64,000 nucleotides of DNA from contig JAWOEX010000028.1 in assembly GCA_046482545.1 (NCBI GenBank), forward strand, positions 160,001-224,000. Direction: 5' to 3'. Below are positions 1 through 64,000 of the stretch, piece by piece. A model generated the notes under the pieces. It did no database searches. It was not told the DNA's origin and saw nothing but the letters and a program-made list of their open reading frames with translations. This stretch comes from Candidatus Thorarchaeota archaeon (GTDB taxonomy: Archaea > Asgardarchaeota > Thorarchaeia > Thorarchaeales > Thorarchaeaceae). Every line of letters begins with the position of its first letter. The stretch's first letter is position 1. The position numbers and the translations under genes are program-made.

Positions 1-48
1 GCCATAATCCTTTGTCAATCCATCAATTGTAATCACAGTATCAGTCAA
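1..48 (-). CDS. 5' end of a probable ABC transporter ATP-binding protein (partial, runs off window)
   Basis: GGAGG RBS, then TTG start at 48 giving MTDTVITIDGLTKDYG, the typical ABC ATPase N-terminus (I.I.GLTK.YG). Not in the ORF track. Confidence 0.6.
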   Translation of the reverse strand, partial: MTDTVITIDGLTKDYG

Positions 49-83
49 TAGATATCCTCCACTTTTTTGTTGAAATGAATGAA

Positions 84-326
84 CTATCTTGTGGCTCCAA
101 TCTCGTCAAGACCGCTTCTTATGCATTCCATCCTCTCAATTACGTCGCCAAGGCACTCTTTAAGATGCTCAAGTCGCGCTTCCTCTGACATCTCTTTGTG
201 ATGTTCAGAATCTCCGCAATTGCATTTACCCACTTTATATCCTGGAAATGAAGTTTTACCCAGACAATATAAACTCGCGCTAAGGACATCTGCAGTTCCT
301 TCGACATGTTGAAGAGCTCTTGCCAT
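84..326 (-). CDS. Small hypothetical protein (CxC, helical C-terminus)
   Basis: 80-aa ORF, co-oriented and just upstream of the ABC ATPase start; no recognisable motif. Confidence 0.3.
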   Translation of the reverse strand: MARALQHVEGTADVLSASLYCLGKTSFPGYKVGKCNCGDSEHHKEMSEEARLEHLKECLGDVIERMECIRSGLDEIGATR

Positions 327-409
327 TTGACTACACTTGGTGGCTGTCCAGATACCCGGGAACTAGCAGTCATCTCGGATGGAATTCTTGCACAGGCTCG
401 TATCGACGC

Positions 410-630
410 CCATCATTGCTGGAAGAACTAGTTGAGAAAATCAGACAATTCGTGATATCGAAGTAGAGGCGGGTATCAAAGAGACTGATTCAGACCTTTG
501 AGACGTGATGTTCGATCCCTCAATGATGTATGGGTCGCCCTCTACTCCACTCCTAGGTCACCCCTCAGTCAAAGTCGGCATCAGAGATTATCATAATAGG
601 AGCAAGTTCTTCCTATGTGACACGGGCAGC
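410..630 (-). pseudogene. Decayed N-terminal fragment of a GWPGSG-cap beta-helix surface protein
   Basis: Across frameshifts and stops it reads APIMIISDADFD / G*PRSGVEGDPYIIEGSNITS / FDTRLYFDITNCLI. This matches PILIDEESDFEAQGWPGSGTESSPYVISDLNIT...NTDSYFVIKDCYL in the intact gene at 25005. Confidence 0.7.
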
Positions 631-674
631 TACTACACAAAAAATAAGGGCAGTCTCGGTAACGTGAGGATGAA

Positions 675-1823
675 ATGCCAGACAAACTAGCCTATCCGTA
701 CTCTGACGAACTCCTCCACTACGAGTTCAGCAAAACTCACCCACTCAAACCCGAACGATTAAAGCTCACCTATCTGCTCACCAGAATGAAGGGATTGCTT
801 GAGTACGTAGAGGTTATCAGACCGCGGGTAGCTTCAAGAAGCGATTTAGAGCTGTTTCATACTAGCGATTTCATTGAAGCGGTGAAGAAGTGTAGTGTTG
901 GGAAGTGCAGAAATGCGCGCTATGGTCTTGGTATTGCTGATAATCCTGTATTTCCCAAAATCTACGAGGCGGCATCACGTTACGTTGGTGCAACCCTTGA
1001 AGGGATGAAGCAGATAATAAAGGGATGTGGACGGGCATTCTGTATTTCTGGGGGTCTTCATCACGCCCAGAGGAGTGAAGCTGCTGGATTCTGCATATTC
1101 AACGACGTCGTCATCGCCATTAAACATCTACTACAGAAAAAAGACTGCAAAGTACTATACTTCGATTTTGATGCTCACCATGGTGATGGTGTACAAAACG
1201 CGTTTTATCGCCAAAAGAACGTGCTGACTATCTCAGTACACCAAACTGGGAAGACTTTGTTTCCAGGAACGGGATACGTCTACGAGATAGGCGGTGGTGA
1301 TGGCCTTGGCTATTCAGTCAATATTCCGCTCCTACCAGGTGCTGGTTCATCAGAGCTCATCAAAGTGCTGAAAGAAGTTGTTGTTCCCCTTTTCGAGTCA
1401 TATGAACCTGCCCTTCTGGTCACCCAGCTGGGAGTCGACGGTCACTATATGGATCCATTGGCGCATCTGGCATATACGACATATGGCTACGAGGTTGTTT
1501 TAAACAAGCTCAAGGAGCTGCAGGAAGAATACTGTAACTTGGGATGGCTAGCGGTCGGCGGTGGAGGTTACAACCCGATTAACGTTGCACGCCTTTGGAC
1601 CTTGTTCCTCTCAATAATGCTGGGGCAAGGTATTACTTCAGATATTCCCCCCAGATTCAAGAAAGAGTGCTCAAATCTGGGATTTGACCAGTTTCCAACG
1701 TCTATGCGAGATGATGAAGAGGTTGTCCAAATGTACAACTCCAGAGACAAGATTGAGCTGGACTTGGAGAGGACGCTGAGACGGGTGCGAGAGATGGTCT
1801 TCCCATATCACGGGCTGGAGTAG
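675..1823 (+). CDS. acuC: Histone deacetylase family / acetoin utilization protein AcuC-like
   Basis: HPLKPERL, GGLHHA, GFCIFND, DFDAHHGDGVQ, FPGTG, QLGVDGH..DPL and GGGGY motifs all present. Confidence 0.93.
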   Translation: MPDKLAYPYSDELLHYEFSKTHPLKPERLKLTYLLTRMKGLLEYVEVIRPRVASRSDLELFHTSDFIEAVKKCSVGKCRNARYGLGIADNPVFPKIYEAASRYVGATLEGMKQIIKGCGRAFCISGGLHHAQRSEAAGFCIFNDVVIAIKHLLQKKDCKVLYFDFDAHHGDGVQNAFYRQKNVLTISVHQTGKTLFPGTGYVYEIGGGDGLGYSVNIPLLPGAGSSELIKVLKEVVVPLFESYEPALLVTQLGVDGHYMDPLAHLAYTTYGYEVVLNKLKELQEEYCNLGWLAVGGGGYNPINVARLWTLFLSIMLGQGITSDIPPRFKKECSNLGFDQFPTSMRDDEEVVQMYNSRDKIELDLERTLRRVREMVFPYHGLE

Positions 1824-1824
1824 C

Positions 1825-2433
1825 TTATTGAATCCGGGTATCAATCCATTTCTTAACCATCTTGGTTGCGAGATCAGAAGCAGCAGCCATGATGACGGAA
1901 TCAGCATCTTCCGAAAGTAGGGATGTTGGGTCGACTCCAGATCGCGCCATTCGTAAGAGTGCGGGTAAGCAGAGAAGACCAAGAGCTTCTATGACTTGAG
2001 AGGGAGTCTCTCCAGTAACAATCAATTCGTCGCCCAGAATTTCGACAGGCAAGAGCTTTGAATCAGGATCCAGTAACTCCACGAGAGGTTCTTCAGGGCA
2101 TCTGATTCTCACATCTGAATCAGTGCATCCTTTGTACACAACTGATTCGCCTCCAGTGAACGCGAAAGTGTACTGTTGGGACGTATCTACTGTCTCGAAA
2201 CAGATATCCAAATCTCGAAAGGAATCCTCAGCCAGATGCATATAGTGCTCAAACTTGGAATCGGACATACTGTCCAATGCTGTGGCATCTTCAATACTGA
2301 CATTCATTGCAGCTTTGCAGCCGTCAACCACAGGCCCCAGATATTCCATAAGCATGTAGGAGTCTTCATTTGCCTCGGCGGATAGTGATTTCAGACTTGA
2401 TTTCAGACTCGTAGGCTTTTCAGACTCATTCAA
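1825..2433 (-). CDS. Hypothetical protein, possible SCP2-like (lipid/sterol carrier) fold
   Basis: Acidic 202-aa ORF; segment VYKGCTDSDVRIRCPEEPLVELLDP...LIVTG resembles the SCP2 pattern (weak). Confidence 0.5.
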   Translation of the reverse strand: MNESEKPTSLKSSLKSLSAEANEDSYMLMEYLGPVVDGCKAAMNVSIEDATALDSMSDSKFEHYMHLAEDSFRDLDICFETVDTSQQYTFAFTGGESVVYKGCTDSDVRIRCPEEPLVELLDPDSKLLPVEILGDELIVTGETPSQVIEALGLLCLPALLRMARSGVDPTSLLSEDADSVIMAAASDLATKMVKKWIDTRIQ

Positions 2434-2499
2434 AGTGATTCACGACTCGATTACAGTATTACACACATTGTTTATCAATCATTGCGCCCAGTAGGGCAT

Positions 2500-3255
2500 A
2501 TGACCACCGATATCCACACCCACTTGGGAAGAAACCGAATGGAATACACCGAGGTGGATAAGCACAATCTAGCCGAAGTCGTGGATACACATGTACGGTA
2601 CATGGACCTGTTTGGTATCGAAACGGCGGTGCTGACACCTGTCGAGCCCAATATCCCGACCAGTCTTTACAAAGAAGCCGCAGCAATATATCCAGACCGG
2701 TTTTTCTGGGCCTGTTCCATACCGCCAAGACCTATGGACCGCGCAGATAAAAAGCTTAGTCGATACCAAGATGAGGGTTGCATCGCCATTGTTCTTGACG
2801 AATCGCAGTACCATCCTAATGACCCAGCAGTAGATGTCCTCATCCAGAAAGCAATCCAATTCGATTTGCCTGTTTTTTTCCGCCAAGACGCAGTAACATC
2901 CCAAACTGCATCGTTTATTGATGAAGTATCTAGAACACATGAAAAGGGCAATTTCGTTATCCTGAAAATGGGAGGCATATTTGGCTTTCATAATGTCTTG
3001 CCCATGATAAGAAGAAAGAATATCTGGCTGGAAATATCAGTTACCCTCCCGCGCTTGGTTGAATCTCCCCTTCGAGTCTTTCTTGATGCGCTTATTCAAG
3101 ACGAGGGGATCCGGAGTCTTGTCTATGGCTCTGAGCACTGGAGTGAATACTCTAATCTCTCTGCAGCGATGAACATGATTGATCTCAATATCGAAACTAA
3201 TCGTGCCATAAGAAAGCAGAACGCAAGAGAGATTATTGGATTGTTTGCTTACTAG
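2500..3255 (+). CDS. Amidohydrolase family (Amidohydro_2-like) protein with degenerate metal site
   Basis: DIHTH at beta1, YPDRFF, LPVFF, NIWLEIS, LVYGSE and NAREI motifs. ATG 2500 preferred over the ORF start at 2482. Confidence 0.8.
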   Translation: MTTDIHTHLGRNRMEYTEVDKHNLAEVVDTHVRYMDLFGIETAVLTPVEPNIPTSLYKEAAAIYPDRFFWACSIPPRPMDRADKKLSRYQDEGCIAIVLDESQYHPNDPAVDVLIQKAIQFDLPVFFRQDAVTSQTASFIDEVSRTHEKGNFVILKMGGIFGFHNVLPMIRRKNIWLEISVTLPRLVESPLRVFLDALIQDEGIRSLVYGSEHWSEYSNLSAAMNMIDLNIETNRAIRKQNAREIIGLFAY

Positions 3256-3331
3256 ACCAGAGAGTGTGAAGAATAGCTACGAGAGAATGTTCCATTCATT
3301 TGCTCAAAATTTTCTGAGACATAATGTACTA

Positions 3332-3670
3332 CTATTGAATATCAGCACCACAATGAGGAATACTATCCCGAAGAATCTCAGCTAGCTCACTTCGGGTTGG
3401 GAGGCCAGTAATCTGCGTATTTCCAACAACGAGCGTGGGCAAGGCAAGTATGTTTTGTTCTTCGCAGTCTTTGATAGATTGCATTCTCACTTTGATTCTA
3501 TGCCCATAAGAGGATATCTCTTGAGCTACATTCTGCACCAGTCTCATTGTTTCGTCATGAAACATACAGGTGTCGTTAGTAAAAACGTGTAGCTCGATTA
3601 GGTCTTCACCTCTGCTGTATTCGACGGGATGCAGCTTTTTCGGCAGGTGAACTGATGATTCCATTCTCAT
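3332..3670 (-). CDS. Thioredoxin/glutaredoxin-fold protein with CxxH instead of CxxC
   Basis: LHVFTNDTCMFH at the active-site position; cis-Pro loop ALPTLVVG; ITGLPT. Confidence 0.7.
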   Translation of the reverse strand: MRMESSVHLPKKLHPVEYSRGEDLIELHVFTNDTCMFHDETMRLVQNVAQEISSYGHRIKVRMQSIKDCEEQNILALPTLVVGNTQITGLPTRSELAEILRDSIPHCGADIQ

Positions 3671-3687
3671 GGTGATGCTCTCCGTTT

Positions 3688-3921
3688 CTATTCAGCGAAC
3701 TTAGGCGGTTTAAGGCGGATTTGCTGTTTGATGGAATGCACAGCGCGCAATGGGATGGTTTCCCAGCTCATGTTGTTGTTGGTACTTGATGGGCGTTCAA
3801 CGATAACCAATGGGCCATGCTCTTCATCATACCAGACTCGCTTTACTCGACCTATTGGAAAACCTCGAAAATCGCAGACAAGCTTATTCTTTAGAAGCCA
3901 GTTAGTGTCGTCGTTCTTCAT
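3688..3921 (-). CDS. PRC-barrel domain protein
   Basis: L.NK.VCD.RG.PIGRVKRVWYD and IPLRAVHSIKQQIRLK match the PRC-barrel pattern. Confidence 0.75.
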   Translation of the reverse strand: MKNDDTNWLLKNKLVCDFRGFPIGRVKRVWYDEEHGPLVIVERPSSTNNNMSWETIPLRAVHSIKQQIRLKPPKFAE

Positions 3922-4006
3922 TGCTCCTCAATCATTTGCATGAGGAACAAGACTAAGAGCCTATGTAAGACCCGGATTAGTTCGACATAACACTCGGTCT
4001 AAGCTC

Positions 4007-4588
4007 TTAATCTCCTATTTCCTGCTCATAGCCCCAGTCGACTATGGCTTCCTCCCCTGTTCCTAAGAGATTGCCACCCACGCAGTATCCGACAATACAC
4101 ATCACCAGCCCAATGATGTTCAGAGAACCCCCTGTCACGATAAAGAGACGTGAATCGCTAATCTGTTTGTAGCCGATGTCTATAATCGTTGGACCATCAA
4201 TATTGGCAAGGAGTATTGTGTAATTCCCAGGTTCCAGATCTATGGTCTCTCTATCAACATACTTCGGCGGATCGCTATCTTCTATTCTGTCTTGTTCATC
4301 CAACGTCATATTGATTATTTTTGTCTCGGAAGTTGCGTTATTAGTAATCAGGAAATCCACATACATGATATTGGAACTGACATTCTCAGCGTTAATGCTG
4401 ACTGATACTTCAAACTCTGGATAGTAGCCAGGACGGTCCCAGATTTCGAAAGTGCCAACATGCCCTTCTCTAGCCATCAGCCCCACATAGTGATACGGGG
4501 CCATCAGCACGATTGCTCCACCAAAGAGGATTACAAAGGCACCGCCAAAATACAAAAAGGCCTTCAGCTTGTTAATCCGACTACTCAT
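4007..4588 (-). CDS. Membrane protein (N- and C-terminal TM, beta-rich extracellular loop)
   Basis: Two hydrophobic helices flank a beta-rich domain with NxS/T sequons. Confidence 0.75.
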   Translation of the reverse strand: MSSRINKLKAFLYFGGAFVILFGGAIVLMAPYHYVGLMAREGHVGTFEIWDRPGYYPEFEVSVSINAENVSSNIMYVDFLITNNATSETKIINMTLDEQDRIEDSDPPKYVDRETIDLEPGNYTILLANIDGPTIIDIGYKQISDSRLFIVTGGSLNIIGLVMCIVGYCVGGNLLGTGEEAIVDWGYEQEIGD

Positions 4589-4847
4589 CGGTATTCATGA
4601 GGTTAGGTGTAAGTAGCAGTTATAATTTTAGTGAACCCCGTGACGTAACCTTCAAGCTAGATAGACCCCTTTGCTATATTCAACAAAGGAGTATGATTAT
4701 AGTATCCCAAGAAGTTTTGGTATAATGCATTCGAAGGAGACCAGTTTACTGCTATTTCCTTTTGTGACAGACTCGACGCAAACGTAGACCGTAGCCTTTA
4801 TAGGCCATTCTTGTCGGGGAAATGATGTAAAGCTGGTGTGACCGGAA

Positions 4848-5237
4848 ATGTGGTTTGAAATAATGCTCATTCCTTTTATAGTTGTAATGTTCCTATTCGT
4901 AGTCTTTTTCATCGTGCAAGAAGGTACCACTTGGCAGAAACATCCGTACCTCGGTCCGTTTGCCAGATTCATTCAGGCTTCAGCAGCCCGAGGCTTCTTT
5001 ACATTTTTCGCTCTAACGATTTTGAGTATACCGACACTTTTTGGCGTGATGCAGGGATACTGGCTTGATCGCTTCATTAGTGGTAACTTACCAAGCAACA
5101 ACGTATTCGTAGTGAATACTCTTCTCATCATGTTCCTCATCTTGGCCATGATGTTGCCAGTCATGTGGGGTAGGTTCAGAGCGTGGCGGCAAGCTGTCAG
5201 AGCCAAGTCAGGAGTTACAGTCCGTTCATCGGCCTAA
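4848..5237 (+). CDS. Small 3-TM membrane protein
   Basis: Three hydrophobic segments and a basic tail. Confidence 0.75.
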   Translation: MWFEIMLIPFIVVMFLFVVFFIVQEGTTWQKHPYLGPFARFIQASAARGFFTFFALTILSIPTLFGVMQGYWLDRFISGNLPSNNVFVVNTLLIMFLILAMMLPVMWGRFRAWRQAVRAKSGVTVRSSA

Positions 5238-5567
5238 AGAGCTTGGCTATTCCAGCCCGCTTCCCGCCCGTATGGTCAAATACTTATCGTAAGTAGCTCA
5301 AAACGAATCGGGCCCACCAGCTGCTTACCAATCTGAGAATCTACACCAGAATTCAAAGCATTTCTATTTCATAACTGGAAACTGTACTTAGCTCCATTCA
5401 ACTGATGCTCAGAAAAACCCATGGAAACCCACTTCTTTCTTCGATATCAATAATCGCATCACTAGGAGAGCCAAGCCAACTTCACATTCAAGATTCTCGG
5501 CACGTAGTTGATGGCAAATGTTTATCTGTAACCGTTAACAATTGTTAAAAGGTAGCGGAGATATATT

Positions 5568-7670
5568 ATGACTGCTAGAAGGAAGAAGAGAGCAAATCAT
5601 CTCATCAACGAAAAGAGCCCGTATCTGCAACAACACGCATACAATCCAGTAGACTGGTATCCTTGGAGCAGCAAAGCATTCGAGAAGGCCAAGAAGAAGG
5701 ACATACCCATTTTCCTGTCTATTGGTTATTCAACATGTCATTGGTGCCACATTATGGAAGAGGAGTCCTTCGAGGATGAAGAAGTTGCGAAGCTGCTAAA
5801 CAAGCATTTTGTTAATATCAAAGTTGACCGTGAGGAGAGACCCGATATTGACAGTCTGTATATGCAGGTAGCTCAGATGATGACCGGTAGGGGAGGATGG
5901 CCTCTCACCATAATCATGACGCCTGATAAAGAACCCTTTTTCGCCGCTACGTATATCCCGAAGGAATCCGCTCGGGGAGCGCTCGGTATGGTCGATCTCC
6001 TGCCAAGGCTTGCTGAAATCTATGAATCTGAAGATGATAGAATAGAATCAATCACTGCCAAGGTGAAAACTCGCCTGAACAAGGTACAAGAGAAAATACA
6101 GGATGATACACCAGACAGAGAAGTCATTGAAGCCGCTACAAGTCGCCTCTCAAGGGCATTTGACGAAAAGAACGGAGGCTTTGGCAGCGCACCTAAATTT
6201 CCATCGGCTCAGAACCTCATGCTCCTGCTTAGATCCTGGAAAGAGACAGGAGAGGAAAGGCATCTTCACATGGTTGAAAAGACGCTACAGCAGATGAGGA
6301 AAGGGGGGATTTATGATCAGATTGGCTTTGGTTTCCATAGATATTCTACAGACAAGGACTGGCTACGACCTCATTTTGAAAAGATGCTCTATGATCAAGC
6401 GATGCTGGCCTATGTTCTAATCGAGACATATCAGGCTACAAAAGACAGATTCTATGCAGAGGTAGCCTCTGAAACAATTGAATACGTTTTGAGAGAAATG
6501 ACATCAGATGAAGGAGGGTTCTTCTCGGCTCAAGATGCTGATAGTGACGGTGAAGAAGGGAAGTACTATGTTTGGACATTTGATGAGATACGCTCTCTCT
6601 TGGAGAATCACGAGTTCAAGGTTGCTGTCAAGCTCTACGGAATTAAGAAAAAGGGCAACTACTTGGATGACTCTACGCACAGGAGAACAGGCAAGAATAT
6701 CCTGCATATAAACAAAGAGGCCAAAGAAGTAGCAGCGGACTTGGATAGGGATAGGCAGGAAATTAACAGAATAATTCAATCAATAAATTCGAAACTTCTT
6801 GCCCACAGAAAAGAAAGGATTCCCCCCCATACAGATGATAAGATACTGACAGACTGGAACGGACTCATGATTGCAGCAATGGCGAAAGCGGGTCGAGTTT
6901 TGAAGAACTCGGAATATGTTCAGGCTGCTCGAAAGGCGGCAGACTTCATTATCGAAGAGCTAAGAACAGAGGAAGGCGGATTGCATCATCGCTACCGTGA
7001 CTCTCAGGCAGCGATTGATGCATTTTCTGGAGACTACGCATTTCTGCTGTGGGGTTTAATGGAGCTCTTTGAAAGCACCTATGACCCGAATTACCTCTCA
7101 GTGGCTAGACAACTGCTCAGCTTCATGAAAGCACATTTCTGGGATAGCAATGGTGGAGGGTTCTTCTTGAGTGCAGACTTCTCGGAATCTCTCTTAACAA
7201 GACAAAAGCCTACGTCTGATGGTTCAATTCCTTCAGCCAATTCAGTTGCATCTTTTGTCTTTATCCGCCTTGCCAGACTACTCGGGGACGTAGAGCTGGA
7301 AAAAGTGGGTGAAAAGACCTTGAAAGCCTCTGCTAGGCAAATTGAGAGGGCGCCTAGCTCGCACACGATGATGCTTGTAGCTCTGAATTACCTACTCGGG
7401 CCATCAAGGGAAGTGGTCATAGTCGGACCCCATGTTAGCTCAGATCTGCTGGAGATGATTGATGCTATCGAACAGGAATTCTTCCCAGCTGTATCGGTAA
7501 TCGTGAAGAGCGATTCAGCTGTTTCAGAACAGCTAGCGGAGCTTGCACCCTTCACAAAGCATTTTGAATCCATTAACTCGCAGCCAACAGCTCACGTTTG
7601 CATTAATCAGAATTGCAAGCTCCCGACGACCGATAAAGAAAAGATGCTGTCAATTTTGAAAGAAGGCTAA
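5568..7670 (+). CDS. yyaL: Thioredoxin domain / six-hairpin glycosidase-like protein (YyaL/SPATA20/DUF255 family)
   Basis: [93 protein letters not shown]. Confidence 0.95.
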
Positions 7671-7919
7671 TGGCGACGAAACGGATAGGACAATTCATCC
7701 AAAGAGTGGGAGTTTCAGCAACTACACAAGGTATATTGGATATCTCAAGACTCCAAATGTGAATGAGGTAAGTATGCTGGCAACAACTGAAAGGAATTGT
7801 TCATCTTAGCATGAAGAGCCATATCGAAGAATCAAAGGAAGGTCGTGGTATGCTTCAATGAGAAATCTCCGAAAGAGTGACCCCCAAAAAAAAGAAATTC
7901 GCGTTCCCCGTACCAACCT

Positions 7920-8460
7920 ACTTCCTAGCGAAATACATCGTAATTGTAAGAAATCCATTTAGTCATGTCACTCCTCTAGCCAAGCAGGATATCGTTTTGG
8001 AAAACCTGAGGCATGAAAATCCACTATTACGAGATTGGACGAAAATCATTGGGCATAGAGATCTCGGCAAATTTGTATCAACTTAGATGATTCGGATACT
8101 GTCGAATCAATTCGGAACCTTTGGAATCACAAGGATACGTACATCAGTGGATGGGCTTTGTACTGGAAGCATATCTATTTGTACATTGACGATAGATCAC
8201 GAGATGATAAGAGCCTAAGAGACAATTCGTTGGTTGTAAAATATGCGGAGTTGTGTGGTTCGCCAGAAGATACAATTGATGACATCTTCGGCCATATAGA
8301 CATACTCGATGAGAATTTCGAAAGAGTGAAAGGAACGTACCAGAGAGTATTACACGAACCCTCATACTATAGTGTGAAATTCTCTGATAAGGAGAAGAAG
8401 GATATCATTGAGACCGCTAATGCCGAAGCAGAAACCTTTGGGTATTCGATTGGAAGGTAA
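7920..8460 (+). pseudogene. Truncated, frameshifted sulfotransferase
   Basis: KYIVIVRNPFSHV (3'-PB motif) in one frame. After a shift near 8060-8070 it continues ICINLDD...GWALYW...VVKYAELCGSPEDTIDDIF. The N-terminal 5'-PSB motif is absent. Confidence 0.65.
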
Positions 8461-8607
8461 TCCAGTTCCTAATTGCTTAAGGCAAGATTGAGACGAATAT
8501 TGCTTGAAGAGTATGGATTAATTATCCCAGTTTTTTGACTACGAACACCAGCCTTAATACTTGGGTCCATGAGTTCGCATCTGCGATTCTTTGGATGACG
8601 AGCCAGA

Positions 8608-10767
8608 GTGCTGATTTCAATGACGAGTGAGAGATTCACCATAATGGCGTTCTTTCTAATAATGATGGGGCTGCTTCCGGGAATGCAGATTCTCACCTCC
8701 GGCAATCCACAGGTCATGGCAATCCATAGTATGGAGAATCATGTTGCCGATTCGAATTTCCCCCGCATATATCATGAAGGAACAGTTGAAAGCATAGAGA
8801 CCATAGAATACCAGTCAATTGAAGAGGCATTGATAGCGTTGAATGATGGTGAGATAGATATCTACGGTCATCCCATCAATGCATCAGATTATGCACTTGT
8901 TGATTCATACACAAATATCGAAAAGCAGTGGGCACATGATAACTGGATTTACACTTTGGCCATCAATACGAGATTCTATCCTCTCGGAAGCACGTATCTC
9001 CGAAGGGCTATCGCCTATGGAATTTCCAAGATTGACATTGTAGAGGTGGCCATGAATGGTACGGTTGATGCTGTGGATTTTGCCGTTCCACTGAATAACG
9101 AATACTCGATAGAAGGAGAAGAAGGAGGGCGCTACTACGAAGACGATTTAGCCAATGCAACAGACATGCTGGCTCTAGCAGGGATGCTGGACGTTGATGA
9201 CGACGGGATGGTTGAAGCACCAAATGGTAGCGATCTTTGTTTGAATCTGTGGTATCCCTCCGATGTATCAGGTCTCTCAGACACGGCATCTTTGATTTCA
9301 GATGATTTGTTTGCCATTGGCATCAATAACACTCTCATTGGTATGGATCAGTCAGTCCTGCAATCTGAAATCAGGAACCATAACCTAACCTATAGCCTTG
9401 CACTCTATCACCAAGAATTTCCTCCTTTCAGCCTTGAATGGATTTCAACTACATTCAAAGAGGAAAACTGGCTGGTGCCGGGAGAAAATATTGCTAATAT
9501 CGATAGTAGTGAACTGAACAATATAGCAGATGAATACGATGATAATCTAGATCTTTCTCAAGCAGGAAAAATCGGTCAAGATGCAATGAGAACTGTGAGA
9601 AATCTCTGCCCAGTTGTTCCCCTTTTTGAAGGGCGTTGGCTTTCTGTATATTCTGAAGACAATTTCAACGGTTGGTTAAACGAAACCAATAGCGGAAGCT
9701 ATAGCATATGGAATCCCGTATCAGTTCAGCCAATTGGTAGCCGAAATGAGCTACGGATAGGAGTGCTTCCTTCGTTCTTCGATGATTTTTTTGTATCAGT
9801 CAATCCATTTGAGGGAAACCCTACAATAGATCACAACTGGATCAGTCGAAACTGCTTTAATCCATACATGCTTGTTTTCGATAGCCCTCTTGCCACATTA
9901 CCAAATGGCGAGGCTGTACCCAGACATGCTACATCGTGGGAGATGTTTTTCGTAGGACAGGTTCCTCAAATCAACAAAACCCAGTCCAGAGCCAGGTACT
10001 ATTTGAGTCCCTCTGCAAATTGGACCGATGGGAAGCAGTTTGACGCGCAAGACTATAGCTTCACCTTCGCCTATTATGGAAACTATTCTCTGGTAGAAAA
10101 CCCTGAATTGATTGAGAAAGTAAAGGTAACAGGAAATTACAGAGCTGGTATAACATATAATGCACCGGACATATTTGCATATCGTAAACTGGGTGAGTTG
10201 CCAATTCTTCCTAGTCACATAATTGAAGGAATGGCCCCAGACAGCTGGAATCTTACGGATAGTAGTTTGGTTGGCTCAGGCCCATACATGATTTCTGATT
10301 TTATCCCTGGAGAATCGCTGACTTTAGAGAGAAATCCGGATTATTATCCCGAGGTTGATATTCAAGCGCCAACACTCAAATCCAAAACAATTGTTCCCCA
10401 GGATCCAATACCAACTGAAAGTGTGCTCATTCGGGTACTTATCGATGATAAGAGTCGATTGACCAGTGTTACGCTTGACTACATCTACGAAGTTGGTTCT
10501 ATAAACTTCACCGAGCACCAAGCCATGATTGAGACTGCTGCCGGGTTTGAAGGAACAATCCCAGCTCGATCAACAGCTAACTCGGTATACTATGAAATAA
10601 CCGCTACTGATTCATGGGGTAACTCAGCTGTTGTTCTAGAGGGTTCATATAGCCGCATCACAGATGATGAGAATAATGAGCTACAAGGTGACCTTTTGAT
10701 CACGATGGGGGTCATTGGAGTGGTAGTGATAGTCGTCGTGGCGACAGTATTGAGACGCAGGCAGTAA
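8608..10767 (+). CDS. ABC transporter substrate-binding protein, family 5 (peptide/nickel), circularly permuted, with Ig-like stalk and C-terminal TM anchor
   Basis: ALNDGEID, LRRAIAYGI, WTDGKQFDAQD, VGSGPY and LERNPDYY motifs; signal peptide; C-terminal TM followed by RRRQ. Confidence 0.85.
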   Translation: MLISMTSERFTIMAFFLIMMGLLPGMQILTSGNPQVMAIHSMENHVADSNFPRIYHEGTVESIETIEYQSIEEALIALNDGEIDIYGHPINASDYALVDSYTNIEKQWAHDNWIYTLAINTRFYPLGSTYLRRAIAYGISKIDIVEVAMNGTVDAVDFAVPLNNEYSIEGEEGGRYYEDDLANATDMLALAGMLDVDDDGMVEAPNGSDLCLNLWYPSDVSGLSDTASLISDDLFAIGINNTLIGMDQSVLQSEIRNHNLTYSLALYHQEFPPFSLEWISTTFKEENWLVPGENIANIDSSELNNIADEYDDNLDLSQAGKIGQDAMRTVRNLCPVVPLFEGRWLSVYSEDNFNGWLNETNSGSYSIWNPVSVQPIGSRNELRIGVLPSFFDDFFVSVNPFEGNPTIDHNWISRNCFNPYMLVFDSPLATLPNGEAVPRHATSWEMFFVGQVPQINKTQSRARYYLSPSANWTDGKQFDAQDYSFTFAYYGNYSLVENPELIEKVKVTGNYRAGITYNAPDIFAYRKLGELPILPSHIIEGMAPDSWNLTDSSLVGSGPYMISDFIPGESLTLERNPDYYPEVDIQAPTLKSKTIVPQDPIPTESVLIRVLIDDKSRLTSVTLDYIYEVGSINFTEHQAMIETAAGFEGTIPARSTANSVYYEITATDSWGNSAVVLEGSYSRITDDENNELQGDLLITMGVIGVVVIVVVATVLRRRQ

Positions 10768-10768
10768 T

Positions 10769-12292
10769 CTAGTTGGACTTCCGTTTCATAGACCACCAAT
10801 AAACAGTTATGCCAAGTAGTACTAGCCCCACCATCCCGAGAAGCAGGTAAGGTGCATACAGTATCAGAGAGTCATTTGGCCAAATATCTGCAAGCGCTTC
10901 ACCGGCGCTCAGCCATGAGTCAGATATTGCCTGTAGATGGTTAGAGATGTTTGTCAAATCATCCTTGAAGACGGCAAGTGTATTTTCGAGGGCACCTGAC
11001 TGGTTCAGCTCTATTGACATATCACGAAATACATCAGCAACATACCCCTCAGCTGCACTCACATTCCCGGGAAATAGCAGAGTGGAATTATCAGATAACA
11101 CACTAAAAGCGTTCAGTGCTTCTTCGGCAGAAGCTGTAAAGGCAGACAGATTGTATTCGCTTAGAAAGGAAGGCAAACTGGACAGAGCGTTACGATATGA
11201 CAGATACTGTAGCGTTACCTGAGTCTGTAAGCCCAACCCGATGAAGTTCAACACTTGAGATTGGATTTCCGTGGCATCAGGAGCACCAGAGAAGACACTG
11301 AGATATTCCGAGAGGGCATCCGCAGTCATGTCAGAAGCCATCTGCTCAAAAGCCTTTCCACCGTAATCGAATAGATACGCACTTGCGCTATTTGGATCAT
11401 ATGATGAGCCCACACCAAGCAAGCGGTCACGCACATAAGGCCCAAGGCGATCTCCGAAATCTGGAGCCTTACCGCCTTCATCTGGTTCCAATAGCATGCT
11501 GATGTAATACCGATTGCTCCAAGCTTTGTTTAGAGCAGTATAGCTGATTTCTGTATAGTTGCCTCGCCCGTCTTCAGGATAGCTGTAATTTTCTCCAAAG
11601 GCTCCTACACCCGGATCCAATATTGTTGCCTTGCCACCCGCGTCATCATATCCAACTATAACAACAGCATGAGCTCCACCAGTTAATCCTTGTTCCCTTA
11701 GAACATCATAATCGGCAGTCGGCAACCATGAAGGGTCAACACTTACGACAAGAGGATATCCCCTATCAATTGCCGCTCTCATGATATCCAAAGCAGCGGA
11801 ATCTTCCTCCAGAAGACTAACGCTTGTTCCTTGGCTTCTCCACACTTCCGCTTGGTCTTCGGCACCATCCAACTCTCCAGACATGTACACGCTGAGATTG
11901 AGCCCATAAAGGTCCGCAACAAACTGGGTCGGTTCAACCTGTTTATAGAGTACTCCGGGAAACATCGTTAGAGTGTCGTTGTACTGGATATAGACGAAAG
12001 AAAAACCGGTACCGGTCAACGCGAATAGGCTATGAAGGTCCACATCAACACCAGCATAGTTCAAAGCGCTAGTCAATGACGCCCATGCACAGAATCCATT
12101 AATCTCCTGCCACACATAAGGCACACCAGATAGAAGCTTGGCAGACTCGCCTTGTGCACGAGCCATATCTGTTGGCTGTGTATCTGTATCTTCTACGGTT
12201 GTAGAACCCACTATCAACAAAATAATGACGAATAATGAAACAATATGCTGCTTCATCGAAACTCTGGATAAGAATGAGTGGGTTCGTTTCAT
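10769..12292 (-). CDS. Secreted C39-like (papain-fold) cysteine peptidase with C-terminal TM anchor
   Basis: VPYVWQEINGFCAWAS (Q...C), HAVVIVGYD (His) and ILDP (Asp); signal peptide; C-terminal TM followed by KRK. Confidence 0.82.
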   Translation of the reverse strand: MKRTHSFLSRVSMKQHIVSLFVIILLIVGSTTVEDTDTQPTDMARAQGESAKLLSGVPYVWQEINGFCAWASLTSALNYAGVDVDLHSLFALTGTGFSFVYIQYNDTLTMFPGVLYKQVEPTQFVADLYGLNLSVYMSGELDGAEDQAEVWRSQGTSVSLLEEDSAALDIMRAAIDRGYPLVVSVDPSWLPTADYDVLREQGLTGGAHAVVIVGYDDAGGKATILDPGVGAFGENYSYPEDGRGNYTEISYTALNKAWSNRYYISMLLEPDEGGKAPDFGDRLGPYVRDRLLGVGSSYDPNSASAYLFDYGGKAFEQMASDMTADALSEYLSVFSGAPDATEIQSQVLNFIGLGLQTQVTLQYLSYRNALSSLPSFLSEYNLSAFTASAEEALNAFSVLSDNSTLLFPGNVSAAEGYVADVFRDMSIELNQSGALENTLAVFKDDLTNISNHLQAISDSWLSAGEALADIWPNDSLILYAPYLLLGMVGLVLLGITVYWWSMKRKSN

Positions 12293-12342
12293 AAGGATGA
12301 CGATGGTGGAGATTCAAGCCCACAAATTCTCAAGAACAGGCA

Positions 12343-13140
12343 CTACTTCGAAATGAGAGAATCCAATTGAGATTTTGCCTTTCGGATTTCATCGATGGCT
12401 GAACAATCAGATGCATAATCAAGCGGAGCTCTTCCCTTTCGTCCCGCAGTACGGACATTTTCATCATCAGGTATCATTCCGATAAGTGAGAAACCTCTAG
12501 CAGCAACTTCCTCTTCGATGAAGGTTTGATCCTGTTCACCACGAACCTTATTGCCGACTACAACAGCTTTGCTGTGGCCAATATCTCCCGCAAGACCAAC
12601 GATTCTGTTAAGTGTGCGTATGGAACTCATACTAGGCTCTACAACCACAACAAGTGCATCCATCCCCTTTGTCGTCCCTCTGCCTAGGTGTTCTATTCCT
12701 GCATCCATATCCATGAGGAAGGCTTCGTCTTCGGCAATAATGAGATGTCTAATCAATGCTTTGAGCAACGCGGCTGAAGGACACATACATCCTGACCCGC
12801 CCACATTCACTGTTCCCGCTACAAGTAATCGCACATTGTCTGGACAAGTCACAGCAAATCTTTCTGCTAAATCTGCTACCCGTGGATTCTTCCTGAAAAA
12901 GCCTCCAACAGCCTTTACCCACTCGGTTTTTGTTCGCTCTTCTACGACCTCATCCTGCTCAAGAAGAGGTACAATTCCCTTAGCCTTGTCCTCCTCTAGG
13001 CCCAACGAAACCCATAGGTTGTAGTTAGGATCCGCGTCAACTGCAAGCATGTCAACACCATCACGGCCCCAGAGTCGGGCGAGTGTGCCGGCAATAGTCG
13101 TTTTTCCACAGCCGCCTTTTCCAGTCACTGCTATCTTCAT
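12343..13140 (-). CDS. cooC: CO dehydrogenase nickel-insertion ATPase CooC/AcsF family
   Basis: MKIAVTGKGGCGKTT, DADPNYNL, GSGCMCP (Ni-binding CxC), DMDAGIEHLGRGT, GNKVR. Start set at ATG 13140. Confidence 0.92.
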   Translation of the reverse strand: MKIAVTGKGGCGKTTIAGTLARLWGRDGVDMLAVDADPNYNLWVSLGLEEDKAKGIVPLLEQDEVVEERTKTEWVKAVGGFFRKNPRVADLAERFAVTCPDNVRLLVAGTVNVGGSGCMCPSAALLKALIRHLIIAEDEAFLMDMDAGIEHLGRGTTKGMDALVVVVEPSMSSIRTLNRIVGLAGDIGHSKAVVVGNKVRGEQDQTFIEEEVAARGFSLIGMIPDDENVRTAGRKGRAPLDYASDCSAIDEIRKAKSQLDSLISK

Positions 13141-13452
13141 ACTTTGTTCTTCTCTGATGATTGATAATGAATCTGTCGAACTTACGAACATGGCTCGCGA
13201 AATTAAATGGTAACTCTATACCCCATGATCACAATTTGTGGCTACTGATTGTGACACCATGTAGTGACTTTCTATTATATACTGAATCCGAGTGGTTTAT
13301 CGTGTGAAACAAAATGGCACGAATTGATTACGACCAACTCGGAATTAACAGAAGAAACGGAAAAAAGCACCAGTCAACTGACACTATCGTCTATGCTTAT
13401 GCGACACGAGTGAGATGAAATTGCGAGAGGCCCAGTTTATATACTCGGATGC

Positions 13453-14364
13453 ATGAAACATACAAAGCTAGAGGAGATGAGTTGTTTGTCAGATGATTCG
13501 AATTTGACACCACATAGGCAGTCCTCAGAAGAAGAGGACGAATTGCTGAAAGGCCCAGAAGATGTAGTTGAGGTGAGGCAAATGACACCACACGGCCGGC
13601 GCAAAAGCATGCATCACAAGAGCAACGCTGCATTTGGTGGGTTCTTATCTTGGGTTGTTTTTGTTATCATATGGCTCTTCTTTTTTGCAGGAGGGTTCGG
13701 AATCTTCGAGAACATGGCTGTAGTGCTTTCATCCTTCTTTGTGACAGGAGGGGTCATAGGAGCGATTTGGTCGCCAGGTGGTACCGGTTCTCAAGGTACG
13801 GGTTGGCGGATTAACGTATCAATTATGAGTGGAGTAATTTGGTTAGCATTCATAATCTTGTGGCTGCCATTCTTTATGGAGGGTTTCTCGCTCTATCAAA
13901 ACATCGCTGTAATTGTGGGCTCAACGTTACTACTCCTGCTTGTGAACAGCAGCTCTTGGGTTAGTGCTGCGCCTACAATAGACAACATCAAGAAACGGAC
14001 CTCAGTTGGATCTGCGGTTTTCTTCATTTGGATAGTGATTAGTATCTACTGGTTATGGTTCCAAGCTGACGCATATGTCTGGGAACAAAACTTCGCACTC
14101 GGACTGCTTTCTACTCTAATTGTGCTTTTGATCGAAACAGGTGTGTTCAGATCAGCCATTGGTACCTCCAAGGACATGATCAATCCATACATCCCGATAG
14201 GACTGCTATTTGTATGGATGGCGGTCCTGTTTGTATGGTTCTGGTTCTTTGGGGAACCTTACAACGTATATCAGAATTTCGCGGTCTTTCTTGCATCCAT
14301 GATGCTTTTTGCTGGAATCGGGTATTTATATACCAGAAATAGCGGGATTCTATTGAAGATCTAG
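13453..14364 (+). CDS. 8-TM membrane protein built from four helical-hairpin repeats
   Basis: Four repeats of W..F...W..F....(F/Y)...(Q/E)N.A. Confidence 0.78.
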   Translation: MKHTKLEEMSCLSDDSNLTPHRQSSEEEDELLKGPEDVVEVRQMTPHGRRKSMHHKSNAAFGGFLSWVVFVIIWLFFFAGGFGIFENMAVVLSSFFVTGGVIGAIWSPGGTGSQGTGWRINVSIMSGVIWLAFIILWLPFFMEGFSLYQNIAVIVGSTLLLLLVNSSSWVSAAPTIDNIKKRTSVGSAVFFIWIVISIYWLWFQADAYVWEQNFALGLLSTLIVLLIETGVFRSAIGTSKDMINPYIPIGLLFVWMAVLFVWFWFFGEPYNVYQNFAVFLASMMLFAGIGYLYTRNSGILLKI

Positions 14365-14705
14365 ATTGGGAACAGTAAAGTGAGATTCATAGGTTGTGTC
14401 AGCATGTTGCAATTGCGGCGGATGACCTTCCCTTTGTCTTAACTTGAATTTATACAGAGAGAGAAGCGGTAGAATATGGGGCGCATAGACGATAAATATG
14501 AACCAATTGTCTATTGCTTTATCAGATACTTTCAGAGTTCGTCAGTTTCTATAGATAGGCCCCATAGGCTGTAAGCTCAACAGACGTTATTGAACGGTCG
14601 GTAGCTGCAGCTATTGTTATGGGGTTTGGGATGCTAGGTCGATCAGTTCATGTCAAATCTTACACTCTGACATGCCGATTTGTTTTGGGTTTTGTAGGAT
14701 TTGCA

Positions 14706-16031
14706 TTATTCTAGAGTTTGCTCACCCATTACATTCGAGCTTCCGCGTTCAAATTGCAGTCGAAACAACGTCCCAACTACTTGTTCATCCTCAACAACGT
14801 CTTGAGCTTCCATTGTTATATCGCAAATCTCGGCAAGACCTCGGATGAGAATGATACCAAGACCTACTCCCGGCGCAGACCGACTAGAAAGCGAATCAGG
14901 GTTGTTGAGAAAATCTTGAACCTCAGTAGGTAGGCCCCCAGCTCTATCTAGAATCTCTACCATCACATGTTTCTTCGATTTTCTGAATGCTCTCACTGTG
15001 AGGCTTTTTGTTCCATGTTTGAATGCATTGTCGAAGATATTCCAAAACATCTCTTTGACTAACTTACACGAGAGAATGTACACATTTTCTTCAATCTCGA
15101 CTGTTATCCTCTCAGGTTCGATATCATACTCACGTATAACTCTCTCAGAGACTCCTTCTAGAATTCCTGCAAGATTCAGGGGGGTCTCCATAGCTTGTAC
15201 ACGTGTTACTGTTGCAGTTAAGTACCGAATTTCCTCCAGAAAATCCATCATGTCCTTGACAACCTCAGATGCCATTTCAAGCCACATTTCATGATCAGTC
15301 TCTGAGGTAATAGCTTGATCAATAGCTCCATTAAGATTGCCCGCATAATTACGAATATCATGATTTAGAATGCTCCCCAGCAATTGAGAGATCTGATGTT
15401 GAGCACTCAAATTTTCAGCCGTGGTCTTGATAAAGAATGATAAGAGACCCGAACCAGTTGCCATGACACTAATTGATAAAAGCAGGACGTGAACACTCAA
15501 TAGGTTCAACAATGAAAACGGTATAAAAAGTAGTGTTGAAACGCCCCAAAGGACAAATCCAACATATGCAGTCCAAAAATCTAAGCTTTCCGCATCGTTA
15601 TCTCTTCTAAATTGTTCTGCTGAATACCAACATGATAAGGCTGAAGGCACCCCGACAACTGTATAGGCAATATCATAGGAAACATCAAGTACAATTCCAA
15701 CGCCTACTATGGCAAGTCCAATTCCTACGGCTAGAATGTACATCAACAAGCTACTGCCTTCTCTCTGATGTTTATTCGCTCCATCAAATAGAAAGATGGA
15801 TCCTAGTAGAATACCTGAGGTAGCTAAGCTATCGGTTATTTCAAGACCAGCAGTACCTATCATAATACTGAGGGCAGTTGTAATACTGTAAACCATCCAG
15901 CCTGCTGCCCATAGTTTGTAGCGAACTCCGGTTGAATATCTATACAGCCCATATGATACTAATGCGATGAAAGCAACAAGGCCTGTAAACGATATCACCA
16001 CTGCAGGCTCAAAAACAGGAACAGTCTGCAA
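14706..16031 (-). CDS. Membrane sensor histidine kinase (about 7-TM input domain)
   Basis: H-box NHDIRN, N-box NIFDNAFKHG, G1 DRAGG, G2 GVGLG. TTG 16031 follows GGAGATGA; the ORF track extends to 16187. Confidence 0.9.
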   Translation of the reverse strand: MQTVPVFEPAVVISFTGLVAFIALVSYGLYRYSTGVRYKLWAAGWMVYSITTALSIMIGTAGLEITDSLATSGILLGSIFLFDGANKHQREGSSLLMYILAVGIGLAIVGVGIVLDVSYDIAYTVVGVPSALSCWYSAEQFRRDNDAESLDFWTAYVGFVLWGVSTLLFIPFSLLNLLSVHVLLLSISVMATGSGLLSFFIKTTAENLSAQHQISQLLGSILNHDIRNYAGNLNGAIDQAITSETDHEMWLEMASEVVKDMMDFLEEIRYLTATVTRVQAMETPLNLAGILEGVSERVIREYDIEPERITVEIEENVYILSCKLVKEMFWNIFDNAFKHGTKSLTVRAFRKSKKHVMVEILDRAGGLPTEVQDFLNNPDSLSSRSAPGVGLGIILIRGLAEICDITMEAQDVVEDEQVVGTLFRLQFERGSSNVMGEQTLE

Positions 16032-16568
16032 GAAATAATCATCTCCGGAATTGCTTTTTTTTAATGTAATAATTGAATAAAAAGGCTTACACTTTTTTAG
16101 TTGCGATTGTGTTATTCTTCCATATGTACTTTTTGGGGAGGTAGGCTCTGTGTGAAAAGTCAACAAGGAAGTAAGGAAACGGAGCAATCAAATTACAAGA
16201 TGCCTGATTTCTAACTTCATTTCCCTGTTTTGCGATCAGTCACATTCATCGCTAAAGACTTTTCACACAGCACCGGGGAGGTATGAACCAAACATAAATT
16301 TCTGCAGGTCATTTGGAATAGGCAAGGTGATAGTACTACTATCACAAGATGACTGTTGTAACAAAATTTGGAATCGTAATTGATAGTTGCTATGAAGAAA
16401 CTCAGGGGTTAGATTCTCTATCAGGGGGCACCAGACCCTCGACCTTTCCGCTAGATTATCGCCTTCTCTTTCTACCACCAGGGTAACAAAATGAAATTGA
16501 AGTGTCGAAAAGAAAACTACTTAGGAACCATCAGAAGGAAAGAATTCACCAACAAAAGGTTCTCAAGG

Positions 16569-17648
16569 ATGAATTACCATATCGTGCTTACAAGACGCTG
16601 TAATCTCAACTGTTCATATTGCCATGGGGGAGAGCAGAATGAAGATACCGAAATAACGTATTCTCTCGATGAGATTGATTCATTCTTAGAGCAGGACAGA
16701 GACCCGCAGCTCATGCTCTATGGAGGGGAGCCAACTCTTCGCATCCAAACCATGATTGAAATGATGGAGAAATTTTCTGATGCGCGATTCATGTTACAGA
16801 CCAATGCTCTTCTCCTTAATAAGATTCCACAGAAGTATGTTAAGAGAATCCATTCCATTCTCGTCTCAATTGATGGCCGAAAATACGTTACCGACGGCTA
16901 CAGATCAAGAGGAGTCTACGATAAGGTTTTGGAAAATGTCAGATGGCTTCGCGATATCAACTATCCTGGAGATGTCGTAGCTAGGATGACGGTCTCACAG
17001 CAGAGCGATATCTATCGGGATGTCAACCATCTGCTTGATTTTGAAGACCCATCATTTGATTATGTTCACTGGCAGCTGAACGTTATCTGGGATGCGGAAG
17101 GAAACTGGCAGAACTTCGACAAGTGGGTAGAGGAATCGTACAATCCCGGTATCACGCGTTTAGCGTCAGAGTGGGTAGAAACCATGGAATCTGGAGAGGT
17201 GAAGGGGATAGTTCCGTTCATGCCAATTATGTACACTCTTCTGACGGGTGAACCTTCTAGACTCCGATGTGGTTCAGGAATAGATACCTTTGCAATTCAC
17301 GTGGATGGAAGAATAGGAATATGTCCGATATCACCAGACTGGGACTTCTCGATTGTTGGAGATATCTACAACACTAAGCCTAAGGATTTACGAGACGTTA
17401 TGACAGCCGATGAGCCCTGTCCATCGTGCGAGGTATACGACGTATGTGGCGGAAGGTGCCTATTTTCCAACAAACAGCGTCTCTGGGGAGAAGAAGGTTT
17501 CAACAAGGTCTGTACTACCGTCAAACATCTCATCAAAGAACTGGAGAGTTGTATTCCCAGAGTGCAAAAACTAGTTAATCAAGGCGTCATTGACATTGAA
17601 CAACTCAATTATCCCGAGTTCAACAACGGTTGCGAAATCATTCCATAG
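16569..17648 (+). CDS. Radical SAM/SPASM protein, AF0577 (TIGR04084)-like
   Basis: CNLNCSYC, YGGEP, LQTNALLL; SPASM cysteines CGSG...CP...CPSC...CGGRC...C; terminal NNGCEIIP typical of this family. Confidence 0.88.
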   Translation: MNYHIVLTRRCNLNCSYCHGGEQNEDTEITYSLDEIDSFLEQDRDPQLMLYGGEPTLRIQTMIEMMEKFSDARFMLQTNALLLNKIPQKYVKRIHSILVSIDGRKYVTDGYRSRGVYDKVLENVRWLRDINYPGDVVARMTVSQQSDIYRDVNHLLDFEDPSFDYVHWQLNVIWDAEGNWQNFDKWVEESYNPGITRLASEWVETMESGEVKGIVPFMPIMYTLLTGEPSRLRCGSGIDTFAIHVDGRIGICPISPDWDFSIVGDIYNTKPKDLRDVMTADEPCPSCEVYDVCGGRCLFSNKQRLWGEEGFNKVCTTVKHLIKELESCIPRVQKLVNQGVIDIEQLNYPEFNNGCEIIP

Positions 17649-17776
17649 GGAGATACAGGATTACGGTAAATACAGAGTTCTGAGCCACCAACAATGCAAA
17701 TCAATTCGATTCCACGAAGAAGCAATAGAATACATTATCTAAACAAGGAAGTGTGTAAGAAGTGCGGGAACATCAT

Positions 17777-18301
17777 TCAGATTCGCATTTCCTCTTCTTC
17801 ATCAATCGTTTCATCGCAAAGATCTTTTCTCATTACGATGATTTCTTCTCCTGCCCGTTCCGTTCGGTTCACTTCCTTGTAGCCCATGTTATTATAGAAA
17901 TCAACTTGGTAATCGATACTGCCATAGACTTCGAGTTCTACACACTTCGCGTTTTGATGGTCAAGCAAATTATCTGCATATTCCACCATTATGGTGCCTA
18001 TGCGTCGGTTCCGGAATTTCTTACGTACGGCCATACGGCTAACTACACCTATTTGGCCACGCATACCGACTCTCATGGTCCCTGCTATCTCATTGCCAAC
18101 GAGCGCAACATACTGATTGCCCATCTGGATGTGTCTTGCGATCTTATCCAATCCTTCCGTCAGCGCACCGGGCATCCGTGAAAGTTCTTTTTCGATGGGG
18201 GTGTATGCCTCTCGAAGGATGGCCTTGATAGCATCAACTTCTGAAAGCTCTGCTTTTCTTATCCTAATCTCAGCATAGTTGTACATGGCTTCCACTACCA
18301 A
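17777..18301 (-). CDS. GNAT N-acetyltransferase
   Basis: MAVRKKFRNRRIGT acetyl-CoA motif A; FYNNMGY. Confidence 0.88.
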   Translation of the reverse strand: MVVEAMYNYAEIRIRKAELSEVDAIKAILREAYTPIEKELSRMPGALTEGLDKIARHIQMGNQYVALVGNEIAGTMRVGMRGQIGVVSRMAVRKKFRNRRIGTIMVEYADNLLDHQNAKCVELEVYGSIDYQVDFYNNMGYKEVNRTERAGEEIIVMRKDLCDETIDEEEEMRI

Positions 18302-18471
18302 ATGGAGTATTCATTTTCTATATAGATAGGGGTCAGTCATAAGTTATTTGTTTCGTCAACAAGAAGATACCAGAGCTAGTCCGGATCGATTCTCTTAGGC
18401 AAATCAATGCTCCTCTGAAAGGCTAAATTTAATACAATCAGGGATATGCTTCATAGATGAGAGATTTACTT

Positions 18472-18618
18472 ATGCCCGATGAAAATAACGAAGAGATTGC
18501 TGAGTCTGACAAGCTGACAGAAAAGGATAAGCAGGAAATCCAAGAGGGTGCTTGTGTCAACTGTGCCATCGCTGTGTTCCTTTTAGCAGTAGCTACATTA
18601 TCCGCAATGCTTCTTTGA
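18472..18618 (+). CDS. 48-aa small protein: acidic N-terminus, CxxC, hydrophobic tail
   Basis: MPDENNEEIAESDKLTEKDKQEIQEGACVNCAIAVFLLAVATLSAMLL. It ends 1 nt before the next ORF and has a TATA-like TTTAATA near 18428. Below the ORF-track cutoff. Confidence 0.6.
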   Translation: MPDENNEEIAESDKLTEKDKQEIQEGACVNCAIAVFLLAVATLSAMLL

Positions 18619-18619
18619 A

Positions 18620-19012
18620 TTGGTCGATCTCAGAATGACATTCCTGATTGATCCGCCGCTCCTCGTTGGACTAGCCATGTTATCTCAGTATCTAGGGTCG
18701 AAGATTACATCCGGGAATAGCCGAAAAATTGGCCAGCTTCTCGCCCTCTTCAGCTTGTGTACTATCATGTTTACAAGCAGCTCGTTGTATCTGAATATGT
18801 GGTATATGGACTGGTTCTGGTGCCCATTCCAACCTCTTGTTGCGTCCGGCAAAGACCTTATGATCAATTCTGGGATTTTTTCTTTCGAATCCGTTAACAC
18901 TGCAGGTCTTATTGATGCACTTGCAGCGTTTCAAATCATACTCTATCCTGTGTGGATATACCTTGGTTATAGGATATACTACTGGCTATTCCCCTCTTCA
19001 AAGGGTTCATAA
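18620..19012 (+). CDS. Small 3-TM membrane protein
   Basis: Hydrophobic segments; FLIDPPLL, SLYLN and YPVWIYLG motifs. Confidence 0.7.
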   Translation: MVDLRMTFLIDPPLLVGLAMLSQYLGSKITSGNSRKIGQLLALFSLCTIMFTSSSLYLNMWYMDWFWCPFQPLVASGKDLMINSGIFSFESVNTAGLIDALAAFQIILYPVWIYLGYRIYYWLFPSSKGS

Positions 19013-19043
19013 TCCTTCTCAATTCTGAGCAAGGTGGGGAGTC

Positions 19044-20480
19044 CTACTCCTCTTCTTCCTCATCTTCTCCTAATCGTTTGCCCGGCTTGAATCGTGCCTT
19101 CTCTCTGTCCACTGAGAGCCGACTCGGGTCAGGTGTAGATAAATCATGCCCAAGTTTTCCTTCTTTGATTCCCTGAGCGTGCTCACTCGGCCACGCTTCA
19201 CCTTCTTCGGGGGCTGCCTCCAGAATATCTTCGTCCACTTCGCCCCGCTCAAAGGTTTCACCTTCTACTTTTGCTTGCTCAATTATGCGTTCGAGTCGTT
19301 CTTCACGCAGATAATAGAGGATAGTGAACATGGAGACAATCGGGAATGCCATCAGCTTTGCAACATCTCTGAATATGAAAGTAGCATAGTTCACAGCAGC
19401 ATTCCAATCGGCAAAAAACCACTGGCCCAGTATGGAGCCAGCATCGCTTGTAACAGCAATTATGCTATCCACGAAGAAGAAACCACTTGCAAGAAAGAAT
19501 GTAAACAGCGGGCCAAAATCACGTAGGCGGGAACGAGATTCCTCAACAGTCTCTGTGACGGTTCGACCAATGCCGCTCATAGCATAAATCAAGAAGAAGA
19601 ACGCCATGCCAATATCCACTACTGACATTGTTGGTGCTCCAGTTCTTCGCAAAATGTTGAAAAGAAAGTATCCGCCATAGACGGCAACGAATAGAGTCAG
19701 GAGAGATATATTCAATGCCGCTCCTCTTCCACCATATTTTAGAAATGCAGCAAGGACTGCGAGTCCAAAGAGTCCAAAGAATCCATAGGCAATCAGTATG
19801 AAATTGTACTGGATCTGTATGTTTTCCATGGCCATCGGAAACAATGTCTCGATGAAAGTACCAAGTCCCATGAAATCATTGGGAATCAGATAAAGGGCTG
19901 CTAATGCTTCAACCGCGATGAGACCCAAACCAATAAGCATGATGAGGAAGCTCCCAATCCCCATTACCAGGCTACCCTTCTTTGGTTCACTTATGGTGGC
20001 CAATCTCAAGCTAGTACGGGCTGAAAGATATGCCTGAAAAGCAATCCACCCTACCCAGCAGAAAACAGCAAAGAACAGAAGTGCTAGGGGTCCCAAGAAC
20101 AAGGAAAGGAAAACTGAAATGAAGAACGACACTGAAATCCAAGCTACACCTTTCAATTCTGTAGCTCGTCCTCTTGCCCTTCGAGTTATCCATAGACTAT
20201 CCAAACCTAATCCCGTGAACAAAGAACCAAGCATGAAGTAGATAGTACCAGTAGCACCTAGATAGACAAATACGTTCACCAAGATAGCTTCAATTGCTGT
20301 TCCTACGAAATATGTGAGTAAGAACGATACAAAGAAAGACAGGAAAATGCTGGTTACGAAAACAATCAAGTACGCTACGTATCTCCGTGTTTTGAAGAAT
20401 GTTTTCAGGCCTGTTATGATGCCAGAGAGAATAGGAATCTGAATTAGGAACTCCTCCGTTTTGTTTTCATGAATACCCAT
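19044..20480 (-). CDS. Polytopic membrane protein (about 10-11 TM) with acidic cytoplasmic tail
   Basis: Many hydrophobic helices; Glu-rich C-terminus. Confidence 0.8.
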   Translation of the reverse strand: MGIHENKTEEFLIQIPILSGIITGLKTFFKTRRYVAYLIVFVTSIFLSFFVSFLLTYFVGTAIEAILVNVFVYLGATGTIYFMLGSLFTGLGLDSLWITRRARGRATELKGVAWISVSFFISVFLSLFLGPLALLFFAVFCWVGWIAFQAYLSARTSLRLATISEPKKGSLVMGIGSFLIMLIGLGLIAVEALAALYLIPNDFMGLGTFIETLFPMAMENIQIQYNFILIAYGFFGLFGLAVLAAFLKYGGRGAALNISLLTLFVAVYGGYFLFNILRRTGAPTMSVVDIGMAFFFLIYAMSGIGRTVTETVEESRSRLRDFGPLFTFFLASGFFFVDSIIAVTSDAGSILGQWFFADWNAAVNYATFIFRDVAKLMAFPIVSMFTILYYLREERLERIIEQAKVEGETFERGEVDEDILEAAPEEGEAWPSEHAQGIKEGKLGHDLSTPDPSRLSVDREKARFKPGKRLGEDEEEEE

Positions 20481-20614
20481 CAGGATTTAAGCTTTCCATT
20501 GATGGACCCTCCAGAGTAGGCTTTGACGCTATTTGCTACACATAAACCAGAAGGATTTAATATATCCCATTATAGCATTAAAAGGTTGAAAGCCCCACCT
20601 GAAGAAGATATAGC

Positions 20615-22048
20615 ATGGAGGGAATGGTACTGGGCAGCAAAATCCTGTACGTAGGCCAGAACGAATCTCTCCGTTCAACGGTAGAGAATAGACTCGGAAA
20701 GCCACCATTCAACTTTGAAATCATTCAAACACCCTCGATAGAAAGTCTAGATTCCCTTTTGGACAATGATGAGTATGTTGGCGTGATTACTGATAGCCCC
20801 GTATCTAATTGCCGCCTTGTGCAGGATATTTGCGATATGTGTCAAGGGCGTGAAATATGTGCCGTTGTAATCTTGATCGCAAATGACAATGAGAAAAGAA
20901 ATCAGCAAATCCCTGTTACCGAACCGAACAGCCTATTCATCATTACAAATCAAAGCAAGTTGTGTGATGCGGCGTCCAAAGCAACAGACATAATCATCAG
21001 TTACATCATGCCAGAAAAAGGCCTACCTCTACATACGGGATTGCCAAGGAATTATTTCAGAATTGTTTTCGAAAATGCGCGGGTCGGCATTACTTTGGTT
21101 GGTCTTGATGACAGGATTATTGAAGTCAATCCTGAATTCCAGCAAATGGTTGGCTATTCCGAAGAAGAGCTAAAAGACATGACCATCACTGATATCATCC
21201 ATCCTGACGATATCAGTAAAGATTACAATCTTCTAGAACGCATGCTTTCTGAAAACGAAGACAGATATCAGATGGAAAGACGATATATTGCGAAAGATGG
21301 AGAGATAGTGTGGGCTAATCTAACCGTAACAGTGGTAAGGGATGACAATGGAAATCCCTTGTGGACACTTGGAATTGTACAAGATATAACCAAACAGAAA
21401 AAGGCACAACAGGAACTAAGAAAGCAAAAAGAGGAGCTTAGCGATTTCGCCCACGAAATGAGCCATGATTTGTCAAATGGATTGCACCAAGTCAGTGGAT
21501 ATCTGGATCTGTACCATGAGAATCATGATAAGGAGATGTACGAGAGAGCACAACGCATTTTGTTAAACATGGGAAGCCTGCTGAAATATAGTGTAGAACT
21601 CGCGGACGCCGGACAGATTGTTCAGAAGGAATCAGATGTTGATTTGAACGAGGTGGTAATGGACGTAGCCACCACAATTATACCAAGATGCATCGAGTAC
21701 ACACAGGACGAACTTCCATCGGTTCCTGCAGATAGAACGAAATTGCTGCAAGTGTTTCGAAATATCTTCGACAATGCGCTAGAGCATGGTAAACCAGACA
21801 ACATTGAAGTCAAAAAGAGAATGACGGAAGATGGAATGCATCTGCAGATAGTGAATGACGGTGAGTCCATACCCTCGGAACATGCTTCCAATCTGTTCAA
21901 GCGAGGTTTCACTACCAGACCCTCAAGTACTGGATTCGGCCTTACCATAACCAAGAAGATTGTTAAAGCACACGGCTGGGAAATCTCCCTAGCATCTACT
22001 AATCCGCCCATATTCGATATTTTTATACCGCGGAATTTTCTTGATTAG
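20615..22048 (+). CDS. Cytoplasmic PAS/PAC histidine kinase with degenerate N-terminal receiver-like domain
   Basis: PAS (VNPEFQQMVGYSEEEL, IHPDD), PAC (KDGEIVW...QDITKQK), H-box SHDLSN, NIFDNALEHG, NDG, GFTT, GFGL. Confidence 0.92.
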   Translation: MEGMVLGSKILYVGQNESLRSTVENRLGKPPFNFEIIQTPSIESLDSLLDNDEYVGVITDSPVSNCRLVQDICDMCQGREICAVVILIANDNEKRNQQIPVTEPNSLFIITNQSKLCDAASKATDIIISYIMPEKGLPLHTGLPRNYFRIVFENARVGITLVGLDDRIIEVNPEFQQMVGYSEEELKDMTITDIIHPDDISKDYNLLERMLSENEDRYQMERRYIAKDGEIVWANLTVTVVRDDNGNPLWTLGIVQDITKQKKAQQELRKQKEELSDFAHEMSHDLSNGLHQVSGYLDLYHENHDKEMYERAQRILLNMGSLLKYSVELADAGQIVQKESDVDLNEVVMDVATTIIPRCIEYTQDELPSVPADRTKLLQVFRNIFDNALEHGKPDNIEVKKRMTEDGMHLQIVNDGESIPSEHASNLFKRGFTTRPSSTGFGLTITKKIVKAHGWEISLASTNPPIFDIFIPRNFLD

Positions 22049-22159
22049 CGGTATTAAGAATCGGTGTGGAGATAGAGAGACTTACTAGATTTCAGCATAT
22101 TTAATTGAAGCCAAGAACATACACCATTCAGCTCGAAAGAGGAACACGAATTTCGGAGC

Positions 22160-22558
22160 TTGATTATCTTGAAGGTTGTTGTAATTGGTGAAACGAATAG
22201 AGATCTCGTTGAAATCAGCGATTTGTTGAAGAAGCAAGAAACAGATGGTGAAAGCGAAGATTCCGCAACTCAGTGGGCAGGAGAGATATCCAAGGCCCGC
22301 ATCTTGAATGAGGATAATCCTGACTTCGAGGAAAAGCTAACCGATGCAAATCCCAATGTCACAATCATAGTGTTAGACTCCGAGAAGGAATACGTCATGA
22401 AATCGAAACAATTAGTCAAAAACATCAGGAATAAGATTCCCGGGGTTATCGTAGTTGGTCTTGTGAATGAGGTGGAAGGAGACGACTCGCTTGCAATTGA
22501 TAGGATTGAATCGCTTCTTGGCGTAACATGTTATGAATTCCCAAGCCCGGAAGATTGA
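22160..22558 (+). CDS. Probable pseudo-GTPase (Arf/Rab-like fold lacking G1, G3 and G4 motifs)
   Basis: KVVVIG...IIVLDS...KSKQLVKNIRNKIPGVIVVGLVNE...IESLLGVTCY follows the Asgard Arf-like small GTPase pattern, but there is no GKT, DxxG or NKxD. Confidence 0.55.
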   Translation: MIILKVVVIGETNRDLVEISDLLKKQETDGESEDSATQWAGEISKARILNEDNPDFEEKLTDANPNVTIIVLDSEKEYVMKSKQLVKNIRNKIPGVIVVGLVNEVEGDDSLAIDRIESLLGVTCYEFPSPED

Positions 22559-22624
22559 AGAGGTATCATCGAATTCTGTTTATTAGTCACAGTTCCCGTA
22601 ATCAGCGAGAACTCGTGATTCACA

Positions 22625-23686
22625 ATGGCATCACCGACACTTGTCGCGCTACTCTTCAGCTCTGCGGCCATTAGCCTGATTGCAATGGTTGTTATCTTTC
22701 GGTCTTGGTGGAAGAACCGATTGCTCACCTCTTTTCTGTATGTGCTGGCCATTGCTTGTTTTGCGGGTATGGCTCTTGACATGTACTTGGATCAGGTCTT
22801 CATGCCATTTCGGAACTGGAGTCTTAACATCGGTGGCGAAACAATTTGGGTGTCCAACCTCCTCCTCGCCCTTCTTCTTGTAGGGGGATTCATCTTCTGG
22901 TACTTTGCGGTGCTCTATTCACAGTACGAGTCTCTTCCGCCACGCTCAAATGCTATTGCATTCCTTGCTGGCGCAGCTTTGCTAGCTGAACTTGAAGCTC
23001 AGAGTTGGTCCGCCCTTTTCCCGCTCATAATCGAAGCGATTGCGTTCGGAACGTTCATAGTCGAGATTATTCGATATGGTAGACGAGTGAGTCTGGCAAG
23101 CCATCATGATAACAAGAGACAGATACATCTTCATTTCTCAGGTTTTCTCGTGTGGCTTATGGCCGGTCCGTTGGGAGTTATTCTCGGAAATACTCCGGGT
23201 GTGCCGAGGTGGATTGGAGATTTGTGGCCGATACCCTACGGAGTTGGCTTACTTATGGTAGCCTACTCGGTCGCTGTGAATCCGCGACTATTAATACTCA
23301 GCGAAGCCAAACCGCTGGATTTACTCATACTTGACAAGAATGGAAATCTAGTAGTCGCGCAGAGATTCGAGCAATATCCACAGAGCGTGGATTCTGAGCT
23401 GATGGGTTCAGCGTTGTCGGGCGTCCTCAGTCTGATGCAGGACATGCTTGCTTCCAAGAAGGATTTGGAACGGATTGACCATGGAGATGTGAAAATCATT
23501 CTGGAGCATGGCATTCTGACTACATTCATTTTAGTGGCTACGCTTGAAACACCCGGCCTTCGACAATCTCTCCGCAACCTCCTCATGGAGTTCGAAACAA
23601 ACTACCGTGATGAGCTGTTGGAAGATACCGGCCTAGTTAGTTCATATGATGAGTTCAAGGATAGAACCAAGCGAGTATTGCTCTGA
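22625..23686 (+). CDS. About 7-TM membrane protein with C-terminal longin-like domain
   Basis: TM region, then LLILDKNGNLVV...DSELMGSALSGVLSLMQDML...LERIDHGDVKIILEHG...FETNY (Asgard longin-like signature). Confidence 0.8.
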   Translation: MASPTLVALLFSSAAISLIAMVVIFRSWWKNRLLTSFLYVLAIACFAGMALDMYLDQVFMPFRNWSLNIGGETIWVSNLLLALLLVGGFIFWYFAVLYSQYESLPPRSNAIAFLAGAALLAELEAQSWSALFPLIIEAIAFGTFIVEIIRYGRRVSLASHHDNKRQIHLHFSGFLVWLMAGPLGVILGNTPGVPRWIGDLWPIPYGVGLLMVAYSVAVNPRLLILSEAKPLDLLILDKNGNLVVAQRFEQYPQSVDSELMGSALSGVLSLMQDMLASKKDLERIDHGDVKIILEHGILTTFILVATLETPGLRQSLRNLLMEFETNYRDELLEDTGLVSSYDEFKDRTKRVLL

Positions 23687-23754
23687 AGAAATCTACAAAT
23701 GAGCATGGTCAGAATAATAAGATGCCTAGACATGTCGCTTGTAGAGGTGTTGAA

Positions 23755-24786
23755 ATGAGAAACTCGGCCACTAATGTTCTTTTCATTTGGGATGTTCGCG
23801 AAGAACTTCGGGATTACATCACCGAAGGCCTTGCAGATATGAAAGGTATCAATCTCATCTTCCCCGGCAGCTCGAACGAGGAGGATTATATGGAATACGC
23901 TCCTGATGTGGATATCATCGTAGGATGGAGGCCAAGCGAAAATCTACTTGAGCGTGCCCAGAAACTCCGCCTTTACATCAATCCGGGGTCTGGCGTACAG
24001 CACCTGCTAGATAAGTTCCGTTCCCTCGACCCGTCTCGAGACATCACATTGATCAACGGTCACGGAAATTCCTATTTCACCGCTCAGCATGCAGTGGCTC
24101 TTTTGTTAGCACTGACAAACAAGGTTATCCCCCATCACAATTGGATGGCACAGGGCAAGTGGCGAATGGGCGATGAAGAAGCTCGGTCAACACCTCTACG
24201 CGAAAGACATGTCGGATTGTTGGGTTACGGAGCAGTAAACAGTAAGGTACATCGATTCCTCAGCGGTTTCAGGCTAAGCTTCTCTGTCCTCAAGACAAGC
24301 TGGGAAGAAGAAACCGATTTGCCGACGCCAGTTACGAGATATACGCCTTCTAATCTTCATGATTTTCTCGAAGTGACCGATATCCTCATCATAGCATTCC
24401 CTCTTACAGATAAGACTGAGGGGCTTATTGGAGATGATGAACTCGAACTTCTTGGAAACCAAGGGGTCTTGGTAAATATGTCGCGGGGGGATGTTGTTGA
24501 CGAAGGGGCACTATATCGAGCCCTAGACAATGGGATCGTACGAGGTGCTGCAATAGATGTCTGGTATGATTACAAACCAGAACCTGATGAAGAGGGGCGT
24601 AAGTTCCCCTATGACGAAGAGCTACACCATTTCCATAAGCTAGAGAATATCGTGCTTTCACCGCATCGGGGCGCATCGCCCATGAACGACCTGAAAAGGT
24701 GGAACGAAGTGATAGAAAACATTCGAAGATTCTCAGTAGACCGAGATGATTATCTCAATATTGTGGATATAAAGCGTGGATACTAA
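23755..24786 (+). CDS. D-isomer-specific 2-hydroxyacid dehydrogenase family protein
   Basis: TAQHAVALLLAL, VGLLGYGAV, PLTDKTEGLI, NMSRG, AAIDVW, SPH. Confidence 0.92.
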   Translation: MRNSATNVLFIWDVREELRDYITEGLADMKGINLIFPGSSNEEDYMEYAPDVDIIVGWRPSENLLERAQKLRLYINPGSGVQHLLDKFRSLDPSRDITLINGHGNSYFTAQHAVALLLALTNKVIPHHNWMAQGKWRMGDEEARSTPLRERHVGLLGYGAVNSKVHRFLSGFRLSFSVLKTSWEEETDLPTPVTRYTPSNLHDFLEVTDILIIAFPLTDKTEGLIGDDELELLGNQGVLVNMSRGDVVDEGALYRALDNGIVRGAAIDVWYDYKPEPDEEGRKFPYDEELHHFHKLENIVLSPHRGASPMNDLKRWNEVIENIRRFSVDRDDYLNIVDIKRGY

Positions 24787-24873
24787 CACAGCTGAGATTT
24801 ATTAGGCATGATGTTCTTACAGTGTATGTCAGAAGACACGCCAGAAACCTACCTTATCAGAGAACAAAGAGTC

Positions 24874-24902
24874 TCCCTGATGAGATACTCATTCGTCAGG
24901 GA
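24874..24902. repeat. Inverted repeat / hairpin between the dehydrogenase and the surface-protein block
   Basis: TCCCTGATGA ... TCGTCAGGGA forms a 10-bp stem (one G-U) with a 9-nt loop; function unknown. Confidence 0.35.
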
Positions 24903-25004
24903 ATACCGGCATTGTGAGTCCGGAGTCGCTGAGTGTCTCTTTCCACTGAGGGTAGAATTGGTGTTTCAAGACAACAATCAAAAGAAAATTGGAGGAGGAG
25001 ATGT

Positions 25005-28000
25005 ATGAGATCCCGCGTATTCGCTATGTCAATCGTAATAGTACTCATGATACAACCATTCATTATTATCGGCACCATTATGCAACCAGAGTCACGGCCT
25101 GTTATTCAAGAAAAATCAACTAGCTCGCAGGAACCCGGAACTCGCCTTGAGCCAGACGAACACACGGCCCATGTGCCCATCCTCATTGATGAGGAGAGCG
25201 ATTTCGAAGCACAGGGATGGCCGGGGTCAGGAACCGAGAGCAGTCCGTATGTTATATCAGATTTAAACATTACATACAATGTTGATCAAGTTCTAATTAG
25301 AGTATACAATACCGACTCGTATTTTGTTATCAAGGATTGTTATCTTGGGCAATTGTCGGCTCGCAGGGCTATACACCTCGAGAATGTAACAAATGCAGAC
25401 ATAGAATTCGTAACTGTATCTTCAGCGGGAGATGGTATCAATGCAGTCAATGCGAACGCTTCAACTATTTCTCACGTTGATGCCCATGCAGAATCTTCTT
25501 TCAGCATGGAAATTACTCAGTCCGCGAATATTGAAATAGAATCAAACACCCTTTCAGGATACGGTCTATACCTCAGAGATAGCAGCGGTATTCATGCACA
25601 CGACAACGAGATTATCGACACGACTGGTTTGGGGGCACTTGTACTCAGATCAAATGGGACAATATTCCAGTCAAACGCAATAAAAGACACAACCGGTTAT
25701 GGGCTCCAGCTAGATAATAGCAGCCTGTGTGACATTGACGCAAATCATATCGAGAATACGGGATTTGATGGAATTTACTATAGACTCTCAGAGAATGTGA
25801 CAATAGTAGACAATGAAATTATCGAATCTGGATCTTCTGGAATTAATTTTGTGAGCTATGAATGGACAAGTATAATTGGAAACATCATTAATAACAGCAA
25901 TGCCTTTCCTATTGAGACTTGGGACCCCACTAATGGAATTATCTCAGAAAATGAATTGCTAAACAGCCCAACCCACTCAGGTATTGCTTTTCATTCATCC
26001 GCAGAGAACTTCACCATCACCGAAAACTACATCGAAAACTTTTGGAATGGCGTGTATTTCGTGAGTGGTTCTGAAATCGAAGTTTCTAGGAATACCATCA
26101 TTGATGTTGACAATTACTTTATCTACCACCAATCTATACCAAATGGAAGCGTAGTCAACAATACTTGTGTTAATTCGGCTAGGTCAGGAATCTATGCTTT
26201 TAATTCTCCAGGAACAAATATTTCTGGAAACGTGATAAATAATACTGGAAATCGGGCCATTTACACAAATTCTGCTAATCTTACCATAAGCAGCAATACC
26301 ATGTATGATAACGCTGTCGGAATACAAACGCTCTTCGACGCAGACAATATTGAGACCCATGATAATCAAATCGAACTGGCTGATGTGGGAATAAGAGTAT
26401 CAGGAGATGATGCGACGGTTGATTCCAATGATATCTACAACTGTCAAATTGGAATAGAGATTGCAGGTAGCGCTAATGAAGCCGAAATAAGCAACAATCA
26501 AATCATTGATGTTGAGGATAAAGGAATCTACGTAACAAATGCGAATACATCACTTGTTGCAAATACCATAGCAAATGCCTATACAGGTGTCTTCGTTGAG
26601 GATGCATCTAGCCCCACCCTTGAGAATAACACTATTCACAGTTCAACAATCGGGATTCACATCGTCACATCCTCTGGAGGTTTATTCGAAAACAACAATA
26701 TGACAGACTGTGGGTTATATTTCCCCAGTGGGCAATCAATAGCCAATCTAAATCATACCTTCATTGGGAATCATGTAAATGCAAAGCCACTGTTCTATGC
26801 TCTATCTGAATCAGGGCTTACTCTGGACGGAAATGAATACGGTCAAATAATCTTGGTGAACTGCTCAGATTCCTCCGTAAATGGGGGAGAGTTCACACGG
26901 TCAACGTCATCTTTTCAGGTATATCATTCAGAAAGGGTTGAGATTTCAAGTATCCATGTTGTGGATCAATGGCATGCTATGTCTATCTACGAATCAGTAA
27001 ACCTAACGATTGCAGACTCTGTGTTCGAAGGCACATCGGACAATGATGCCATCACGGCAAACTATGCAGATGGGTTTACGGCAGATAATGTCACCCTTAC
27101 TGATATCAACGGAATCGGGATATACGTCCAGAACGCAAATCCGTCTGTCGTCAAAAATAGTCATTTTGAGAATATTGCTGATTCAGCAGTGAGCTTCTAT
27201 GCTGTCGACGATGGAGTGATACAAGGCAATGAGCTCATTAACGCAACAAGAGGTTTGCATCTTCAATACACCATCAACACACTGATTGACGACAATCATC
27301 TCATGTGGAATACATATGGTATCCATTCAAGCTTGGAGTCTGATAATAATAATGCAACCTTCAACAATATCCATGACAATCAGTACGGAATAAGAATGGA
27401 TGATTGTTGGTCTTGGTTCATATACAATAACAGCATACGCTGGAATTCTGAAGGACTATACATTACGAATACCAATAACGACCAATGGATATACAACAAT
27501 ACATTTGCACTAAACACGGTCCATAACGGCTATGACACTGGCGATGACGATTGGGATGATCGCGTTGATGGAGGAAATTATTGGAGCGATTATTCCGGTT
27601 CTGGCGTTTACAATATTCCCGGTGGCATATCGATGGATCGCTGGCCCTACAAATACATCGTAACTGAGCCAGAGATCAACAATCCAAAGGATGTTTGGTA
27701 TGCTGAAGGGTCTGAAGGGAATGAGATAGTCTGGTTCCCAATTGATGATAATCTCAGAGATTGGACTTTTGAGATAGGTGATTACGTACGGGATTCAGGA
27801 CCTTGGAATTTCGATAATATAACTGTCAATATTGATGGTCTGAACTACGGAGTACACCAAGCCAAAATCACGGTAAGAGATCTCGATGGTAACAATGTCA
27901 CAGATACAGTCATGATTCACGTCTATGATGATACCCCCCCTCAAATCAACCACCTCCCCAATCGGATTGCATTTGTTGATGGAACAGATCAAACGCTCTC

Positions 28001-28595
28001 ATATGAGGTATCTGATCTCAATCCTGCCACCTATCATGTATATGTGGATGATAGTGAGTTCGAAGAAGGTAGCTGGACATCAGGAACTCTTGAAGTGGAT
28101 ATTGATGGCTTCGAAGCTGGGATTCATGAATTCCGTATCGTGATTAAAGATGACGATGGAAACGAAGCTACTGATACTGTGGAGGTAAGATTCATTGATG
28201 ACGATCAGGGGCCAACTATCGATAGCCCACCGGACATTATGTACGTTCAGGATACAACCGGGAACTCTATCGTTTGGTCGCCTTCTGATGAGTATCCAGA
28301 TCATTACATCATTACCAGCAACGATTCAGTCCTAGTGGAGGGTTCTTGGGGAGGCTCCCGAATAGCACTCAATGTGGATGGTCTTGATGTTGGTACTCAT
28401 GAGTTCACCTTAACGGTCTTCGATGGAAGTGGTTTGACTGCTTCAGATTCTGTGAATGTGACAGTTCTACCCACGCAGCCAACATCACCACAACAACCGG
28501 TTGACCTTCTAACGATTTTAATCATTGGAGCTGCAATAGGAGGGGCAGTTCTTGTGATTGCGGGTGTTCTTTACTATAGGAGGGAAAAGCAATGA
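25005..28595 (+). CDS. Cell-surface protein: right-handed parallel beta-helix (NosD/CASH), three Ig-like repeats, C-terminal TM
   Basis: GGAGGAGG RBS; signal peptide; GWPGSG cap; many N-x-I...GI beta-helix turns; GGNYWSDY; Ig repeats ending D.DGN...DTV; TM followed by RREK. Confidence 0.9.
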   Translation: MRSRVFAMSIVIVLMIQPFIIIGTIMQPESRPVIQEKSTSSQEPGTRLEPDEHTAHVPILIDEESDFEAQGWPGSGTESSPYVISDLNITYNVDQVLIRVYNTDSYFVIKDCYLGQLSARRAIHLENVTNADIEFVTVSSAGDGINAVNANASTISHVDAHAESSFSMEITQSANIEIESNTLSGYGLYLRDSSGIHAHDNEIIDTTGLGALVLRSNGTIFQSNAIKDTTGYGLQLDNSSLCDIDANHIENTGFDGIYYRLSENVTIVDNEIIESGSSGINFVSYEWTSIIGNIINNSNAFPIETWDPTNGIISENELLNSPTHSGIAFHSSAENFTITENYIENFWNGVYFVSGSEIEVSRNTIIDVDNYFIYHQSIPNGSVVNNTCVNSARSGIYAFNSPGTNISGNVINNTGNRAIYTNSANLTISSNTMYDNAVGIQTLFDADNIETHDNQIELADVGIRVSGDDATVDSNDIYNCQIGIEIAGSANEAEISNNQIIDVEDKGIYVTNANTSLVANTIANAYTGVFVEDASSPTLENNTIHSSTIGIHIVTSSGGLFENNNMTDCGLYFPSGQSIANLNHTFIGNHVNAKPLFYALSESGLTLDGNEYGQIILVNCSDSSVNGGEFTRSTSSFQVYHSERVEISSIHVVDQWHAMSIYESVNLTIADSVFEGTSDNDAITANYADGFTADNVTLTDINGIGIYVQNANPSVVKNSHFENIADSAVSFYAVDDGVIQGNELINATRGLHLQYTINTLIDDNHLMWNTYGIHSSLESDNNNATFNNIHDNQYGIRMDDCWSWFIYNNSIRWNSEGLYITNTNNDQWIYNNTFALNTVHNGYDTGDDDWDDRVDGGNYWSDYSGSGVYNIPGGISMDRWPYKYIVTEPEINNPKDVWYAEGSEGNEIVWFPIDDNLRDWTFEIGDYVRDSGPWNFDNITVNIDGLNYGVHQAKITVRDLDGNNVTDTVMIHVYDDTPPQINHLPNRIAFVDGTDQTLSYEVSDLNPATYHVYVDDSEFEEGSWTSGTLEVDIDGFEAGIHEFRIVIKDDDGNEATDTVEVRFIDDDQGPTIDSPPDIMYVQDTTGNSIVWSPSDEYPDHYIITSNDSVLVEGSWGGSRIALNVDGLDVGTHEFTLTVFDGSGLTASDSVNVTVLPTQPTSPQQPVDLLTILIIGAAIGGAVLVIAGVLYYRREKQ
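28316..28358 (+). repeat. 43-nt exact direct repeat, copy 1 (copy 2 at 31894-31936)
   Basis: CAGCAACGATTCAGTCCTAGTGGAGGGTTCTTGGGGAGGCTCC is identical in both paralogs. Confidence 0.9.
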
Positions 28596-31500
28596 AGAGA
28601 AATGCAATATCTATTCTTATGTTGACAATTCTAGTAATGCAACCGCTTCTGGTAATGGGCATTGGATTGCCAGGTTCTGAATCAGTGACTCAAACCGAGA
28701 AGCCTTTTGCGATGGCACAGGAGCCCGGCTCGCGATTAGAACCTGGTGAGTATACACCGCATGTACCCATTGCAATCGATGAAACATCGGACTTTGAAAC
28801 ACAGGGATGGCCAGGTTCAGGAACCCCTGGAGATCCGTATGTGATTTCCGAACTGAACATAACCTATGATGTGAATGAATTCTTGATAAGCATCGTAAAC
28901 ACAAATGCGTCGTTTGTGATACGGGACTGCTATCTTGACCAGGGTTCGTTAGAGTGGGCGATTAGATTTGCTAACACAACAGCGGCCACGATTGAGTATA
29001 CAACCATCGATTCAGCTCAGGGCGGCGTCTATCTGGAAAACAGCAACAACACGCATATCCTGCACGCCGATATGAAATCTCATACAAGCAACTCTGATGT
29101 AGCATATACGTTACTTCTAGAACAGTCGATAGGATGCTCTCTCGAGAACAACAGACTAGAAAGCGAGTATCGAGTAGTATTCGGAGTTGAAAGTAACAAT
29201 CTGACCTTGACACAGAACACACTCTATGGGAAATCTGGTTGGCACATTATCGTGCTCTCCTCCTGCAATTACACGACTAGTTCATCAGACACACTCTATG
29301 GTGGGTACAAACTAACTACCGCTCGGTGCCACCACCTAAGTTTCGATAACTTGCACATAGATGCCAGAGGGGGACTAAGTGTATTCAATGGAACTGATGT
29401 GCAAGTAGAGAGTACAACAATCAGCTGTGAAATTGACCGTGCATTTCTGCTACAGCTAGTAGATGGAGCTTCTGTTAAGAGCAGCATCTTCAGTTCTGAA
29501 GATTCCTCAGGTATTGATGTGATCACTAGTAGTAATGTTGACATTGAAGGATGCAATGTACATGATGTTGCAGGTCTTGGTATGTACTTCTCCAGCGCAT
29601 CAAACCTTTCGGTATCCACGTCCTCAGTATCTGACTCTGACGGGGAGGGCGTCTATGCCCTCAATTGTCCCAGTATGACATTCATTAACAACTACATTAC
29701 TAATACGGGAGATAACGGCTTTCATTCGGAAGGAGCCGAAAATCTCACTTTGACAGATAACAATGTTGAGCATGCGGATGGTTACGGTTTCTATCACGAT
29801 GACGGAGAGAACTTGATACTCCATCGGGACACGGTGAGCCATGCAACCGACGACGGGATTCGTGTTGATGTTGCTGATGACGCATCAATCATGGACAATG
29901 AAGTAACCTATTCCGAAGGAACTGGATTGTCCGTTAGTTCTAGCGATAGAGCTCTTATTCAAGGCAATGTTATTGATGATTGTGAGGGAGGCTTATCAGT
30001 TGATTCTTCAACCAACGTCACAATCTATGATAACCATGTATCAGATGTCACCCAAATAGGAATCGATTTGTACGACATGAAGACATCGGTCATAAGCGGT
30101 AATTCAGTAGATGCAAATGCAAGAGAAGGAATGACCTTGGATCTACTTGACGACTGCAACATCACAGATAACGCCTTAGAAGGCTGCGGATTCTATTGGG
30201 AACCAGATTTGGCAATTGGATACTATGAGCATCTCTTTGAAAACAATACTGTAAACGGCAATGATGTCTACTATGGTCTGCATGAGGAGGGTCAGGATAT
30301 AATTGCTGATGATTGGCCGCAAGTCTTTTTGATCAATTGCACCAACATGGATATTCACGACGGAACCTTCAACCAAATTACGGTTCCGGTGGAGCTTATT
30401 CACAGCGACAATTGCGAGATTTGGAACCTTGTTTCAACAGGCAATGAATATGGATTGCTCATATACCAAAGCGAGAATACGTCAGTTTATGATGTTGACA
30501 TAACAGGGCTTCCGTATGGCCATGGAATCATTGCATACTATGCTGATGGGTTCCAGCTTGTCAATTCATCCATTGAGAATTACAGAGCTATGGAAGGCCA
30601 TGGCTTGTTTCTTGGTTTCTCTGATCATACAGAAGTAGATGGATGCAAATTTGATTCTAACTACGTTAATCTGGGCATCAAGTCTGTGTTTGATATGACA
30701 ATATCAAACAATGAAATACTGAACGCAGCTGATGATGGTATTCGGACTGAGGCCCGATTCATGTTTGAACCAATATCAGAATATATTCGCATTGTAAACA
30801 ACACAATTCTCAATGCCACATATGGAATCTACATGGATCAGGCAAATAACATCACTATACTGGAAAACACGATAAGATACTGCAGTCTGACCGGTGTATA
30901 TTATGGTAGTTCTGAAATCAATGCTTTGAATGTCACTTCGAACACTATAGAGAATAATCGAGATGGAATCTGGATAACCAATGATGCAGGCTCCTTGGTC
31001 AATAATAACACTATTCGCTGGAATTATCGCTATGGAATCTATGTTGATACACCGGCGATTCCCGACATATACTATAACATCATCGCTCTCAATCACGAGG
31101 CCAACGGCGAAGACGAAAACGCAGGAACATTTTGGGATGATGGCGTCGATACCGGGAACTGGTGGGACGACTACAATCCTCCGGGAGCCTACGATGTGGA
31201 TGGTGATACCCAAGATAGGTATCCAATGCAGTACCTGCCCACTGAGCCAATCATAGACCAACCTGCCGACATCTACTACGCAGAAGGTTCGACAGGCAAC
31301 GAGATTATGTGGTATGCTCATGATGACTATCTAAGTGACTGGTCGGTCACTATTGATGGCGACACATGGGATTCCAACGCATATAATTATGACAACATCA
31401 CCGTAAACGTGGATGGCCTTGAGTATGGCACGCATACGGCTGTCCTTACTGTGTGGGATACTGAAGACAATTCAGCAAGCGACACGGTGCTTATTCATGT

Positions 31501-32176
31501 CTACGATGGAACCAAACCGACAATCAGCAACACCCCCAACACGGAGGCTTTTGTCGATGGTTCAGAGCAAACACTCTCGTGGAAGGTATCAGATCTTCAT
31601 CCGGACACCTACACTGCATATCTTGACGACGAGGAATGGGATTCGGGTTCATGGTCCACTGGGACGCTTGAAATCAACATCGATGGCATGTCAGAAGGAG
31701 AACATACACTGAAGACCGTAATCAGAGATATTGATGGAAACCGCGCATCAGATACTGTCATCGTCCTTGTGATTGATGATGATGCATCCCCGACAATAGA
31801 CAGTCCAGCAGACATGGCCTTCATAGAAGGTACGACAAACAATCGAGTCGTCTGGAATCCAACCGATGAGTATCCCGATCGATTTGAGGTAATCAGCAAC
31901 GATTCAGTCCTAGTGGAGGGTTCTTGGGGAGGCTCCAGAATAGTTGTCACTGTAGATAACTTGGAAGTCGGAACACATTCGCTCACTCTGACAGTCTATG
32001 ATAAGAGCGGTAATTCCGTGAGCGATTCTGTGGAAGTTCAAGTAATACCTGTTTCACTTCCCCCCGAGCAGGCTCCAGAAATTCCCTGGATGATGATAGC
32101 CATAGCAGCAGCTGGTGTCGGTGTTGTTGTGGTGATTGGAGCTCTGTTCTATATGCGAAAAGAGAGAACAGGTTGA
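28592..32176 (+). CDS. Tandem paralogous beta-helix/Ig-like cell-surface protein
   Basis: Same architecture as 25005; ATGA overlap; GNWWDDY; TM followed by RKER. Confidence 0.9.
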   Translation: MKRNAISILMLTILVMQPLLVMGIGLPGSESVTQTEKPFAMAQEPGSRLEPGEYTPHVPIAIDETSDFETQGWPGSGTPGDPYVISELNITYDVNEFLISIVNTNASFVIRDCYLDQGSLEWAIRFANTTAATIEYTTIDSAQGGVYLENSNNTHILHADMKSHTSNSDVAYTLLLEQSIGCSLENNRLESEYRVVFGVESNNLTLTQNTLYGKSGWHIIVLSSCNYTTSSSDTLYGGYKLTTARCHHLSFDNLHIDARGGLSVFNGTDVQVESTTISCEIDRAFLLQLVDGASVKSSIFSSEDSSGIDVITSSNVDIEGCNVHDVAGLGMYFSSASNLSVSTSSVSDSDGEGVYALNCPSMTFINNYITNTGDNGFHSEGAENLTLTDNNVEHADGYGFYHDDGENLILHRDTVSHATDDGIRVDVADDASIMDNEVTYSEGTGLSVSSSDRALIQGNVIDDCEGGLSVDSSTNVTIYDNHVSDVTQIGIDLYDMKTSVISGNSVDANAREGMTLDLLDDCNITDNALEGCGFYWEPDLAIGYYEHLFENNTVNGNDVYYGLHEEGQDIIADDWPQVFLINCTNMDIHDGTFNQITVPVELIHSDNCEIWNLVSTGNEYGLLIYQSENTSVYDVDITGLPYGHGIIAYYADGFQLVNSSIENYRAMEGHGLFLGFSDHTEVDGCKFDSNYVNLGIKSVFDMTISNNEILNAADDGIRTEARFMFEPISEYIRIVNNTILNATYGIYMDQANNITILENTIRYCSLTGVYYGSSEINALNVTSNTIENNRDGIWITNDAGSLVNNNTIRWNYRYGIYVDTPAIPDIYYNIIALNHEANGEDENAGTFWDDGVDTGNWWDDYNPPGAYDVDGDTQDRYPMQYLPTEPIIDQPADIYYAEGSTGNEIMWYAHDDYLSDWSVTIDGDTWDSNAYNYDNITVNVDGLEYGTHTAVLTVWDTEDNSASDTVLIHVYDGTKPTISNTPNTEAFVDGSEQTLSWKVSDLHPDTYTAYLDDEEWDSGSWSTGTLEINIDGMSEGEHTLKTVIRDIDGNRASDTVIVLVIDDDASPTIDSPADMAFIEGTTNNRVVWNPTDEYPDRFEVISNDSVLVEGSWGGSRIVVTVDNLEVGTHSLTLTVYDKSGNSVSDSVEVQVIPVSLPPEQAPEIPWMMIAIAAAGVGVVVVIGALFYMRKERTG
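31894..31936 (+). repeat. 43-nt exact direct repeat, copy 2
   Basis: Identical to 28316-28358. Confidence 0.9.
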
Positions 32177-32266
32177 AAATAAGGAGGTTAACACAAGATG
32201 TTTGAAACTACTCTAGTAAATGTTAAAACCGTTAGATTATCTATGAAATCAAAGAGGTGCACGCCC

Positions 32267-34642
32267 ATGCTAAGAAATGGGAGGAGATATGGACTAACTC
32301 TAATCTTACTACTTGTAACCCTGCTGGGACCCGCTATAGCATCAGTTGACGCTGCATATGTCACAGCTACCACCGAGACCCACAGCCAAGACTTCGAAAG
32401 GGCAGTCAACGGCCATGCATACGTATTTTCCGATGAACCACCATTATCGTCTGCTGACACAACATTCCTCACTCACGACGAGGATATTGTCTATGAGCAG
32501 CTCGATTATGAGAATGGACATTGGAATACATACGGGCCTTACGCTGCTGATGGACCAGAGGAACACAAATTCAACTTTGGCTCTCGTTATGAGATGGACA
32601 GCGGATGGCTGCATGAAGGGGCCTATTTGCCTGATTTTCTAGATTTTGAGAACACTACAAATGACGTAGAAATCGGTATGAAAGCGAAGCGTGCGGTATT
32701 TCCTGTGACGCTCAACGAGGAATTCAGCGTCTTGTTGGAATCTGGACTGATTAACTGGGGCACATTCAATCTCACCGATGAGGAGTTTCTCCACATTCAA
32801 ATAGCTGGTGGACAGGATAACCTTGAAGCAGAGTTTGCAGTTATCGATCCTGAAGGGCGACCAGTAGCCTTCGAATTCATAGAAGGGGGAGATATAGTCA
32901 AGATGCCATGTCTTCCTTCTGGTGAAGGCATGTACACCTTCTTAGTCTATCCCTACAACACAGATTACGGATTGATATCTGTGGATATTCTCATGGAAGC
33001 TATTACTCCACAAGAAGTAGGATTTGGAGAGACAATAGAGGATATTCTAGAGGGAAGTGAAACCCTAGTTAAGGAGGACGGCTCAGAGGTCTATCAAGAG
33101 AAACCTCCTGTTGCCAGGACCTACAAGTTCACCGCCAACAGCACACATCCTGGTCGAATTAGATATGCTCTGAACTATCCGGAGGACGTAGATGGGGGAC
33201 CATCGCCCGAGGCACAGATTTCGATTTTTGGCAATGTATTCCAGAACGATATCGGCCATCCCCGATGGATGGATTATCTGGATCCCTACTCCGACGAATT
33301 TCACTACTATTCTTGGGCAAACGAAAGCTATTACCTTACAATCGAGGGTCTAGATGAGATAGAGTATATCATACACCATGATCGGCCCAACGTACCGATG
33401 CTGCCCACAAACGAGGAATTCTACATCGAGAATATGCTATCGGGAGGTGTACGGTACCCCTACAGACTACCTCTCGCCCAAGACTCCGTACTTCGGGTGA
33501 ATGGCTCAACTGGTATGGCGGGCTTCAGCTGGAAGATATGGAAAGTTACTGAGGATAGAATCAGCTACAGTCGTTCGATTAGTTTCGGCAGTGAAATCGA
33601 ATATGCAAACACCTACTACTTGCCGGCTGGTAATTATTTGGTAACCGCGAGTGGGGGCGAAGGTGCAATTGGCCGTTTCGAGTTCAATCTTGGGCCAATT
33701 TTGGATGGTGCTGGTAGTGTTGGTGTTGATGCTGGTGACATCATTGGACTTCGGGTCGATACAAGTCCGCTATCTTTCTACAGAAGCAATGTTACCCTCA
33801 TGACCCATGATAATGTCAGTGTAAAATCTGAGATAGACTATCTCAACGGGTACGGTGGATATGAAGAATCCCTCGACATAACCCTTGGGAATAGGCAGTC
33901 AGGAACCAGTTGGGTCGCATACGGAACTAATACAACTTCAACCCAACTTGGAACTGATGACACGTCCTATTCGATGTTCTGTGAGGGGGAGGGAATAATT
34001 GTTTTGACACCCTATCAAGTCAATAACAACACTGCAGGCATCGGCAACGAATACCATGAGTATACTGTAGATTATGAAATCACCTTCGATGAGTACGAAG
34101 GATTCCTGAATGGGACTAAGACACAAACCGTGACCAGCGATCCGGTATGGTCCAATTTCACGCTGGGTGATCCGGCTGAACCAACCGAAACATATGTACT
34201 TCGCCTTAGTGCAGTCCGAGGCACTTGGATGAATTTCTCAATCTACACAGAGGATGTAGACAGCTGGGAGGCGTATCTATACCAGAACGTTGACGGTTGC
34301 AGTCATTACATTGACTGGACAAACGACCTTGAAGACGTTTTCACGGGCTCGCTTTCCGGTGATGGATATCTTGAGCTGGGTAGCATAAGCGATGAGATGA
34401 TGTTCGTCTTCAAGATTGACCGCAGCGAAGTCGAAGAAGGCTCATTCAACATACTTGTAACACCGCATACCACAAACACCCTCGAGACTCTTCCACCTCT
34501 TGAATACGAAGGTGGAGATGCAGGAGCGCCAGAGGGAGGCGACTGGCTTGCACAGAATGCGCTTCTCCTTGCAGGTGGTGTTGGGGTTGCTGCTGTGGTG
34601 ATAGTTGGTGGTGTGTACTTCTGGAGAAAGCGTGCAGCGTAG
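32267..34642 (+). CDS. Secreted acidic beta-rich surface glycoprotein with C-terminal TM anchor
   Basis: GAGGTG RBS and signal peptide from ATG 32267 (ORF opens at 32198); beta-sandwich-like segments; NxS/T sequons; TM followed by WRKR. Confidence 0.82.
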   Translation: MLRNGRRYGLTLILLLVTLLGPAIASVDAAYVTATTETHSQDFERAVNGHAYVFSDEPPLSSADTTFLTHDEDIVYEQLDYENGHWNTYGPYAADGPEEHKFNFGSRYEMDSGWLHEGAYLPDFLDFENTTNDVEIGMKAKRAVFPVTLNEEFSVLLESGLINWGTFNLTDEEFLHIQIAGGQDNLEAEFAVIDPEGRPVAFEFIEGGDIVKMPCLPSGEGMYTFLVYPYNTDYGLISVDILMEAITPQEVGFGETIEDILEGSETLVKEDGSEVYQEKPPVARTYKFTANSTHPGRIRYALNYPEDVDGGPSPEAQISIFGNVFQNDIGHPRWMDYLDPYSDEFHYYSWANESYYLTIEGLDEIEYIIHHDRPNVPMLPTNEEFYIENMLSGGVRYPYRLPLAQDSVLRVNGSTGMAGFSWKIWKVTEDRISYSRSISFGSEIEYANTYYLPAGNYLVTASGGEGAIGRFEFNLGPILDGAGSVGVDAGDIIGLRVDTSPLSFYRSNVTLMTHDNVSVKSEIDYLNGYGGYEESLDITLGNRQSGTSWVAYGTNTTSTQLGTDDTSYSMFCEGEGIIVLTPYQVNNNTAGIGNEYHEYTVDYEITFDEYEGFLNGTKTQTVTSDPVWSNFTLGDPAEPTETYVLRLSAVRGTWMNFSIYTEDVDSWEAYLYQNVDGCSHYIDWTNDLEDVFTGSLSGDGYLELGSISDEMMFVFKIDRSEVEEGSFNILVTPHTTNTLETLPPLEYEGGDAGAPEGGDWLAQNALLLAGGVGVAAVVIVGGVYFWRKRAA

Positions 34643-35317
34643 GATATCTCTCCTGATCGAAATGAGGGCAAGTAGCTCTGAATGGCTGCTTGTCCTTAAC
34701 TTGCTCCTCAAGATTCCAGGTAACCCGTTTCTTACAGTCTTAGCAACTGCGTGAAACTTCTGTGTTCCATCCTTCCCCTGCCAGCGTCATCGTACCCAAG
34801 ATACTTCTCAGCTCCTGAGTTAGCAAGGGTTTTGTCCGCGTTCACTGGAATGGGCTTCCTCCCGCGGTCCTGGCTTCCATCTCCTGTCGTTGTTCCGGTC
34901 CATCACTCCGGGAACAGCGAGGGCTTCCACAGTTCTTACCACGGCGTGGTCATGATTACCCACCTCAATGTTGTCACCACCACAGAGATGGTTGATCCAG
35001 AAGATGTCGATTCATCGGTTGAGCTGGCAAAATAGAGAATATATCATGTTGTCAAGTGGTACTGTAACTGTAGCTGGGATGAGTGCAAAGAGAAGCTCAC
35101 CCACTACGGCAATGTGAAGGGGAAGAACGAAGAGCTGATTCCGAAGGTCATCCTTGCGAAGCTGAAAGACGTGGGGTTGTTGACCTGTTGGAGCGCAAGG
35201 TAGAGTATCATCGGAAACGGACATCAGCAGCTCCACACAATCATTTATTCAATTGTCAGGAACATATCATGCGTCTTCAACAGTACTACCCTAGCGATTC
35301 TACCGCCGGAGTATGAC

Positions 35318-35347
35318 TTTATAAGCACACACACATCTACATATAGA
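35318..35347 (+). promoter_or_regulatory. Putative TATA box and small palindrome upstream of vapBC
   Basis: TTTATAAG at 35318-35325, about 25-30 nt before ATG 35349; TCTA-CATA-TAGA inverted repeat just before the start. Confidence 0.45.
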
Positions 35348-35348
35348 C

Positions 35349-35585
35349 ATGGGTAGTAAGACTATATCGGTATCAGACGAAGCATATGCCCGGCTTAAAT
35401 CTCTCAAAAAGCATGGTGAGAGCTTTAGCGATGTTATCAACAGACTCACCAAAAGAAGAAGACTTAGTGAGCTGGCAGGGGCCTTGGATGGTAAAGATGG
35501 CGAGGTACTGGAAGAGACTATCGCGTCTTTGAGAGCCAGAAGCAGAGAACGTATCGAAGCAATACGAGAGGAGCTCGAAGTATAG
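35349..35585 (+). CDS. vapB: Archaeal VapB-family antitoxin
   Basis: KTISVSDEAYARLKSLK..GESFSDVINRL signature; 1-nt overlap with the toxin gene. Confidence 0.9.
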   Translation: MGSKTISVSDEAYARLKSLKKHGESFSDVINRLTKRRRLSELAGALDGKDGEVLEETIASLRARSRERIEAIREELEV

Positions 35586-35977
35586 TGCTCCTTGATACCT
35601 CTTTTATTATCGACCTCTTGAGAGGAGAGAAGCCTGCTATCGATAAAATTAAAGAACTTGAGGCTGCTTCAATTGCTACCAATATTTCCGCCCCTTCAGT
35701 CTTTGAGCTCTTTGTGGGAGTGGCATTAACTACAAAACCGCAATCAGAGAAAAGAAGAATTACTGAAATCTTGGATTCGTGGGCAACAATGCCCCTTGAT
35801 ACAGAATCCGCCGGCCTTGGCGGCAGAATACATGGCCAGTTGATAAGAGAAGGGCAGATGATAGACCCTGAGGATTCTATGACTGCAGGGATTGCACTCC
35901 ATAACAATGAAACCCTCCTCACCAAAAACCTATCGCACTTCCAGAGAATCCCAGACCTAGATGTAGAAGAGTATTGA
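35585..35977 (+). CDS. vapC: PIN-domain VapC toxin
   Basis: LLDTSFIIDLLRG, SVFEL, EDSMTAGIAL, LLTKN..HF.RI. Confidence 0.93.
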   Translation: MLLDTSFIIDLLRGEKPAIDKIKELEAASIATNISAPSVFELFVGVALTTKPQSEKRRITEILDSWATMPLDTESAGLGGRIHGQLIREGQMIDPEDSMTAGIALHNNETLLTKNLSHFQRIPDLDVEEY

Positions 35978-36329
35978 GAATTCCATCAGAGCACTTTACG
36001 ACACAATCCTTGAGATTTTCTTTGTGGAACACTGAAGCACTTCGGAGGGTAGAAATCACACCAAAGAAGCCATCGGCTTCTACGAATAGCGACTGGAGAA
36101 ATGGCGAGGTGACGATATGCGACGAGAGCTCGAAGCAGTCAATATAATGATTAAACAAATCGAGGATAGTCTATATAAAACGCCCCAGTAATTCAGGGGT
36201 GTAATCATGTGCAAAATATAGGAGGTGTTCAAAAGCCTAAGAGCAAGAGAAACTCTGTTTTCAGTAGCACCCCAAGTTCCATTGCAAACCGCACTCTCAA
36301 AGTATGGAAGTCAATCTGAACTATTCGAA

Positions 36330-37344
36330 CATACTCAAAGAGGGCAATTTGCTTTGGCCTAACATTGCTTTGTCTCTCACTTGCTTCAGCTACGGCCATG
36401 GGTATCGGAGTTTATGTGGACTCGTTCTCAGTCCATCAATGGGAGGAATGGACTGGCTCTCCGATTTCAATGCGTATTACAGAATTGCATTCCGAGGAAA
36501 CTATCTCTAGAATCAAAGAAATTGAGGAGGTAGAAGATACTGCATCCATTGCACTTGTAGAATCTGACAAAATCATAGATGGACAAATTAAATTTAAGAC
36601 AGTAGCTGGAATTAGTTCTAACTATACAAATGCCTTTTCTGATGTCTTCATGCTTGAAAAAGGCCGATATCCCCAGAGTACAGGTGAATTTGCTCTAGAA
36701 AAGGAAGCTGCTCAAAGCATGAAAGCTTCTTTGGGAGAATTGGTAAACTACTCAATCGGAGAGGTAATGCGGAGAAATACTATCTTCTCGAAGTTGTTGG
36801 AACATTCGAGTTAACAACCAGTGTGTTTTTTGTGCGCCACACAGAAGCCCTAGTGGTTCCTGAACAGATCCCTAGTGTCGAAACCAGTCTTGAAGTGCAT
36901 ATCGATATCAATCGAAAGCCTATTTCTCCGTACGATGCTCACGGATCATTGGCAAATGTTGAAAGAGTAGAAAAGAAGATACGAACGGTGCTTCCCGCAG
37001 GAACAAATTGCAGGAGTTACCCTGGTGGGGCGCTTGGGACAGACCGTGATTCGATCATGGGTCCACTGCTTGCTGATGCTGTTGCCAGCATCCTTGGCGC
37101 GGCCATTATCGGGTCCATTATTTCGTTAATACTCGTGTTCTTCGCCTTACAGATTCCGCTTGCCTTTCTAGGACCTACATCGTCATTGCAGTGGTTCCGG
37201 CTCCCGGTTCGAATCTCTGTTCCCATTGTACTCCTCACGACTATTGTAGCTGTAACGCTGATGGTAGTTGTTGTAACTGTGTATTTTGTGACGAAGTCTC
37301 ACCTTGAGCGGAGTGTGGCAGAGGAAATCCTATATGTGAGCTAA
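36330..37344 (+). pseudogene. Frameshifted, internally deleted FtsX/MacB-like ABC permease
   Basis: N-terminal LLCLSLASATAMGIGVYVDS and LEKGRYPQ..GEFAL (MacB periplasmic part). The second fragment jumps to a C-terminal ALG.DR..I TM cluster. Frames break near 36780-36830. Confidence 0.65.
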
Positions 37345-37413
37345 TCTGAAAACAGGCCGTATTTGTTTATTGACACCGAAAGCTTGATGCTCAAGGTCTT
37401 CTCTCGATGGTAT

Positions 37414-38367
37414 ATGAAACTAGGCGACATTTACCGAAAGATTGTTGAAATGGGGATCGAAGCAGACCCCCGAAGCAAAGAGAAAATCGACCAAATACTC
37501 GAGAAATCAAAGGAGAAGCTCGAAGGTCTCGAAGGCAAGAAGAAGGAGCTTGCTGACAAGGATGTAACTTGGAACCCATACACAGATTGCCGTCTGCTGT
37601 ATGGCGATGAAGACCGAGAAGTAGAAAGCGTTCTCTGTGGCATTGATATTTCACCCGGGGAGCTAGTTCTTGCAGATAGGATGAACGAAAAGGGTCAACC
37701 CATAGACATGGTGCTGGCTCATCATCCACACGGTATCGGCTCGTCAAAGCTCGACTGGGTAATGCAGCTCCAACCAGAGCAGTGGGCGAAGCTGGGTGTT
37801 CCTATCGCACAGGCCGAATCCGCCATGGCTAAACGTTTGAAAGAGGTTCATTTCGCGCTCAAGGCAAGAAATCACACCAGAACAATTGATGCGGCTAAAC
37901 TGCTCGATTTGCCCTTCATGTGCGCTCATACTCCCGCTGACTCGGTAGGTTATCAATTCATCAAGAATTTCCTGGAAGAGAAGGAGCCACAGACGCTAGG
38001 TGAGCTGACCGATGTTCTGCTAGAGCTCCCGGAATACCAGGCCGCAGAAAAGGTTGGGGCAGGGCCAGAGATTCTTGTCGGTAGTGAAGACGGTTCAGTC
38101 GGGCAGAGGCACGTTTTCTTTACTGGAGGTACCTCACCAGGACCGAAAGCGATTCCGAAACTTGCCCGAGCCGGGGTGAGTACGATAATTAGCATGCACC
38201 TGACAGACAAGTTGAAAGAGAAGTGTGAAGAGGAAGGCCTGTATGTTGTAATTGCAGGACATATGAGCTCTGATTCGATTGGCCTGAATCTGATTCTAGA
38301 TGAACTAGAGAAAGAAGGTATGAAGACATACGCTTGTTCAGGATTCACCAAACACAGTAGGATTTGA
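37414..38367 (+). CDS. NIF3/NGG1p-interacting factor-like dinuclear metal protein
   Basis: NPYTD, GIDI, AHHP, HTPAD, TGGT, ISMH, IAGHMSSDSIGLN. ATG 37414 preferred. Confidence 0.88.
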   Translation: MKLGDIYRKIVEMGIEADPRSKEKIDQILEKSKEKLEGLEGKKKELADKDVTWNPYTDCRLLYGDEDREVESVLCGIDISPGELVLADRMNEKGQPIDMVLAHHPHGIGSSKLDWVMQLQPEQWAKLGVPIAQAESAMAKRLKEVHFALKARNHTRTIDAAKLLDLPFMCAHTPADSVGYQFIKNFLEEKEPQTLGELTDVLLELPEYQAAEKVGAGPEILVGSEDGSVGQRHVFFTGGTSPGPKAIPKLARAGVSTIISMHLTDKLKEKCEEEGLYVVIAGHMSSDSIGLNLILDELEKEGMKTYACSGFTKHSRI

Positions 38368-38677
38368 ATTCATACGAGGAAGGACAAGGGCAAAGCTAAG
38401 AGAGATTCAAATTTGCAGGTTTAGATGGTTCGAGCTGCTCGTTTTGAGAAATATCTCTCTAGCTCTGTTCTTACATGGAGCAGCATTAATGATATCCAGT
38501 AACAAAGTATTCCTGAGGGGTGTATCTTGCTGCTGATCCGTATTCAGGAGCAAGTCATAGAGAGTATTATAAGATGGCTCAGATACTGTGAAAGCGAAAT
38601 ATCATTATGATAAGTAAGAATGATATTGATAACAGAATATTTGGCATGTCTCATATTGCCGTTCATATCCTAGATAG

Positions 38678-39112
38678 GTGATTCTAATGGACAAGGATCA
38701 GGTCATCTCCAATGTAAAATCAACGCTCGAATCTGATCAGAAAATCCAAGCAATCTATCTTTTCGGTTCCCACGCAACCAATACTGTGAATCCGATGAGT
38801 GATATCGATATCGCAGTCTTACTTGATGAAGAAATGGTTGAAGATATGGTTGAGATTTACTGGGAATTATTGCGCCGCATCTCAGATGCTTTGCATACCG
38901 ATAGGCTGGACCTTGTCATACTCAATGAATCAGAACCTGTTTTGAAATTCAATGTTATCAAAGATGGGATTCTCATCTATGAGAGGGATTCTGTTGCTCG
39001 TGTTCGATTTGAAAGAAGAACTATTAACGAATATCTAGATATGCAGTACATCTGGGAATATTACGACGCTCAACTCAAAAAGAGATTACTGGAGGACACC
39101 AGTGGTGATTGA
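38678..39112 (+). CDS. mntA: Minimal nucleotidyltransferase, type VII TA antitoxin (MntA-like)
   Basis: YLFGS...SDIDIAV, DLVILN, GILIYE; overlaps the downstream HEPN gene. Confidence 0.88.
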   Translation: MILMDKDQVISNVKSTLESDQKIQAIYLFGSHATNTVNPMSDIDIAVLLDEEMVEDMVEIYWELLRRISDALHTDRLDLVILNESEPVLKFNVIKDGILIYERDSVARVRFERRTINEYLDMQYIWEYYDAQLKKRLLEDTSGD

Positions 39113-39518
39113 TTCTCAAATCGTGTCATCTCGCCTTTCAACTATTGAGCAATATCTGGACCGTCTGGAAAAAATAAGAAAAGAAGGCAGCAAAGCCTAC
39201 ATGGCAGATCTTGATAGGCGCTTAATAGCTGAACGGGCACTTCACATAGCCATTGAAGCGTGTATTGATATTTCCAATCACATAATCTCGTCTCGAGGAT
39301 ATAGAAAGCCCCAAGACTATGCGGATGTCTTCAAGGTGTTGGAAGAGAACGATGTTATTGAATCGAGGTTGAGCAATCGCTTGATGGATATGGCAAGATT
39401 TCGTCATAGACTCGTTCATCTCTATTCGACATTGGACAACAAAGTAGTATTCTCGATACTCAAAGAGAACCTGCAAGACATAAGGGACTTTGCCGCTTCA
39501 GTAGCAGAGTTGCTCTGA
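39102..39518 (+). CDS. hepT: HEPN/DUF86 ribonuclease toxin (HepT-like)
   Basis: ERALHIAIEACIDI, P..YADVF..L, RHRLVHLY (Rx4H plus adjacent Tyr). Confidence 0.88.
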   Translation: MVIDSQIVSSRLSTIEQYLDRLEKIRKEGSKAYMADLDRRLIAERALHIAIEACIDISNHIISSRGYRKPQDYADVFKVLEENDVIESRLSNRLMDMARFRHRLVHLYSTLDNKVVFSILKENLQDIRDFAASVAELL

Positions 39519-39674
39519 TTCTCGTACTCCGAGAGAGTAAAAGCTCCTTCATTTCTTTGATTCAGTAATTGCTCAGTTCTGTAAGGGCATCGGCACTCAA
39601 TTCGAATCTGACCAGTGTGTTTTTCTATACGAACGTACACTATAGACCCGCAATTAGACTGGAGTGGAGACATA

Positions 39675-42600
39675 TTGTCAGGTCGAGAATTTAATGATGA
39701 AACTGGAGAACCTACTGCTGATGAAGAAGAGCACGAAATCTCAGAAGGCCTACCCGCGGCCATAGAAGAAGCCGAGAAAACCGAAGCAGATGGAATGCTA
39801 GGCATAAGCAATGAGGAGGTGCAAGCTTATTCTCTTATCATCACGCTAGGTAATATAACCAAGGGCGATCTTGCCCTCTTGCTTCGCGAGCAAGGCCTAG
39901 ACGATACAGAACGAATTCTTCAGAATCTGAAAGAGAAGGAGATGATCGTTGAGCTACCAGGAATTATCACACGGTATCAGGCAGTTCCACCATTTGAAGG
40001 GTTAGCTGAAGAAGTAAGTCAAATTGGGAATCGTATTGAATCCCTACGTATGGAGCTTAAGGAGCAAATCAGATCCGCATCCACGCAGGTACGCGATGCA
40101 CTTTTGGACCTCACCTCTGGAACACTAGAAACCACCAAATCAAAAGAGGCTGAAATCCGCAAATCAAAACAAGCAGGGCTCGACCGTTTTGATTCCGTTC
40201 TCGTAGACCTAAGAACAGAGAGAGAATCGACGCAGGCAGATTTCGGTTCCGAAATGAGCGAGCTATCGTCTTCATGGAGCCAGAGCAGCATATCACAATT
40301 AGAATCGATTTTGGCCGACTCCAAATCCAAACTAACCTCTTTCAAGAACGAAGTTGATGGTGAATTATCTGGCATTCAATCTGACACAAGGGACAACCTC
40401 CAGGCCTTGAATTCTGATCTTAACAGTGCTGTAGCAAATCAGGTATCCAATTCAGTTTCAAACATCAATAGCCAAATCAACAATCTCCAAGAGGCCGCCA
40501 GTTCTCAGTCTGATACTCTAACAGAAAGCCTAAAAAATACCGAGAACAGCCTGCAGAGCGCAATTCAGGATTCTAAACAAGAAGCCAGCGACTCACTGAG
40601 GAAGGCTTCGAATGAATTAACCACCAACCTAGAAACCACAGAGGAGCAAATGGAGACCTCTGTTCAGGAGACGGTTGAGTCTCTGAGCAAAAGCTATGAC
40701 GCTCTCCAGACCGTAATGGTTTCTGCAATCAGGGAGAGAAACAGTCACGAAGAAGCCATCCTCGATAAACATTCACAGGCCCTTGATGACTCAATCGCAT
40801 CTTTCTCATCATCAAAGGATCAAGCTGTATCAAGCATGAAAAGCTCACTCCATAGTGCGTCCTCTGAATTCTCATCTTCAGCAAGGAACACTATCGATTT
40901 GATTTCTGAGCAGACAGTGGGTATGAGCAACAGGGTCAGCTCACTTACAGATTCCACGCTCGATTCTATGCAAGGAATTGCATCAAACGCGATCCAGAAA
41001 TCCTATGATGAATTGGATGAATACTCTACGGAGAGCTTGGAAGAGACCAAGCAATCGCTATTACAGCAAGAACAACAGGTTAGGAATGCCATTCAGACAA
41101 CGGGAACCGATATCAATACACTAAATCGTGAATCATTGGATATGACCACAGGGATGTTAGAAAACTACAGATCTGCAATAACTCTCAATCTCAAACAGAC
41201 CCTGGAATCAGCAAACAGCGATTTAGAGCAATTGACGCAAGAGACGGTTGCTGACCTAGAGTCGTTAGCACAGACGATGCAGCAAGAAGTAACGAAAATA
41301 GTCACCCGAGCGAAATCGAAGACTGAAGAAATGAGCTCTCGAGCAACCGAGCAGATGAACTCATCGTTCACATCGCACATAACAAACATAGAATCAGAAA
41401 TATCGAATCATATCACAGAATCTCGAAACAAGCACGATGAACTCACCAACAGGATAGATAGCAGAGTCGAAGGTGAGATCGCATCGAGCTCGGACATGTT
41501 TCAAGATATACGTACAAAAATGTCTTCGAATCATGAACAGCTTCTTGACAAAAGCGACCGAGTACGAAGGTCTGTTCTCGGGAATCTTGATGCAAAGCTA
41601 GGAGAACAGAAAGAAACTGCGGAGAGCTCACTGGACCAAGCTGTTGAAGAAACCAATCAGTTGCTCACAACACTGCATCAGAGCCTAGATGAAAGCGTCC
41701 AGAAGATGGAGAATGCTGGAAAAGCGGTCAGTTCGTCTCTTCAACGCTCTACCGAAAAGCTCACCCAAGAGCATCAGACTGCCAAAGCAGAATTCATAGA
41801 AACTACCAGAAATGAATTATCAGCCGAGTCAGAATCACTAATAGGTCGTATTGGAACGCTAACCTCAGAAGGAAAAACGGAGGTACACAACAAAGCAAAT
41901 CTGACAATGAACTCCTTATCGGAATCCGTCGAATCGATACAGGGCAGAAGCTCTTCCAAAATCGACAATTCTTTGATGGCAATGGAATCAGAATTGGCCG
42001 ATGTCTCTGAGAACCTTTCTAACAAATTGGCTGCCGCTCGAGAGAATACTGTATCGACCTTTGAAACCGCCATTAACGAAATTGTCAGCTTATTAGAAGA
42101 GACAAACTCTGCTCTATCCGAACAGAAAACAACTGTGCAGACGAAAGTGAATGATACAATCGCTAGTTCGCTTAAAGGAACCAAAGCAAGATTGGAATCA
42201 GGTAAGATCGCTCTCGAATCATCAACTGGAAGTATCCAGAATGAAATGGAGACAGTTGAGAACAGACTTCGCACAGCTATCTCATCAGCAGGCAATCAGA
42301 TTACTTCTAAAGCCGCAGCTGGGTTATCTGAATCGCTTGAGAGTAGTTCAAACACAGTTGAAGGGCTTGTTCAGAACACACGCACAGATACAGAGAAGAG
42401 CTATGATGACCTACTTGGTCACGTTTCAAGCATGAAAGCAAGCCTGACAAACATCGTTCAAAAACTTGAGGAGAGCCCAATGATAGGCTTAACTGCAGAA
42501 ACATTGGATGAGGCATTTGCTGCTCCTGCCGGCGAGAGGATAGATGCAAGTCAGGTTGCGGAAAGTCTATCCTCAGTCTGGGAGCGGCTTGGAACTACAA

Positions 42601-43037
42601 AGTTTCCGGGAGCAAAGAGAACATGGAACGTTGTAACTCGAGAAGCAATACTTGCGCACATGCAGGATATGCTTTCTAGAGCAAAATCGAAGGTTACCAT
42701 GATTCTACCAGAAGCAACGGACATTCCAACAGACTTTCTCAAAAAACTGAAGTCAAGCATCGGTGTTGAGCTTGTTGTAACAGAGTCGCCACGGTTGAGT
42801 GAGAAAGTGGGTCCCATAGTTGGCCGTGGAAACATCAGGGTGCGCAGCCGATCCGAGAAAGATGTGTATGCGTGTGTTCGTGATAGCGAGGAGGTACTTC
42901 TTGCTCCCGCTACAGCCAAGGATAGCGATACTATCGGCTTCGTTTCAGAAGACGATGGCTTTGTTCGTTTCGTGATGAGCATCGTCGGACCGATTTTCCA
43001 GGCGAGAACGAACTTGCTCAAGCCGGGAGGTTTCTAG
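39675..43037 (+). CDS. TrmB-like wHTH + very long coiled coil + C-terminal TrmB effector/PLD-like domain
   Basis: EEVQAYSLII..G...RILQNLKEKEMI...RYQAVPP (TrmB HTH); about 850 aa Ser/Glu/Gln-rich helical region almost without Pro; TW.V..REAILAHM.DML.RAKSKV...P...DSEEVLL. TTG 39675 follows GGAGA. Confidence 0.82.
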   Translation: MSGREFNDETGEPTADEEEHEISEGLPAAIEEAEKTEADGMLGISNEEVQAYSLIITLGNITKGDLALLLREQGLDDTERILQNLKEKEMIVELPGIITRYQAVPPFEGLAEEVSQIGNRIESLRMELKEQIRSASTQVRDALLDLTSGTLETTKSKEAEIRKSKQAGLDRFDSVLVDLRTERESTQADFGSEMSELSSSWSQSSISQLESILADSKSKLTSFKNEVDGELSGIQSDTRDNLQALNSDLNSAVANQVSNSVSNINSQINNLQEAASSQSDTLTESLKNTENSLQSAIQDSKQEASDSLRKASNELTTNLETTEEQMETSVQETVESLSKSYDALQTVMVSAIRERNSHEEAILDKHSQALDDSIASFSSSKDQAVSSMKSSLHSASSEFSSSARNTIDLISEQTVGMSNRVSSLTDSTLDSMQGIASNAIQKSYDELDEYSTESLEETKQSLLQQEQQVRNAIQTTGTDINTLNRESLDMTTGMLENYRSAITLNLKQTLESANSDLEQLTQETVADLESLAQTMQQEVTKIVTRAKSKTEEMSSRATEQMNSSFTSHITNIESEISNHITESRNKHDELTNRIDSRVEGEIASSSDMFQDIRTKMSSNHEQLLDKSDRVRRSVLGNLDAKLGEQKETAESSLDQAVEETNQLLTTLHQSLDESVQKMENAGKAVSSSLQRSTEKLTQEHQTAKAEFIETTRNELSAESESLIGRIGTLTSEGKTEVHNKANLTMNSLSESVESIQGRSSSKIDNSLMAMESELADVSENLSNKLAAARENTVSTFETAINEIVSLLEETNSALSEQKTTVQTKVNDTIASSLKGTKARLESGKIALESSTGSIQNEMETVENRLRTAISSAGNQITSKAAAGLSESLESSSNTVEGLVQNTRTDTEKSYDDLLGHVSSMKASLTNIVQKLEESPMIGLTAETLDEAFAAPAGERIDASQVAESLSSVWERLGTTKFPGAKRTWNVVTREAILAHMQDMLSRAKSKVTMILPEATDIPTDFLKKLKSSIGVELVVTESPRLSEKVGPIVGRGNIRVRSRSEKDVYACVRDSEEVLLAPATAKDSDTIGFVSEDDGFVRFVMSIVGPIFQARTNLLKPGGF

Positions 43038-43075
43038 GTATGGGCACAAGGGCACCCTTCAGAGTTAAAACCTAA

Positions 43076-44095
43076 ATGCAGTGGCGGGTGCTGGTACACA
43101 TGTCCCCAATCCAAATATCCCCTGCTCAGGACCTAGATGTGTACCTTAGCATATGGGAGCAAGGAGTTAGGAACCTGTATTGGGCGCAAGAAGATTACTT
43201 GATGGATCTTAACCTCTCAGAAGAGCGAGCCGAGATATCTGCCAATTGGGCCAAAGAAGGGCACGAATTCTTGCTTGCGGAAGATGAGGCTAGAAATCCG
43301 GTAGGTGTCATTGGATATAGATGGAGTAATGATGGCGGTCGAATTAGAAACTGGGAACCTGTTGCAACATCCTCTACAAACAGAGGAGAAGTCAGGAATG
43401 TTCTGCTGGAATCCTCGTTAAACAACATACAGGAATATAGCTGCTCCTACTGTATATATCGCATAAAACATCCATATGACGATCCAGAGCCAGCCAAGCC
43501 CTTTCTAAAACTCTATGAGAATGCGGGGTTCTCACGTGCACAACCTGACGCAATATCATTGCTTCTGGATTTTGGGGAACAGCAGTTTAAGCAGAATCCC
43601 GAAATTGATTTGGAGATACGGTATTGGGATGAGTTCAGCGAGCAAAAGCTCGTTGACTTCTCTTTGCTTGCCTATGCAACCACGGAGAATGACGTGAGAA
43701 TTCACAGTTACGATAAAGCAGTCACCAATCCGAAGGTAATACCCAAAGTCCATGAACATCTTAGAAATGGTGTTATTGGTCCCACGTCTCCAAAGCTCTG
43801 GAAAGTTGGATTAGTTGACGGAGAACCTGCTGGTTTCATAGGTTCCTTCATACTAGAGAGAGCAGAAAGTAGACGAGTCAGCGTCCTCGGTCCTTTGGGG
43901 GTATTTCCAGAATATCGAAGAAAAGGCGTTGCTACACGACTGATTCAGCTTCAGCTTCGTGACTTACAGGATATGGGCTGCCATTATGCATATGTTGGAA
44001 CACCTCATAACAACACTAACGCTATCGCACTATATCAGAAAACGGGCTTTCAAATAGTGGACAGGCAAATATTGCTTCGGAAGAATTTCGAATGA
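43076..44095 (+). CDS. Tandem-domain GNAT acetyltransferase
   Basis: C-terminal LGVFPEYRRKGVA and NTNAIALYQKTGF; degenerate N-terminal GNAT (LYENAGF). Confidence 0.88.
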   Translation: MQWRVLVHMSPIQISPAQDLDVYLSIWEQGVRNLYWAQEDYLMDLNLSEERAEISANWAKEGHEFLLAEDEARNPVGVIGYRWSNDGGRIRNWEPVATSSTNRGEVRNVLLESSLNNIQEYSCSYCIYRIKHPYDDPEPAKPFLKLYENAGFSRAQPDAISLLLDFGEQQFKQNPEIDLEIRYWDEFSEQKLVDFSLLAYATTENDVRIHSYDKAVTNPKVIPKVHEHLRNGVIGPTSPKLWKVGLVDGEPAGFIGSFILERAESRRVSVLGPLGVFPEYRRKGVATRLIQLQLRDLQDMGCHYAYVGTPHNNTNAIALYQKTGFQIVDRQILLRKNFE

Positions 44096-44128
44096 TGTCT
44101 CCCTTCTGAAGCGAAAACCTGCAATATT

Positions 44129-44607
44129 CTATGATTCAAGTATCTCGTTTATTTTCTGAGCTCGTTCAGCATCTCCGTGTCTACCAAGCCTCTCATATGA
44201 CTCCAGCTGGTCAACTAGCGTAGACACAGGTATCCGGCCTTGTCCAATATCTATCATGTGTGGCGATTCGAGTCGATTATTCAGAGAGAACCACTTCTCG
44301 CCTCTTTTCTCTTTGAAATCGCCCATGATTTGGACCTTAATACCATGAATCGTATACTCCCCCATGTATGATTCAAACAATGCGTCCTGCCAAATACAAC
44401 AGATTGAGTTTCATATTTCTTGAGGATTCTGCCGATTTCGAACGCATCTTCTTTGCTGCAGATTATATCAATGTCTTCTGGTTCCACATCAACACCCTGC
44501 AAGGCTAAGCTGGTACTCCCCACAACAAGCCATTTTACTTTATGACCATACAATAATAGGGCAACTTCTTTCAGAGCACGCACAATTTTTCGGTTCATGG
44601 AATTCAA
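44129..44607 (-). pseudogene. Frameshifted nucleotidyltransferase (Pol-beta/ANT-like)
   Basis: WLVVGSTSLALQG....EDIDI in 44281-44607 continues, after a shift near 44385, into FESYMGEYTIHGIKVQIMGD in 44129-44380. Confidence 0.75.
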
Positions 44608-44704
44608 TATTCAGTTCACAATTGCTGTTTTAAATGGTCAACAACTAAGCAATACGGTGTTTTCAACAACTTGATTGGGTTTGATTTCCTGACAGAGAGA
44701 GAAG

Positions 44705-45148
44705 CTAGAGTGATTTGCCAAGAAATACCTTTTTGATATCATTAGGCAAACGATCAAAAACACCAAAGGTCTCGTAGCCTAGGTCTTGATAGAACTGCGG
44801 GGCCTGAAACGAATAGCTAAATGTGATCGCGGAGATACACCCATTGTCTCTAGCAATTCGCTCAGCTTCTTGCACGAGTACTCTGCCATAGCCCCGCCCC
44901 CTATGTTTCTGGTCAACCCACAGATGGCGAATGTATAGACTCCTATACATTGCTTGCCCGAAAAGCCCGCCCACCGCTTGATTTTTTTCATTTCTCAAAG
45001 CCAAGATTATCAGTTCCCCCGGTTCTGACGATAAACCATTGGATTTCTCGAGATTGTACTGGGCCAATTTGGAGAGCAAGCCTTCTCGTTCCTCTTCATT
45101 TACGCCATGACTCACTTGAAGCTCATCATTCTCCTCTTTTTGGGTCAT
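44705..45148 (-). CDS. GNAT N-acetyltransferase
   Basis: LWVDQKHRGRGYG; SFQAPQFYQDLGYETFG. Confidence 0.92.
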   Translation of the reverse strand: MTQKEENDELQVSHGVNEEEREGLLSKLAQYNLEKSNGLSSEPGELIILALRNEKNQAVGGLFGQAMYRSLYIRHLWVDQKHRGRGYGRVLVQEAERIARDNGCISAITFSYSFQAPQFYQDLGYETFGVFDRLPNDIKKVFLGKSL

Positions 45149-45212
45149 TTGTTTTTCTCCAATTCCTTGGTGAATGAATAGTGAGATAAGTTTTGCATCC
45201 TATTCCGTCAGC

Positions 45213-48200
45213 CTAGCCTTCCCATTCCTCTGGTAATGATTCAATCACCGATTTGATCCGCCTACGAACTGCAACTGCCAGGATCCCGATGATTCCTAAG
45301 CCGCCACCCAGTGGAATCGCGCTTTCAGACATAGGTATGTTGATTGGTGGAGATTCTATCGAGAAGGGAATACTAATCGAAGCATTCTCAATAGCGGGAA
45401 GACCTCCCAAAGTGAGGTTGAGAACATGTTCACCAATCGTAGTTGGCGAAAATGTAACTTCAATGGAGGACATCCGAGAGGCAGACCCGTTAACGGTCTT
45501 CACCAAGTTGCCATCCGGTCCGTACAGCTCGCCCATCACCGTGAAGGCACTGTTTTCACGAGCGCCAGCAATCACGAGCGTGATATTGGCCTTGCATTCT
45601 GCTCCTACATAGGGTTCAGATAAACCACTCAAGGAAGCGCTTAGTTCGGGCAAAAGACTCACTTGACCTTCAACTGAACAAGGATTGTTAAGCTCCGAGC
45701 CACGATAGGAAACGACAACATCGTAGTTTCCGGCATATTCGAGATTGAACTGCGCTTTTGCTGTACCTACCCAGTCAGTCGCAATAGTTTGTTTAGCCAC
45801 CGTTTGGCTCCCGTATAGAATCTCGATGCGAATAGGGGCACCTCCGATTTTGTGATTCTCTCTAGTCAGTCGTACTGACAGTTTGAATTCCTCGTCGTAG
45901 TAGGCAGCCTCTGTGAGATCCACGAACGTGAGAGACGTAGCGTATCGAGAAAGAACCACAATCGAAAGTTCACAGGCTTGACGGAATTCTGTACCTGCAT
46001 ATGAAAAAGTAAGCGTGTAATTCCCAGCTATCCTAGGCGTCCAGTCTATCGTAGGTGGTCCTTCGGCTAAGTCTATGGTAGTGCTTGTTGAAAGGGAATT
46101 GCCGTATATTTCCTCTCCGTCGGGATTGTAAAGACTTACTCTGATAGTTCCGTCATTGATTGTCCCATTCAACGAATCAACCAGCACAATGGTCATACTG
46201 TGTTCTTCTTGAAGATTGCCGGATAACTGCTGGTTGGTCGGAACAATCCTAGTAACCGTAGTCACATCGAACTCGAATACGGTACTGTCTCCCAGTCTCA
46301 GCGATGTCTCTTCAAACATGGTATTGAGCTGATAGGAACCACAATGAAGGGCAAGCAAAGAAAGCCGGATGCTCGCATCTTCCAGTATCGTGCGGTTTTT
46401 CAAATCGACAAGCCCATTGGGACCTTGTAGCTCGTAGTAGAGACCTTCCAGATCAGATATTGCATCTGTTCTCTCGTCGAGTATTTGGATAGTAAGATTA
46501 GCATTGCTAGCCCTATCTGCTGTCATAGGACCGTCAATAGTAATCTTCGTCGTACCCCGCACAAAGACCACTATGGTAGTGCTACTAGGATGGTAGTGGT
46601 CGGTTCCTAGGAATTGGAAGATAATCGTGTGATTGCCTGCTCTCGTGAATGCAATGCTAACATTCTCTGGACGCTGACTATATTGCTCGATTTCATCGCT
46701 GAAAACAAGTCCTTCTTCCTCATGATACACGTTGTATGCAATATCACGCCCTTCGAGTGGTATACCTCCGGAATCAATAAGCAGCAGACTCAGGTTCAAT
46801 GGAGCCAATCCAGCAATGATATCGTTTTGATCAAGCAGCTCAACCTGAATCTCCGTTCCGTATCGAACATCCACTTCAACACTTGATTCCTTCTGAAGGT
46901 AGGCTCCGAGTCCGTCAAATCGTACAGACACCTGCCATAGCCCTTCTTCTTCCAAGATGCTGCTATGTTCAACATAGCCAGTAGAATTCGTAGTCAGAGT
47001 CACCTCATTCGAGATAGAGGGTGCATTGAGTTCTATGACGAGATTCATGTTAGCCAAAGCATGTCCTTGCTTATCGGTCAGCTTTGCCGAAAGATCCAGT
47101 GTATCACCGACTTCCAAGTCCTGCGAGCAATCAACACTCACAGAGGTACGGGAGTATATCATCAACATGGACTCGTTCTCGAATCCATATACCAGAGCCG
47201 ATCCTGCGAAAGATATGCTGAGGGTATGATATCCATGTTCCTCTGAAGTGAAGCTGAATCCCGCTATTCCTTCCGATACAGTAAGTGATAGTTGACCCAA
47301 CCAGCCCCCTAGATCGACTGTCTCTCCATATGGGTTTACAAGTTCAATTTCCAGATTGATAGCATCAATTGGAGTATCTAGCTCGTTATAGACACTAAGA
47401 GAGACGTTCGTCTGCTCATCTGAGACTGGGTTGGTTACATCTAAAGATACCTTGGCTTCTGTTTTGACAGTTAGCTGTTTCTGCGATTCACCACCGACCA
47501 AATACTGGTTGTCTTCGGGCCGCGCTCGAAGAATGATATTCCCACAGGCATCATCAGCCAAATAGGAAACAATCGCGATACCAGAATCGTTGGTATCGAT
47601 CTGGATTGTCCATAATGGAATCAGGTTCATGTCAAGGGCTTCGAAGACGACAGAAACACCACTTGTCTCTGTTTGGCCAGTGAGGTTGTACATAGCCTCA
47701 ACTGCAGCATACACATCACAGGAAGTTGTGTTGAGATGGAGCAAACCCCCAATTTCAGCCATAACAGAAATTGTACTGATAGTAGTATTCTCTAGGTAGT
47801 AATTGCCGCCTGCATGGACTAGGGTTAGAGTAGCAAGACCTCGTTGACCTGGTGTCCAGTGAACATGCTTGTAATCAGTCCCTGACAGCAAGTTCGCTTC
47901 AAAAACTACCTCGCCGTTCATCTCAATAGTGACAGTCAAACTCCGATTAGGAATGGCATCATCTAGTGCATCTAGGACTAACATACTCAACTGTGTATCT
48001 TGACTCACTAAACATGTCCAATCATGTTCAAGAACAAGAGTTGGAACAACCTGAACTCGCTGCACGAAATTATCTGTATCTGAAGCATTCAGCTGTGATC
48101 CTGTATATGTAGCGATGATTTGAAAGTCACCGACTTCATCAAACTGATAGGCGTAGACAAATTCGCCCTGTTCACCGGCAATAAGATTTGCACTACTAAT

Positions 48201-51200
48201 TTCTCCAATACCACTCTGGATTATGACGAGCTTGATCAGTTCTCCGACCAATGGTTCATCTGCCCAGTCAGAAAGGTCGCCCACGATGCCAAGCGTAGTT
48301 CCTTGACTGATTGGCATGCCGGAATTCTGCAGACTGAGCTGAGATATTCCAAATACCTGTGAATCAAGAGTGTCTGAACATTCTAGGAGATAATCTTGCT
48401 TGTCGGTACTAATTTCAATGGCAACAGTCCCAGGTTCATTGAGGTGCACTTCAAGCGCTATACTGCCTGTTTGAGATGTCGAATCTGTTGCATTCATGAT
48501 TTGCATGCCATTCAGGAAAACCATGACTTCGATTTCGATACCCTCCAGGTTTTGGTTATACGAATCAGACAGATGGACAGCAAACTGGTTGTTTAAGGGG
48601 GCAAGTGGATCCTCTAGCCAGTGAATATCTACTGTAATTTCATCAAACACCTCAACCGCCATGCTGGAGTTCGTGGCTTCATAAACACCTTGTCTAGCTG
48701 ATGAGGTTTCGATGGTGGATACACCTCTGATGTTTGGAGTCCATGTAAAACTGGCACTACCCGCGTTCGTTGTTGCACACCAGTCAATAGTTGTTCCATT
48801 AGGAAGGAGAATAACTGCCGATACTTCTAGACCATCCACCGGCTCAGAAAGATGGTTTTCGGCGTAAATTATCAGGCTGTATTCCTTTCCACAGAGCAGA
48901 CCATCAGGGAGGTCCATTGAAAGGGTAACAGGAATTCTCGCGGTTAAGTCAGCATCGCTAGAAGCATCCCCCCGCGAAATGCTTCCATCGAAACTGGCAT
49001 TGATGAGATAGTCACCCGCCGTACCAGGCCTCCATGTCAAAGAAACCATCGCAGATGAATTCGTCAGCAAATCATCTTGGTATACTATACTAGAAGGCAA
49101 GTAGGTGATTTCGATTGATACCACTTCGTTAACAAGTGGACTCGAATTTGAATCCTCTAGAAGGACAACAATCTGCAAATCATCAGTTACCAACACTGAG
49201 GAATGCGTTGGAGATAAGAAGGTAATATTGCTTGACGAGAAGGAGATGAAGCTTGATTGGGTATTAGATCCTTTCACGAAATCGGCTCCTTCGAAGATCG
49301 CTTTTACAGAATAGTTTCCATTCTCGTAGAGGCCAATTACTAGTGAAACATGACCAGTCGAATTCGTTTCGAGATTCCATTCTGAAACCTCATTTGAGGG
49401 AGAGAGTACCTCTACTGAAACCCAGAAGCCGCTTAGCGAAATACCCTCTTCTGAGATGAGTTGCGCAGTTAGAGTCGCTTCACCATACTGGTCATATTCA
49501 TCCTGAATGTGCCAATCTAACGAGCTCTCTTCATAGACCAGCATCTTCCCTTGGGTTTCGGTTCCCTCTATGCTTCCATTGTTCCGAGTACACAGATTAT
49601 ATGTGTAATTCCCGCGCTCGGTGGTAATCCACTCGAATGAGTTTCCAGATAGAGCAGAAATCATACTATCAGTGTGAACAGTAACATCGTTTGAATCCAG
49701 AATCTCCAAGGTTACGTTTTGGCCCTCAACGGGGGTTCCGTTGCAACTGAATGTCAGAGAGTAGTCTATGGTTACTGGCTCATTTATCCGAGCATCTAGG
49801 ATATCGGAAGATTCTAGATCTGTGGATATTGGTTCAATAACGGAGACCTCTTCTGTTAGAACGAGCTGTTCACAATACTTTCTTTCAAGAGTTACTGCCA
49901 GAGTGTAGTTGCCTTCTGAATAGTCCAAAGTTGATACTTCAAAATCAAACGGCGATACTCGGTTTGCATAGAATGATTCCTCATTGAACGTTGTATTGTG
50001 CAAAGAGACAGTACCATTCGTGTCCCCGGCATCAGATCCTGTTGAAAGCTCCCAACTGACTGTCCCGGATAAGATATAGCCCTGGAGAATCTCAGAAGAG
50101 CCAATATCAAGGAATCCAGCAAGCTCTCCACTCACAGTAACGGTTTCCACGGAGTAAGCTCGTACAGCAGCATAGTCTGTCACAGCTACAGTCACATCTA
50201 GAGGGCCTAATGATGATTTGTCGTTGGGTACCACTATGTAGATTACGTCATTTGAAGACACATTTTCAAAGGTAGTCCAACCATCGAAAGCGTTCACTTT
50301 GACAATGTGCTGTGTGAGATTCGAAGTAATGCTCAGATTGATTGCAAGCGACTCTCCGAGTGATGCAGTTTCGGCAATCGAAGTCACTAGCCTTGTTCCA
50401 GTCACATTGACTAGTCGAAGTCTGAGCCCAAGAGTTGAGACCAGCTCAAGCATGTCAGCTGTAAAGACGGGTTGCCAGAGTTCGCTACTATTGAACCAGC
50501 CTTCATCGAAAGAATCCTCAAGTTTGTCAAAAACAGCTGTCGTGTTGACTGAATCAAGATTAACATCAAAGGAGCTTGATTTGAGCAGAGCTAGGGTTGC
50601 AACATCATTACTCAGTGACCAGAAATCATCATATTGCAAACGAGTTTGGATTTCCGCTTCTATCTCGTCCGCCATGGTCGAGGTTATCAACCCAAGACGC
50701 AGGGCAGCTCTGGTTGATAGTAAATCCACAGCAGATTGTTGATTGCAGTATGGTCTAATTGTCCAGTCTTGGCTTGACCAAGAACCACTGTCGTATTCGG
50801 ATAATACCGCTGATTCTAATGCAGATCTGTACTGGATGAAGTCCAGATGATCAAGCTGGTAAAGCGCTTCAACTGCAGCTACGGAGTGTTGCATACTCGC
50901 CGTGAAAGAAGCAGCATACGAAGTCGGTTTGAAATGACCGCCGATGTACTGTGATAGGGTGACATAGTTGGTTGCTTGAGAGGCGACTTCACTCGGGATT
51001 GCACGACCTGCCGTCATGAATGCTTCAATTCCAAGCAGGTTGGCCCAGACACTTCGTATTCTGTATTGATCATAACCGTATTCGATAGAAGATCCAGCAG
51101 TCAGATTATTCCATGTTGGATACATGGCGAAGGCATCAAAGGTCAACAGGTACTCGGATAGTTTCGAACGGTTTATCGCAGAAATGTGTGAATAGCGTGA

Positions 51201-53006
51201 TGCACGGGTGAGGTAGCTACTCCACATCATGGTCGGCAGTGCTTCCATCACCTCGAATCCAAGAGGTGTTTCTATCTCTTCCAAATAATCGCGAATACCA
51301 CTGCTAATCAGCTCATCCTGCAATCCAAGAGTGTTGACACACAAAGCTACCGGCCAAGTCTCTTCTGTCTTTGCCATGATATCTGAATCCGAAAATCCCA
51401 GCCCGAAACCACCTGAAGGTAGTTGCTGCTCTTCAAGCCATGAAATTCCATTGGTCCGATTCTCTGGACTGAGCATTCCCAACCTATCCATGGTCGTTAG
51501 ACTAAACGCAGTACCTGCTGTAATCTCTGCGTCATTGCCCAAGGAGTTGTTATAGCTACCATCGCCATTCGAAGTTCTTGTCTGAATCCACTGTACAAGC
51601 ATTGCAGGTTCTTGGTATTCCTGTCCAAGAATCTCAAGCGATAGCACACAGGCAGCAGCATAGGAGTTGCGAGGTGTTGTCGCATCAGGACTGACTGCAA
51701 TACCACCCCAGCAGTCGGGATCCGAGGTTTCAGACCCTTTGATCTGGCATTCTCTCAGCCATTCTTCCAATGCTGTAGTATCAATTTGGCTGAGTTCACC
51801 AGAGGAAAGAAGTCCTTGAAGAACATGGTAGGTTGTGATAACGTCGTTGTCAAATCCACCATCGGTTTGTTGCCGCGACGAGAGATATTCCACCAATCCA
51901 GAGACGTTGAATTCTGTTGCCAACTGGAGTTCGGCAACTAGCCATAGCCCATGAGCCGTTGCCAGTTCGCCATGTTCCGTATACCTTGAGTCAGCAAAGG
52001 CATATTCATCGCCTAGATCGGCGTAGGTTTCAGCAAGAATTGAATGTACGAGGGCTACGTTCTGAGCAACCCATTGATTCCACTGAGAAGTGTTGCAGAT
52101 GTCTTTCGCTGAACGAGCTGTCCAGTAGGTTGAACTAACGGTCGCCTCATGGGGATACCAGAAACCTCCACGAAGAAATCCCTCAGTTTCCTGCTGAGCA
52201 GCAATTGCGTCCGCTGTAGAGCTCTCACCCAGAGACGACGCAAAGCAAACGATATTCTCTAAGAGATCTTCTCCTTCAGCGGTAAGTTCATCGATAGTTT
52301 CTGATGCAAAGAGAAACGAATCAAGCGGGTACGAATCATATCTCAGAAAAGGAACTGCAGAACTTGAGGCTGTCAGGTTCACTATCCTTGACTTGCTAGT
52401 TTGGACGCTGTCAAGAGGTGTATCCACAGCAGTGTTGGCCAGTGTTACTCCTGCTTCAATCTCGTTAGGATAAGAAAGGAAGACTGCCTCTGCATAATCT
52501 ACCGCTAGATGAAGAACAGTGTCTGATGCGGCGGTCTTCTTGGGTGTATCTGTTCTGCGTAGATGGTGCAACAACCATGCCGCTCTGCCCATCATAATGA
52601 CTGGAACATCAGAAGCAAGAAGAACACGAAACAACTGATCGCTAGCTGTAGATCCATTGTTAGAGCCTGTACTGGCATCTAAGATGATGACGCTTGCATT
52701 CAGGACAGGAGATGGTTGACTCACAAGTTCGCTGCTTGTCTTCGTCTCCACAGGTATGCCTTGCGTGGACAAGAAAGATGCAATATTCTCACGCGCAGAT
52801 GGTATGCTAGCCTCATCCATTCCAACAACTAACACATTGGCAATACCGCTCCCGATTTTCAGTTCACTAGGCAAATAGCCTTGATGTTGTTCCACAGGAG
52901 ATTCATCAGATGTAGTCTGAGACACAAACCCTATGTCCTGTTGGATAGTAGCAAATGGCAACAAAAGACACAGGCAGCACAATACAAGTAGTCGTCGTGA
53001 ATTCAA
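45213..53006 (-). CDS. Giant (2597 aa) cell-surface protein: prenyltransferase/squalene-cyclase-type alpha/alpha toroid repeats, long Ig-like stalk, C-terminal TM
   Basis: Signal peptide; QQTDGGF, NGDGSY, QQLPSGGFG repeats; more than a dozen Ig-like units (L.D....P, TNSTG, GNY...A.F.G); TM followed by RRR. Confidence 0.88.
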   Translation of the reverse strand: MNSRRLLVLCCLCLLLPFATIQQDIGFVSQTTSDESPVEQHQGYLPSELKIGSGIANVLVVGMDEASIPSARENIASFLSTQGIPVETKTSSELVSQPSPVLNASVIILDASTGSNNGSTASDQLFRVLLASDVPVIMMGRAAWLLHHLRRTDTPKKTAASDTVLHLAVDYAEAVFLSYPNEIEAGVTLANTAVDTPLDSVQTSKSRIVNLTASSSAVPFLRYDSYPLDSFLFASETIDELTAEGEDLLENIVCFASSLGESSTADAIAAQQETEGFLRGGFWYPHEATVSSTYWTARSAKDICNTSQWNQWVAQNVALVHSILAETYADLGDEYAFADSRYTEHGELATAHGLWLVAELQLATEFNVSGLVEYLSSRQQTDGGFDNDVITTYHVLQGLLSSGELSQIDTTALEEWLRECQIKGSETSDPDCWGGIAVSPDATTPRNSYAAACVLSLEILGQEYQEPAMLVQWIQTRTSNGDGSYNNSLGNDAEITAGTAFSLTTMDRLGMLSPENRTNGISWLEEQQLPSGGFGLGFSDSDIMAKTEETWPVALCVNTLGLQDELISSGIRDYLEEIETPLGFEVMEALPTMMWSSYLTRASRYSHISAINRSKLSEYLLTFDAFAMYPTWNNLTAGSSIEYGYDQYRIRSVWANLLGIEAFMTAGRAIPSEVASQATNYVTLSQYIGGHFKPTSYAASFTASMQHSVAAVEALYQLDHLDFIQYRSALESAVLSEYDSGSWSSQDWTIRPYCNQQSAVDLLSTRAALRLGLITSTMADEIEAEIQTRLQYDDFWSLSNDVATLALLKSSSFDVNLDSVNTTAVFDKLEDSFDEGWFNSSELWQPVFTADMLELVSTLGLRLRLVNVTGTRLVTSIAETASLGESLAINLSITSNLTQHIVKVNAFDGWTTFENVSSNDVIYIVVPNDKSSLGPLDVTVAVTDYAAVRAYSVETVTVSGELAGFLDIGSSEILQGYILSGTVSWELSTGSDAGDTNGTVSLHNTTFNEESFYANRVSPFDFEVSTLDYSEGNYTLAVTLERKYCEQLVLTEEVSVIEPISTDLESSDILDARINEPVTIDYSLTFSCNGTPVEGQNVTLEILDSNDVTVHTDSMISALSGNSFEWITTERGNYTYNLCTRNNGSIEGTETQGKMLVYEESSLDWHIQDEYDQYGEATLTAQLISEEGISLSGFWVSVEVLSPSNEVSEWNLETNSTGHVSLVIGLYENGNYSVKAIFEGADFVKGSNTQSSFISFSSSNITFLSPTHSSVLVTDDLQIVVLLEDSNSSPLVNEVVSIEITYLPSSIVYQDDLLTNSSAMVSLTWRPGTAGDYLINASFDGSISRGDASSDADLTARIPVTLSMDLPDGLLCGKEYSLIIYAENHLSEPVDGLEVSAVILLPNGTTIDWCATTNAGSASFTWTPNIRGVSTIETSSARQGVYEATNSSMAVEVFDEITVDIHWLEDPLAPLNNQFAVHLSDSYNQNLEGIEIEVMVFLNGMQIMNATDSTSQTGSIALEVHLNEPGTVAIEISTDKQDYLLECSDTLDSQVFGISQLSLQNSGMPISQGTTLGIVGDLSDWADEPLVGELIKLVIIQSGIGEISSANLIAGEQGEFVYAYQFDEVGDFQIIATYTGSQLNASDTDNFVQRVQVVPTLVLEHDWTCLVSQDTQLSMLVLDALDDAIPNRSLTVTIEMNGEVVFEANLLSGTDYKHVHWTPGQRGLATLTLVHAGGNYYLENTTISTISVMAEIGGLLHLNTTSCDVYAAVEAMYNLTGQTETSGVSVVFEALDMNLIPLWTIQIDTNDSGIAIVSYLADDACGNIILRARPEDNQYLVGGESQKQLTVKTEAKVSLDVTNPVSDEQTNVSLSVYNELDTPIDAINLEIELVNPYGETVDLGGWLGQLSLTVSEGIAGFSFTSEEHGYHTLSISFAGSALVYGFENESMLMIYSRTSVSVDCSQDLEVGDTLDLSAKLTDKQGHALANMNLVIELNAPSISNEVTLTTNSTGYVEHSSILEEEGLWQVSVRFDGLGAYLQKESSVEVDVRYGTEIQVELLDQNDIIAGLAPLNLSLLLIDSGGIPLEGRDIAYNVYHEEEGLVFSDEIEQYSQRPENVSIAFTRAGNHTIIFQFLGTDHYHPSSTTIVVFVRGTTKITIDGPMTADRASNANLTIQILDERTDAISDLEGLYYELQGPNGLVDLKNRTILEDASIRLSLLALHCGSYQLNTMFEETSLRLGDSTVFEFDVTTVTRIVPTNQQLSGNLQEEHSMTIVLVDSLNGTINDGTIRVSLYNPDGEEIYGNSLSTSTTIDLAEGPPTIDWTPRIAGNYTLTFSYAGTEFRQACELSIVVLSRYATSLTFVDLTEAAYYDEEFKLSVRLTRENHKIGGAPIRIEILYGSQTVAKQTIATDWVGTAKAQFNLEYAGNYDVVVSYRGSELNNPCSVEGQVSLLPELSASLSGLSEPYVGAECKANITLVIAGARENSAFTVMGELYGPDGNLVKTVNGSASRMSSIEVTFSPTTIGEHVLNLTLGGLPAIENASISIPFSIESPPINIPMSESAIPLGGGLGIIGILAVAVRRRIKSVIESLPEEWEG

Positions 53007-53605
53007 AATGGTACCTCCAAAATCTGTATGTGAACGAAAAGCAGAATGATAATCGCAATGACCAGTTCAAGGGCACCACTCCGCGGCCTCTTCCTCAGTG
53101 ATGCCCCGATAAGTGAAATATCGCCACTCCTGATTGATGCGTTGAAAAGCACACCAAGGGCGACATACAGGCCGATGACAGGCCATATGAGGTCAGCCGC
53201 AAATGCCATAGGGAGTATCATCAGATTCATCGCGCTGAATACAGACAACACTACAATGGCATAGATCGCGGCGATGACAACTCCAACCCGTGGTGGGCGT
53301 TCAACATTCAGGTACAGGTTGACTTCGCCGTACGTTGTTGAAGTACCGACGCTCTCAATTCTGAAGCCGAAGACACTGCAGACCAAGTACCGAATCCCTA
53401 CATATACAAGAGAACCCGGGAGGAAAATGATAGAAAGAATAGATAGTACAGGATTCCTAGTCCATTCCTCAAACTCGCGTTTTCTCCCCGCAAGGAGTAT
53501 AGCACTTCGAATCACTGTCATTGCAATAAGCACGATTGGCGTGAAAGTCAGTGCTAGTATGAGATTTGTAACCACCAATCCGGCTAGATCATTCCAGTTA
53601 AGCAT
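53003..53605 (-). CDS. Membrane protein resembling zincin/M50-like (DUF3267-type) peptidases without HExxH
   Basis: IFLPGSLVYVGIRYLVCSVFG sits where homologs have PG..HE..H...C...G; FNASIRSGD echoes the PS.xD motif; stop overlaps the giant gene's TTG. Confidence 0.6.
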   Translation of the reverse strand: MLNWNDLAGLVVTNLILALTFTPIVLIAMTVIRSAILLAGRKREFEEWTRNPVLSILSIIFLPGSLVYVGIRYLVCSVFGFRIESVGTSTTYGEVNLYLNVERPPRVGVVIAAIYAIVVLSVFSAMNLMILPMAFAADLIWPVIGLYVALGVLFNASIRSGDISLIGASLRKRPRSGALELVIAIIILLFVHIQILEVPF

Positions 53606-53742
53606 GATTCTACCTCGTTGATATGATTCAACGAGTTATAGTATGACAATCACTAGCCTGAATGTTTGCATTAGTATGAGTAGGAAAGCATAGGCCTTTA
53701 TACGTCTATATATGGCTCCATACGTGCTCCACCATATTTAGA

Positions 53743-54363
53743 TTAGCTAAAAATGTTTTTTTGTGTCTTTACAGGTTTATGTGGCCCCAGATTGGAATCG
53801 CTTTGCCGATTTTTCCCGGTTTTTGATACAAAATCAGTCAATTGCTCAGTCATTTTGCGCGAAGAATTCCAGATCATTCTGGTTCCATGGATTCGGTGTA
53901 CATTTTGCAACGAACGGAACGCCGCCTTGGTCCATCCACTAATGTCGAGCGAAGTGGGTTTTGCAATTCCTTGTATCAGTTTAGAAAATGACTGTGAATC
54001 TGTTTCTTCAACAAGTCTGCCCAAAAAGCTGACCAAAACCCGAAGACGATTGCTGTCGCAGTTGATTCCCATAGCAAGAAGAGCTTCTTTTGCAGAGCTA
54101 GTTCCTAAATGAGCAAGTGCACGCACTACCACAAACCAAGAGTCGAAATCCCTCCGACGAGCGAGTGAATTGCAGATTTCAATCACGGCTGAGTCTCGCC
54201 TGTGGGCTAGCTCCTGAATGGCCGGTTCCCGCAAGAATAGACTCAGTTCTGTGTTCTTACTTCTATTTACCAGCTTTTCTCTAGAGACATCAGAAAAATC
54301 ATAGACTTGTTCAGAACTCAAAGCGGAACCAGTATCAACCAAGAACAGGTAGTTGGCGTTCAT
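53743..54363 (-). CDS. HEAT/PBS-lyase repeat-like protein
   Basis: REPAIQELA...VRALAHLGTSSAKEALL...LVSFLGRL; own TTAATAA box about 25 nt upstream. Confidence 0.6.
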   Translation of the reverse strand: MNANYLFLVDTGSALSSEQVYDFSDVSREKLVNRSKNTELSLFLREPAIQELAHRRDSAVIEICNSLARRRDFDSWFVVVRALAHLGTSSAKEALLAMGINCDSNRLRVLVSFLGRLVEETDSQSFSKLIQGIAKPTSLDISGWTKAAFRSLQNVHRIHGTRMIWNSSRKMTEQLTDFVSKTGKNRQSDSNLGPHKPVKTQKNIFS

Positions 54364-54421
54364 ATAGGTAGGTCTGGATGGCCATTATTAAGGGACACAT
54401 GTGATACGAATTCACAAAGAA

Positions 54422-55393
54422 TCAGCATGTCTCTTCGAGTGTCGTCTGTTCTTGACCGTAGGTTTTCCAAGCCCGAGTGAGAGCCTTAATAGTCCTCTTA
54501 ACCGTTTCTCTCTTTTCAAGTGGAAGAAAATGCCGTTTCAGTTGATTCGGATTCGGGGGTCTCAGTGTGAGGTCAAACATGAATGAATCTATTCTGTCTG
54601 CTTCATAGAAAGTATCTCTCGCCAAGATAAATTCTTTAATCTGTGAGTGAGGAATACCGTTGGCGCGGAGTACATCTTCCAAGCTTCCGTATCGCTTCAA
54701 TTGTGTGGCACCCCTTCGAGGGCCTACATTTCGAAGTCCTTCATGAAAATCACAACCACACAGGATAGCCAAATCTCTCAAGCCCACCAAGTCCAAATCA
54801 AGCTCTTGTTTCAAATCGGATAATCTGGCAGAGGTAATCTTTCCTTTGGAAAAGCTGATGCCCTTGGTAAGATGTGGGGATCCAAAAAGAAGTGTGTCTA
54901 CATCATTGGATAACACAGACCCGGTTCGTCTAGCCCTTGCCAGTGCAGCTGCGGTCATCTCCGCTTCAGAGGATGCAGTAATGGTCGGAACTCCAGATGC
55001 CGCCAACAAATCCTTCAGATGAAAAGACATGAAATACATCGACAAGCTAGGACTTCCGGCAAGAGAAGACGAAATATGATGGTCGAAAGGATCTCTCTTC
55101 TCTAGAAAACGATTGTATAACCGGCGTGCGGAACGCAGAAGGTTGGGATTAGGTGCCCGCTTTAGGGATTCTGGAGGGCCATCAAAGATGAATACTGGTA
55201 GGATGTTATGTTGGAGTAAACCCTCAACCAGCTTGAGGGCAATAGACACGTATGGCATAGGCTTTCTTCCTGTCCCGCCCCGGGCGGCCAAGCGACGCAC
55301 AAAGTAATTTGGAACATCGATTGCTAGGGCTGAGGGCTCAATTTTAATGGCACTTGCAGTGTAGTGAACGAAATCCCAGCCAACTACTCCCAA
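54422..55393 (-). CDS. FEN1/XPG-family 5' structure-specific nuclease (divergent paralog)
   Basis: TTG start gives MGV; AID..NY, PVFIFDGPP..LK, SEAE, SNDVDTLLFG, H3TH ILCGCDF..GL..VGP; PIP-like QTTLE at the C-terminus. Confidence 0.88.
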   Translation of the reverse strand: MGVVGWDFVHYTASAIKIEPSALAIDVPNYFVRRLAARGGTGRKPMPYVSIALKLVEGLLQHNILPVFIFDGPPESLKRAPNPNLLRSARRLYNRFLEKRDPFDHHISSSLAGSPSLSMYFMSFHLKDLLAASGVPTITASSEAEMTAAALARARRTGSVLSNDVDTLLFGSPHLTKGISFSKGKITSARLSDLKQELDLDLVGLRDLAILCGCDFHEGLRNVGPRRGATQLKRYGSLEDVLRANGIPHSQIKEFILARDTFYEADRIDSFMFDLTLRPPNPNQLKRHFLPLEKRETVKRTIKALTRAWKTYGQEQTTLEETC

Positions 55394-56100
55394 GAATGAA
55401 ATCCCCCGTATATTGATTCTAATCCACACGGGCTCAAATAAACAACTACCGCTCGTTCGTTTTTGATAAGTGGTGAGAATTGCACCAAGATACGTATTGC
55501 AGAATCAGACACATCTAATTTCTCTATCCGAATCACGGAGTCTACTGCGTGAGCAAGTACATTACCTCCAACAGGTTTCCTTGCACCTTTTGATGAATAC
55601 GCTGTCATCATGAGATGCAGCCCGTGATTGTTGACCTGAGCACGGAGTTTTTCCAAAGAGCTGTAAAGCTTCCGCTGAGTCTTCTTGGTCATGGGCTTTC
55701 CGCTCAGATTCATCACTCCTGTAAGGCTATCAACAATCACAACACGGAAACCATGGGTTCCAGCATGTTCAACCGCTGCTTCCAAATCAGTAAGGGAAAA
55801 AACATTGCCAATTTGAATGTGTTCAAGGGGCCTGTCTGCTTCCATAGTCTCTCCAAACTTCCGCATGAGATTAGGTGAAAATCCAGATCCAGAATCCAAG
55901 TAAAGGGAACGATTATTTGCAACAACCCCTCCAAGAGCAGCGATGTGAGCCATCTCTGTGAGAAGCCCTCGTTCAGGGCCATGAAAAATGCTAATCTGGC
56001 GGTCAACAAACACTGGTCCCACTGTTGAGTCTAGTTGCTCAGGCTTGAGTTCGACCAGCCTATGAAAATCCATGTTAAACTCACTCAGCTGTTTGGCCAT
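55384..56100 (-). CDS. RecA/RadA-family paralog with degenerate Walker A
   Basis: ISIFHGPERGLLT (no GKT), LYLDSGSGFSP, VVIVDSLT, KPVGGNVLAHAVD (Rad51/RadA L2-side motif). Confidence 0.8.
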   Translation of the reverse strand: MAKQLSEFNMDFHRLVELKPEQLDSTVGPVFVDRQISIFHGPERGLLTEMAHIAALGGVVANNRSLYLDSGSGFSPNLMRKFGETMEADRPLEHIQIGNVFSLTDLEAAVEHAGTHGFRVVIVDSLTGVMNLSGKPMTKKTQRKLYSSLEKLRAQVNNHGLHLMMTAYSSKGARKPVGGNVLAHAVDSVIRIEKLDVSDSAIRILVQFSPLIKNERAVVVYLSPCGLESIYGGFHSWE

Positions 56101-57034
56101 CCGCGGTCACGCTCCGAATTATGACTGATACATCCTTTTCAAAAAGTAAAGTCTCTTCTGTGCCTGGTGGCAGGGATTCAAGGTCCATTCCCGGAACCTC
56201 GTTTTCCCGTACTATGACCCTTGGCCCATCCGAAGACGGTAAGATGGTCGTTCTTACCGGCGGGTCTGCCAGGATGCGTGAAAGAGTCGTGTGGTTTGTA
56301 GCGATACGAAAATCCTTTGGATCGATACCCGCAAGGCTTTCAAGGTAAGGCAGAGAGCCAATGAAGTGGCTGACTTCGGGGGATAGCTCAGTGAAATGGT
56401 CAACACCATAACTCCTAACGAGATTTTTGATTCGATTCGGCCAGCCTGCATCGTTTTCGCAGTTCACAATAATTGCGTCTGCCTCCTCGAATCGGACCAA
56501 ACAAACCGGCAATAGTGGTCGTTCCTCGATTAGAGTAATCATCGTCTGGAAATACCTGTGAGAAAGAAGAAACACCTGCCATACGCTACCGGACCTTACA
56601 GAATGATTATCCTCAATTCTTACCATAGTGTTGAGGACAGTACTGAATCCCCTTGACAATACTTTGGCACTTCTCTTTTGACGATGGGGATTTCGCACAG
56701 TGGTACATCCAATCAGGAAGAAGATAACTCCGAGTATAGAAACTAATCCATCAAAAATAAGCAAAGTAAAGCCGATTGCTAAAGCTGAATAGCCAGCCGC
56801 AAATCCGGCTACTGCAGTCACAACAGAACTCACTTTAGATTCAGATACGAAACGATGGTCAAGAACAAGTAATCCAAAGGCAAGGAGTACAAGGAAAAGG
56901 AGAGGAATGACATTCCCAGTTCTTGCGCTGAGTACTATAACGGTGAGAGATGCCAGCAATTTAGTGCCGAATAAAACAGCAACCATTATCACAATCAGCA
57001 GAATTCCTGCATTGCCTATCCACTTACCAATCAT
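56081..57034 (-). CDS. Membrane protein: about 4 N-terminal TM plus soluble domain, function unknown
   Basis: Hydrophobic first ~110 aa; overlaps both neighbours. Confidence 0.75.
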   Translation of the reverse strand: MIGKWIGNAGILLIVIMVAVLFGTKLLASLTVIVLSARTGNVIPLLFLVLLAFGLLVLDHRFVSESKVSSVVTAVAGFAAGYSALAIGFTLLIFDGLVSILGVIFFLIGCTTVRNPHRQKRSAKVLSRGFSTVLNTMVRIEDNHSVRSGSVWQVFLLSHRYFQTMITLIEERPLLPVCLVRFEEADAIIVNCENDAGWPNRIKNLVRSYGVDHFTELSPEVSHFIGSLPYLESLAGIDPKDFRIATNHTTLSRILADPPVRTTILPSSDGPRVIVRENEVPGMDLESLPPGTEETLLFEKDVSVIIRSVTADGQTAE

Positions 57035-57660
57035 TGTGTTCCTCCCCCAAGGGCCAATGCAACTGATCCTTCATCTTCAAGCCGAATTTCAATCAAAGGA
57101 GTAGATTCTACTTCAGCAATTGATATGCCGGATTTTATGGTTCGAGCAATCTTGATTTCGTAATCAGCGAATCTATTCATTGCTTCCTCATACACAGCCC
57201 TTTTCGAACCACCGACTTCTCTACACTCGCTGATACAGAGAATCGTCAAATCGTGTTTCATTGACATAGCTGTTAGACTCGGTAACACCTCTTCGAAGAG
57301 TACTCTTCCCCACATAGGGTCTTTTCGAAGTCCCATATCCAAGACACGAGTAATCGAATCAATGACAATAAGGGTTGTATCTTCAGTGAGAAATGTGGGG
57401 ATATCTTCGATAATCTCTACCGTCATTTTATGGCCCATAGCACTAAGGACCCTAACTGATTCAGGCCTTCCGTTTGTCCGGGATATGGTCTGCTTCAAAG
57501 GCTCGATGAAAGCCATCTTACCATTTGTGTTAATCCACAATACATCAGAGTCCATAGCCACCTCCGAAGCATAAGCTATGGCAAAGAGAGTCTTTCCCGT
57601 TGCAGGAGCTCCGGAAACATGGACTAGTCCCTTTAGTCCAAAGTCGCAAGGCTTGTTCAT
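57031..57660 (-). CDS. RadB-like RecA/Rad51 paralog (intact P-loop)
   Basis: G.....V.GAPATGKT, VLWINT, LIVIDSI, ILCISE; core-only length of 209 aa. Confidence 0.82.
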   Translation of the reverse strand: MNKPCDFGLKGLVHVSGAPATGKTLFAIAYASEVAMDSDVLWINTNGKMAFIEPLKQTISRTNGRPESVRVLSAMGHKMTVEIIEDIPTFLTEDTTLIVIDSITRVLDMGLRKDPMWGRVLFEEVLPSLTAMSMKHDLTILCISECREVGGSKRAVYEEAMNRFADYEIKIARTIKSGISIAEVESTPLIEIRLEDEGSVALALGGGTQ

Positions 57661-59201
57661 AAGGAGTCTTCCTCATCCTCTGATGGTTTGCTTTCTAGTG
57701 GAGACCCCTTTAGTTTTGAATCAGCAATCTGGCGTCCTGTAAGCTCCAATTCATCTTTGCTGGAGTCAGTATTTCCCTCTACTTCATCCCCGCTTTCGGA
57801 AATACCGGCTGAGCCTATTCGTTGGTATAATCCATCATTACACTTGTCCGGTTCAGGTATTTCGTCGGGTATTTCAGATTCTATTTCTTGCTTCAGAAAT
57901 GCTGCAGTGCCAAGCAGGTTTATGGAATCATATATCCTCTGCAAGAGATTATTGTCGATGAGGCCGGCTCGTGAGACGGCTCTGTATAGAGTTCCAATAT
58001 AATCAATCAGGGAGTCTCGATCTTCTGAAGGGTATGCACCAAGACCGGCATAAGAAATTGCTAATTCATCGAAATCACTCTCTGAAAGCCCGGCCTCAAG
58101 TTCCTCGAATAGGCCTAGGAAGGTGGCTAGACCATCATCAGGTATCGATGCGCGCTTGGTTGACGAGTTTTTCGCGCACTTCTCAATTATGATACTACTG
58201 GCCTCAGCGGCCTCCTCAATTTTCGCATTTTCTATTGCATCAACTACTCTGGATACGAGTGGAGATATTACGAAATTGATGTCCTCGATTTTCTTGAAGA
58301 TATCTGCCTTCTTGCACAGTTGCTGTTGTGTGAGGGCGCGATCTCCAATTTCAGCCAGCTTGCCTTCTTCTTCAGCCAGCTTATCCTTGAAACAGAAAAT
58401 ATTCTTTCTTGCCTTAAGACCAGTCCACATTGCAAAACCAACAGAAAAGGCAGCCAGTACCACGGAAATAATCCATCCGATTCCTCCAACAAGAGAGCTG
58501 TACACCGCGCTTACTACGCCTACAAGACCAACTAGGATCGCCAAGAAAGCAAACCACCCATTTGTAATTCCCTTTTCCAGAGACTCCCATTTCTCCGGTA
58601 TCATCGCAGCCCTAATATCAGGTGCTGTTCCCATCGCATCTGATCTTCGAGACAGACTGAAGTCTTGAAGATTCAACACCCTTTTTGGTTCACAGAACCA
58701 AGAGTAGGAGTTCTTGTCTACTGTCTCCGAAGTAACGACATAGTTCATTCTCGACTGTCTAACCAAGCTATGCTTCTCGGGTGATGAAGAAGACTGCAGC
58801 ACATCGAATTCGATTTTTCCGAAAGGAGTCATGATGCACTTCGATTCTAGTTTTTCGTCGAGTTCAAGGTCCTCAAATACTTCATTCAGTTCTCTGTCCG
58901 CTGCTTTTAGAACGGTTTTCTGCATACCCATCTTTGGAAGGTCACAGGAATTGAGATCCAAGATATTTGTCAAAGAAACATGTACACTTCTTGTATTGGG
59001 TATCCTATCAAAGCGTACTCCAACAACAAGTCCTTTTTCAGGATAGGCCTTTGCCACATGCTCGTTTTCTCTCAGAAGATCGAGTATGCTTTCTATCTGC
59101 GATTCTTTCTTGTCTTCCTCTTTCTCAGTTATAGTATCCCCTTTTCGAGATGGCTGTGTTGATCTTTGATCACTACTTGCTGACATCTTTATCACCTGCA
59201 T
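57657..59201 (-). CDS. Membrane protein with central 2-TM hairpin and helical C-terminal domain, function unknown
   Basis: Two adjacent TM helices mid-protein; probable start ATG 59186 after GGTGA; overlaps both neighbours. Confidence 0.78.
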   Translation of the reverse strand: MQVIKMSASSDQRSTQPSRKGDTITEKEEDKKESQIESILDLLRENEHVAKAYPEKGLVVGVRFDRIPNTRSVHVSLTNILDLNSCDLPKMGMQKTVLKAADRELNEVFEDLELDEKLESKCIMTPFGKIEFDVLQSSSSPEKHSLVRQSRMNYVVTSETVDKNSYSWFCEPKRVLNLQDFSLSRRSDAMGTAPDIRAAMIPEKWESLEKGITNGWFAFLAILVGLVGVVSAVYSSLVGGIGWIISVVLAAFSVGFAMWTGLKARKNIFCFKDKLAEEEGKLAEIGDRALTQQQLCKKADIFKKIEDINFVISPLVSRVVDAIENAKIEEAAEASSIIIEKCAKNSSTKRASIPDDGLATFLGLFEELEAGLSESDFDELAISYAGLGAYPSEDRDSLIDYIGTLYRAVSRAGLIDNNLLQRIYDSINLLGTAAFLKQEIESEIPDEIPEPDKCNDGLYQRIGSAGISESGDEVEGNTDSSKDELELTGRQIADSKLKGSPLESKPSEDEEDSL

Positions 59202-61356
59202 TGTATCGATTTGAATGCAACTCGTTGAGCAATCTATGAACTCCCCTTCCTACTTTATCCAAGTTGGAAACCTCTGCAATGCTGGAGATTGAGATAAGAA
59301 TCCACTCCAGCATATCAAGGATTAATCTGATGTCACCTGTACCCAGATTATTTCTAGTGGCTATAGTCTCACAGTTCTCAGAAGCCAGAATGAGTTCAGC
59401 AACAATCTGTGCCGTTGACTCACCAAGGTTTCTGCCACTTTCCAGCATGATGATATGCGCGATTAAATCAAGCAATTCCCTTGAAGTATCTACCATTGGA
59501 AGGAGGGCCAAGATTTCTCTGACTGTTGATATATGGAGATAGAGCTTGCAAACAACGCTGCCGAGAGCTGTGAGTCTCAGCCGGGCATCAGAGCCACCTT
59601 CAATCAAACCGAGCTTGGTCAGAGTTGCTACTGGGCTTGTTTCTCCTAATGCTAGGGGAATTATGAAATCGGCTTTGGACCGCAATGATTTCGCTGCTTC
59701 GATTCCCAGAGCAACAAGATGGGGGCAGAGGATGCCATCTTGCCCAATGGCTTTGCCGCACGAACACGACGGGCCTTCAAGAACACCGCTCTTCCGTGAT
59801 CTGATGGAGAACCGACATGTGTACCCTCCTCCGCTCCGTGGTTTAACCAGACCCCCTATCGTCTCCTCCGATTTCTCGCGGATATCAACGTGAGCAAGGA
59901 CCCCTTCCATTGCGGCGTGGAGGGTTTCAGACAGCGCATGTTGTTCAATCGACGCCTGTGCGGTGAGATCGGCTAGAATCAGCGGTCTAACTGGTGAACG
60001 TGGATTCCTTACGTGATTATGTACGAGATATGATTGGGCAAAATATACGTCTTCAAGGTCTAAAACCGTAGAGCCATCAAGAAAATCGATTGCCACTAGA
60101 ACCTGCTCTGTAAGATTGCTTGAAAGACTGCTTCGCACAGAACTGAATCTAGGCATCATTTCGTCCTCGCCTTCAGAAGCATCAATACACTGGAAGTACG
60201 CGTCTAAAGCTGTTTTTCGCTCTCCCTCACTTCGAGTAATGATGATTCCAAAGCCTTCCTTGTCGAACCCTGGCCTTCCTGCTCTTCCCAACATCTGGTG
60301 AACTTCATTAGCTGAAAGAATCTGTTTGTAATCAGCAGGAGAGACGATGGATGAAAGAACCACTGTACGTGCAGGAAGGTTCATTCCCGAAGCAAGAGTT
60401 GTCGTAGCTGAAATCGCTTTCAGGAATCCTTTCTTGAAGAGCCGTTCAACAAGACTCCGAGATTGAAAGTCTAACCCGGCATGATGATATGCTACACCTT
60501 GATGGACGAGAGGAACTAATTCACTTGGTAGGGACGCATTCCAGTTCTCAACCGAATCGAGCTCGGTGTCAAGATTATCTTTCTCCACATGACGCAGCTG
60601 TCTGACCACGTGTGGTGCCAGTCTCTTAGCTGATGCCACTGCTTCTCGCCTTGTTCTGCTGAATACCACAACCTGGCCGTTCCTTTGTACGCTTCGCATA
60701 ACAATATCCCGAACCGTCTTCTCTGGCTCATTGGTCTTCAGAACTCTCGTTACCAACGGAACTGGTCGATGACTAGATTGTAGAAGTTTGGAATCCAACC
60801 ATTCTGCCAGTATTTTTGGCTGACCAATTGTAGCACTGAGAACGACGAACTGAACTTCAGGGAATGCTTTTCGTAACCGCATCAGAGTTCCTTCAAGCCT
60901 GCCTCCTCGCATTGGGTCTGAAATGTTCTGGATTTCATCCACGATTACAGTGCCTATATCTGAAAGCCAGTCAGCCCTGTGGCGTAGTAGCGAATCAGTC
61001 CTCTCATAGGTTGAGACGAGTACATCGCAAGTTGCGAACTTGCTTCCGCTGGCTTCAAGATCCGAAGTACTTACTTCCACATTCAAACCACGATGAGAAT
61101 ATCGTTCCCTGATGGTTGATCCAATTTGAATAGCCAGCGATTTCAGTGGAACCATGAAGACAGCCTTTCGTCCATTTGAGACCGCCCTCAGAGCGGCCAT
61201 CTCACCAATGAGGGTCTTCCCAGAACCCGTGGGACTACATATCATCATGTTAGCCCCGTCGAGCAATCCCTCATCTATGGCCTTTTGTTGCAGTTTCCTA
61301 GGTTCTAATCCTGCCTCGCGAATCCAATCCAAAACCGATTGCTGGACTAAGGTCAT
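59173..61356 (-). CDS. Ski2-like/Hel308-type SF2 helicase with inserted SWIM zinc finger
   Basis: Q motif LQQKAI, PTGSGKT, DEIQ, LSAT, HHAGL, TTTLASGMNLPA, QMLGRAGRPGFD; CSC...CPH inside the winged-helix region. Confidence 0.9.
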   Translation of the reverse strand: MTLVQQSVLDWIREAGLEPRKLQQKAIDEGLLDGANMMICSPTGSGKTLIGEMAALRAVSNGRKAVFMVPLKSLAIQIGSTIRERYSHRGLNVEVSTSDLEASGSKFATCDVLVSTYERTDSLLRHRADWLSDIGTVIVDEIQNISDPMRGGRLEGTLMRLRKAFPEVQFVVLSATIGQPKILAEWLDSKLLQSSHRPVPLVTRVLKTNEPEKTVRDIVMRSVQRNGQVVVFSRTRREAVASAKRLAPHVVRQLRHVEKDNLDTELDSVENWNASLPSELVPLVHQGVAYHHAGLDFQSRSLVERLFKKGFLKAISATTTLASGMNLPARTVVLSSIVSPADYKQILSANEVHQMLGRAGRPGFDKEGFGIIITRSEGERKTALDAYFQCIDASEGEDEMMPRFSSVRSSLSSNLTEQVLVAIDFLDGSTVLDLEDVYFAQSYLVHNHVRNPRSPVRPLILADLTAQASIEQHALSETLHAAMEGVLAHVDIREKSEETIGGLVKPRSGGGYTCRFSIRSRKSGVLEGPSCSCGKAIGQDGILCPHLVALGIEAAKSLRSKADFIIPLALGETSPVATLTKLGLIEGGSDARLRLTALGSVVCKLYLHISTVREILALLPMVDTSRELLDLIAHIIMLESGRNLGESTAQIVAELILASENCETIATRNNLGTGDIRLILDMLEWILISISSIAEVSNLDKVGRGVHRLLNELHSNRYNAGDKDVSK

Positions 61357-63674
61357 TGCGCTGCTGCCGCCTCCTCAAACTGCCTGAGCGCCATTCGGCC
61401 TTTCAGCGTCAAGCGATAGTTTCCGTAATCTACCCCACTGTGGGTTTCATGCCCCTTCAGTATGAGGCTCGCTCTCTCCAATCGGAAAAGAATTTGTGTC
61501 ATGTCAGCTGTTGATAGGCCCTCTCGGGTAAGGAAACTCTGAAGTGCTTTTTCAGTCAGCGGAGAATACCTATTAAGAAGCTCAAGAATTCGTAGTGCTA
61601 TTTCCTTATTGTCTCTACAAGCATGGGCCAAAAGGCTGCTTGCTTTCGGTTCTGGTTTCTCGTAACTCTGCAGAGTCTTTAGTCTACTACGAATGTCGTT
61701 CTCCGTAAGATCCTGTAAAACAGGAGCATCACACAATCTTATCGGATAAGATAGCTCTTCTGCTCTATGCGAAAGGATAGCCATATCCGACCCAAGTGTT
61801 CGGATAAAGGAGGTTTCTCTACTGGATCTGCGGGATTTACTGTGAATGCCGTGTCCAACAACGGTTAGCTTGAGTATATCATTGGCAACAGCAATGTCAC
61901 GCGAATCTCTGAGACGTAAACAGATTGAGCTTCCAAGCTGGTTCAGTACTTCATTGTCCAGACTTGAGGGGTTCTCTACTGAAATGATTAGACTACCACG
62001 TCTAAGAAGATCTCCTACGATGTCACGTGCCCATTCCGAGTTATCAGGATAGCGATTCCCACTCGCTAAAAGGTTAGCAGGTGTGTCTAGTATAACGACG
62101 AATTCTCTGCTGGGTCCAAGCGCGCTGAGTTTGATTAATGACAAATCCCAAGCGAAGATATCAAGCTCAGGGCTCCCCAGTTCGATATGAGCTACTGTCA
62201 GTGTATTCTTCGCAAGCGAATTCATTGGTACAGTCTGTTGGCCATAGAAGGCTCGTGCCCCAACACCATCGCGCAGAAGGCGTATAACTTCTATACCGCG
62301 CAAGGAATCTCTTGAGGGATCGGTGGAATACTTCTGTGAAGAAGCCCCTTCTTCCGCTACAACTGGAGTATCATCTGTCAGAGAAACGTCAGCCAGAGTA
62401 GCATTGGGCACGGACACTGCTCGCTGTAATGCTAGCTCAAAGTCAGTAGCAGCACCAAACGGACGACCGTTCAGAATTTCGAGTGCTTTTTTCAGCTTTG
62501 AGACATATCGCAAGGAGTTCATACCATCGGCAGCAACAGGGTTTAGAATCAAATCATCTGCAAGCTGAAGAGGAATGGCCGAGTCATGAAGGCTGGCTAG
62601 TCTCATGGCATTTTCATTTGCACTAAGGACTATCACATGCTTACCTGATTCCAGAATTGAATGGATTAGATTCGCGAGAATTGGAATTCTTTCATTTCTA
62701 TGCCCTCCACAGATGAGAAGGCCATCCTCGAGGTCCTCTTGGGCTAAACCCACTGATGGACCCTCCAACATTGTTTCAGGATTGATGCTTCGTCCAACTT
62801 CGAAGTCGTACTGCTGACCGCGTATCGGGCTGACAAATTCTCCAGGAATCGTTGCGCCCACTTCTGATGCTAGTTCACTCTTCAGCTGTATTAGCCACTT
62901 GGTCAATTCACTACCTAGAGCGTAGAAACAAGGGTCCCGATTAGCGAAAGAACGATTCAAAATTAAAGCTGTGAGTTGTTGAACTGATAGTCGTTCCCAT
63001 CCTTTGCTTGGTAGCGCCCCCCGAATGCCACTTTCAAAAGCACCTTGCCCTTTTTGATTTCGCAAGTGGGCAGCAATAGAGACAGAAACTTTCCAGAAAC
63101 CAGCTTGATTGAGTAGGAAAGATTCCAATCCTTCCTCGCTTATTGAATCAACTAACCATCGGGAGGTGTCATCTAGCAAATCTTGGCTGTAAAGGATAGA
63201 GGAATCACTTTTCTTAAGAGAAATTATGAGACAAAAACCTAAGCCTATGGGAAGAGCCCGTATTAGTCGTCCAAGATCCCCCAAGAACTCAGCTGGCGCA
63301 TCTTCTAGGGATAACGCCATCATGTACTGGCCGTTTTTGGTTTCTATCAGTTCTCTGTCGGAGCCACTGATAGAACCGATTCCATTATCCTGCTGCCATT
63401 CTGGTACGAGTTGTTCAGAAGACCGGGAAGTCAGAGAGGGCGCTCCTATCAACAATAGTAGGACTGCAACGCTGAGGATACCAACTACTTTAGGAATGTA
63501 AAAAACAGCCCAAAAGGCAAGGGCTGAAACGAGCAGAGAGGAAAGCCAAGACGAGGCTAACTCCCGAGTCCTCCACCGAGGCTTTGTACTCTTCGATACT
63601 GACCAACGAGATTCCTTCATTTCGTCCATAGGGTCTCGCTGGGGAATTGACCCGAAGATATGACGGTCAGTCAG
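61353..63674 (-). CDS. Membrane-anchored HerA/VirB4/CedB-like pseudo-ATPase with C-terminal winged helix
   Basis: N-terminal 2 TM; GLLICGGHRNER (Walker A position), LNPV, VVILDTPANL (Walker B position), LIISVENPSSLDNEVLNQLGSSICLRL..D; wHTH ending YRLTLKG. ORF-track start is ATG 63629; in-frame CTG 63674 with GGAGG is proposed. Confidence 0.7.
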   Translation of the reverse strand: MTDRHIFGSIPQRDPMDEMKESRWSVSKSTKPRWRTRELASSWLSSLLVSALAFWAVFYIPKVVGILSVAVLLLLIGAPSLTSRSSEQLVPEWQQDNGIGSISGSDRELIETKNGQYMMALSLEDAPAEFLGDLGRLIRALPIGLGFCLIISLKKSDSSILYSQDLLDDTSRWLVDSISEEGLESFLLNQAGFWKVSVSIAAHLRNQKGQGAFESGIRGALPSKGWERLSVQQLTALILNRSFANRDPCFYALGSELTKWLIQLKSELASEVGATIPGEFVSPIRGQQYDFEVGRSINPETMLEGPSVGLAQEDLEDGLLICGGHRNERIPILANLIHSILESGKHVIVLSANENAMRLASLHDSAIPLQLADDLILNPVAADGMNSLRYVSKLKKALEILNGRPFGAATDFELALQRAVSVPNATLADVSLTDDTPVVAEEGASSQKYSTDPSRDSLRGIEVIRLLRDGVGARAFYGQQTVPMNSLAKNTLTVAHIELGSPELDIFAWDLSLIKLSALGPSREFVVILDTPANLLASGNRYPDNSEWARDIVGDLLRRGSLIISVENPSSLDNEVLNQLGSSICLRLRDSRDIAVANDILKLTVVGHGIHSKSRRSSRETSFIRTLGSDMAILSHRAEELSYPIRLCDAPVLQDLTENDIRSRLKTLQSYEKPEPKASSLLAHACRDNKEIALRILELLNRYSPLTEKALQSFLTREGLSTADMTQILFRLERASLILKGHETHSGVDYGNYRLTLKGRMALRQFEEAAAAQ

Positions 63675-63939
63675 GGGTCTCGCCTCCCGATTTCAATTCT
63701 TGCAGGGCTGTAAGCATCTGTTTGACTAGACTCGAAGATTCGTATGCAACGGCCAACTTTCTCCCGAGTACCAGTAATTCTGGAAGTCCCTCCTTCCGCG
63801 AAACACCCACCTCAGTCCGCCTTGGTGATTCAACCAAAAGGGTGAATTCGTAAGCATGACCACCACGTAGTGCTTTCTTGACCTCATCTACGGCAAGACC
63901 AAGCGGAATGGTGATGGAATCCATGTACTCGATCTTCAT
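63667..63939 (-). CDS. Small hypothetical protein (90 aa), operon member
   Basis: GGGGG RBS-like; ATGA overlap with the upstream ORF. Confidence 0.65.
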   Translation of the reverse strand: MKIEYMDSITIPLGLAVDEVKKALRGGHAYEFTLLVESPRRTEVGVSRKEGLPELLVLGRKLAVAYESSSLVKQMLTALQELKSGGETPD

Positions 63940-64000
63940 TGAATCAGACCCCCTGATAGAAGAGATTTGGTTAGACTGACGGGTGCTTCATGAACACGCA
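63936..64000 (-). CDS. 3' end of an upstream gene (partial)
   Basis: Open frame RVHEAPVSLTKSLLSGGLIQ* whose TGA overlaps ATG 63939. Confidence 0.45.
   Translation of the reverse strand, partial: RVHEAPVSLTKSLLSGGLIQ

Follow-up and report, generated by a model that had tools for sequence, protein, structure and literature searches.

A conserved Thorarchaeota operon combining membrane proteins, a VirB4/HerA-fold protein lacking the Walker A lysine and divergent paralogs of recombination enzymes

The 64,000-nucleotide stretch of Candidatus Thorarchaeota archaeon DNA analysed here (GCA_046482545.1, JAWOEX010000028.1:160001-224000; hereafter the window) ends in a run of minus-strand genes in which membrane proteins are interspersed with DNA-processing enzymes (Table 1). 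All eight minus-strand ORFs proposed in the initial annotation were found where it had placed them, and on the minus strand the sequence ATGA is present at each of its four stop/start overlaps (63936-63939, 61353-61356, 57657-57660 and 57031-57034). The remaining junctions in the window, described previously as short overlaps, do overlap by 20-46 nt if the first start codon is used; for g15, however, orthologs begin with MGV, which makes a TTG at 55393 the more probable start, and this likely start gives the conserved MGV N-terminus and leaves an 8-nt gap after g14. A non-canonical start upstream of the ATG, possibly the in-frame CTG located 45 nt upstream at 63674, is plausible for g9 since the intervening stretch encodes GSxPxxDP, which is conserved in orthologs.

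While the genes listed in the initial annotation are real, the system extends to roughly double the size first described and its start lies outside the window, which covers only the 3' two-thirds of the g1-g15 operon. The operon extends 5.8 kb upstream of the window (L002:936-6803, minus strand) through seven genes (g1-g7), adding paralogs of RadA and XPD, a Zn/wHTH protein and at least four proteins without known family, and on the downstream side g16-g18 are part of the same unit, adding a 4-TM protein and a 2597-aa surface protein. Genes g1-g15 are co-directional (C9:229803-214422) with g16-g18 linked and next in line, nearly every junction in the operon is an ATGA or a short overlap, and g17 is ATGA-coupled to g18. 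The full cluster comprises approximately 17 genes, namely 15 core genes (g1-g15) together with the linked 4-TM protein g17 and the giant surface protein g18. The genes in the window are best explained as the 3' portion of a single vertically inherited, translationally coupled operon.

Table 1 Genes of the Thorarchaeota cluster, with positions counted from the first nucleotide of the window
Gene	Position	Strand	Product
g1	upstream of window	-	268 aa
g2	upstream of window	-	149 aa
g3	upstream of window	-	RadA paralog, 344 aa
g4	upstream of window	-	Zn-ribbon/wHTH protein, 145 aa
g5	upstream of window	-	204 aa
g6	upstream of window	-	XPD paralog, 660 aa
g7 (3' end)	63936..64000	-	203 aa, N-terminal 2-TM hairpin, without known family
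g8	63667..63939	-	90 aa, without known family, ATGA overlap with g7
g9	61353..63629	-	758 aa, 2 TM + VirB4/HerA fold + winged helix
g10	59173..61356	-	727 aa, Hel308-family SF2 helicase with SWIM zinc finger
g11	57657..59201	-	514 aa, central 2-TM hairpin, without known family
g12	57031..57660	-	209 aa, RadB-like RecA-fold ATPase
g13	56081..57034	-	317 aa, four N-terminal TM helices, without known family
g14	55384..56100	-	238 aa, RadA/RadB-like RecA-fold protein without P-loop
g15	54422..55429	-	FEN1/XPG-family nuclease paralog
g16	53743..54363	-	206 aa, weak HEAT-like match
g17	53003..53605	-	200-aa polytopic membrane protein
g18	45213..53006	-	2597-aa surface protein

Taken together, g1-g18 represent a genuine and conserved system of many genes, more than housekeeping genes brought side by side by chance. 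Synteny, which the initial annotation had proposed to examine across Asgard genomes, holds, with the order g1-g15 identical in 12 fetched and 40 further public Thorarchaeota loci from many genera wherever the contig permits, and the same chromosomal neighbours are found across genera. The seeming absence of the operon in one genome (G332) reflects a contig end within g11, and a complete chromosome (G320) is missing g1-g3, so that the RadA paralog is dispensable in that organism. Orthologs of g8 are in place at most readable loci (E 1e-4 to 5e-9), three loci (L061/L105 and L098) giving no match; g16 follows g15 in many, though not all, Thorarchaeota loci. The g17-g18 pair lies downstream of the operon in 5/5 genera, and in a member of a sister family of Thorarchaeota (G311) it is found inside the operon between the g11-like and g12-like genes. 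Other Asgard lineages, among them Freya-, Baldr- and Odin-like ones, have a looser core, in which Hel308-SWIM, the pseudo-ATPase and RadA/RadB-like genes are constant and FEN1-like, wHTH and large surface proteins are found in several of the lineages. Although gene order is rearranged in Baldr, Odin-like and Freya loci, the module there still has as neighbours giant proteins homologous to g18, as in Baldr- and Odin-like lineages, or M28-like surface proteins. For at least 8 of the approximately 17 proteins no relatives were detected beyond the Asgard archaea, and in agreement with the initial annotation we found no paper describing this gene combination.

The 758-aa protein g9 had been proposed to be a pseudo-VirB4/HerA, and both halves of that proposal are borne out. 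Two N-terminal TM helices are followed by an N-domain, a VirB4/HerA-fold domain (residues ~266-640) and a C-terminal winged helix, and in the predicted model (pLDDT 73.7) residues 266-639 align with VirB4 (4ag5) at Z 28.3 and rmsd 3.0 over 328 residues and with HerA (4d2i) at Z 24.3 (Foldseek E 4e-13). These are the best structural matches, the motor domains of FtsK reaching Z 15-16. The Walker A position reads ICGGxxxER, without GK[ST], in all 12 Thorarchaeota and in 9 other Asgard orthologs, and at the Walker B position the Asp alone is retained (VVILDTP). The protein is therefore predicted to be ATP-dead, that is, unable to hydrolyse ATP. Judged from the orthologs compared, the loss of the P-loop is ancient and common to Asgard lineages as opposed to a recent decay. 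These proteins form a conserved family of P-loop-less VirB4/HerA-fold proteins, a result that stands even if DNA transport proves to be wrong.

The adjoining gene g10 encodes a Hel308-like motor (profile match E 7e-102) whose motifs GSGKT, DEIQ, SAT and QMLGRAGRPG are invariant, with the helicase motifs intact in all orthologs. A SWIM zinc finger (C531xC533...C544xH546) is inserted in the C-terminal half, and its CxC..CxH signature is invariant in 11 orthologs and also intact in those of other Asgards, in line with the Hel308-SWIM identity first suggested for this gene. The best PDB matches are archaeal Hel308/Hjm (216-222 bits, residues 6-440); g10 nevertheless scores below the curated Hel308 equivalog cut-offs (342 bits vs 887 for NF002654 and 278 vs 1200 for NF040935), matches only positions ~1-410 of the Hel308 models, and has a C-terminal half rebuilt with the SWIM insert in which HhH domain 5 was not detected. 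A full five-domain canonical Hel308 is ruled out by the sub-cut-off scores together with the rebuilt C-terminal half. Hel308-SWIM is a defined, Asgard-specific paralog family, and this too stands irrespective of transport. The second helicase of the operon, the XPD paralog g6, keeps its Walker motifs and four Cys.

Both RecA paralogs reported for the window, g12 and g14, match RadB/Rad51-like profiles. Walker A (GxxGSGKT) and Walker B are intact in g12, and in all orthologs of g14 the P-loop is replaced by HGxERxPLT, without the lysine, making it probably a non-catalytic paralog. The upstream RadA paralog g3 has HHH_5 and Rad51 Pfam domains with conserved GPARGGKT and LVVVDS, scores below the RadA cut-offs (221 bits vs 259 for NF003301, 207 vs 361 for TIGR02236) and in a quick tree forms a clade apart from canonical RadA with branches roughly 5-fold longer; the sub-cut-off scores and separate clade rule it out as the housekeeping RadA ortholog. 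The FEN1-like nuclease called at g15 matches FEN1/XPG-like profiles (XPG_I E 2e-16) with all acidic active-site residues (D38, D82, E154, E156, D175, D177, D227) conserved, and reaches 104 bits vs the FEN1 equivalog cut-off of 352. A C-terminal PIP-like motif, QxxLxxW[VFL], is present in 9/11 g15 orthologs, the copy in the window being degenerate (QTTLEETC).

Pfam/NCBIfam scores so far below curated cut-offs indicate that the recognisable members of the operon are paralogs. The initial annotation took them to be dedicated, divergent copies, and this holds for RadA, XPD and FEN1, as canonical RadA (310 bits, contig C14), XPD and two FEN1 genes are found elsewhere in the genome (contigs C28, C23 and C21). 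It does not hold for the helicase: canonical Hel308 was not found elsewhere in this Thorarchaeota genome, in which g10 is the only Hel308-like enzyme. Other HerA-like genes (DUF87) are also present elsewhere in the genome.

As previously noted, membrane proteins lie among the DNA enzymes, and hydrophobic TM hairpins were confirmed in g7, g9, g11 and g13. In g11 an N-terminal domain of ~190 aa precedes a 2-TM hairpin (211-262), a helical C-domain and an acidic tail, while in g13 four TM helices are followed by a cytoplasmic domain of ~190 aa with a conserved ERPLLPV. The giant g18 carries an N-terminal signal/TM, an alpha-alpha-toroid, MG2/MG4 and Ig-like domains, a C-terminal TM anchor and a short cytoplasmic tail. 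With the E threshold relaxed to 10, g7, g11, g13 and g17 still gave no Pfam match, PDB profile searches of g11 and g13 gave none either, and neither a VirB6/CedA-like channel nor a VirB2/CedA1-like pilin was recognised at this level. Likewise no active translocation ATPase was identified. All TM segments come as hairpins, even in number, whose outer loops are very short, an arrangement equally compatible with simple anchoring and with a pore.

In our tentative judgement the leading explanation of the operon is that it imports DNA or exchanges it between cells and recombines it into the chromosome; the damage induction raised in the initial annotation is likewise conjectural. The four hairpin-TM proteins (g7, g9, g11 and g13) and g17 would form a membrane platform centred on the ring-type VirB4/HerA-fold g9, which would contribute a DNA-binding-type winged helix and no ATP hydrolysis, and the giant type-I surface protein g18 would connect this platform with the cell exterior. 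DNA arriving at the inner face would enter a three-step handling: the opposite-polarity helicases Hel308-SWIM (3'-5') and the XPD paralog (5'-3') would unwind or translocate it, the RadB-like ATPase g12 and the P-loop-less g14 would assist loading onto the RadA paralog g3, and the FEN1 paralog g15, most orthologs of which have a PCNA-binding-type tail, would trim the joints. The motor would be supplied by the helicases rather than by the presumably dead VirB4-like g9, and functionally the system would be comparable to Ced/Ted combined with homologous recombination. A more specific proposal, that the adhesin-like g18 and the ATP-dead VirB4-like ring pass DNA coming from a partner cell or from the surroundings on to a dedicated line of Hel308-SWIM, RadA, RadB-type mediators and FEN1, is speculative and on balance unlikely; if true, it would amount to a chromosomal mating-and-recombination machine with a composition unrelated to that of bacterial competence or conjugation systems, and its pairing of Hel308-SWIM with Rad51 paralogs would prefigure the eukaryotic HELQ-BCDX2 and Shu/SWS1 modules.

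Ced, the DNA import system of Sulfolobales (CedA, A1, A2, B, D, E), and its counterpart in Thermoproteales, Ted, are among the closest known systems to the operon. CedD, which is required for Sulfolobales DNA import, has the same layout of TM, NTD and HerA/VirB4-like domain (PMC11868833), and Ted loci are found alongside recombination genes (PMC9905601). Shared with these systems are a membrane-anchored VirB4/HerA-clade protein with TM, N-domain and ATPase fold (PMC11868833, PMC9905601), several small hairpin-TM partners, a functional or genomic link to homologous recombination, and a chromosomal, vertically inherited location. The Asgard operon differs in that its VirB4/HerA-like protein is without the Walker A lysine and has a C-terminal winged helix, in that no CedA/VirB6-like channel or CedA1/VirB2-like pilin is recognised in its sequence, in encoding RadA, two RadB-like proteins, XPD, Hel308-SWIM and FEN1 within the operon itself, and in having a giant Ig/MG/alpha-toroid surface protein in place of pili. 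In the archaeal herA-mre11-rad50-nurA end-resection operon, which similarly unites a HerA-superfamily protein with recombination enzymes, HerA is an active translocase, soluble and hexameric, whose partner is the NurA nuclease, whereas the Asgard HerA-fold g9 is membrane-bound and predicted to be ATP-dead, and the operon is without NurA, Mre11 and Rad50.

Some observations count against DNA transport, in that no transport component was positively identified and g9 lacks the catalytic lysine, all enzymes are of ordinary fork-repair/recombination types, the PCNA-type tail of the FEN1 paralog points to replication-linked repair, and G320 dispenses with the RadA paralog.

Somewhat unlikely, and ranked next, is a membrane-tethered repair/recombination hub without DNA transport, in which the platform only localises a second toolkit (Hel308-SWIM, XPD, RadA/RadB paralogs and FEN1). 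Each recognisable enzyme is of a repair or recombination type, a PIP-like tail is kept by the FEN1 paralog in most orthologs, an ATP-dead g9 would be a scaffold and not a pump, and neither channel nor pilin was recognised (Pfam; PDB profiles for g11 and g13). Such a hub might serve membrane-attached chromosomes, stalled forks or crosslinks, in the way that Hel308/HELQ acts at forks in concert with RAD51 paralogs (PMC13623763), and like the HELQ/RAD51 paralog (BCDX2) set the operon encodes a Hel308-family helicase alongside RecA-fold paralogs, of which one is catalytic and the other P-loop-less; unlike Hel308/HELQ, g10 is without a detectable HhH domain 5 and well below the equivalog score, and the Asgard set is membrane-tethered. 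It might also serve the division site, by analogy with the organisation of dimer resolution by FtsK. FtsK is an active dsDNA pump acting with XerCD, and g9 resembles FtsK/SpoIIIE in its succession of N-terminal TM helices, a FtsK-HerA superfamily (ASCE) domain and a C-terminal winged helix (wHTH) and in being coupled to recombination at the membrane; it differs in having no P-loop lysine and no Xer-type partner and in lying nearer VirB4/HerA (Z 28/24 vs 15-16), which are its best structural matches. The SWIM zinc finger in Shu2/SWS1 is a module associated with Rad51-paralog binding, and in the Asgard operon it is likewise present, though inserted in the helicase itself. What a repair hub leaves unexplained is the presence of four or five separate membrane proteins and of the 2600-aa extracellular and other large surface proteins kept in or beside the module in several lineages of differing gene order.

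We regard as quite improbable an envelope-coupled antiviral or antiplasmid defence, comparable in principle to Zorya or HerA-scaffolded systems, in which a surface/membrane sensor would detect entry and recruit helicases and nuclease to destroy DNA at its site of entry. The giant surface protein and the fast protein evolution (g9 identity between genera being only 34-41% despite the fixed gene order) would suit such a role, the structural matches of g9 include SIR2-HerA, DUF4297-HerA and DndH, defence complexes with HerA-fold scaffolds, and for g10 there are matches to helicase models of the Hachiman HamB type and of PDC-M23B (E 5e-41 to 5e-39). The operon resembles SIR2-HerA/Nezha, DUF4297-HerA, Hachiman and Zorya in its HerA-fold scaffold and HamB-matching Hel308-like helicase, and Zorya in coupling a membrane complex to DNA-acting enzymes. 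However, a PADLOC scan of g8-g17 matched no system, giving only helicase-domain matches for g10 (HamB, PDC-M23B) and marginal ones for g9 and g11, with 7/10 scanned proteins unmatched, and no HamA, SIR2, DUF4297 or other effector is present among these genes. The strict order and position, vertical inheritance within the family and core conserved across the phylum are unlike typical defence islands, and a full-length RadA paralog with HhH, RadB-like mediators and a PCNA-tailed FEN1 are parts for recombination and not for killing.

Finally, a remnant or domesticated mobile-element module (a conjugative or viral replication-recombination cassette) fixed in Thorarchaeota is highly improbable: Ced and Ted are domesticated T4SS derivatives (PMC9905601) and a dead-motif VirB4-fold protein could be a decayed conjugation ATPase, but there is no integrase, transposase, tRNA or att-like context within 20 kb upstream or 30 kb downstream, GC is uniform (0.45-0.48), the chromosomal neighbours are constant, and all genes are intact with conserved motifs and an ancient, Asgard-shared P-loop loss. 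These flanks, the even GC, the constant neighbours and the intact genes largely refute a recent mobile element, including the decaying one that the initial annotation had allowed for.

Should import and recombination be the right reading, the operon would represent an unrecognised cellular machine of about 17 proteins, long conserved in the lineage that gave rise to eukaryotes, and a concrete, testable candidate for DNA exchange and recombination in Asgards, a question with implications for how sex and the eukaryotic recombination toolkit (HELQ, RAD51 paralogs, SWIM-domain mediators and XPG/FEN1-family nucleases) arose. A second, membrane-tethered recombination toolkit stands even if transport is wrong. 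The Hel308-SWIM and P-loop-less VirB4/HerA families also alter how the presence or absence of Hel308 is scored in Asgard genomes. Canonical Hel308 (835-905 bits) is accompanied by the SWIM form, clearly as a paralog, in Freya, Baldr and other Asgards. Thorarchaeota and some Loki-like genomes have the SWIM paralog only.

The window corresponds to G000:C9:160001-224000 and belongs to a Thorarchaeota MAG. The stretch 54422-64000 carries every long ORF on the minus strand with neighbouring ORFs abutting or overlapping, and the four ATGA stop-start junctions reported in the initial annotation were confirmed to the exact coordinate. The eight coupled genes described there (g8-g15) are real, their extent as a unit being too short, as seven further co-directional coupled genes (g1-g7) lie in the locus sequence upstream of the window (L002). 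Pfam and NCBIfam assign four of the eight window proteins (one Hel308-like, two RadB/Rad51-like of 209 and 238 aa, and one FEN1/XPG-like), all far under the curated equivalog cut-offs, with no family for the 90-, 758-, 514- and 317-aa proteins (g8, g9, g11 and g13), the last three of which contain hydrophobic hairpins. Public annotations describe members as 'hypothetical protein', 'predicted transcriptional regulator' or 'DEAD/DEAH box helicase', and the literature searched yielded no account of this operon, nor of Hel308-SWIM paired with pseudo-VirB4, in line with the earlier statement that none was known for the combination.

Operon genes, linked genes and further loci discussed in the text
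Feature	Location	Strand	Length	Description
g1	upstream of window	minus	268 aa	no family
g2	upstream of window	minus	149 aa	no family
g3	upstream of window	minus	344 aa	RadA paralog of full length with HhH and a Rad51 domain; 221 bits, below the cut-off of 259
g4	upstream of window	minus	145 aa	Zn-ribbon + winged helix
g5	upstream of window	minus	204 aa	no family
g6	upstream of window	minus	660 aa	paralog of XPD/Rad3 that retains both Walker motifs (A and B) and four Cys
g7	upstream of window, 3' end at window 63936-64000	minus	203 aa	2 TM
g8-g15	window 54422-64000, directly after g7	minus		genes of the initial annotation
g10	window 59173-61356	minus	727 aa	Hel308-SWIM helicase
g16	3' of g15			weak HEAT-like match
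g17	3' of operon			polytopic membrane protein, ATGA-coupled to g18
g18	3' of operon		2597 aa	type-I surface protein; alpha-alpha-toroid, MG2/MG4, Ig-like domains
Upstream Rad51-like	L002:8280-9008	minus	242 aa	Rad51-like
Upstream Yip1	L002:7317-7934	minus		Yip1-domain membrane protein
XPD and RadB-like pair	G000 C28:190346-193683		238 aa (RadB-like)	canonical XPD, 319 bits
HerA-like pairing 1	G000 C10:46052-46801 with C10:55790-57211			DUF87
HerA-like pairing 2	G000 C26:199457-199855 with C26:207521-208528			DUF87
Freya M28-like	L123:11309-13975		888 aa	M28-peptidase/nicastrin-like, membrane-anchored
Odin-like M28-like	L128:7912-10962		1016 aa	M28-peptidase/nicastrin-like, membrane-anchored
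Freya Hel308	G117:C1:1801582-1803801			canonical Hel308 match, 905 bits
Tandem repeat proteins	window 24933-32176	plus	~1200 aa each	right-handed beta-helix/NosD repeats + PKD-like domain
HTH-repeat protein	window 39615-43037	plus	1140 aa	N-terminal TrmB-type HTH, long apolipoprotein-like helical repeats

The HerA/VirB4 fold proposed earlier for g9 is supported by its predicted structure. An AlphaFold2 model built from 12 orthologs (pLDDT 73.7) matched HerA and VirB4 in Foldseek (E 4e-13 to 1e-11) and in VIA-align superposed on the VirB4 C-terminal domain (4ag5) with Z 28.3 and rmsd 3.0 over 328 residues, with further matches to DndH-C, HerA (Z 24.3) and TrwB and lower ones to FtsK (Z 15-16). 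The layout is two TM helices, the VirB4/HerA-fold domain and a winged helix. At the Walker A position g9 reads ICGGxxxER, with the lysine lost in every ortholog, and of Walker B the Asp alone is kept. The conserved N-terminal motif GSxPxxDP is encoded 5' of the first ATG in a region with no in-frame ATG, GTG or TTG (window 63630-63674), so that either translation starts at a CTG at 63674, overlapping g8 by 8 nt, or the protein is shortened in this genus.

The adjacent helicase g10 contains all SF2 motifs with archaeal Hel308/Hjm as its closest solved relatives; its match to PRK02362 (E 7e-102) is restricted to the first 390 residues, the C-terminal half being rebuilt around a SWIM finger with an invariant CxC...CxH. 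A genome-wide search with Hel308 models found no canonical Hel308 in this genome (G000), where g10 itself is the top match (324 bits vs a cut-off of 887) followed by Ski2-like proteins of 884-889 aa on contigs C32 and C10. Other Asgard genomes, those of Freya and Baldr among them, have both a g10-type gene (297-369 bits) and a canonical Hel308 (835-905 bits). This coexistence marks the SWIM form as a distinct paralog family, and Thorarchaeota appear to have kept that paralog alone. Published presence/absence tallies of Hel308 in Asgards may mix canonical and SWIM paralogs. A Loki-like genome (G228) displays the same pattern as G000, with no canonical Hel308 and the SWIM paralog as best match. 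The canonical Hel308 match in the complete genome of Ca. Freyarchaeum deiterrae (G117) runs through two TAG and one TAA codons and may reflect gene breakage, an insertion or a problem of the assembly.

The initial annotation regarded the DNA-processing enzymes as dedicated paralogs of housekeeping genes. This holds for RadA (C14, 310 bits), XPD (C28, 319 bits) and FEN1 (two above-cut-off genes, on C23 and C21), canonical copies of which are found elsewhere in G000, with Hel308 as the exception. All-against-all hhalign of the operon families linked only g3, g12 and g14, all of the RadA family, and g2 was ruled out as a decayed RadA although in some genera a second RadA-like gene takes its place. 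In a quick tree with unresolved deep nodes and several long branches g3 forms a clade apart from canonical RadA with branches roughly five-fold longer, g12 falls within the RadB clade and g14 sits on a very long branch. The P-loop of g12 reads GxxGSGKT; g14 has HGxERxPLT in its place. The FEN1-like g15 (335 aa as called) retains all acidic ligands and an MGV start, and 9 of 11 orthologs carry a C-terminal PIP-box-type QxxLxxW[VFL], decayed to QTTLEE[TI]C in the genus of the window. At least seven RecA/RadA-family genes are present in G000. One encodes a Rad51-like protein which, with a Yip1-domain protein, lies just 5' of the operon (0.5-2.2 kb upstream of g1) and in the quick tree clusters, on long branches, with a Freya paralog. 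The canonical XPD directly adjoins a RadB-like gene, which shows that an XPD-RadB pairing also exists outside the operon.

Several members lack recognizable relatives. Profile searches of PDB sequences returned nothing meaningful for g1, g5, g11 and g13, and Pfam searches at E up to 10 with g1, g2, g5, g7, g8, g11, g13, g16 and g17 gave only a weak HEAT match. Atlas look-ups gave no usable match for g5 and scores below 0.8 (TM ~0.2) for g11. An AF2 model of g5 (pLDDT 74.7) came closest to T3SS-chaperone/YbjN-like folds at Z 6.2, with an Atlas TM under 0.45, matches too weak to call such a fold. As its profile found just 18 matches among 1.84 billion representative proteins the g5 family is lineage-restricted and offers no outside lead.

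Within Thorarchaeota, a search with g9 recovered full-length orthologs from 53 of the family's 85 genomes, just 34-41% identical between genera, with one further ortholog in the sister family (28%). Gene order is conserved, as the earlier reading required: in 12 fetched and 40 further public loci g1-g15 follow the same succession in every case, as far as the contig extends. That the operon is absent from a third of the family was rejected as mainly an assembly effect. At least one apparent absence is of this kind, as genome G332 retains g11-g15 and g17, and lacks g9 and g10 matches only through a contig end inside g11. One complete chromosome (G320) is missing g1-g3. In the sister-family genome G311 a single strand carries g3-g6, two small genes, g9, g10, a g11-sized gene, g17, g18 (2599 aa) and then g12-g15-like genes. 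This placement of g17-g18 inside the operon, together with their constant downstream position in five of five genera, shows that both belong to the system.

Searches with the C-terminal half of g10 reached many other Asgard families, whose helicases (710-880 aa) share contigs with weak g9-like matches and lie 0.3-11 kb from them. We fetched nine non-Thorarchaeota loci, from Ca. Freyarchaeum deiterrae, Baldrarchaeia, an Odin-like lineage and other Promethearchaeota. All nine encode a Hel308-SWIM helicase with intact motifs and a g9-like protein, which is either fused or encoded as separate TM and C parts and in every case lacks the Walker A lysine. Seven have RadA-, RadB- or weakly RadA-like genes, several encode the Zn/wHTH protein and have a gene resembling FEN1, and g18 homologs are present in the Baldr and Odin-like loci. 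In the Freya and Odin-like modules an M28-like protein sits where Thorarchaeota have the alpha-toroid/Ig giant, and two unmatched Freya proteins copy the layouts of g11 (central hairpin) and g13 (four N-terminal TM helices). The Freya RadA beside the g9-like gene was rejected as the canonical one, being a third paralog (244 bits, where the other two score 338 and 332). This is an old Asgard module, whose most consolidated and richest version, with XPD and a second RecA-fold paralog, is that of Thorarchaeota.

Our leading though tentative reading is that the operon imports or exchanges DNA and passes it to recombination. The hairpin-TM proteins would form a membrane platform centred on a VirB4/HerA-type ring that would be non-catalytic and carry a DNA-binding tail, the giant g18 would tie the platform to the cell exterior, and the platform would feed DNA to two opposite-polarity helicases, a flap nuclease and a recombinase served by two mediators. 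The archaeal DNA-import systems Ced and Ted are the nearest functional precedent: CedD, needed for DNA import, has a TM, N-domain and HerA/VirB4-like layout as in g9 (PMC11868833), and Ted loci adjoin recombination genes (PMC9905601). Import or exchange is weakened chiefly by the failure to identify, among the operon proteins, any transport-system motor, channel or pilin. A tethered hub for repair, fork restart or the division site is a less probable second, the conserved extracellular component being its main difficulty. Envelope-coupled defence seems doubtful; membership in any known defence system was rejected, a PADLOC scan of g8-g17 having matched none. A domesticated mobile-element remnant is very improbable, the operon flanks containing no integrase, transposase or tRNA (flanking integrase or att sites being the earlier sign of such an element), with even GC content and conserved chromosomal neighbours. 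No Rfam family was found in the 20 kb upstream.

G000 has two other HerA-like (DUF87) genes, each with an SF2 helicase (~890 aa, Hel308-like motifs) 8-9 kb away, and these may be further helicase-HerA pairings, for defence or repair. Elsewhere in the window the two tandem repeat proteins are followed by an 814-aa protein without family, a block resembling large surface proteins, and the HTH-repeat protein has an unusual architecture.

Follow-up and report, generated by a model that had tools for sequence, protein, structure and literature searches.

The gene at positions 61353..63674 (-) of the window, the 64,000-nucleotide stretch of Thorarchaeota DNA analysed here, very probably encodes an ATP-dead VirB4-like protein that is maintained under selection. 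Its frame is open and intact over 773 codons plus the stop, with the translation described in an earlier sequence-only reading, and all full-length orthologues also have an intact frame. The codon at 63674 is CTG, an unusual start, at the place where the orthologues carry Met; a GGAGG lies 8 nt upstream of it, and the first ATG, at 63629, would give an alternative product of 758 aa.

Domain architecture

A P-loop fold is present in the protein. The VirB4/HerA-type (RecA-like) C-terminal domain (residues 281-654, 61713..62834 (-)) has VirB4 as its best PDB match (4ag5_A, VIA Z 28.8, rmsd 2.9 Å, 326 of the 374 residues), the other Z values for residues ~281-655 being 24.8 for DndH-C, 24.4 for HerA (4d2i), about 21 for TrwB and 16.5 for FtsK. 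TrwK/VirB4 and HerA are also the top matches in Foldseek, with E about 5e-12. The previous description as HerA/VirB4-like is thus correct for the superfamily, with the qualification that the closest fold is that of VirB4 rather than HerA. The motif spacing typical of the two is likewise found: 'vG...G..V.L...L..G.LI' is followed by CGGHRNER (322-329), LNP (377-379), VVILDTP (526-532) and LRLRDSRD (586-593). At the sequence level, HerA chains provide the only link to solved structures, and the profile reaches them weakly (E 0.025), in the region from Walker B to the sensor-'RL..D'. Pfam assigned no family at E ≤ 1, none of the VirB4 models PF03135 (CagE_TrbE_VirB), PF12846 (AAA_10) and PF19044 matched, and nothing relevant was obtained from NCBIfam. 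PF03135 gave nothing significant anywhere in the genome, and the DUF87 model, with which the HerA-like genes of the genome score up to 1e-30, did not match the protein. Judging from the modelled fold, it is a P-loop protein of the HerA/FtsK superfamily and probably belongs to the VirB4 branch.

The region containing TKNG.Y, previously likened to VirB3-VirB4 fusions, forms a separate N-terminal domain (residues 98-280, 62835..63383 (-), domain model pLDDT 81) and has the VirB4 N-domain as its best PDB match. When this domain was folded alone, residues 218-425 of TrwK/VirB4 ranked first of 48,161 PDB-representative chains, a match of moderate strength (Z 7.9, 166 aligned residues, runner-up Z 5.4), and TrwK accounted for 12 of the 15 best Foldseek rows (best E 7e-3). 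No HerA chain was among the matches listed for the domain in either the chain scan or Foldseek, though a resemblance to the N-terminal HAS-barrel of HerA may have escaped these lists. Full-length TrwK aligns with the protein over 480 residues. The link between the two domains (residues 256-285, 62820..62909 (-)), modelled with low confidence, holds the linear motif that the family conserves most strongly, W-L-x-Q-L-x-S-E-L-x-x-E-V-G-x-x-x-P-G-E-F-x-x-P-I-R.

Upstream of these domains, the two transmembrane segments noticed before are recovered as two predicted hydrophobic helices (~44-60 and ~63-83), preceded by five Lys/Arg and forming a hairpin (residues ~43-83, 63426..63548 (-)) with a predicted N-in/C-in topology; the hairpin occurs throughout the whole superfamily of the protein. 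The cytoplasmic tail in front of the hairpin (residues 1-42, 63549..63674 (-)) combines a basic stretch before the first helix with a conserved motif, G-S-x-P-x-x-D-P-x-E-E, in which G8, P11, D14 and P15 are near-invariant and E18 is invariant in the ortholog alignment.

At the other end, the winged helix-turn-helix (wHTH) anticipated from the sequence is a domain of the PadR/MarR type (residues ~680-773, 61356..61637 (-)), with a three-helix HTH and a beta-hairpin wing (model: helices 690-703, 708-717, 725-734 and 757-772, strands 738-745 and 748-755). It fits the PadR pattern L-x-R-L-E...Y-x-L-T-x-K-G, and its profile hits the PadR-like 3l7w (E 0.0016), followed by numerous PadR and MarR chains. 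Among 18 family members tested, PadR was matched in five and HTH_34 in three (best E 2.5e-6); matches to MarR also occur among the members. Conservation of the tail is among the highest in the protein, and L697 and G759 are two of only five invariant residues in a 39-sequence superfamily alignment. In archaea and eukaryotes, wHTH domains often bind proteins rather than DNA.

Degenerate motifs and selection

The catalytic motifs were mapped by aligning the protein, with an HMM, to canonical relatives at the fringe of the family, which bear GTTGSGKTT, and the degenerate Walker A, C322-G-G-H-R-N-E-R329-I330 (62685..62711 (-)), is supported by both this and the ortholog alignment. G323 corresponds to G1 of the canonical motif, and the remaining key positions of GxxxxGK[ST] are replaced: the sixth-position Gly by E328, Lys by R329 and Thr by I330. 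Walker B reads VVILD530-T531-P (62079..62099 (-)); D530 and T531 align with the acidic pair, so that the Asp is kept and the catalytic Glu is gone, position 531 being T, S, G, E, D or N among the orthologues. In the sensor strand, SLIISVE567-N568-P569 (61968..61994 (-)), the canonical Gln is replaced and the position is not conserved. The sequence-only reading was right that both Walker motifs are dead and that the sensor Gln is lost; its substitute, given there as Asn, is Glu567 in the alignment, and Asn568 comes next.

This loss is shared across the family. None of the 11 aligned orthologues, whose identity goes down to 35%, varies at C322, G323, G324 or R329, and C-G-G-x4-R is kept by all orthologues (35-96% identity), none of which has an intact GKT. 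A family search yielded 150 representatives from 1.8 billion proteins, and GK[ST] is missing from nearly all whose sequence is long enough to be aligned there; about 140 Asgard relatives (50% clustering) also lack it. Only three fringe relatives have it, together with a Walker B EE and a sensor Q. The few family members with a source name are all from Thor-, Loki- or Promethearchaeota. Comparison with a strain of 96% identity gives a dN/dS of 0.23 over the whole gene; the P-loop domain, at 0.15, has the lowest value of all parts, and the neighbouring Hel308-like helicase gene has 0.19. Against same-genus orthologues, dN is 0.19 and dS is saturated. Given that the degenerate motif is invariant, that dN/dS is 0.15-0.23 and that the family is shared Asgard-wide, a non-catalytic role is the natural reading.

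The same comparison deals with the notion that the gene is a pseudogene, copied from an active HerA/VirB4 gene and now decaying. Decay could account for the loss of the three catalytic motifs and for the CTG that this strain has at the orthologous start; however, neither this gene nor any full-length orthologue has an interrupted frame, the altered motif is invariant rather than specific to this copy, dN/dS does not exceed 0.23 and the family is Asgard-wide. Pseudogene decay is refuted by the orthologue comparison, and we consider it hardly credible.

A different possibility, which we regard as doubtful, is that the pocket has been re-purposed and still binds a nucleotide or other phosphate-bearing ligand without hydrolysis, which would make the protein a nucleotide-sensing switch, or let it regulate the operon enzymes, and more than a passive scaffold. 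The (near-)invariance of C322, G323, G324, R329 and N378 exceeds what a purely structural remnant would need and hints that a ligand site may have been kept. The Cys-Gly-Gly...Arg loop is invariant in the Thorarchaeota orthologues; in the 39-sequence alignment R615 never varies, and G323, R329, N378 and K515 hardly do; the stretch from the first Gly to the Arg has the length of a canonical Walker A; and the C-terminal domain has the lowest dN/dS. Moreover, Walker A Lys-to-Arg mutants of other P-loop proteins often retain nucleotide binding. Against this stand the acidic or polar residue at the second Gly (E328), the hydrophobic one at the Mg-binding Ser/Thr, and the lack of conservation of the Walker B Glu and sensor Gln, since the combined loss of these four normally prevents productive Mg-ATP binding. 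R615 lies in a conserved basic loop, modelled with low confidence, G-x-H-S-K613-x-R615-x-S-x-R619-E620...R625 (61800..61850 (-)).

Operon and distribution

The gene is embedded in an operon of DNA-processing proteins. Its stop overlaps (ATGA) the start of a Hel308-like SF2 helicase (59173..61356 (-)) whose GSGKT and DEIQ motifs are intact and which weakly matches a SWIM zinc finger, below the Pfam cut-off (E 0.048). On the other side, the stop of a 90-aa protein (63667..63939 (-)) overlaps the CTG start region. The operon also encodes an XPD helicase, RadA (with HhH), three RecA-type paralogues, a FEN1-like nuclease, membrane proteins of 203, 514 and 317 aa and, upstream, a separate 145-aa wHTH protein; the motifs of the partner helicases are intact. 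At all 13 other Thorarchaeota loci examined (11 of 11 further genomes plus two other contigs), the genes follow in the same order, from the 203-aa membrane protein through the 90-aa protein and the VirB4-like protein to the Hel308-like helicase, the 90-aa protein being detected in its place at nine of the 12 loci checked for it. The order RadA...XPD...VirB4-like protein...Hel308...FEN1 is retained at 37% identity, and in three distant Asgard lineages a Hel308-like helicase is encoded within 10 kb of the relative. Counting against the role proposed below, no member was found in 24 of the 76 genomes of the family to which the host belongs; five of these genomes were checked, and at least two have a partial operon beside an assembly gap or rearrangement.

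It had been suggested that the protein might pair, as the inactive member, with an active paralogue encoded upstream. This was not borne out, as no HerA/VirB4/FtsK-type match came from the 20 kb read upstream or from the downstream operon ORFs that were scanned; the four canonical DUF87 genes of the genome are all on other contigs.

The operon bears on two further explanations. The protein could chiefly be a membrane-tethered transcription regulator, in which the PadR tail acts on an operon operator and the VirB4-like body senses or sequesters, releasing or activating the tail. This would fit the strong conservation of the tail, its two invariant residues and PadR pattern, and the PadR and HTH_34 matches of distant members. 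However, some 650 residues of conserved VirB4-like architecture would make an unusual sensor, the gene sits mid-operon and is translationally coupled to structural and enzymatic genes, and the operon already has its separate wHTH protein, so we consider this role improbable. Participation in anti-virus or anti-plasmid defence, as a platform for nucleases and helicases like HerA in Sir2-HerA and DUF4297-HerA, appears similarly unlikely. HerA chains of defence complexes (8ziq, 9c1m, 8j4u, 8wld) are among the sequence and fold matches, the operon has helicases and a nuclease, and the family is patchy within genera. Yet HerA in the solved defence complexes remains an active ATPase, and the partners here are recombination proteins (RadA with HhH, RecA paralogues, FEN1) rather than typical effectors. 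Furthermore, the gene order is stable to about 35% identity and the family is single-copy in the host genome, so that vertical inheritance fits better than a shuffled defence island.

Proposed role and comparison with known systems

Based on selection across Asgard and on the Hel308-type neighbour, together with the recombinases in Thorarchaeota, the protein probably serves, without catalytic activity of its own, as a membrane hub in DNA handling. The overall explanation, in which a descendant of the VirB4 branch of HerA/FtsK ATPases has become catalytically inactive, is anchored in the membrane and combines scaffolding and docking, has in our judgement about an even chance of being right; for the specific function of a non-catalytic membrane scaffold or DNA dock, we would put it even or slightly lower. 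The predicted hairpin tethers the N-domain and the P-loop domain to the membrane on its cytoplasmic side, where the protein, no longer a motor, may form a fixed platform, possibly an oligomeric ring as in VirB4 and HerA. The winged helix and the conserved HSKxRxSxRE loop, which is basic, might serve to dock DNA, and the platform may hold the co-encoded Hel308-SWIM and XPD helicases, RadA, the three RecA-type paralogues and the FEN1-like nuclease. The energy for moving or unwinding DNA would then be supplied by the intact helicases and RecA-type ATPases. Such a module could process DNA at the membrane, for instance DNA that has been imported or exchanged and goes on to recombination; in function it would then correspond to the Ced/Ted systems of archaea.

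Membrane attachment by an N-terminal helical hairpin recalls VirB3, which is bound or fused to VirB4. Both domains match VirB4/TrwK (4ag5, 7o42, 7o43, 8rtd), the inner-membrane ATPase of bacterial type IV secretion; in contrast to it, the protein lacks the Walker A Lys/Thr, Walker B Glu and sensor Gln, has no counterpart for the first ~217 residues of TrwK, carries an extra C-terminal wHTH, and is found in an archaeal host beside recombination genes. HerA, which acts with NurA in end resection and is part of the Sir2 and DUF4297 defence complexes, shares the P-loop core, but the N-domain matches that of VirB4, DUF87 gives no match and the catalytic motifs are lost. Catalytically degenerate members of ATPase assemblies include the FtsK-like domains of EccC (type VII secretion) and Rad51 paralogues lacking Walker A. 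There, too, a P-loop fold is selected after loss of the hydrolysis motifs, presumably for assembly or regulation; those have an active paralogous domain in the same complex, whereas none of HerA/VirB4 type was found among the ORFs of this operon that were scanned.

Archaeal Ced/Ted DNA importers employ a VirB4/HerA-like ATPase, and Ted loci contain Rad50 and HerA genes (PMC9905601). Like CedB/TedB (PMC9905601, PMC11868833), the protein is an archaeal VirB4/HerA-type protein encoded on the chromosome, not on a plasmid, at a locus linked with DNA repair and exchange, and the operon carries repair genes as Ted loci do. The differences are that CedB is described as a motor powering import, which the motifs rule out here, that the hairpin and wHTH are fused in this protein, and that the lineage is Thermoproteota for Ced/Ted but Asgard for this protein. 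Since Pfam found no VirB6/CedA-like channel or VirB2/CedA1-like pilin, nor VirB8 or a coupling protein, among the scanned operon proteins, a transport function may be without its channel. It is only tentatively, and with more doubt than belief, that we suggest an undescribed Asgard machine in the membrane that would couple the exchange or uptake of DNA directly to homologous recombination, with an ancient non-hydrolysing VirB4 descendant as hub and SF2 helicases (Hel308-SWIM, XPD) and RecA-family proteins as motors. As a lead, the language-model look-alikes of the protein include a 'DNA import protein CedB' cluster (score 0.91).

Reading frame and start codon

The gene under study occupies a single long minus-strand reading frame, with the limits given in the sequence-only reading (61353-63674). 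ORF calling puts the start at an ATG (61353-63629, minus strand, 758 aa), and the frame remains open up to 63674, where the codon is CTG and not ATG, GTG or TTG. Between the in-frame upstream stop (TGA, 63695-63693) and the ATG at 63629, no usual start codon is present. A GGAGG box lies 8 nt upstream of the CTG, and the first ATG follows 15 codons further on. Given that orthologues of 72-73% identity have a Met at the position matching the CTG (MTDRHVFGSLPQRDP...), and that the 15 extra N-terminal residues hold family-conserved sites (G8, P11, D14 and P15 near-invariant; E18 invariant), the long form is taken as the ancestral protein, and residues are numbered from the CTG throughout. In the window strain and in a 96%-identical strain, initiation takes place either at the CTG or at Met16; the CTG at the family Met-start position (window 63629-63695, minus strand) would mean either that translation begins at CTG, a rare event, or that the N-terminus was shortened recently. 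The gene overlaps its neighbors on both sides: at its end, the stop codon overlaps the start of the next gene (ATGA), and at its beginning, the CTG region overlaps the stop of the 90-aa ORF upstream.

Fold, membrane hairpin and tail

Pfam and NCBIfam scans of the protein returned nothing, even at E 1, and a single-sequence phmmer query against the PDB gave no match. Since the curated models are blind to this protein, the motif reading was tested through its relatives and its fold. The AlphaFold2 model, built from an 11-sequence alignment, has a mean pLDDT of 70, with the core (300-600) at about 90. Foldseek against the PDB, which had been proposed as a check for a P-loop fold, did recover one, the top matches being TrwK/VirB4 of R388 (a plasmid) and HerA of Sulfolobus (E about 5e-12). 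The structural matches include the VirB4 C-domain 4ag5 (Z 28.8, rmsd 2.9 Å over 326 residues, model 281-654), DndH-C (Z 24.8), HerA 4d2i (Z 24.4), TrwB (Z ~21) and FtsK (Z 16.5). The alignment with full-length TrwK spans 480 residues and pairs model 95-663 with TrwK 204-802; the N-domain (98-280) therefore likewise follows VirB4. Residues 96-290 modelled alone reached a pLDDT of 81; for the N-domain, TrwK/VirB4 218-425 ranked first in a Foldseek-independent scan of 48,161 PDB representatives (Z 7.9, 166 aligned, runner-up 5.4), and the best Foldseek rows were again TrwK (E 7e-3). This match to VirB4 is of moderate strength, yet specific and correctly located. The sequence profile reached three HerA entries over Walker B, the sensor and the 'RL..D' strand, with a best E of 0.025. 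Judged by its modelled fold, the protein belongs to the VirB4 type within the HerA/FtsK superfamily, and it has none of the catalytic motifs by which membership is recognized. A two-copy complex prediction of the C-domain (281-660, 39-row alignment) gave no answer (score 0.00), which bears neither for nor against a ring.

The two transmembrane helices claimed from sequence were recovered at ~44-60 and ~63-83, preceded by a basic stretch (5 Lys/Arg, 1 acidic). As only a four-residue loop separates them, a hairpin with an N-in/C-in topology is predicted, the remainder of the protein being cytoplasmic. This hairpin is common to all subfamilies (see below); in the 1,260-aa group, the hairpin-plus-N-domain module occurs twice. 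The model shows a VirB4-like two-domain body, predicted to be anchored at the inner membrane face. In the model, the elements of the tail (about 680-773) come in the order helix-helix-helix-hairpin-helix, as in winged helices, and its sequence contains the PadR pattern L-x-R-L-E...Y-x-L-T-x-K-G; its profile matched best the PadR-like 3l7w (E 0.0016), with many PadR and MarR chains ranking below, and several family members match PadR, HTH_34 or MarR models. The winged helix at the end of the protein, also anticipated in the sequence-only reading, is therefore of the PadR type. Two further stretches, the inter-domain motif WLxQLxSELxxEVGxxxPGEFxxPIR (256-285) and the basic loop HSK613xR615xSxR619E, are strongly conserved and were modelled with low confidence.

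Catalytic motifs and selection across the family

A word-indexed search identified 10 relatives of 758-787 aa that share 35-96% identity along their whole length; those with a name attached are 'Candidatus Thorarchaeota'. With the family profile, 150 proteins were retrieved from 1.84 billion representatives, 86 with E <= 1e-10, and all matches of at least 350 aa were aligned to the profile for motif reading. Three subfamilies were distinguished: the Thorarchaeota one (about 775 aa), with the P-loop remnant CGGxxxxR, a second of 810-850 aa with GGTxEQRFxTN, and a third of about 1,260 aa with NGTxxSRE. Named members of the distant subfamilies are Lokiarchaeota and Promethearchaeota. Gly-Lys-Ser/Thr is absent from all three, and an Arg stands at the Lys position in almost all proteins. 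The combination of GTTGSGKTT, a Walker B EE and the sensor Gln was found only in the fringe matches P0117, P0146 and P0147 (E 6e-8 to 1e-4), which are ordinary DUF87/HerA proteins. Aligned to these canonical proteins, G323 of the target corresponds to Gly1, E328 to Gly6, R329 to the Lys and I330 to the Thr of the P-loop, while D530 and T531 take the position of the Walker B acidic pair. The sensor had been described as dead with Asn for Gln; the Gln is indeed replaced, but by E567, the Asn being the next residue (568).

P0079 and about 40 other representatives of ~1,230-1,340 aa (e.g., L039:9404-13189, on a stretch outside the window) form a long Asgard subfamily of dead VirB4-like proteins. 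It has two tandem membrane-hairpin-plus-N-domain modules (TM 62-91 and 273-315) and the remnant NGTxxSRE, and its locus includes a Hel308-like helicase ~4 kb off.

It was conceivable that close orthologues kept an intact GxxxxGKT and that this copy was simply decaying. In the alignment of the orthologues, the P-loop position is instead invariant as C322-G323-G324-x4-R329 (CGG-x4-R). This invariance also favors the main rival to the platform role discussed below, namely a switch protein whose Cys-Gly-Gly...Arg pocket can still bind a nucleotide-like ligand, a reading that we regard as unlikely. The dN/dS comparison suggested for distinguishing selection from decay was run on the 96%-identical strain (49 synonymous and 36 non-synonymous differences), the only usable pair, as dS is saturated for same-genus orthologues (73%, dN 0.19) and deeper ones. 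It gave 0.23 for the whole gene and 0.15 for the P-loop domain, next to 0.19 for the adjoining helicase, which indicates that the gene is not decaying. The pseudogene reading was ruled out based on these values (0.15-0.23) and on the invariance of the degenerate motif among orthologues. As read from the aligned sequences, the hydrolysis motifs are all lost family-wide, under purifying selection, and we hold it to be very probable that the target is an ATP-dead VirB4-like protein maintained by selection.

The family is present in 86 of the 301 genomes of the phylum scanned. Within the window's own taxonomic family, 52 of 76 genomes were positive, and wherever the gene is complete it occurs once per genome; this fraction is not read as true patchiness, since some of the genomes with no match are assembly gaps or rearrangements. 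Five Thorarchaeota genomes, four of them with no match to the target, were used for the absence check. In one (G112) the operon runs off the contig end, and in two (G055, G131) both the target and its partner are absent. In the one-contig genome G242, the operon is represented by its back half, which is joined to the gene of an unrelated FAD enzyme, and no dead VirB4-like gene was detected; the chimera is either a rearrangement/deletion breakpoint or a misassembly. The fused ORF (11497-14424 of L036, that is G242:C1:1480001-1500000) joins a FAD_binding_2 enzyme (1-322) to a Hel308-like C-terminal half. Absence counts are thus partly assembly artefacts, and the gene is classed neither as accessory nor as core.

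Genomic partners and proposed role

With 20 kb read beyond the window upstream, the gene was found within a long co-directional minus-strand row. This comprises, in order, two ORFs with no assigned function (268 and 149 aa), RadA with HhH (344 aa), a wHTH protein (145 aa), a 204-aa protein with no assigned function, an XPD-like helicase (660 aa), a two-TM protein (203 aa), a 90-aa protein, the target, a Hel308-like helicase (59173-61356, 727 aa, weak SWIM zinc-finger match), a membrane protein (514 aa), a KaiC/RadB-like P-loop protein (209 aa), a four-TM protein (317 aa), a Rad51-like protein (238 aa) and a FEN1/XPG-like nuclease (335 aa). A 242-aa RadA-like gene, not counted in the row, lies further upstream on the same strand, past a Yip1-domain ORF. 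Four RecA/RadA-family genes are found in about 17 kb (window 55384-56100 and 57031-57660; L002:4517-5551 and 8280-9008, in the upstream stretch; all minus strand): a full RadA with HhH, a short KaiC/RadB-like one with a P-loop match and two weaker Rad51-like ones. Both GSGKT and DEIQ are intact in the Hel308-like helicase, which also has an internal Cys/His stretch (526-550, Pfam SWIM E 0.048); it is the slower-evolving of the two, with a family-wide identity of ~50% versus ~36% for the target.

The order 203 aa/90 aa/target/Hel308 is kept on the contig of the 96%-identical strain and in 11/11 further Thorarchaeota genomes, the 90-aa protein being below detection in 3 of these 11. The full RadA...XPD...target...Hel308...FEN1 order persists on a contig where the target is only 37% identical. 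In three distant Asgard relatives, a Hel308-like helicase lies within 10 kb, with an XPG/FEN1 gene in two of those. The gene is thus coupled to an intact Hel308-type helicase, adjoining or near it at every locus examined, and in Thorarchaeota it sits in a fixed operon also with XPD, RadA and RecA paralogues, a FEN1-like nuclease and three membrane proteins.

The suggestion that the target is the inactive partner of an active paralogue encoded upstream found no support. Neither the row nor the upstream 20 kb contains a HerA/VirB4/FtsK-type gene, the family profile recovered the target as the sole copy in the genome, and the four canonical DUF87 genes detected with PF01935 (two on contig C28, one each on C10 and C26) are not near the operon. 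PF03135 and PF01580 searches of the genome gave nothing significant. Comparison of the 203-aa and 317-aa membrane proteins of the operon with the family profile (hhalign) showed no relationship, and the 815-aa neighbor in the Lokiarchaeota locus and an 812-aa ORF in G242 are likewise unrelated to the family.

VirB4 is the signature ATPase of conjugation, type IV secretion and the archaeal Ced/Ted DNA importers; in type IV secretion, it acts as the motor and also forms the cytoplasmic base for the inner-membrane complex (PDB titles 7o41 and 8rtb). To our knowledge, no family-wide, selection-maintained ATP-dead VirB4 lineage has been described, and a full-text literature search retrieved neither this family nor any such lineage. 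The fold and the superfamily are known; the domain architecture, the family-wide loss of catalysis, the lineage, spread across Asgard archaea, and the genomic partnership are new. In the Ced/Ted systems, DNA import is believed to draw its power from the VirB4/HerA-like CedB/TedB (PMC9905601). A role as a non-catalytic platform is a tentative proposal, to which we give slightly less than even chances. Of the two functions of VirB4, the base alone could remain in the target, the co-encoded helicases and RecA-type ATPases would drive DNA movement or unwinding, and the tail and basic loop may hold DNA or a partner. If the protein is the membrane hub of the operon, it would offer a testable handle on membrane DNA exchange or repair in the closest archaeal relatives of eukaryotes and a clean case of a motor protein turned scaffold. 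A membrane-tethered regulator is an improbable reading, and a defence platform equally so; even if merely a regulator, the protein would still have a new architecture, with a TM hairpin, a VirB4 N-domain, a dead VirB4 C-domain and a PadR-type wHTH.

Two neighboring genes are worth recording. On a Lokiarchaeota contig, a LAGLIDADG-like protein (L024:5346-6638) is encoded two genes past a distant dead VirB4-like gene, on a 14-kb stretch that also bears XPG/FEN1 and Hel308-like genes. Downstream of the operon in the window, past two small ORFs (206 and 200 aa), lies a gene for a 2,597-aa alpha-2-macroglobulin-like protein (45213-53006, minus strand) with Big_1 and Big_3_5 Ig-like domains, MG2/MG4 macroglobulin domains and a prenyltransferase-type alpha-alpha toroid.
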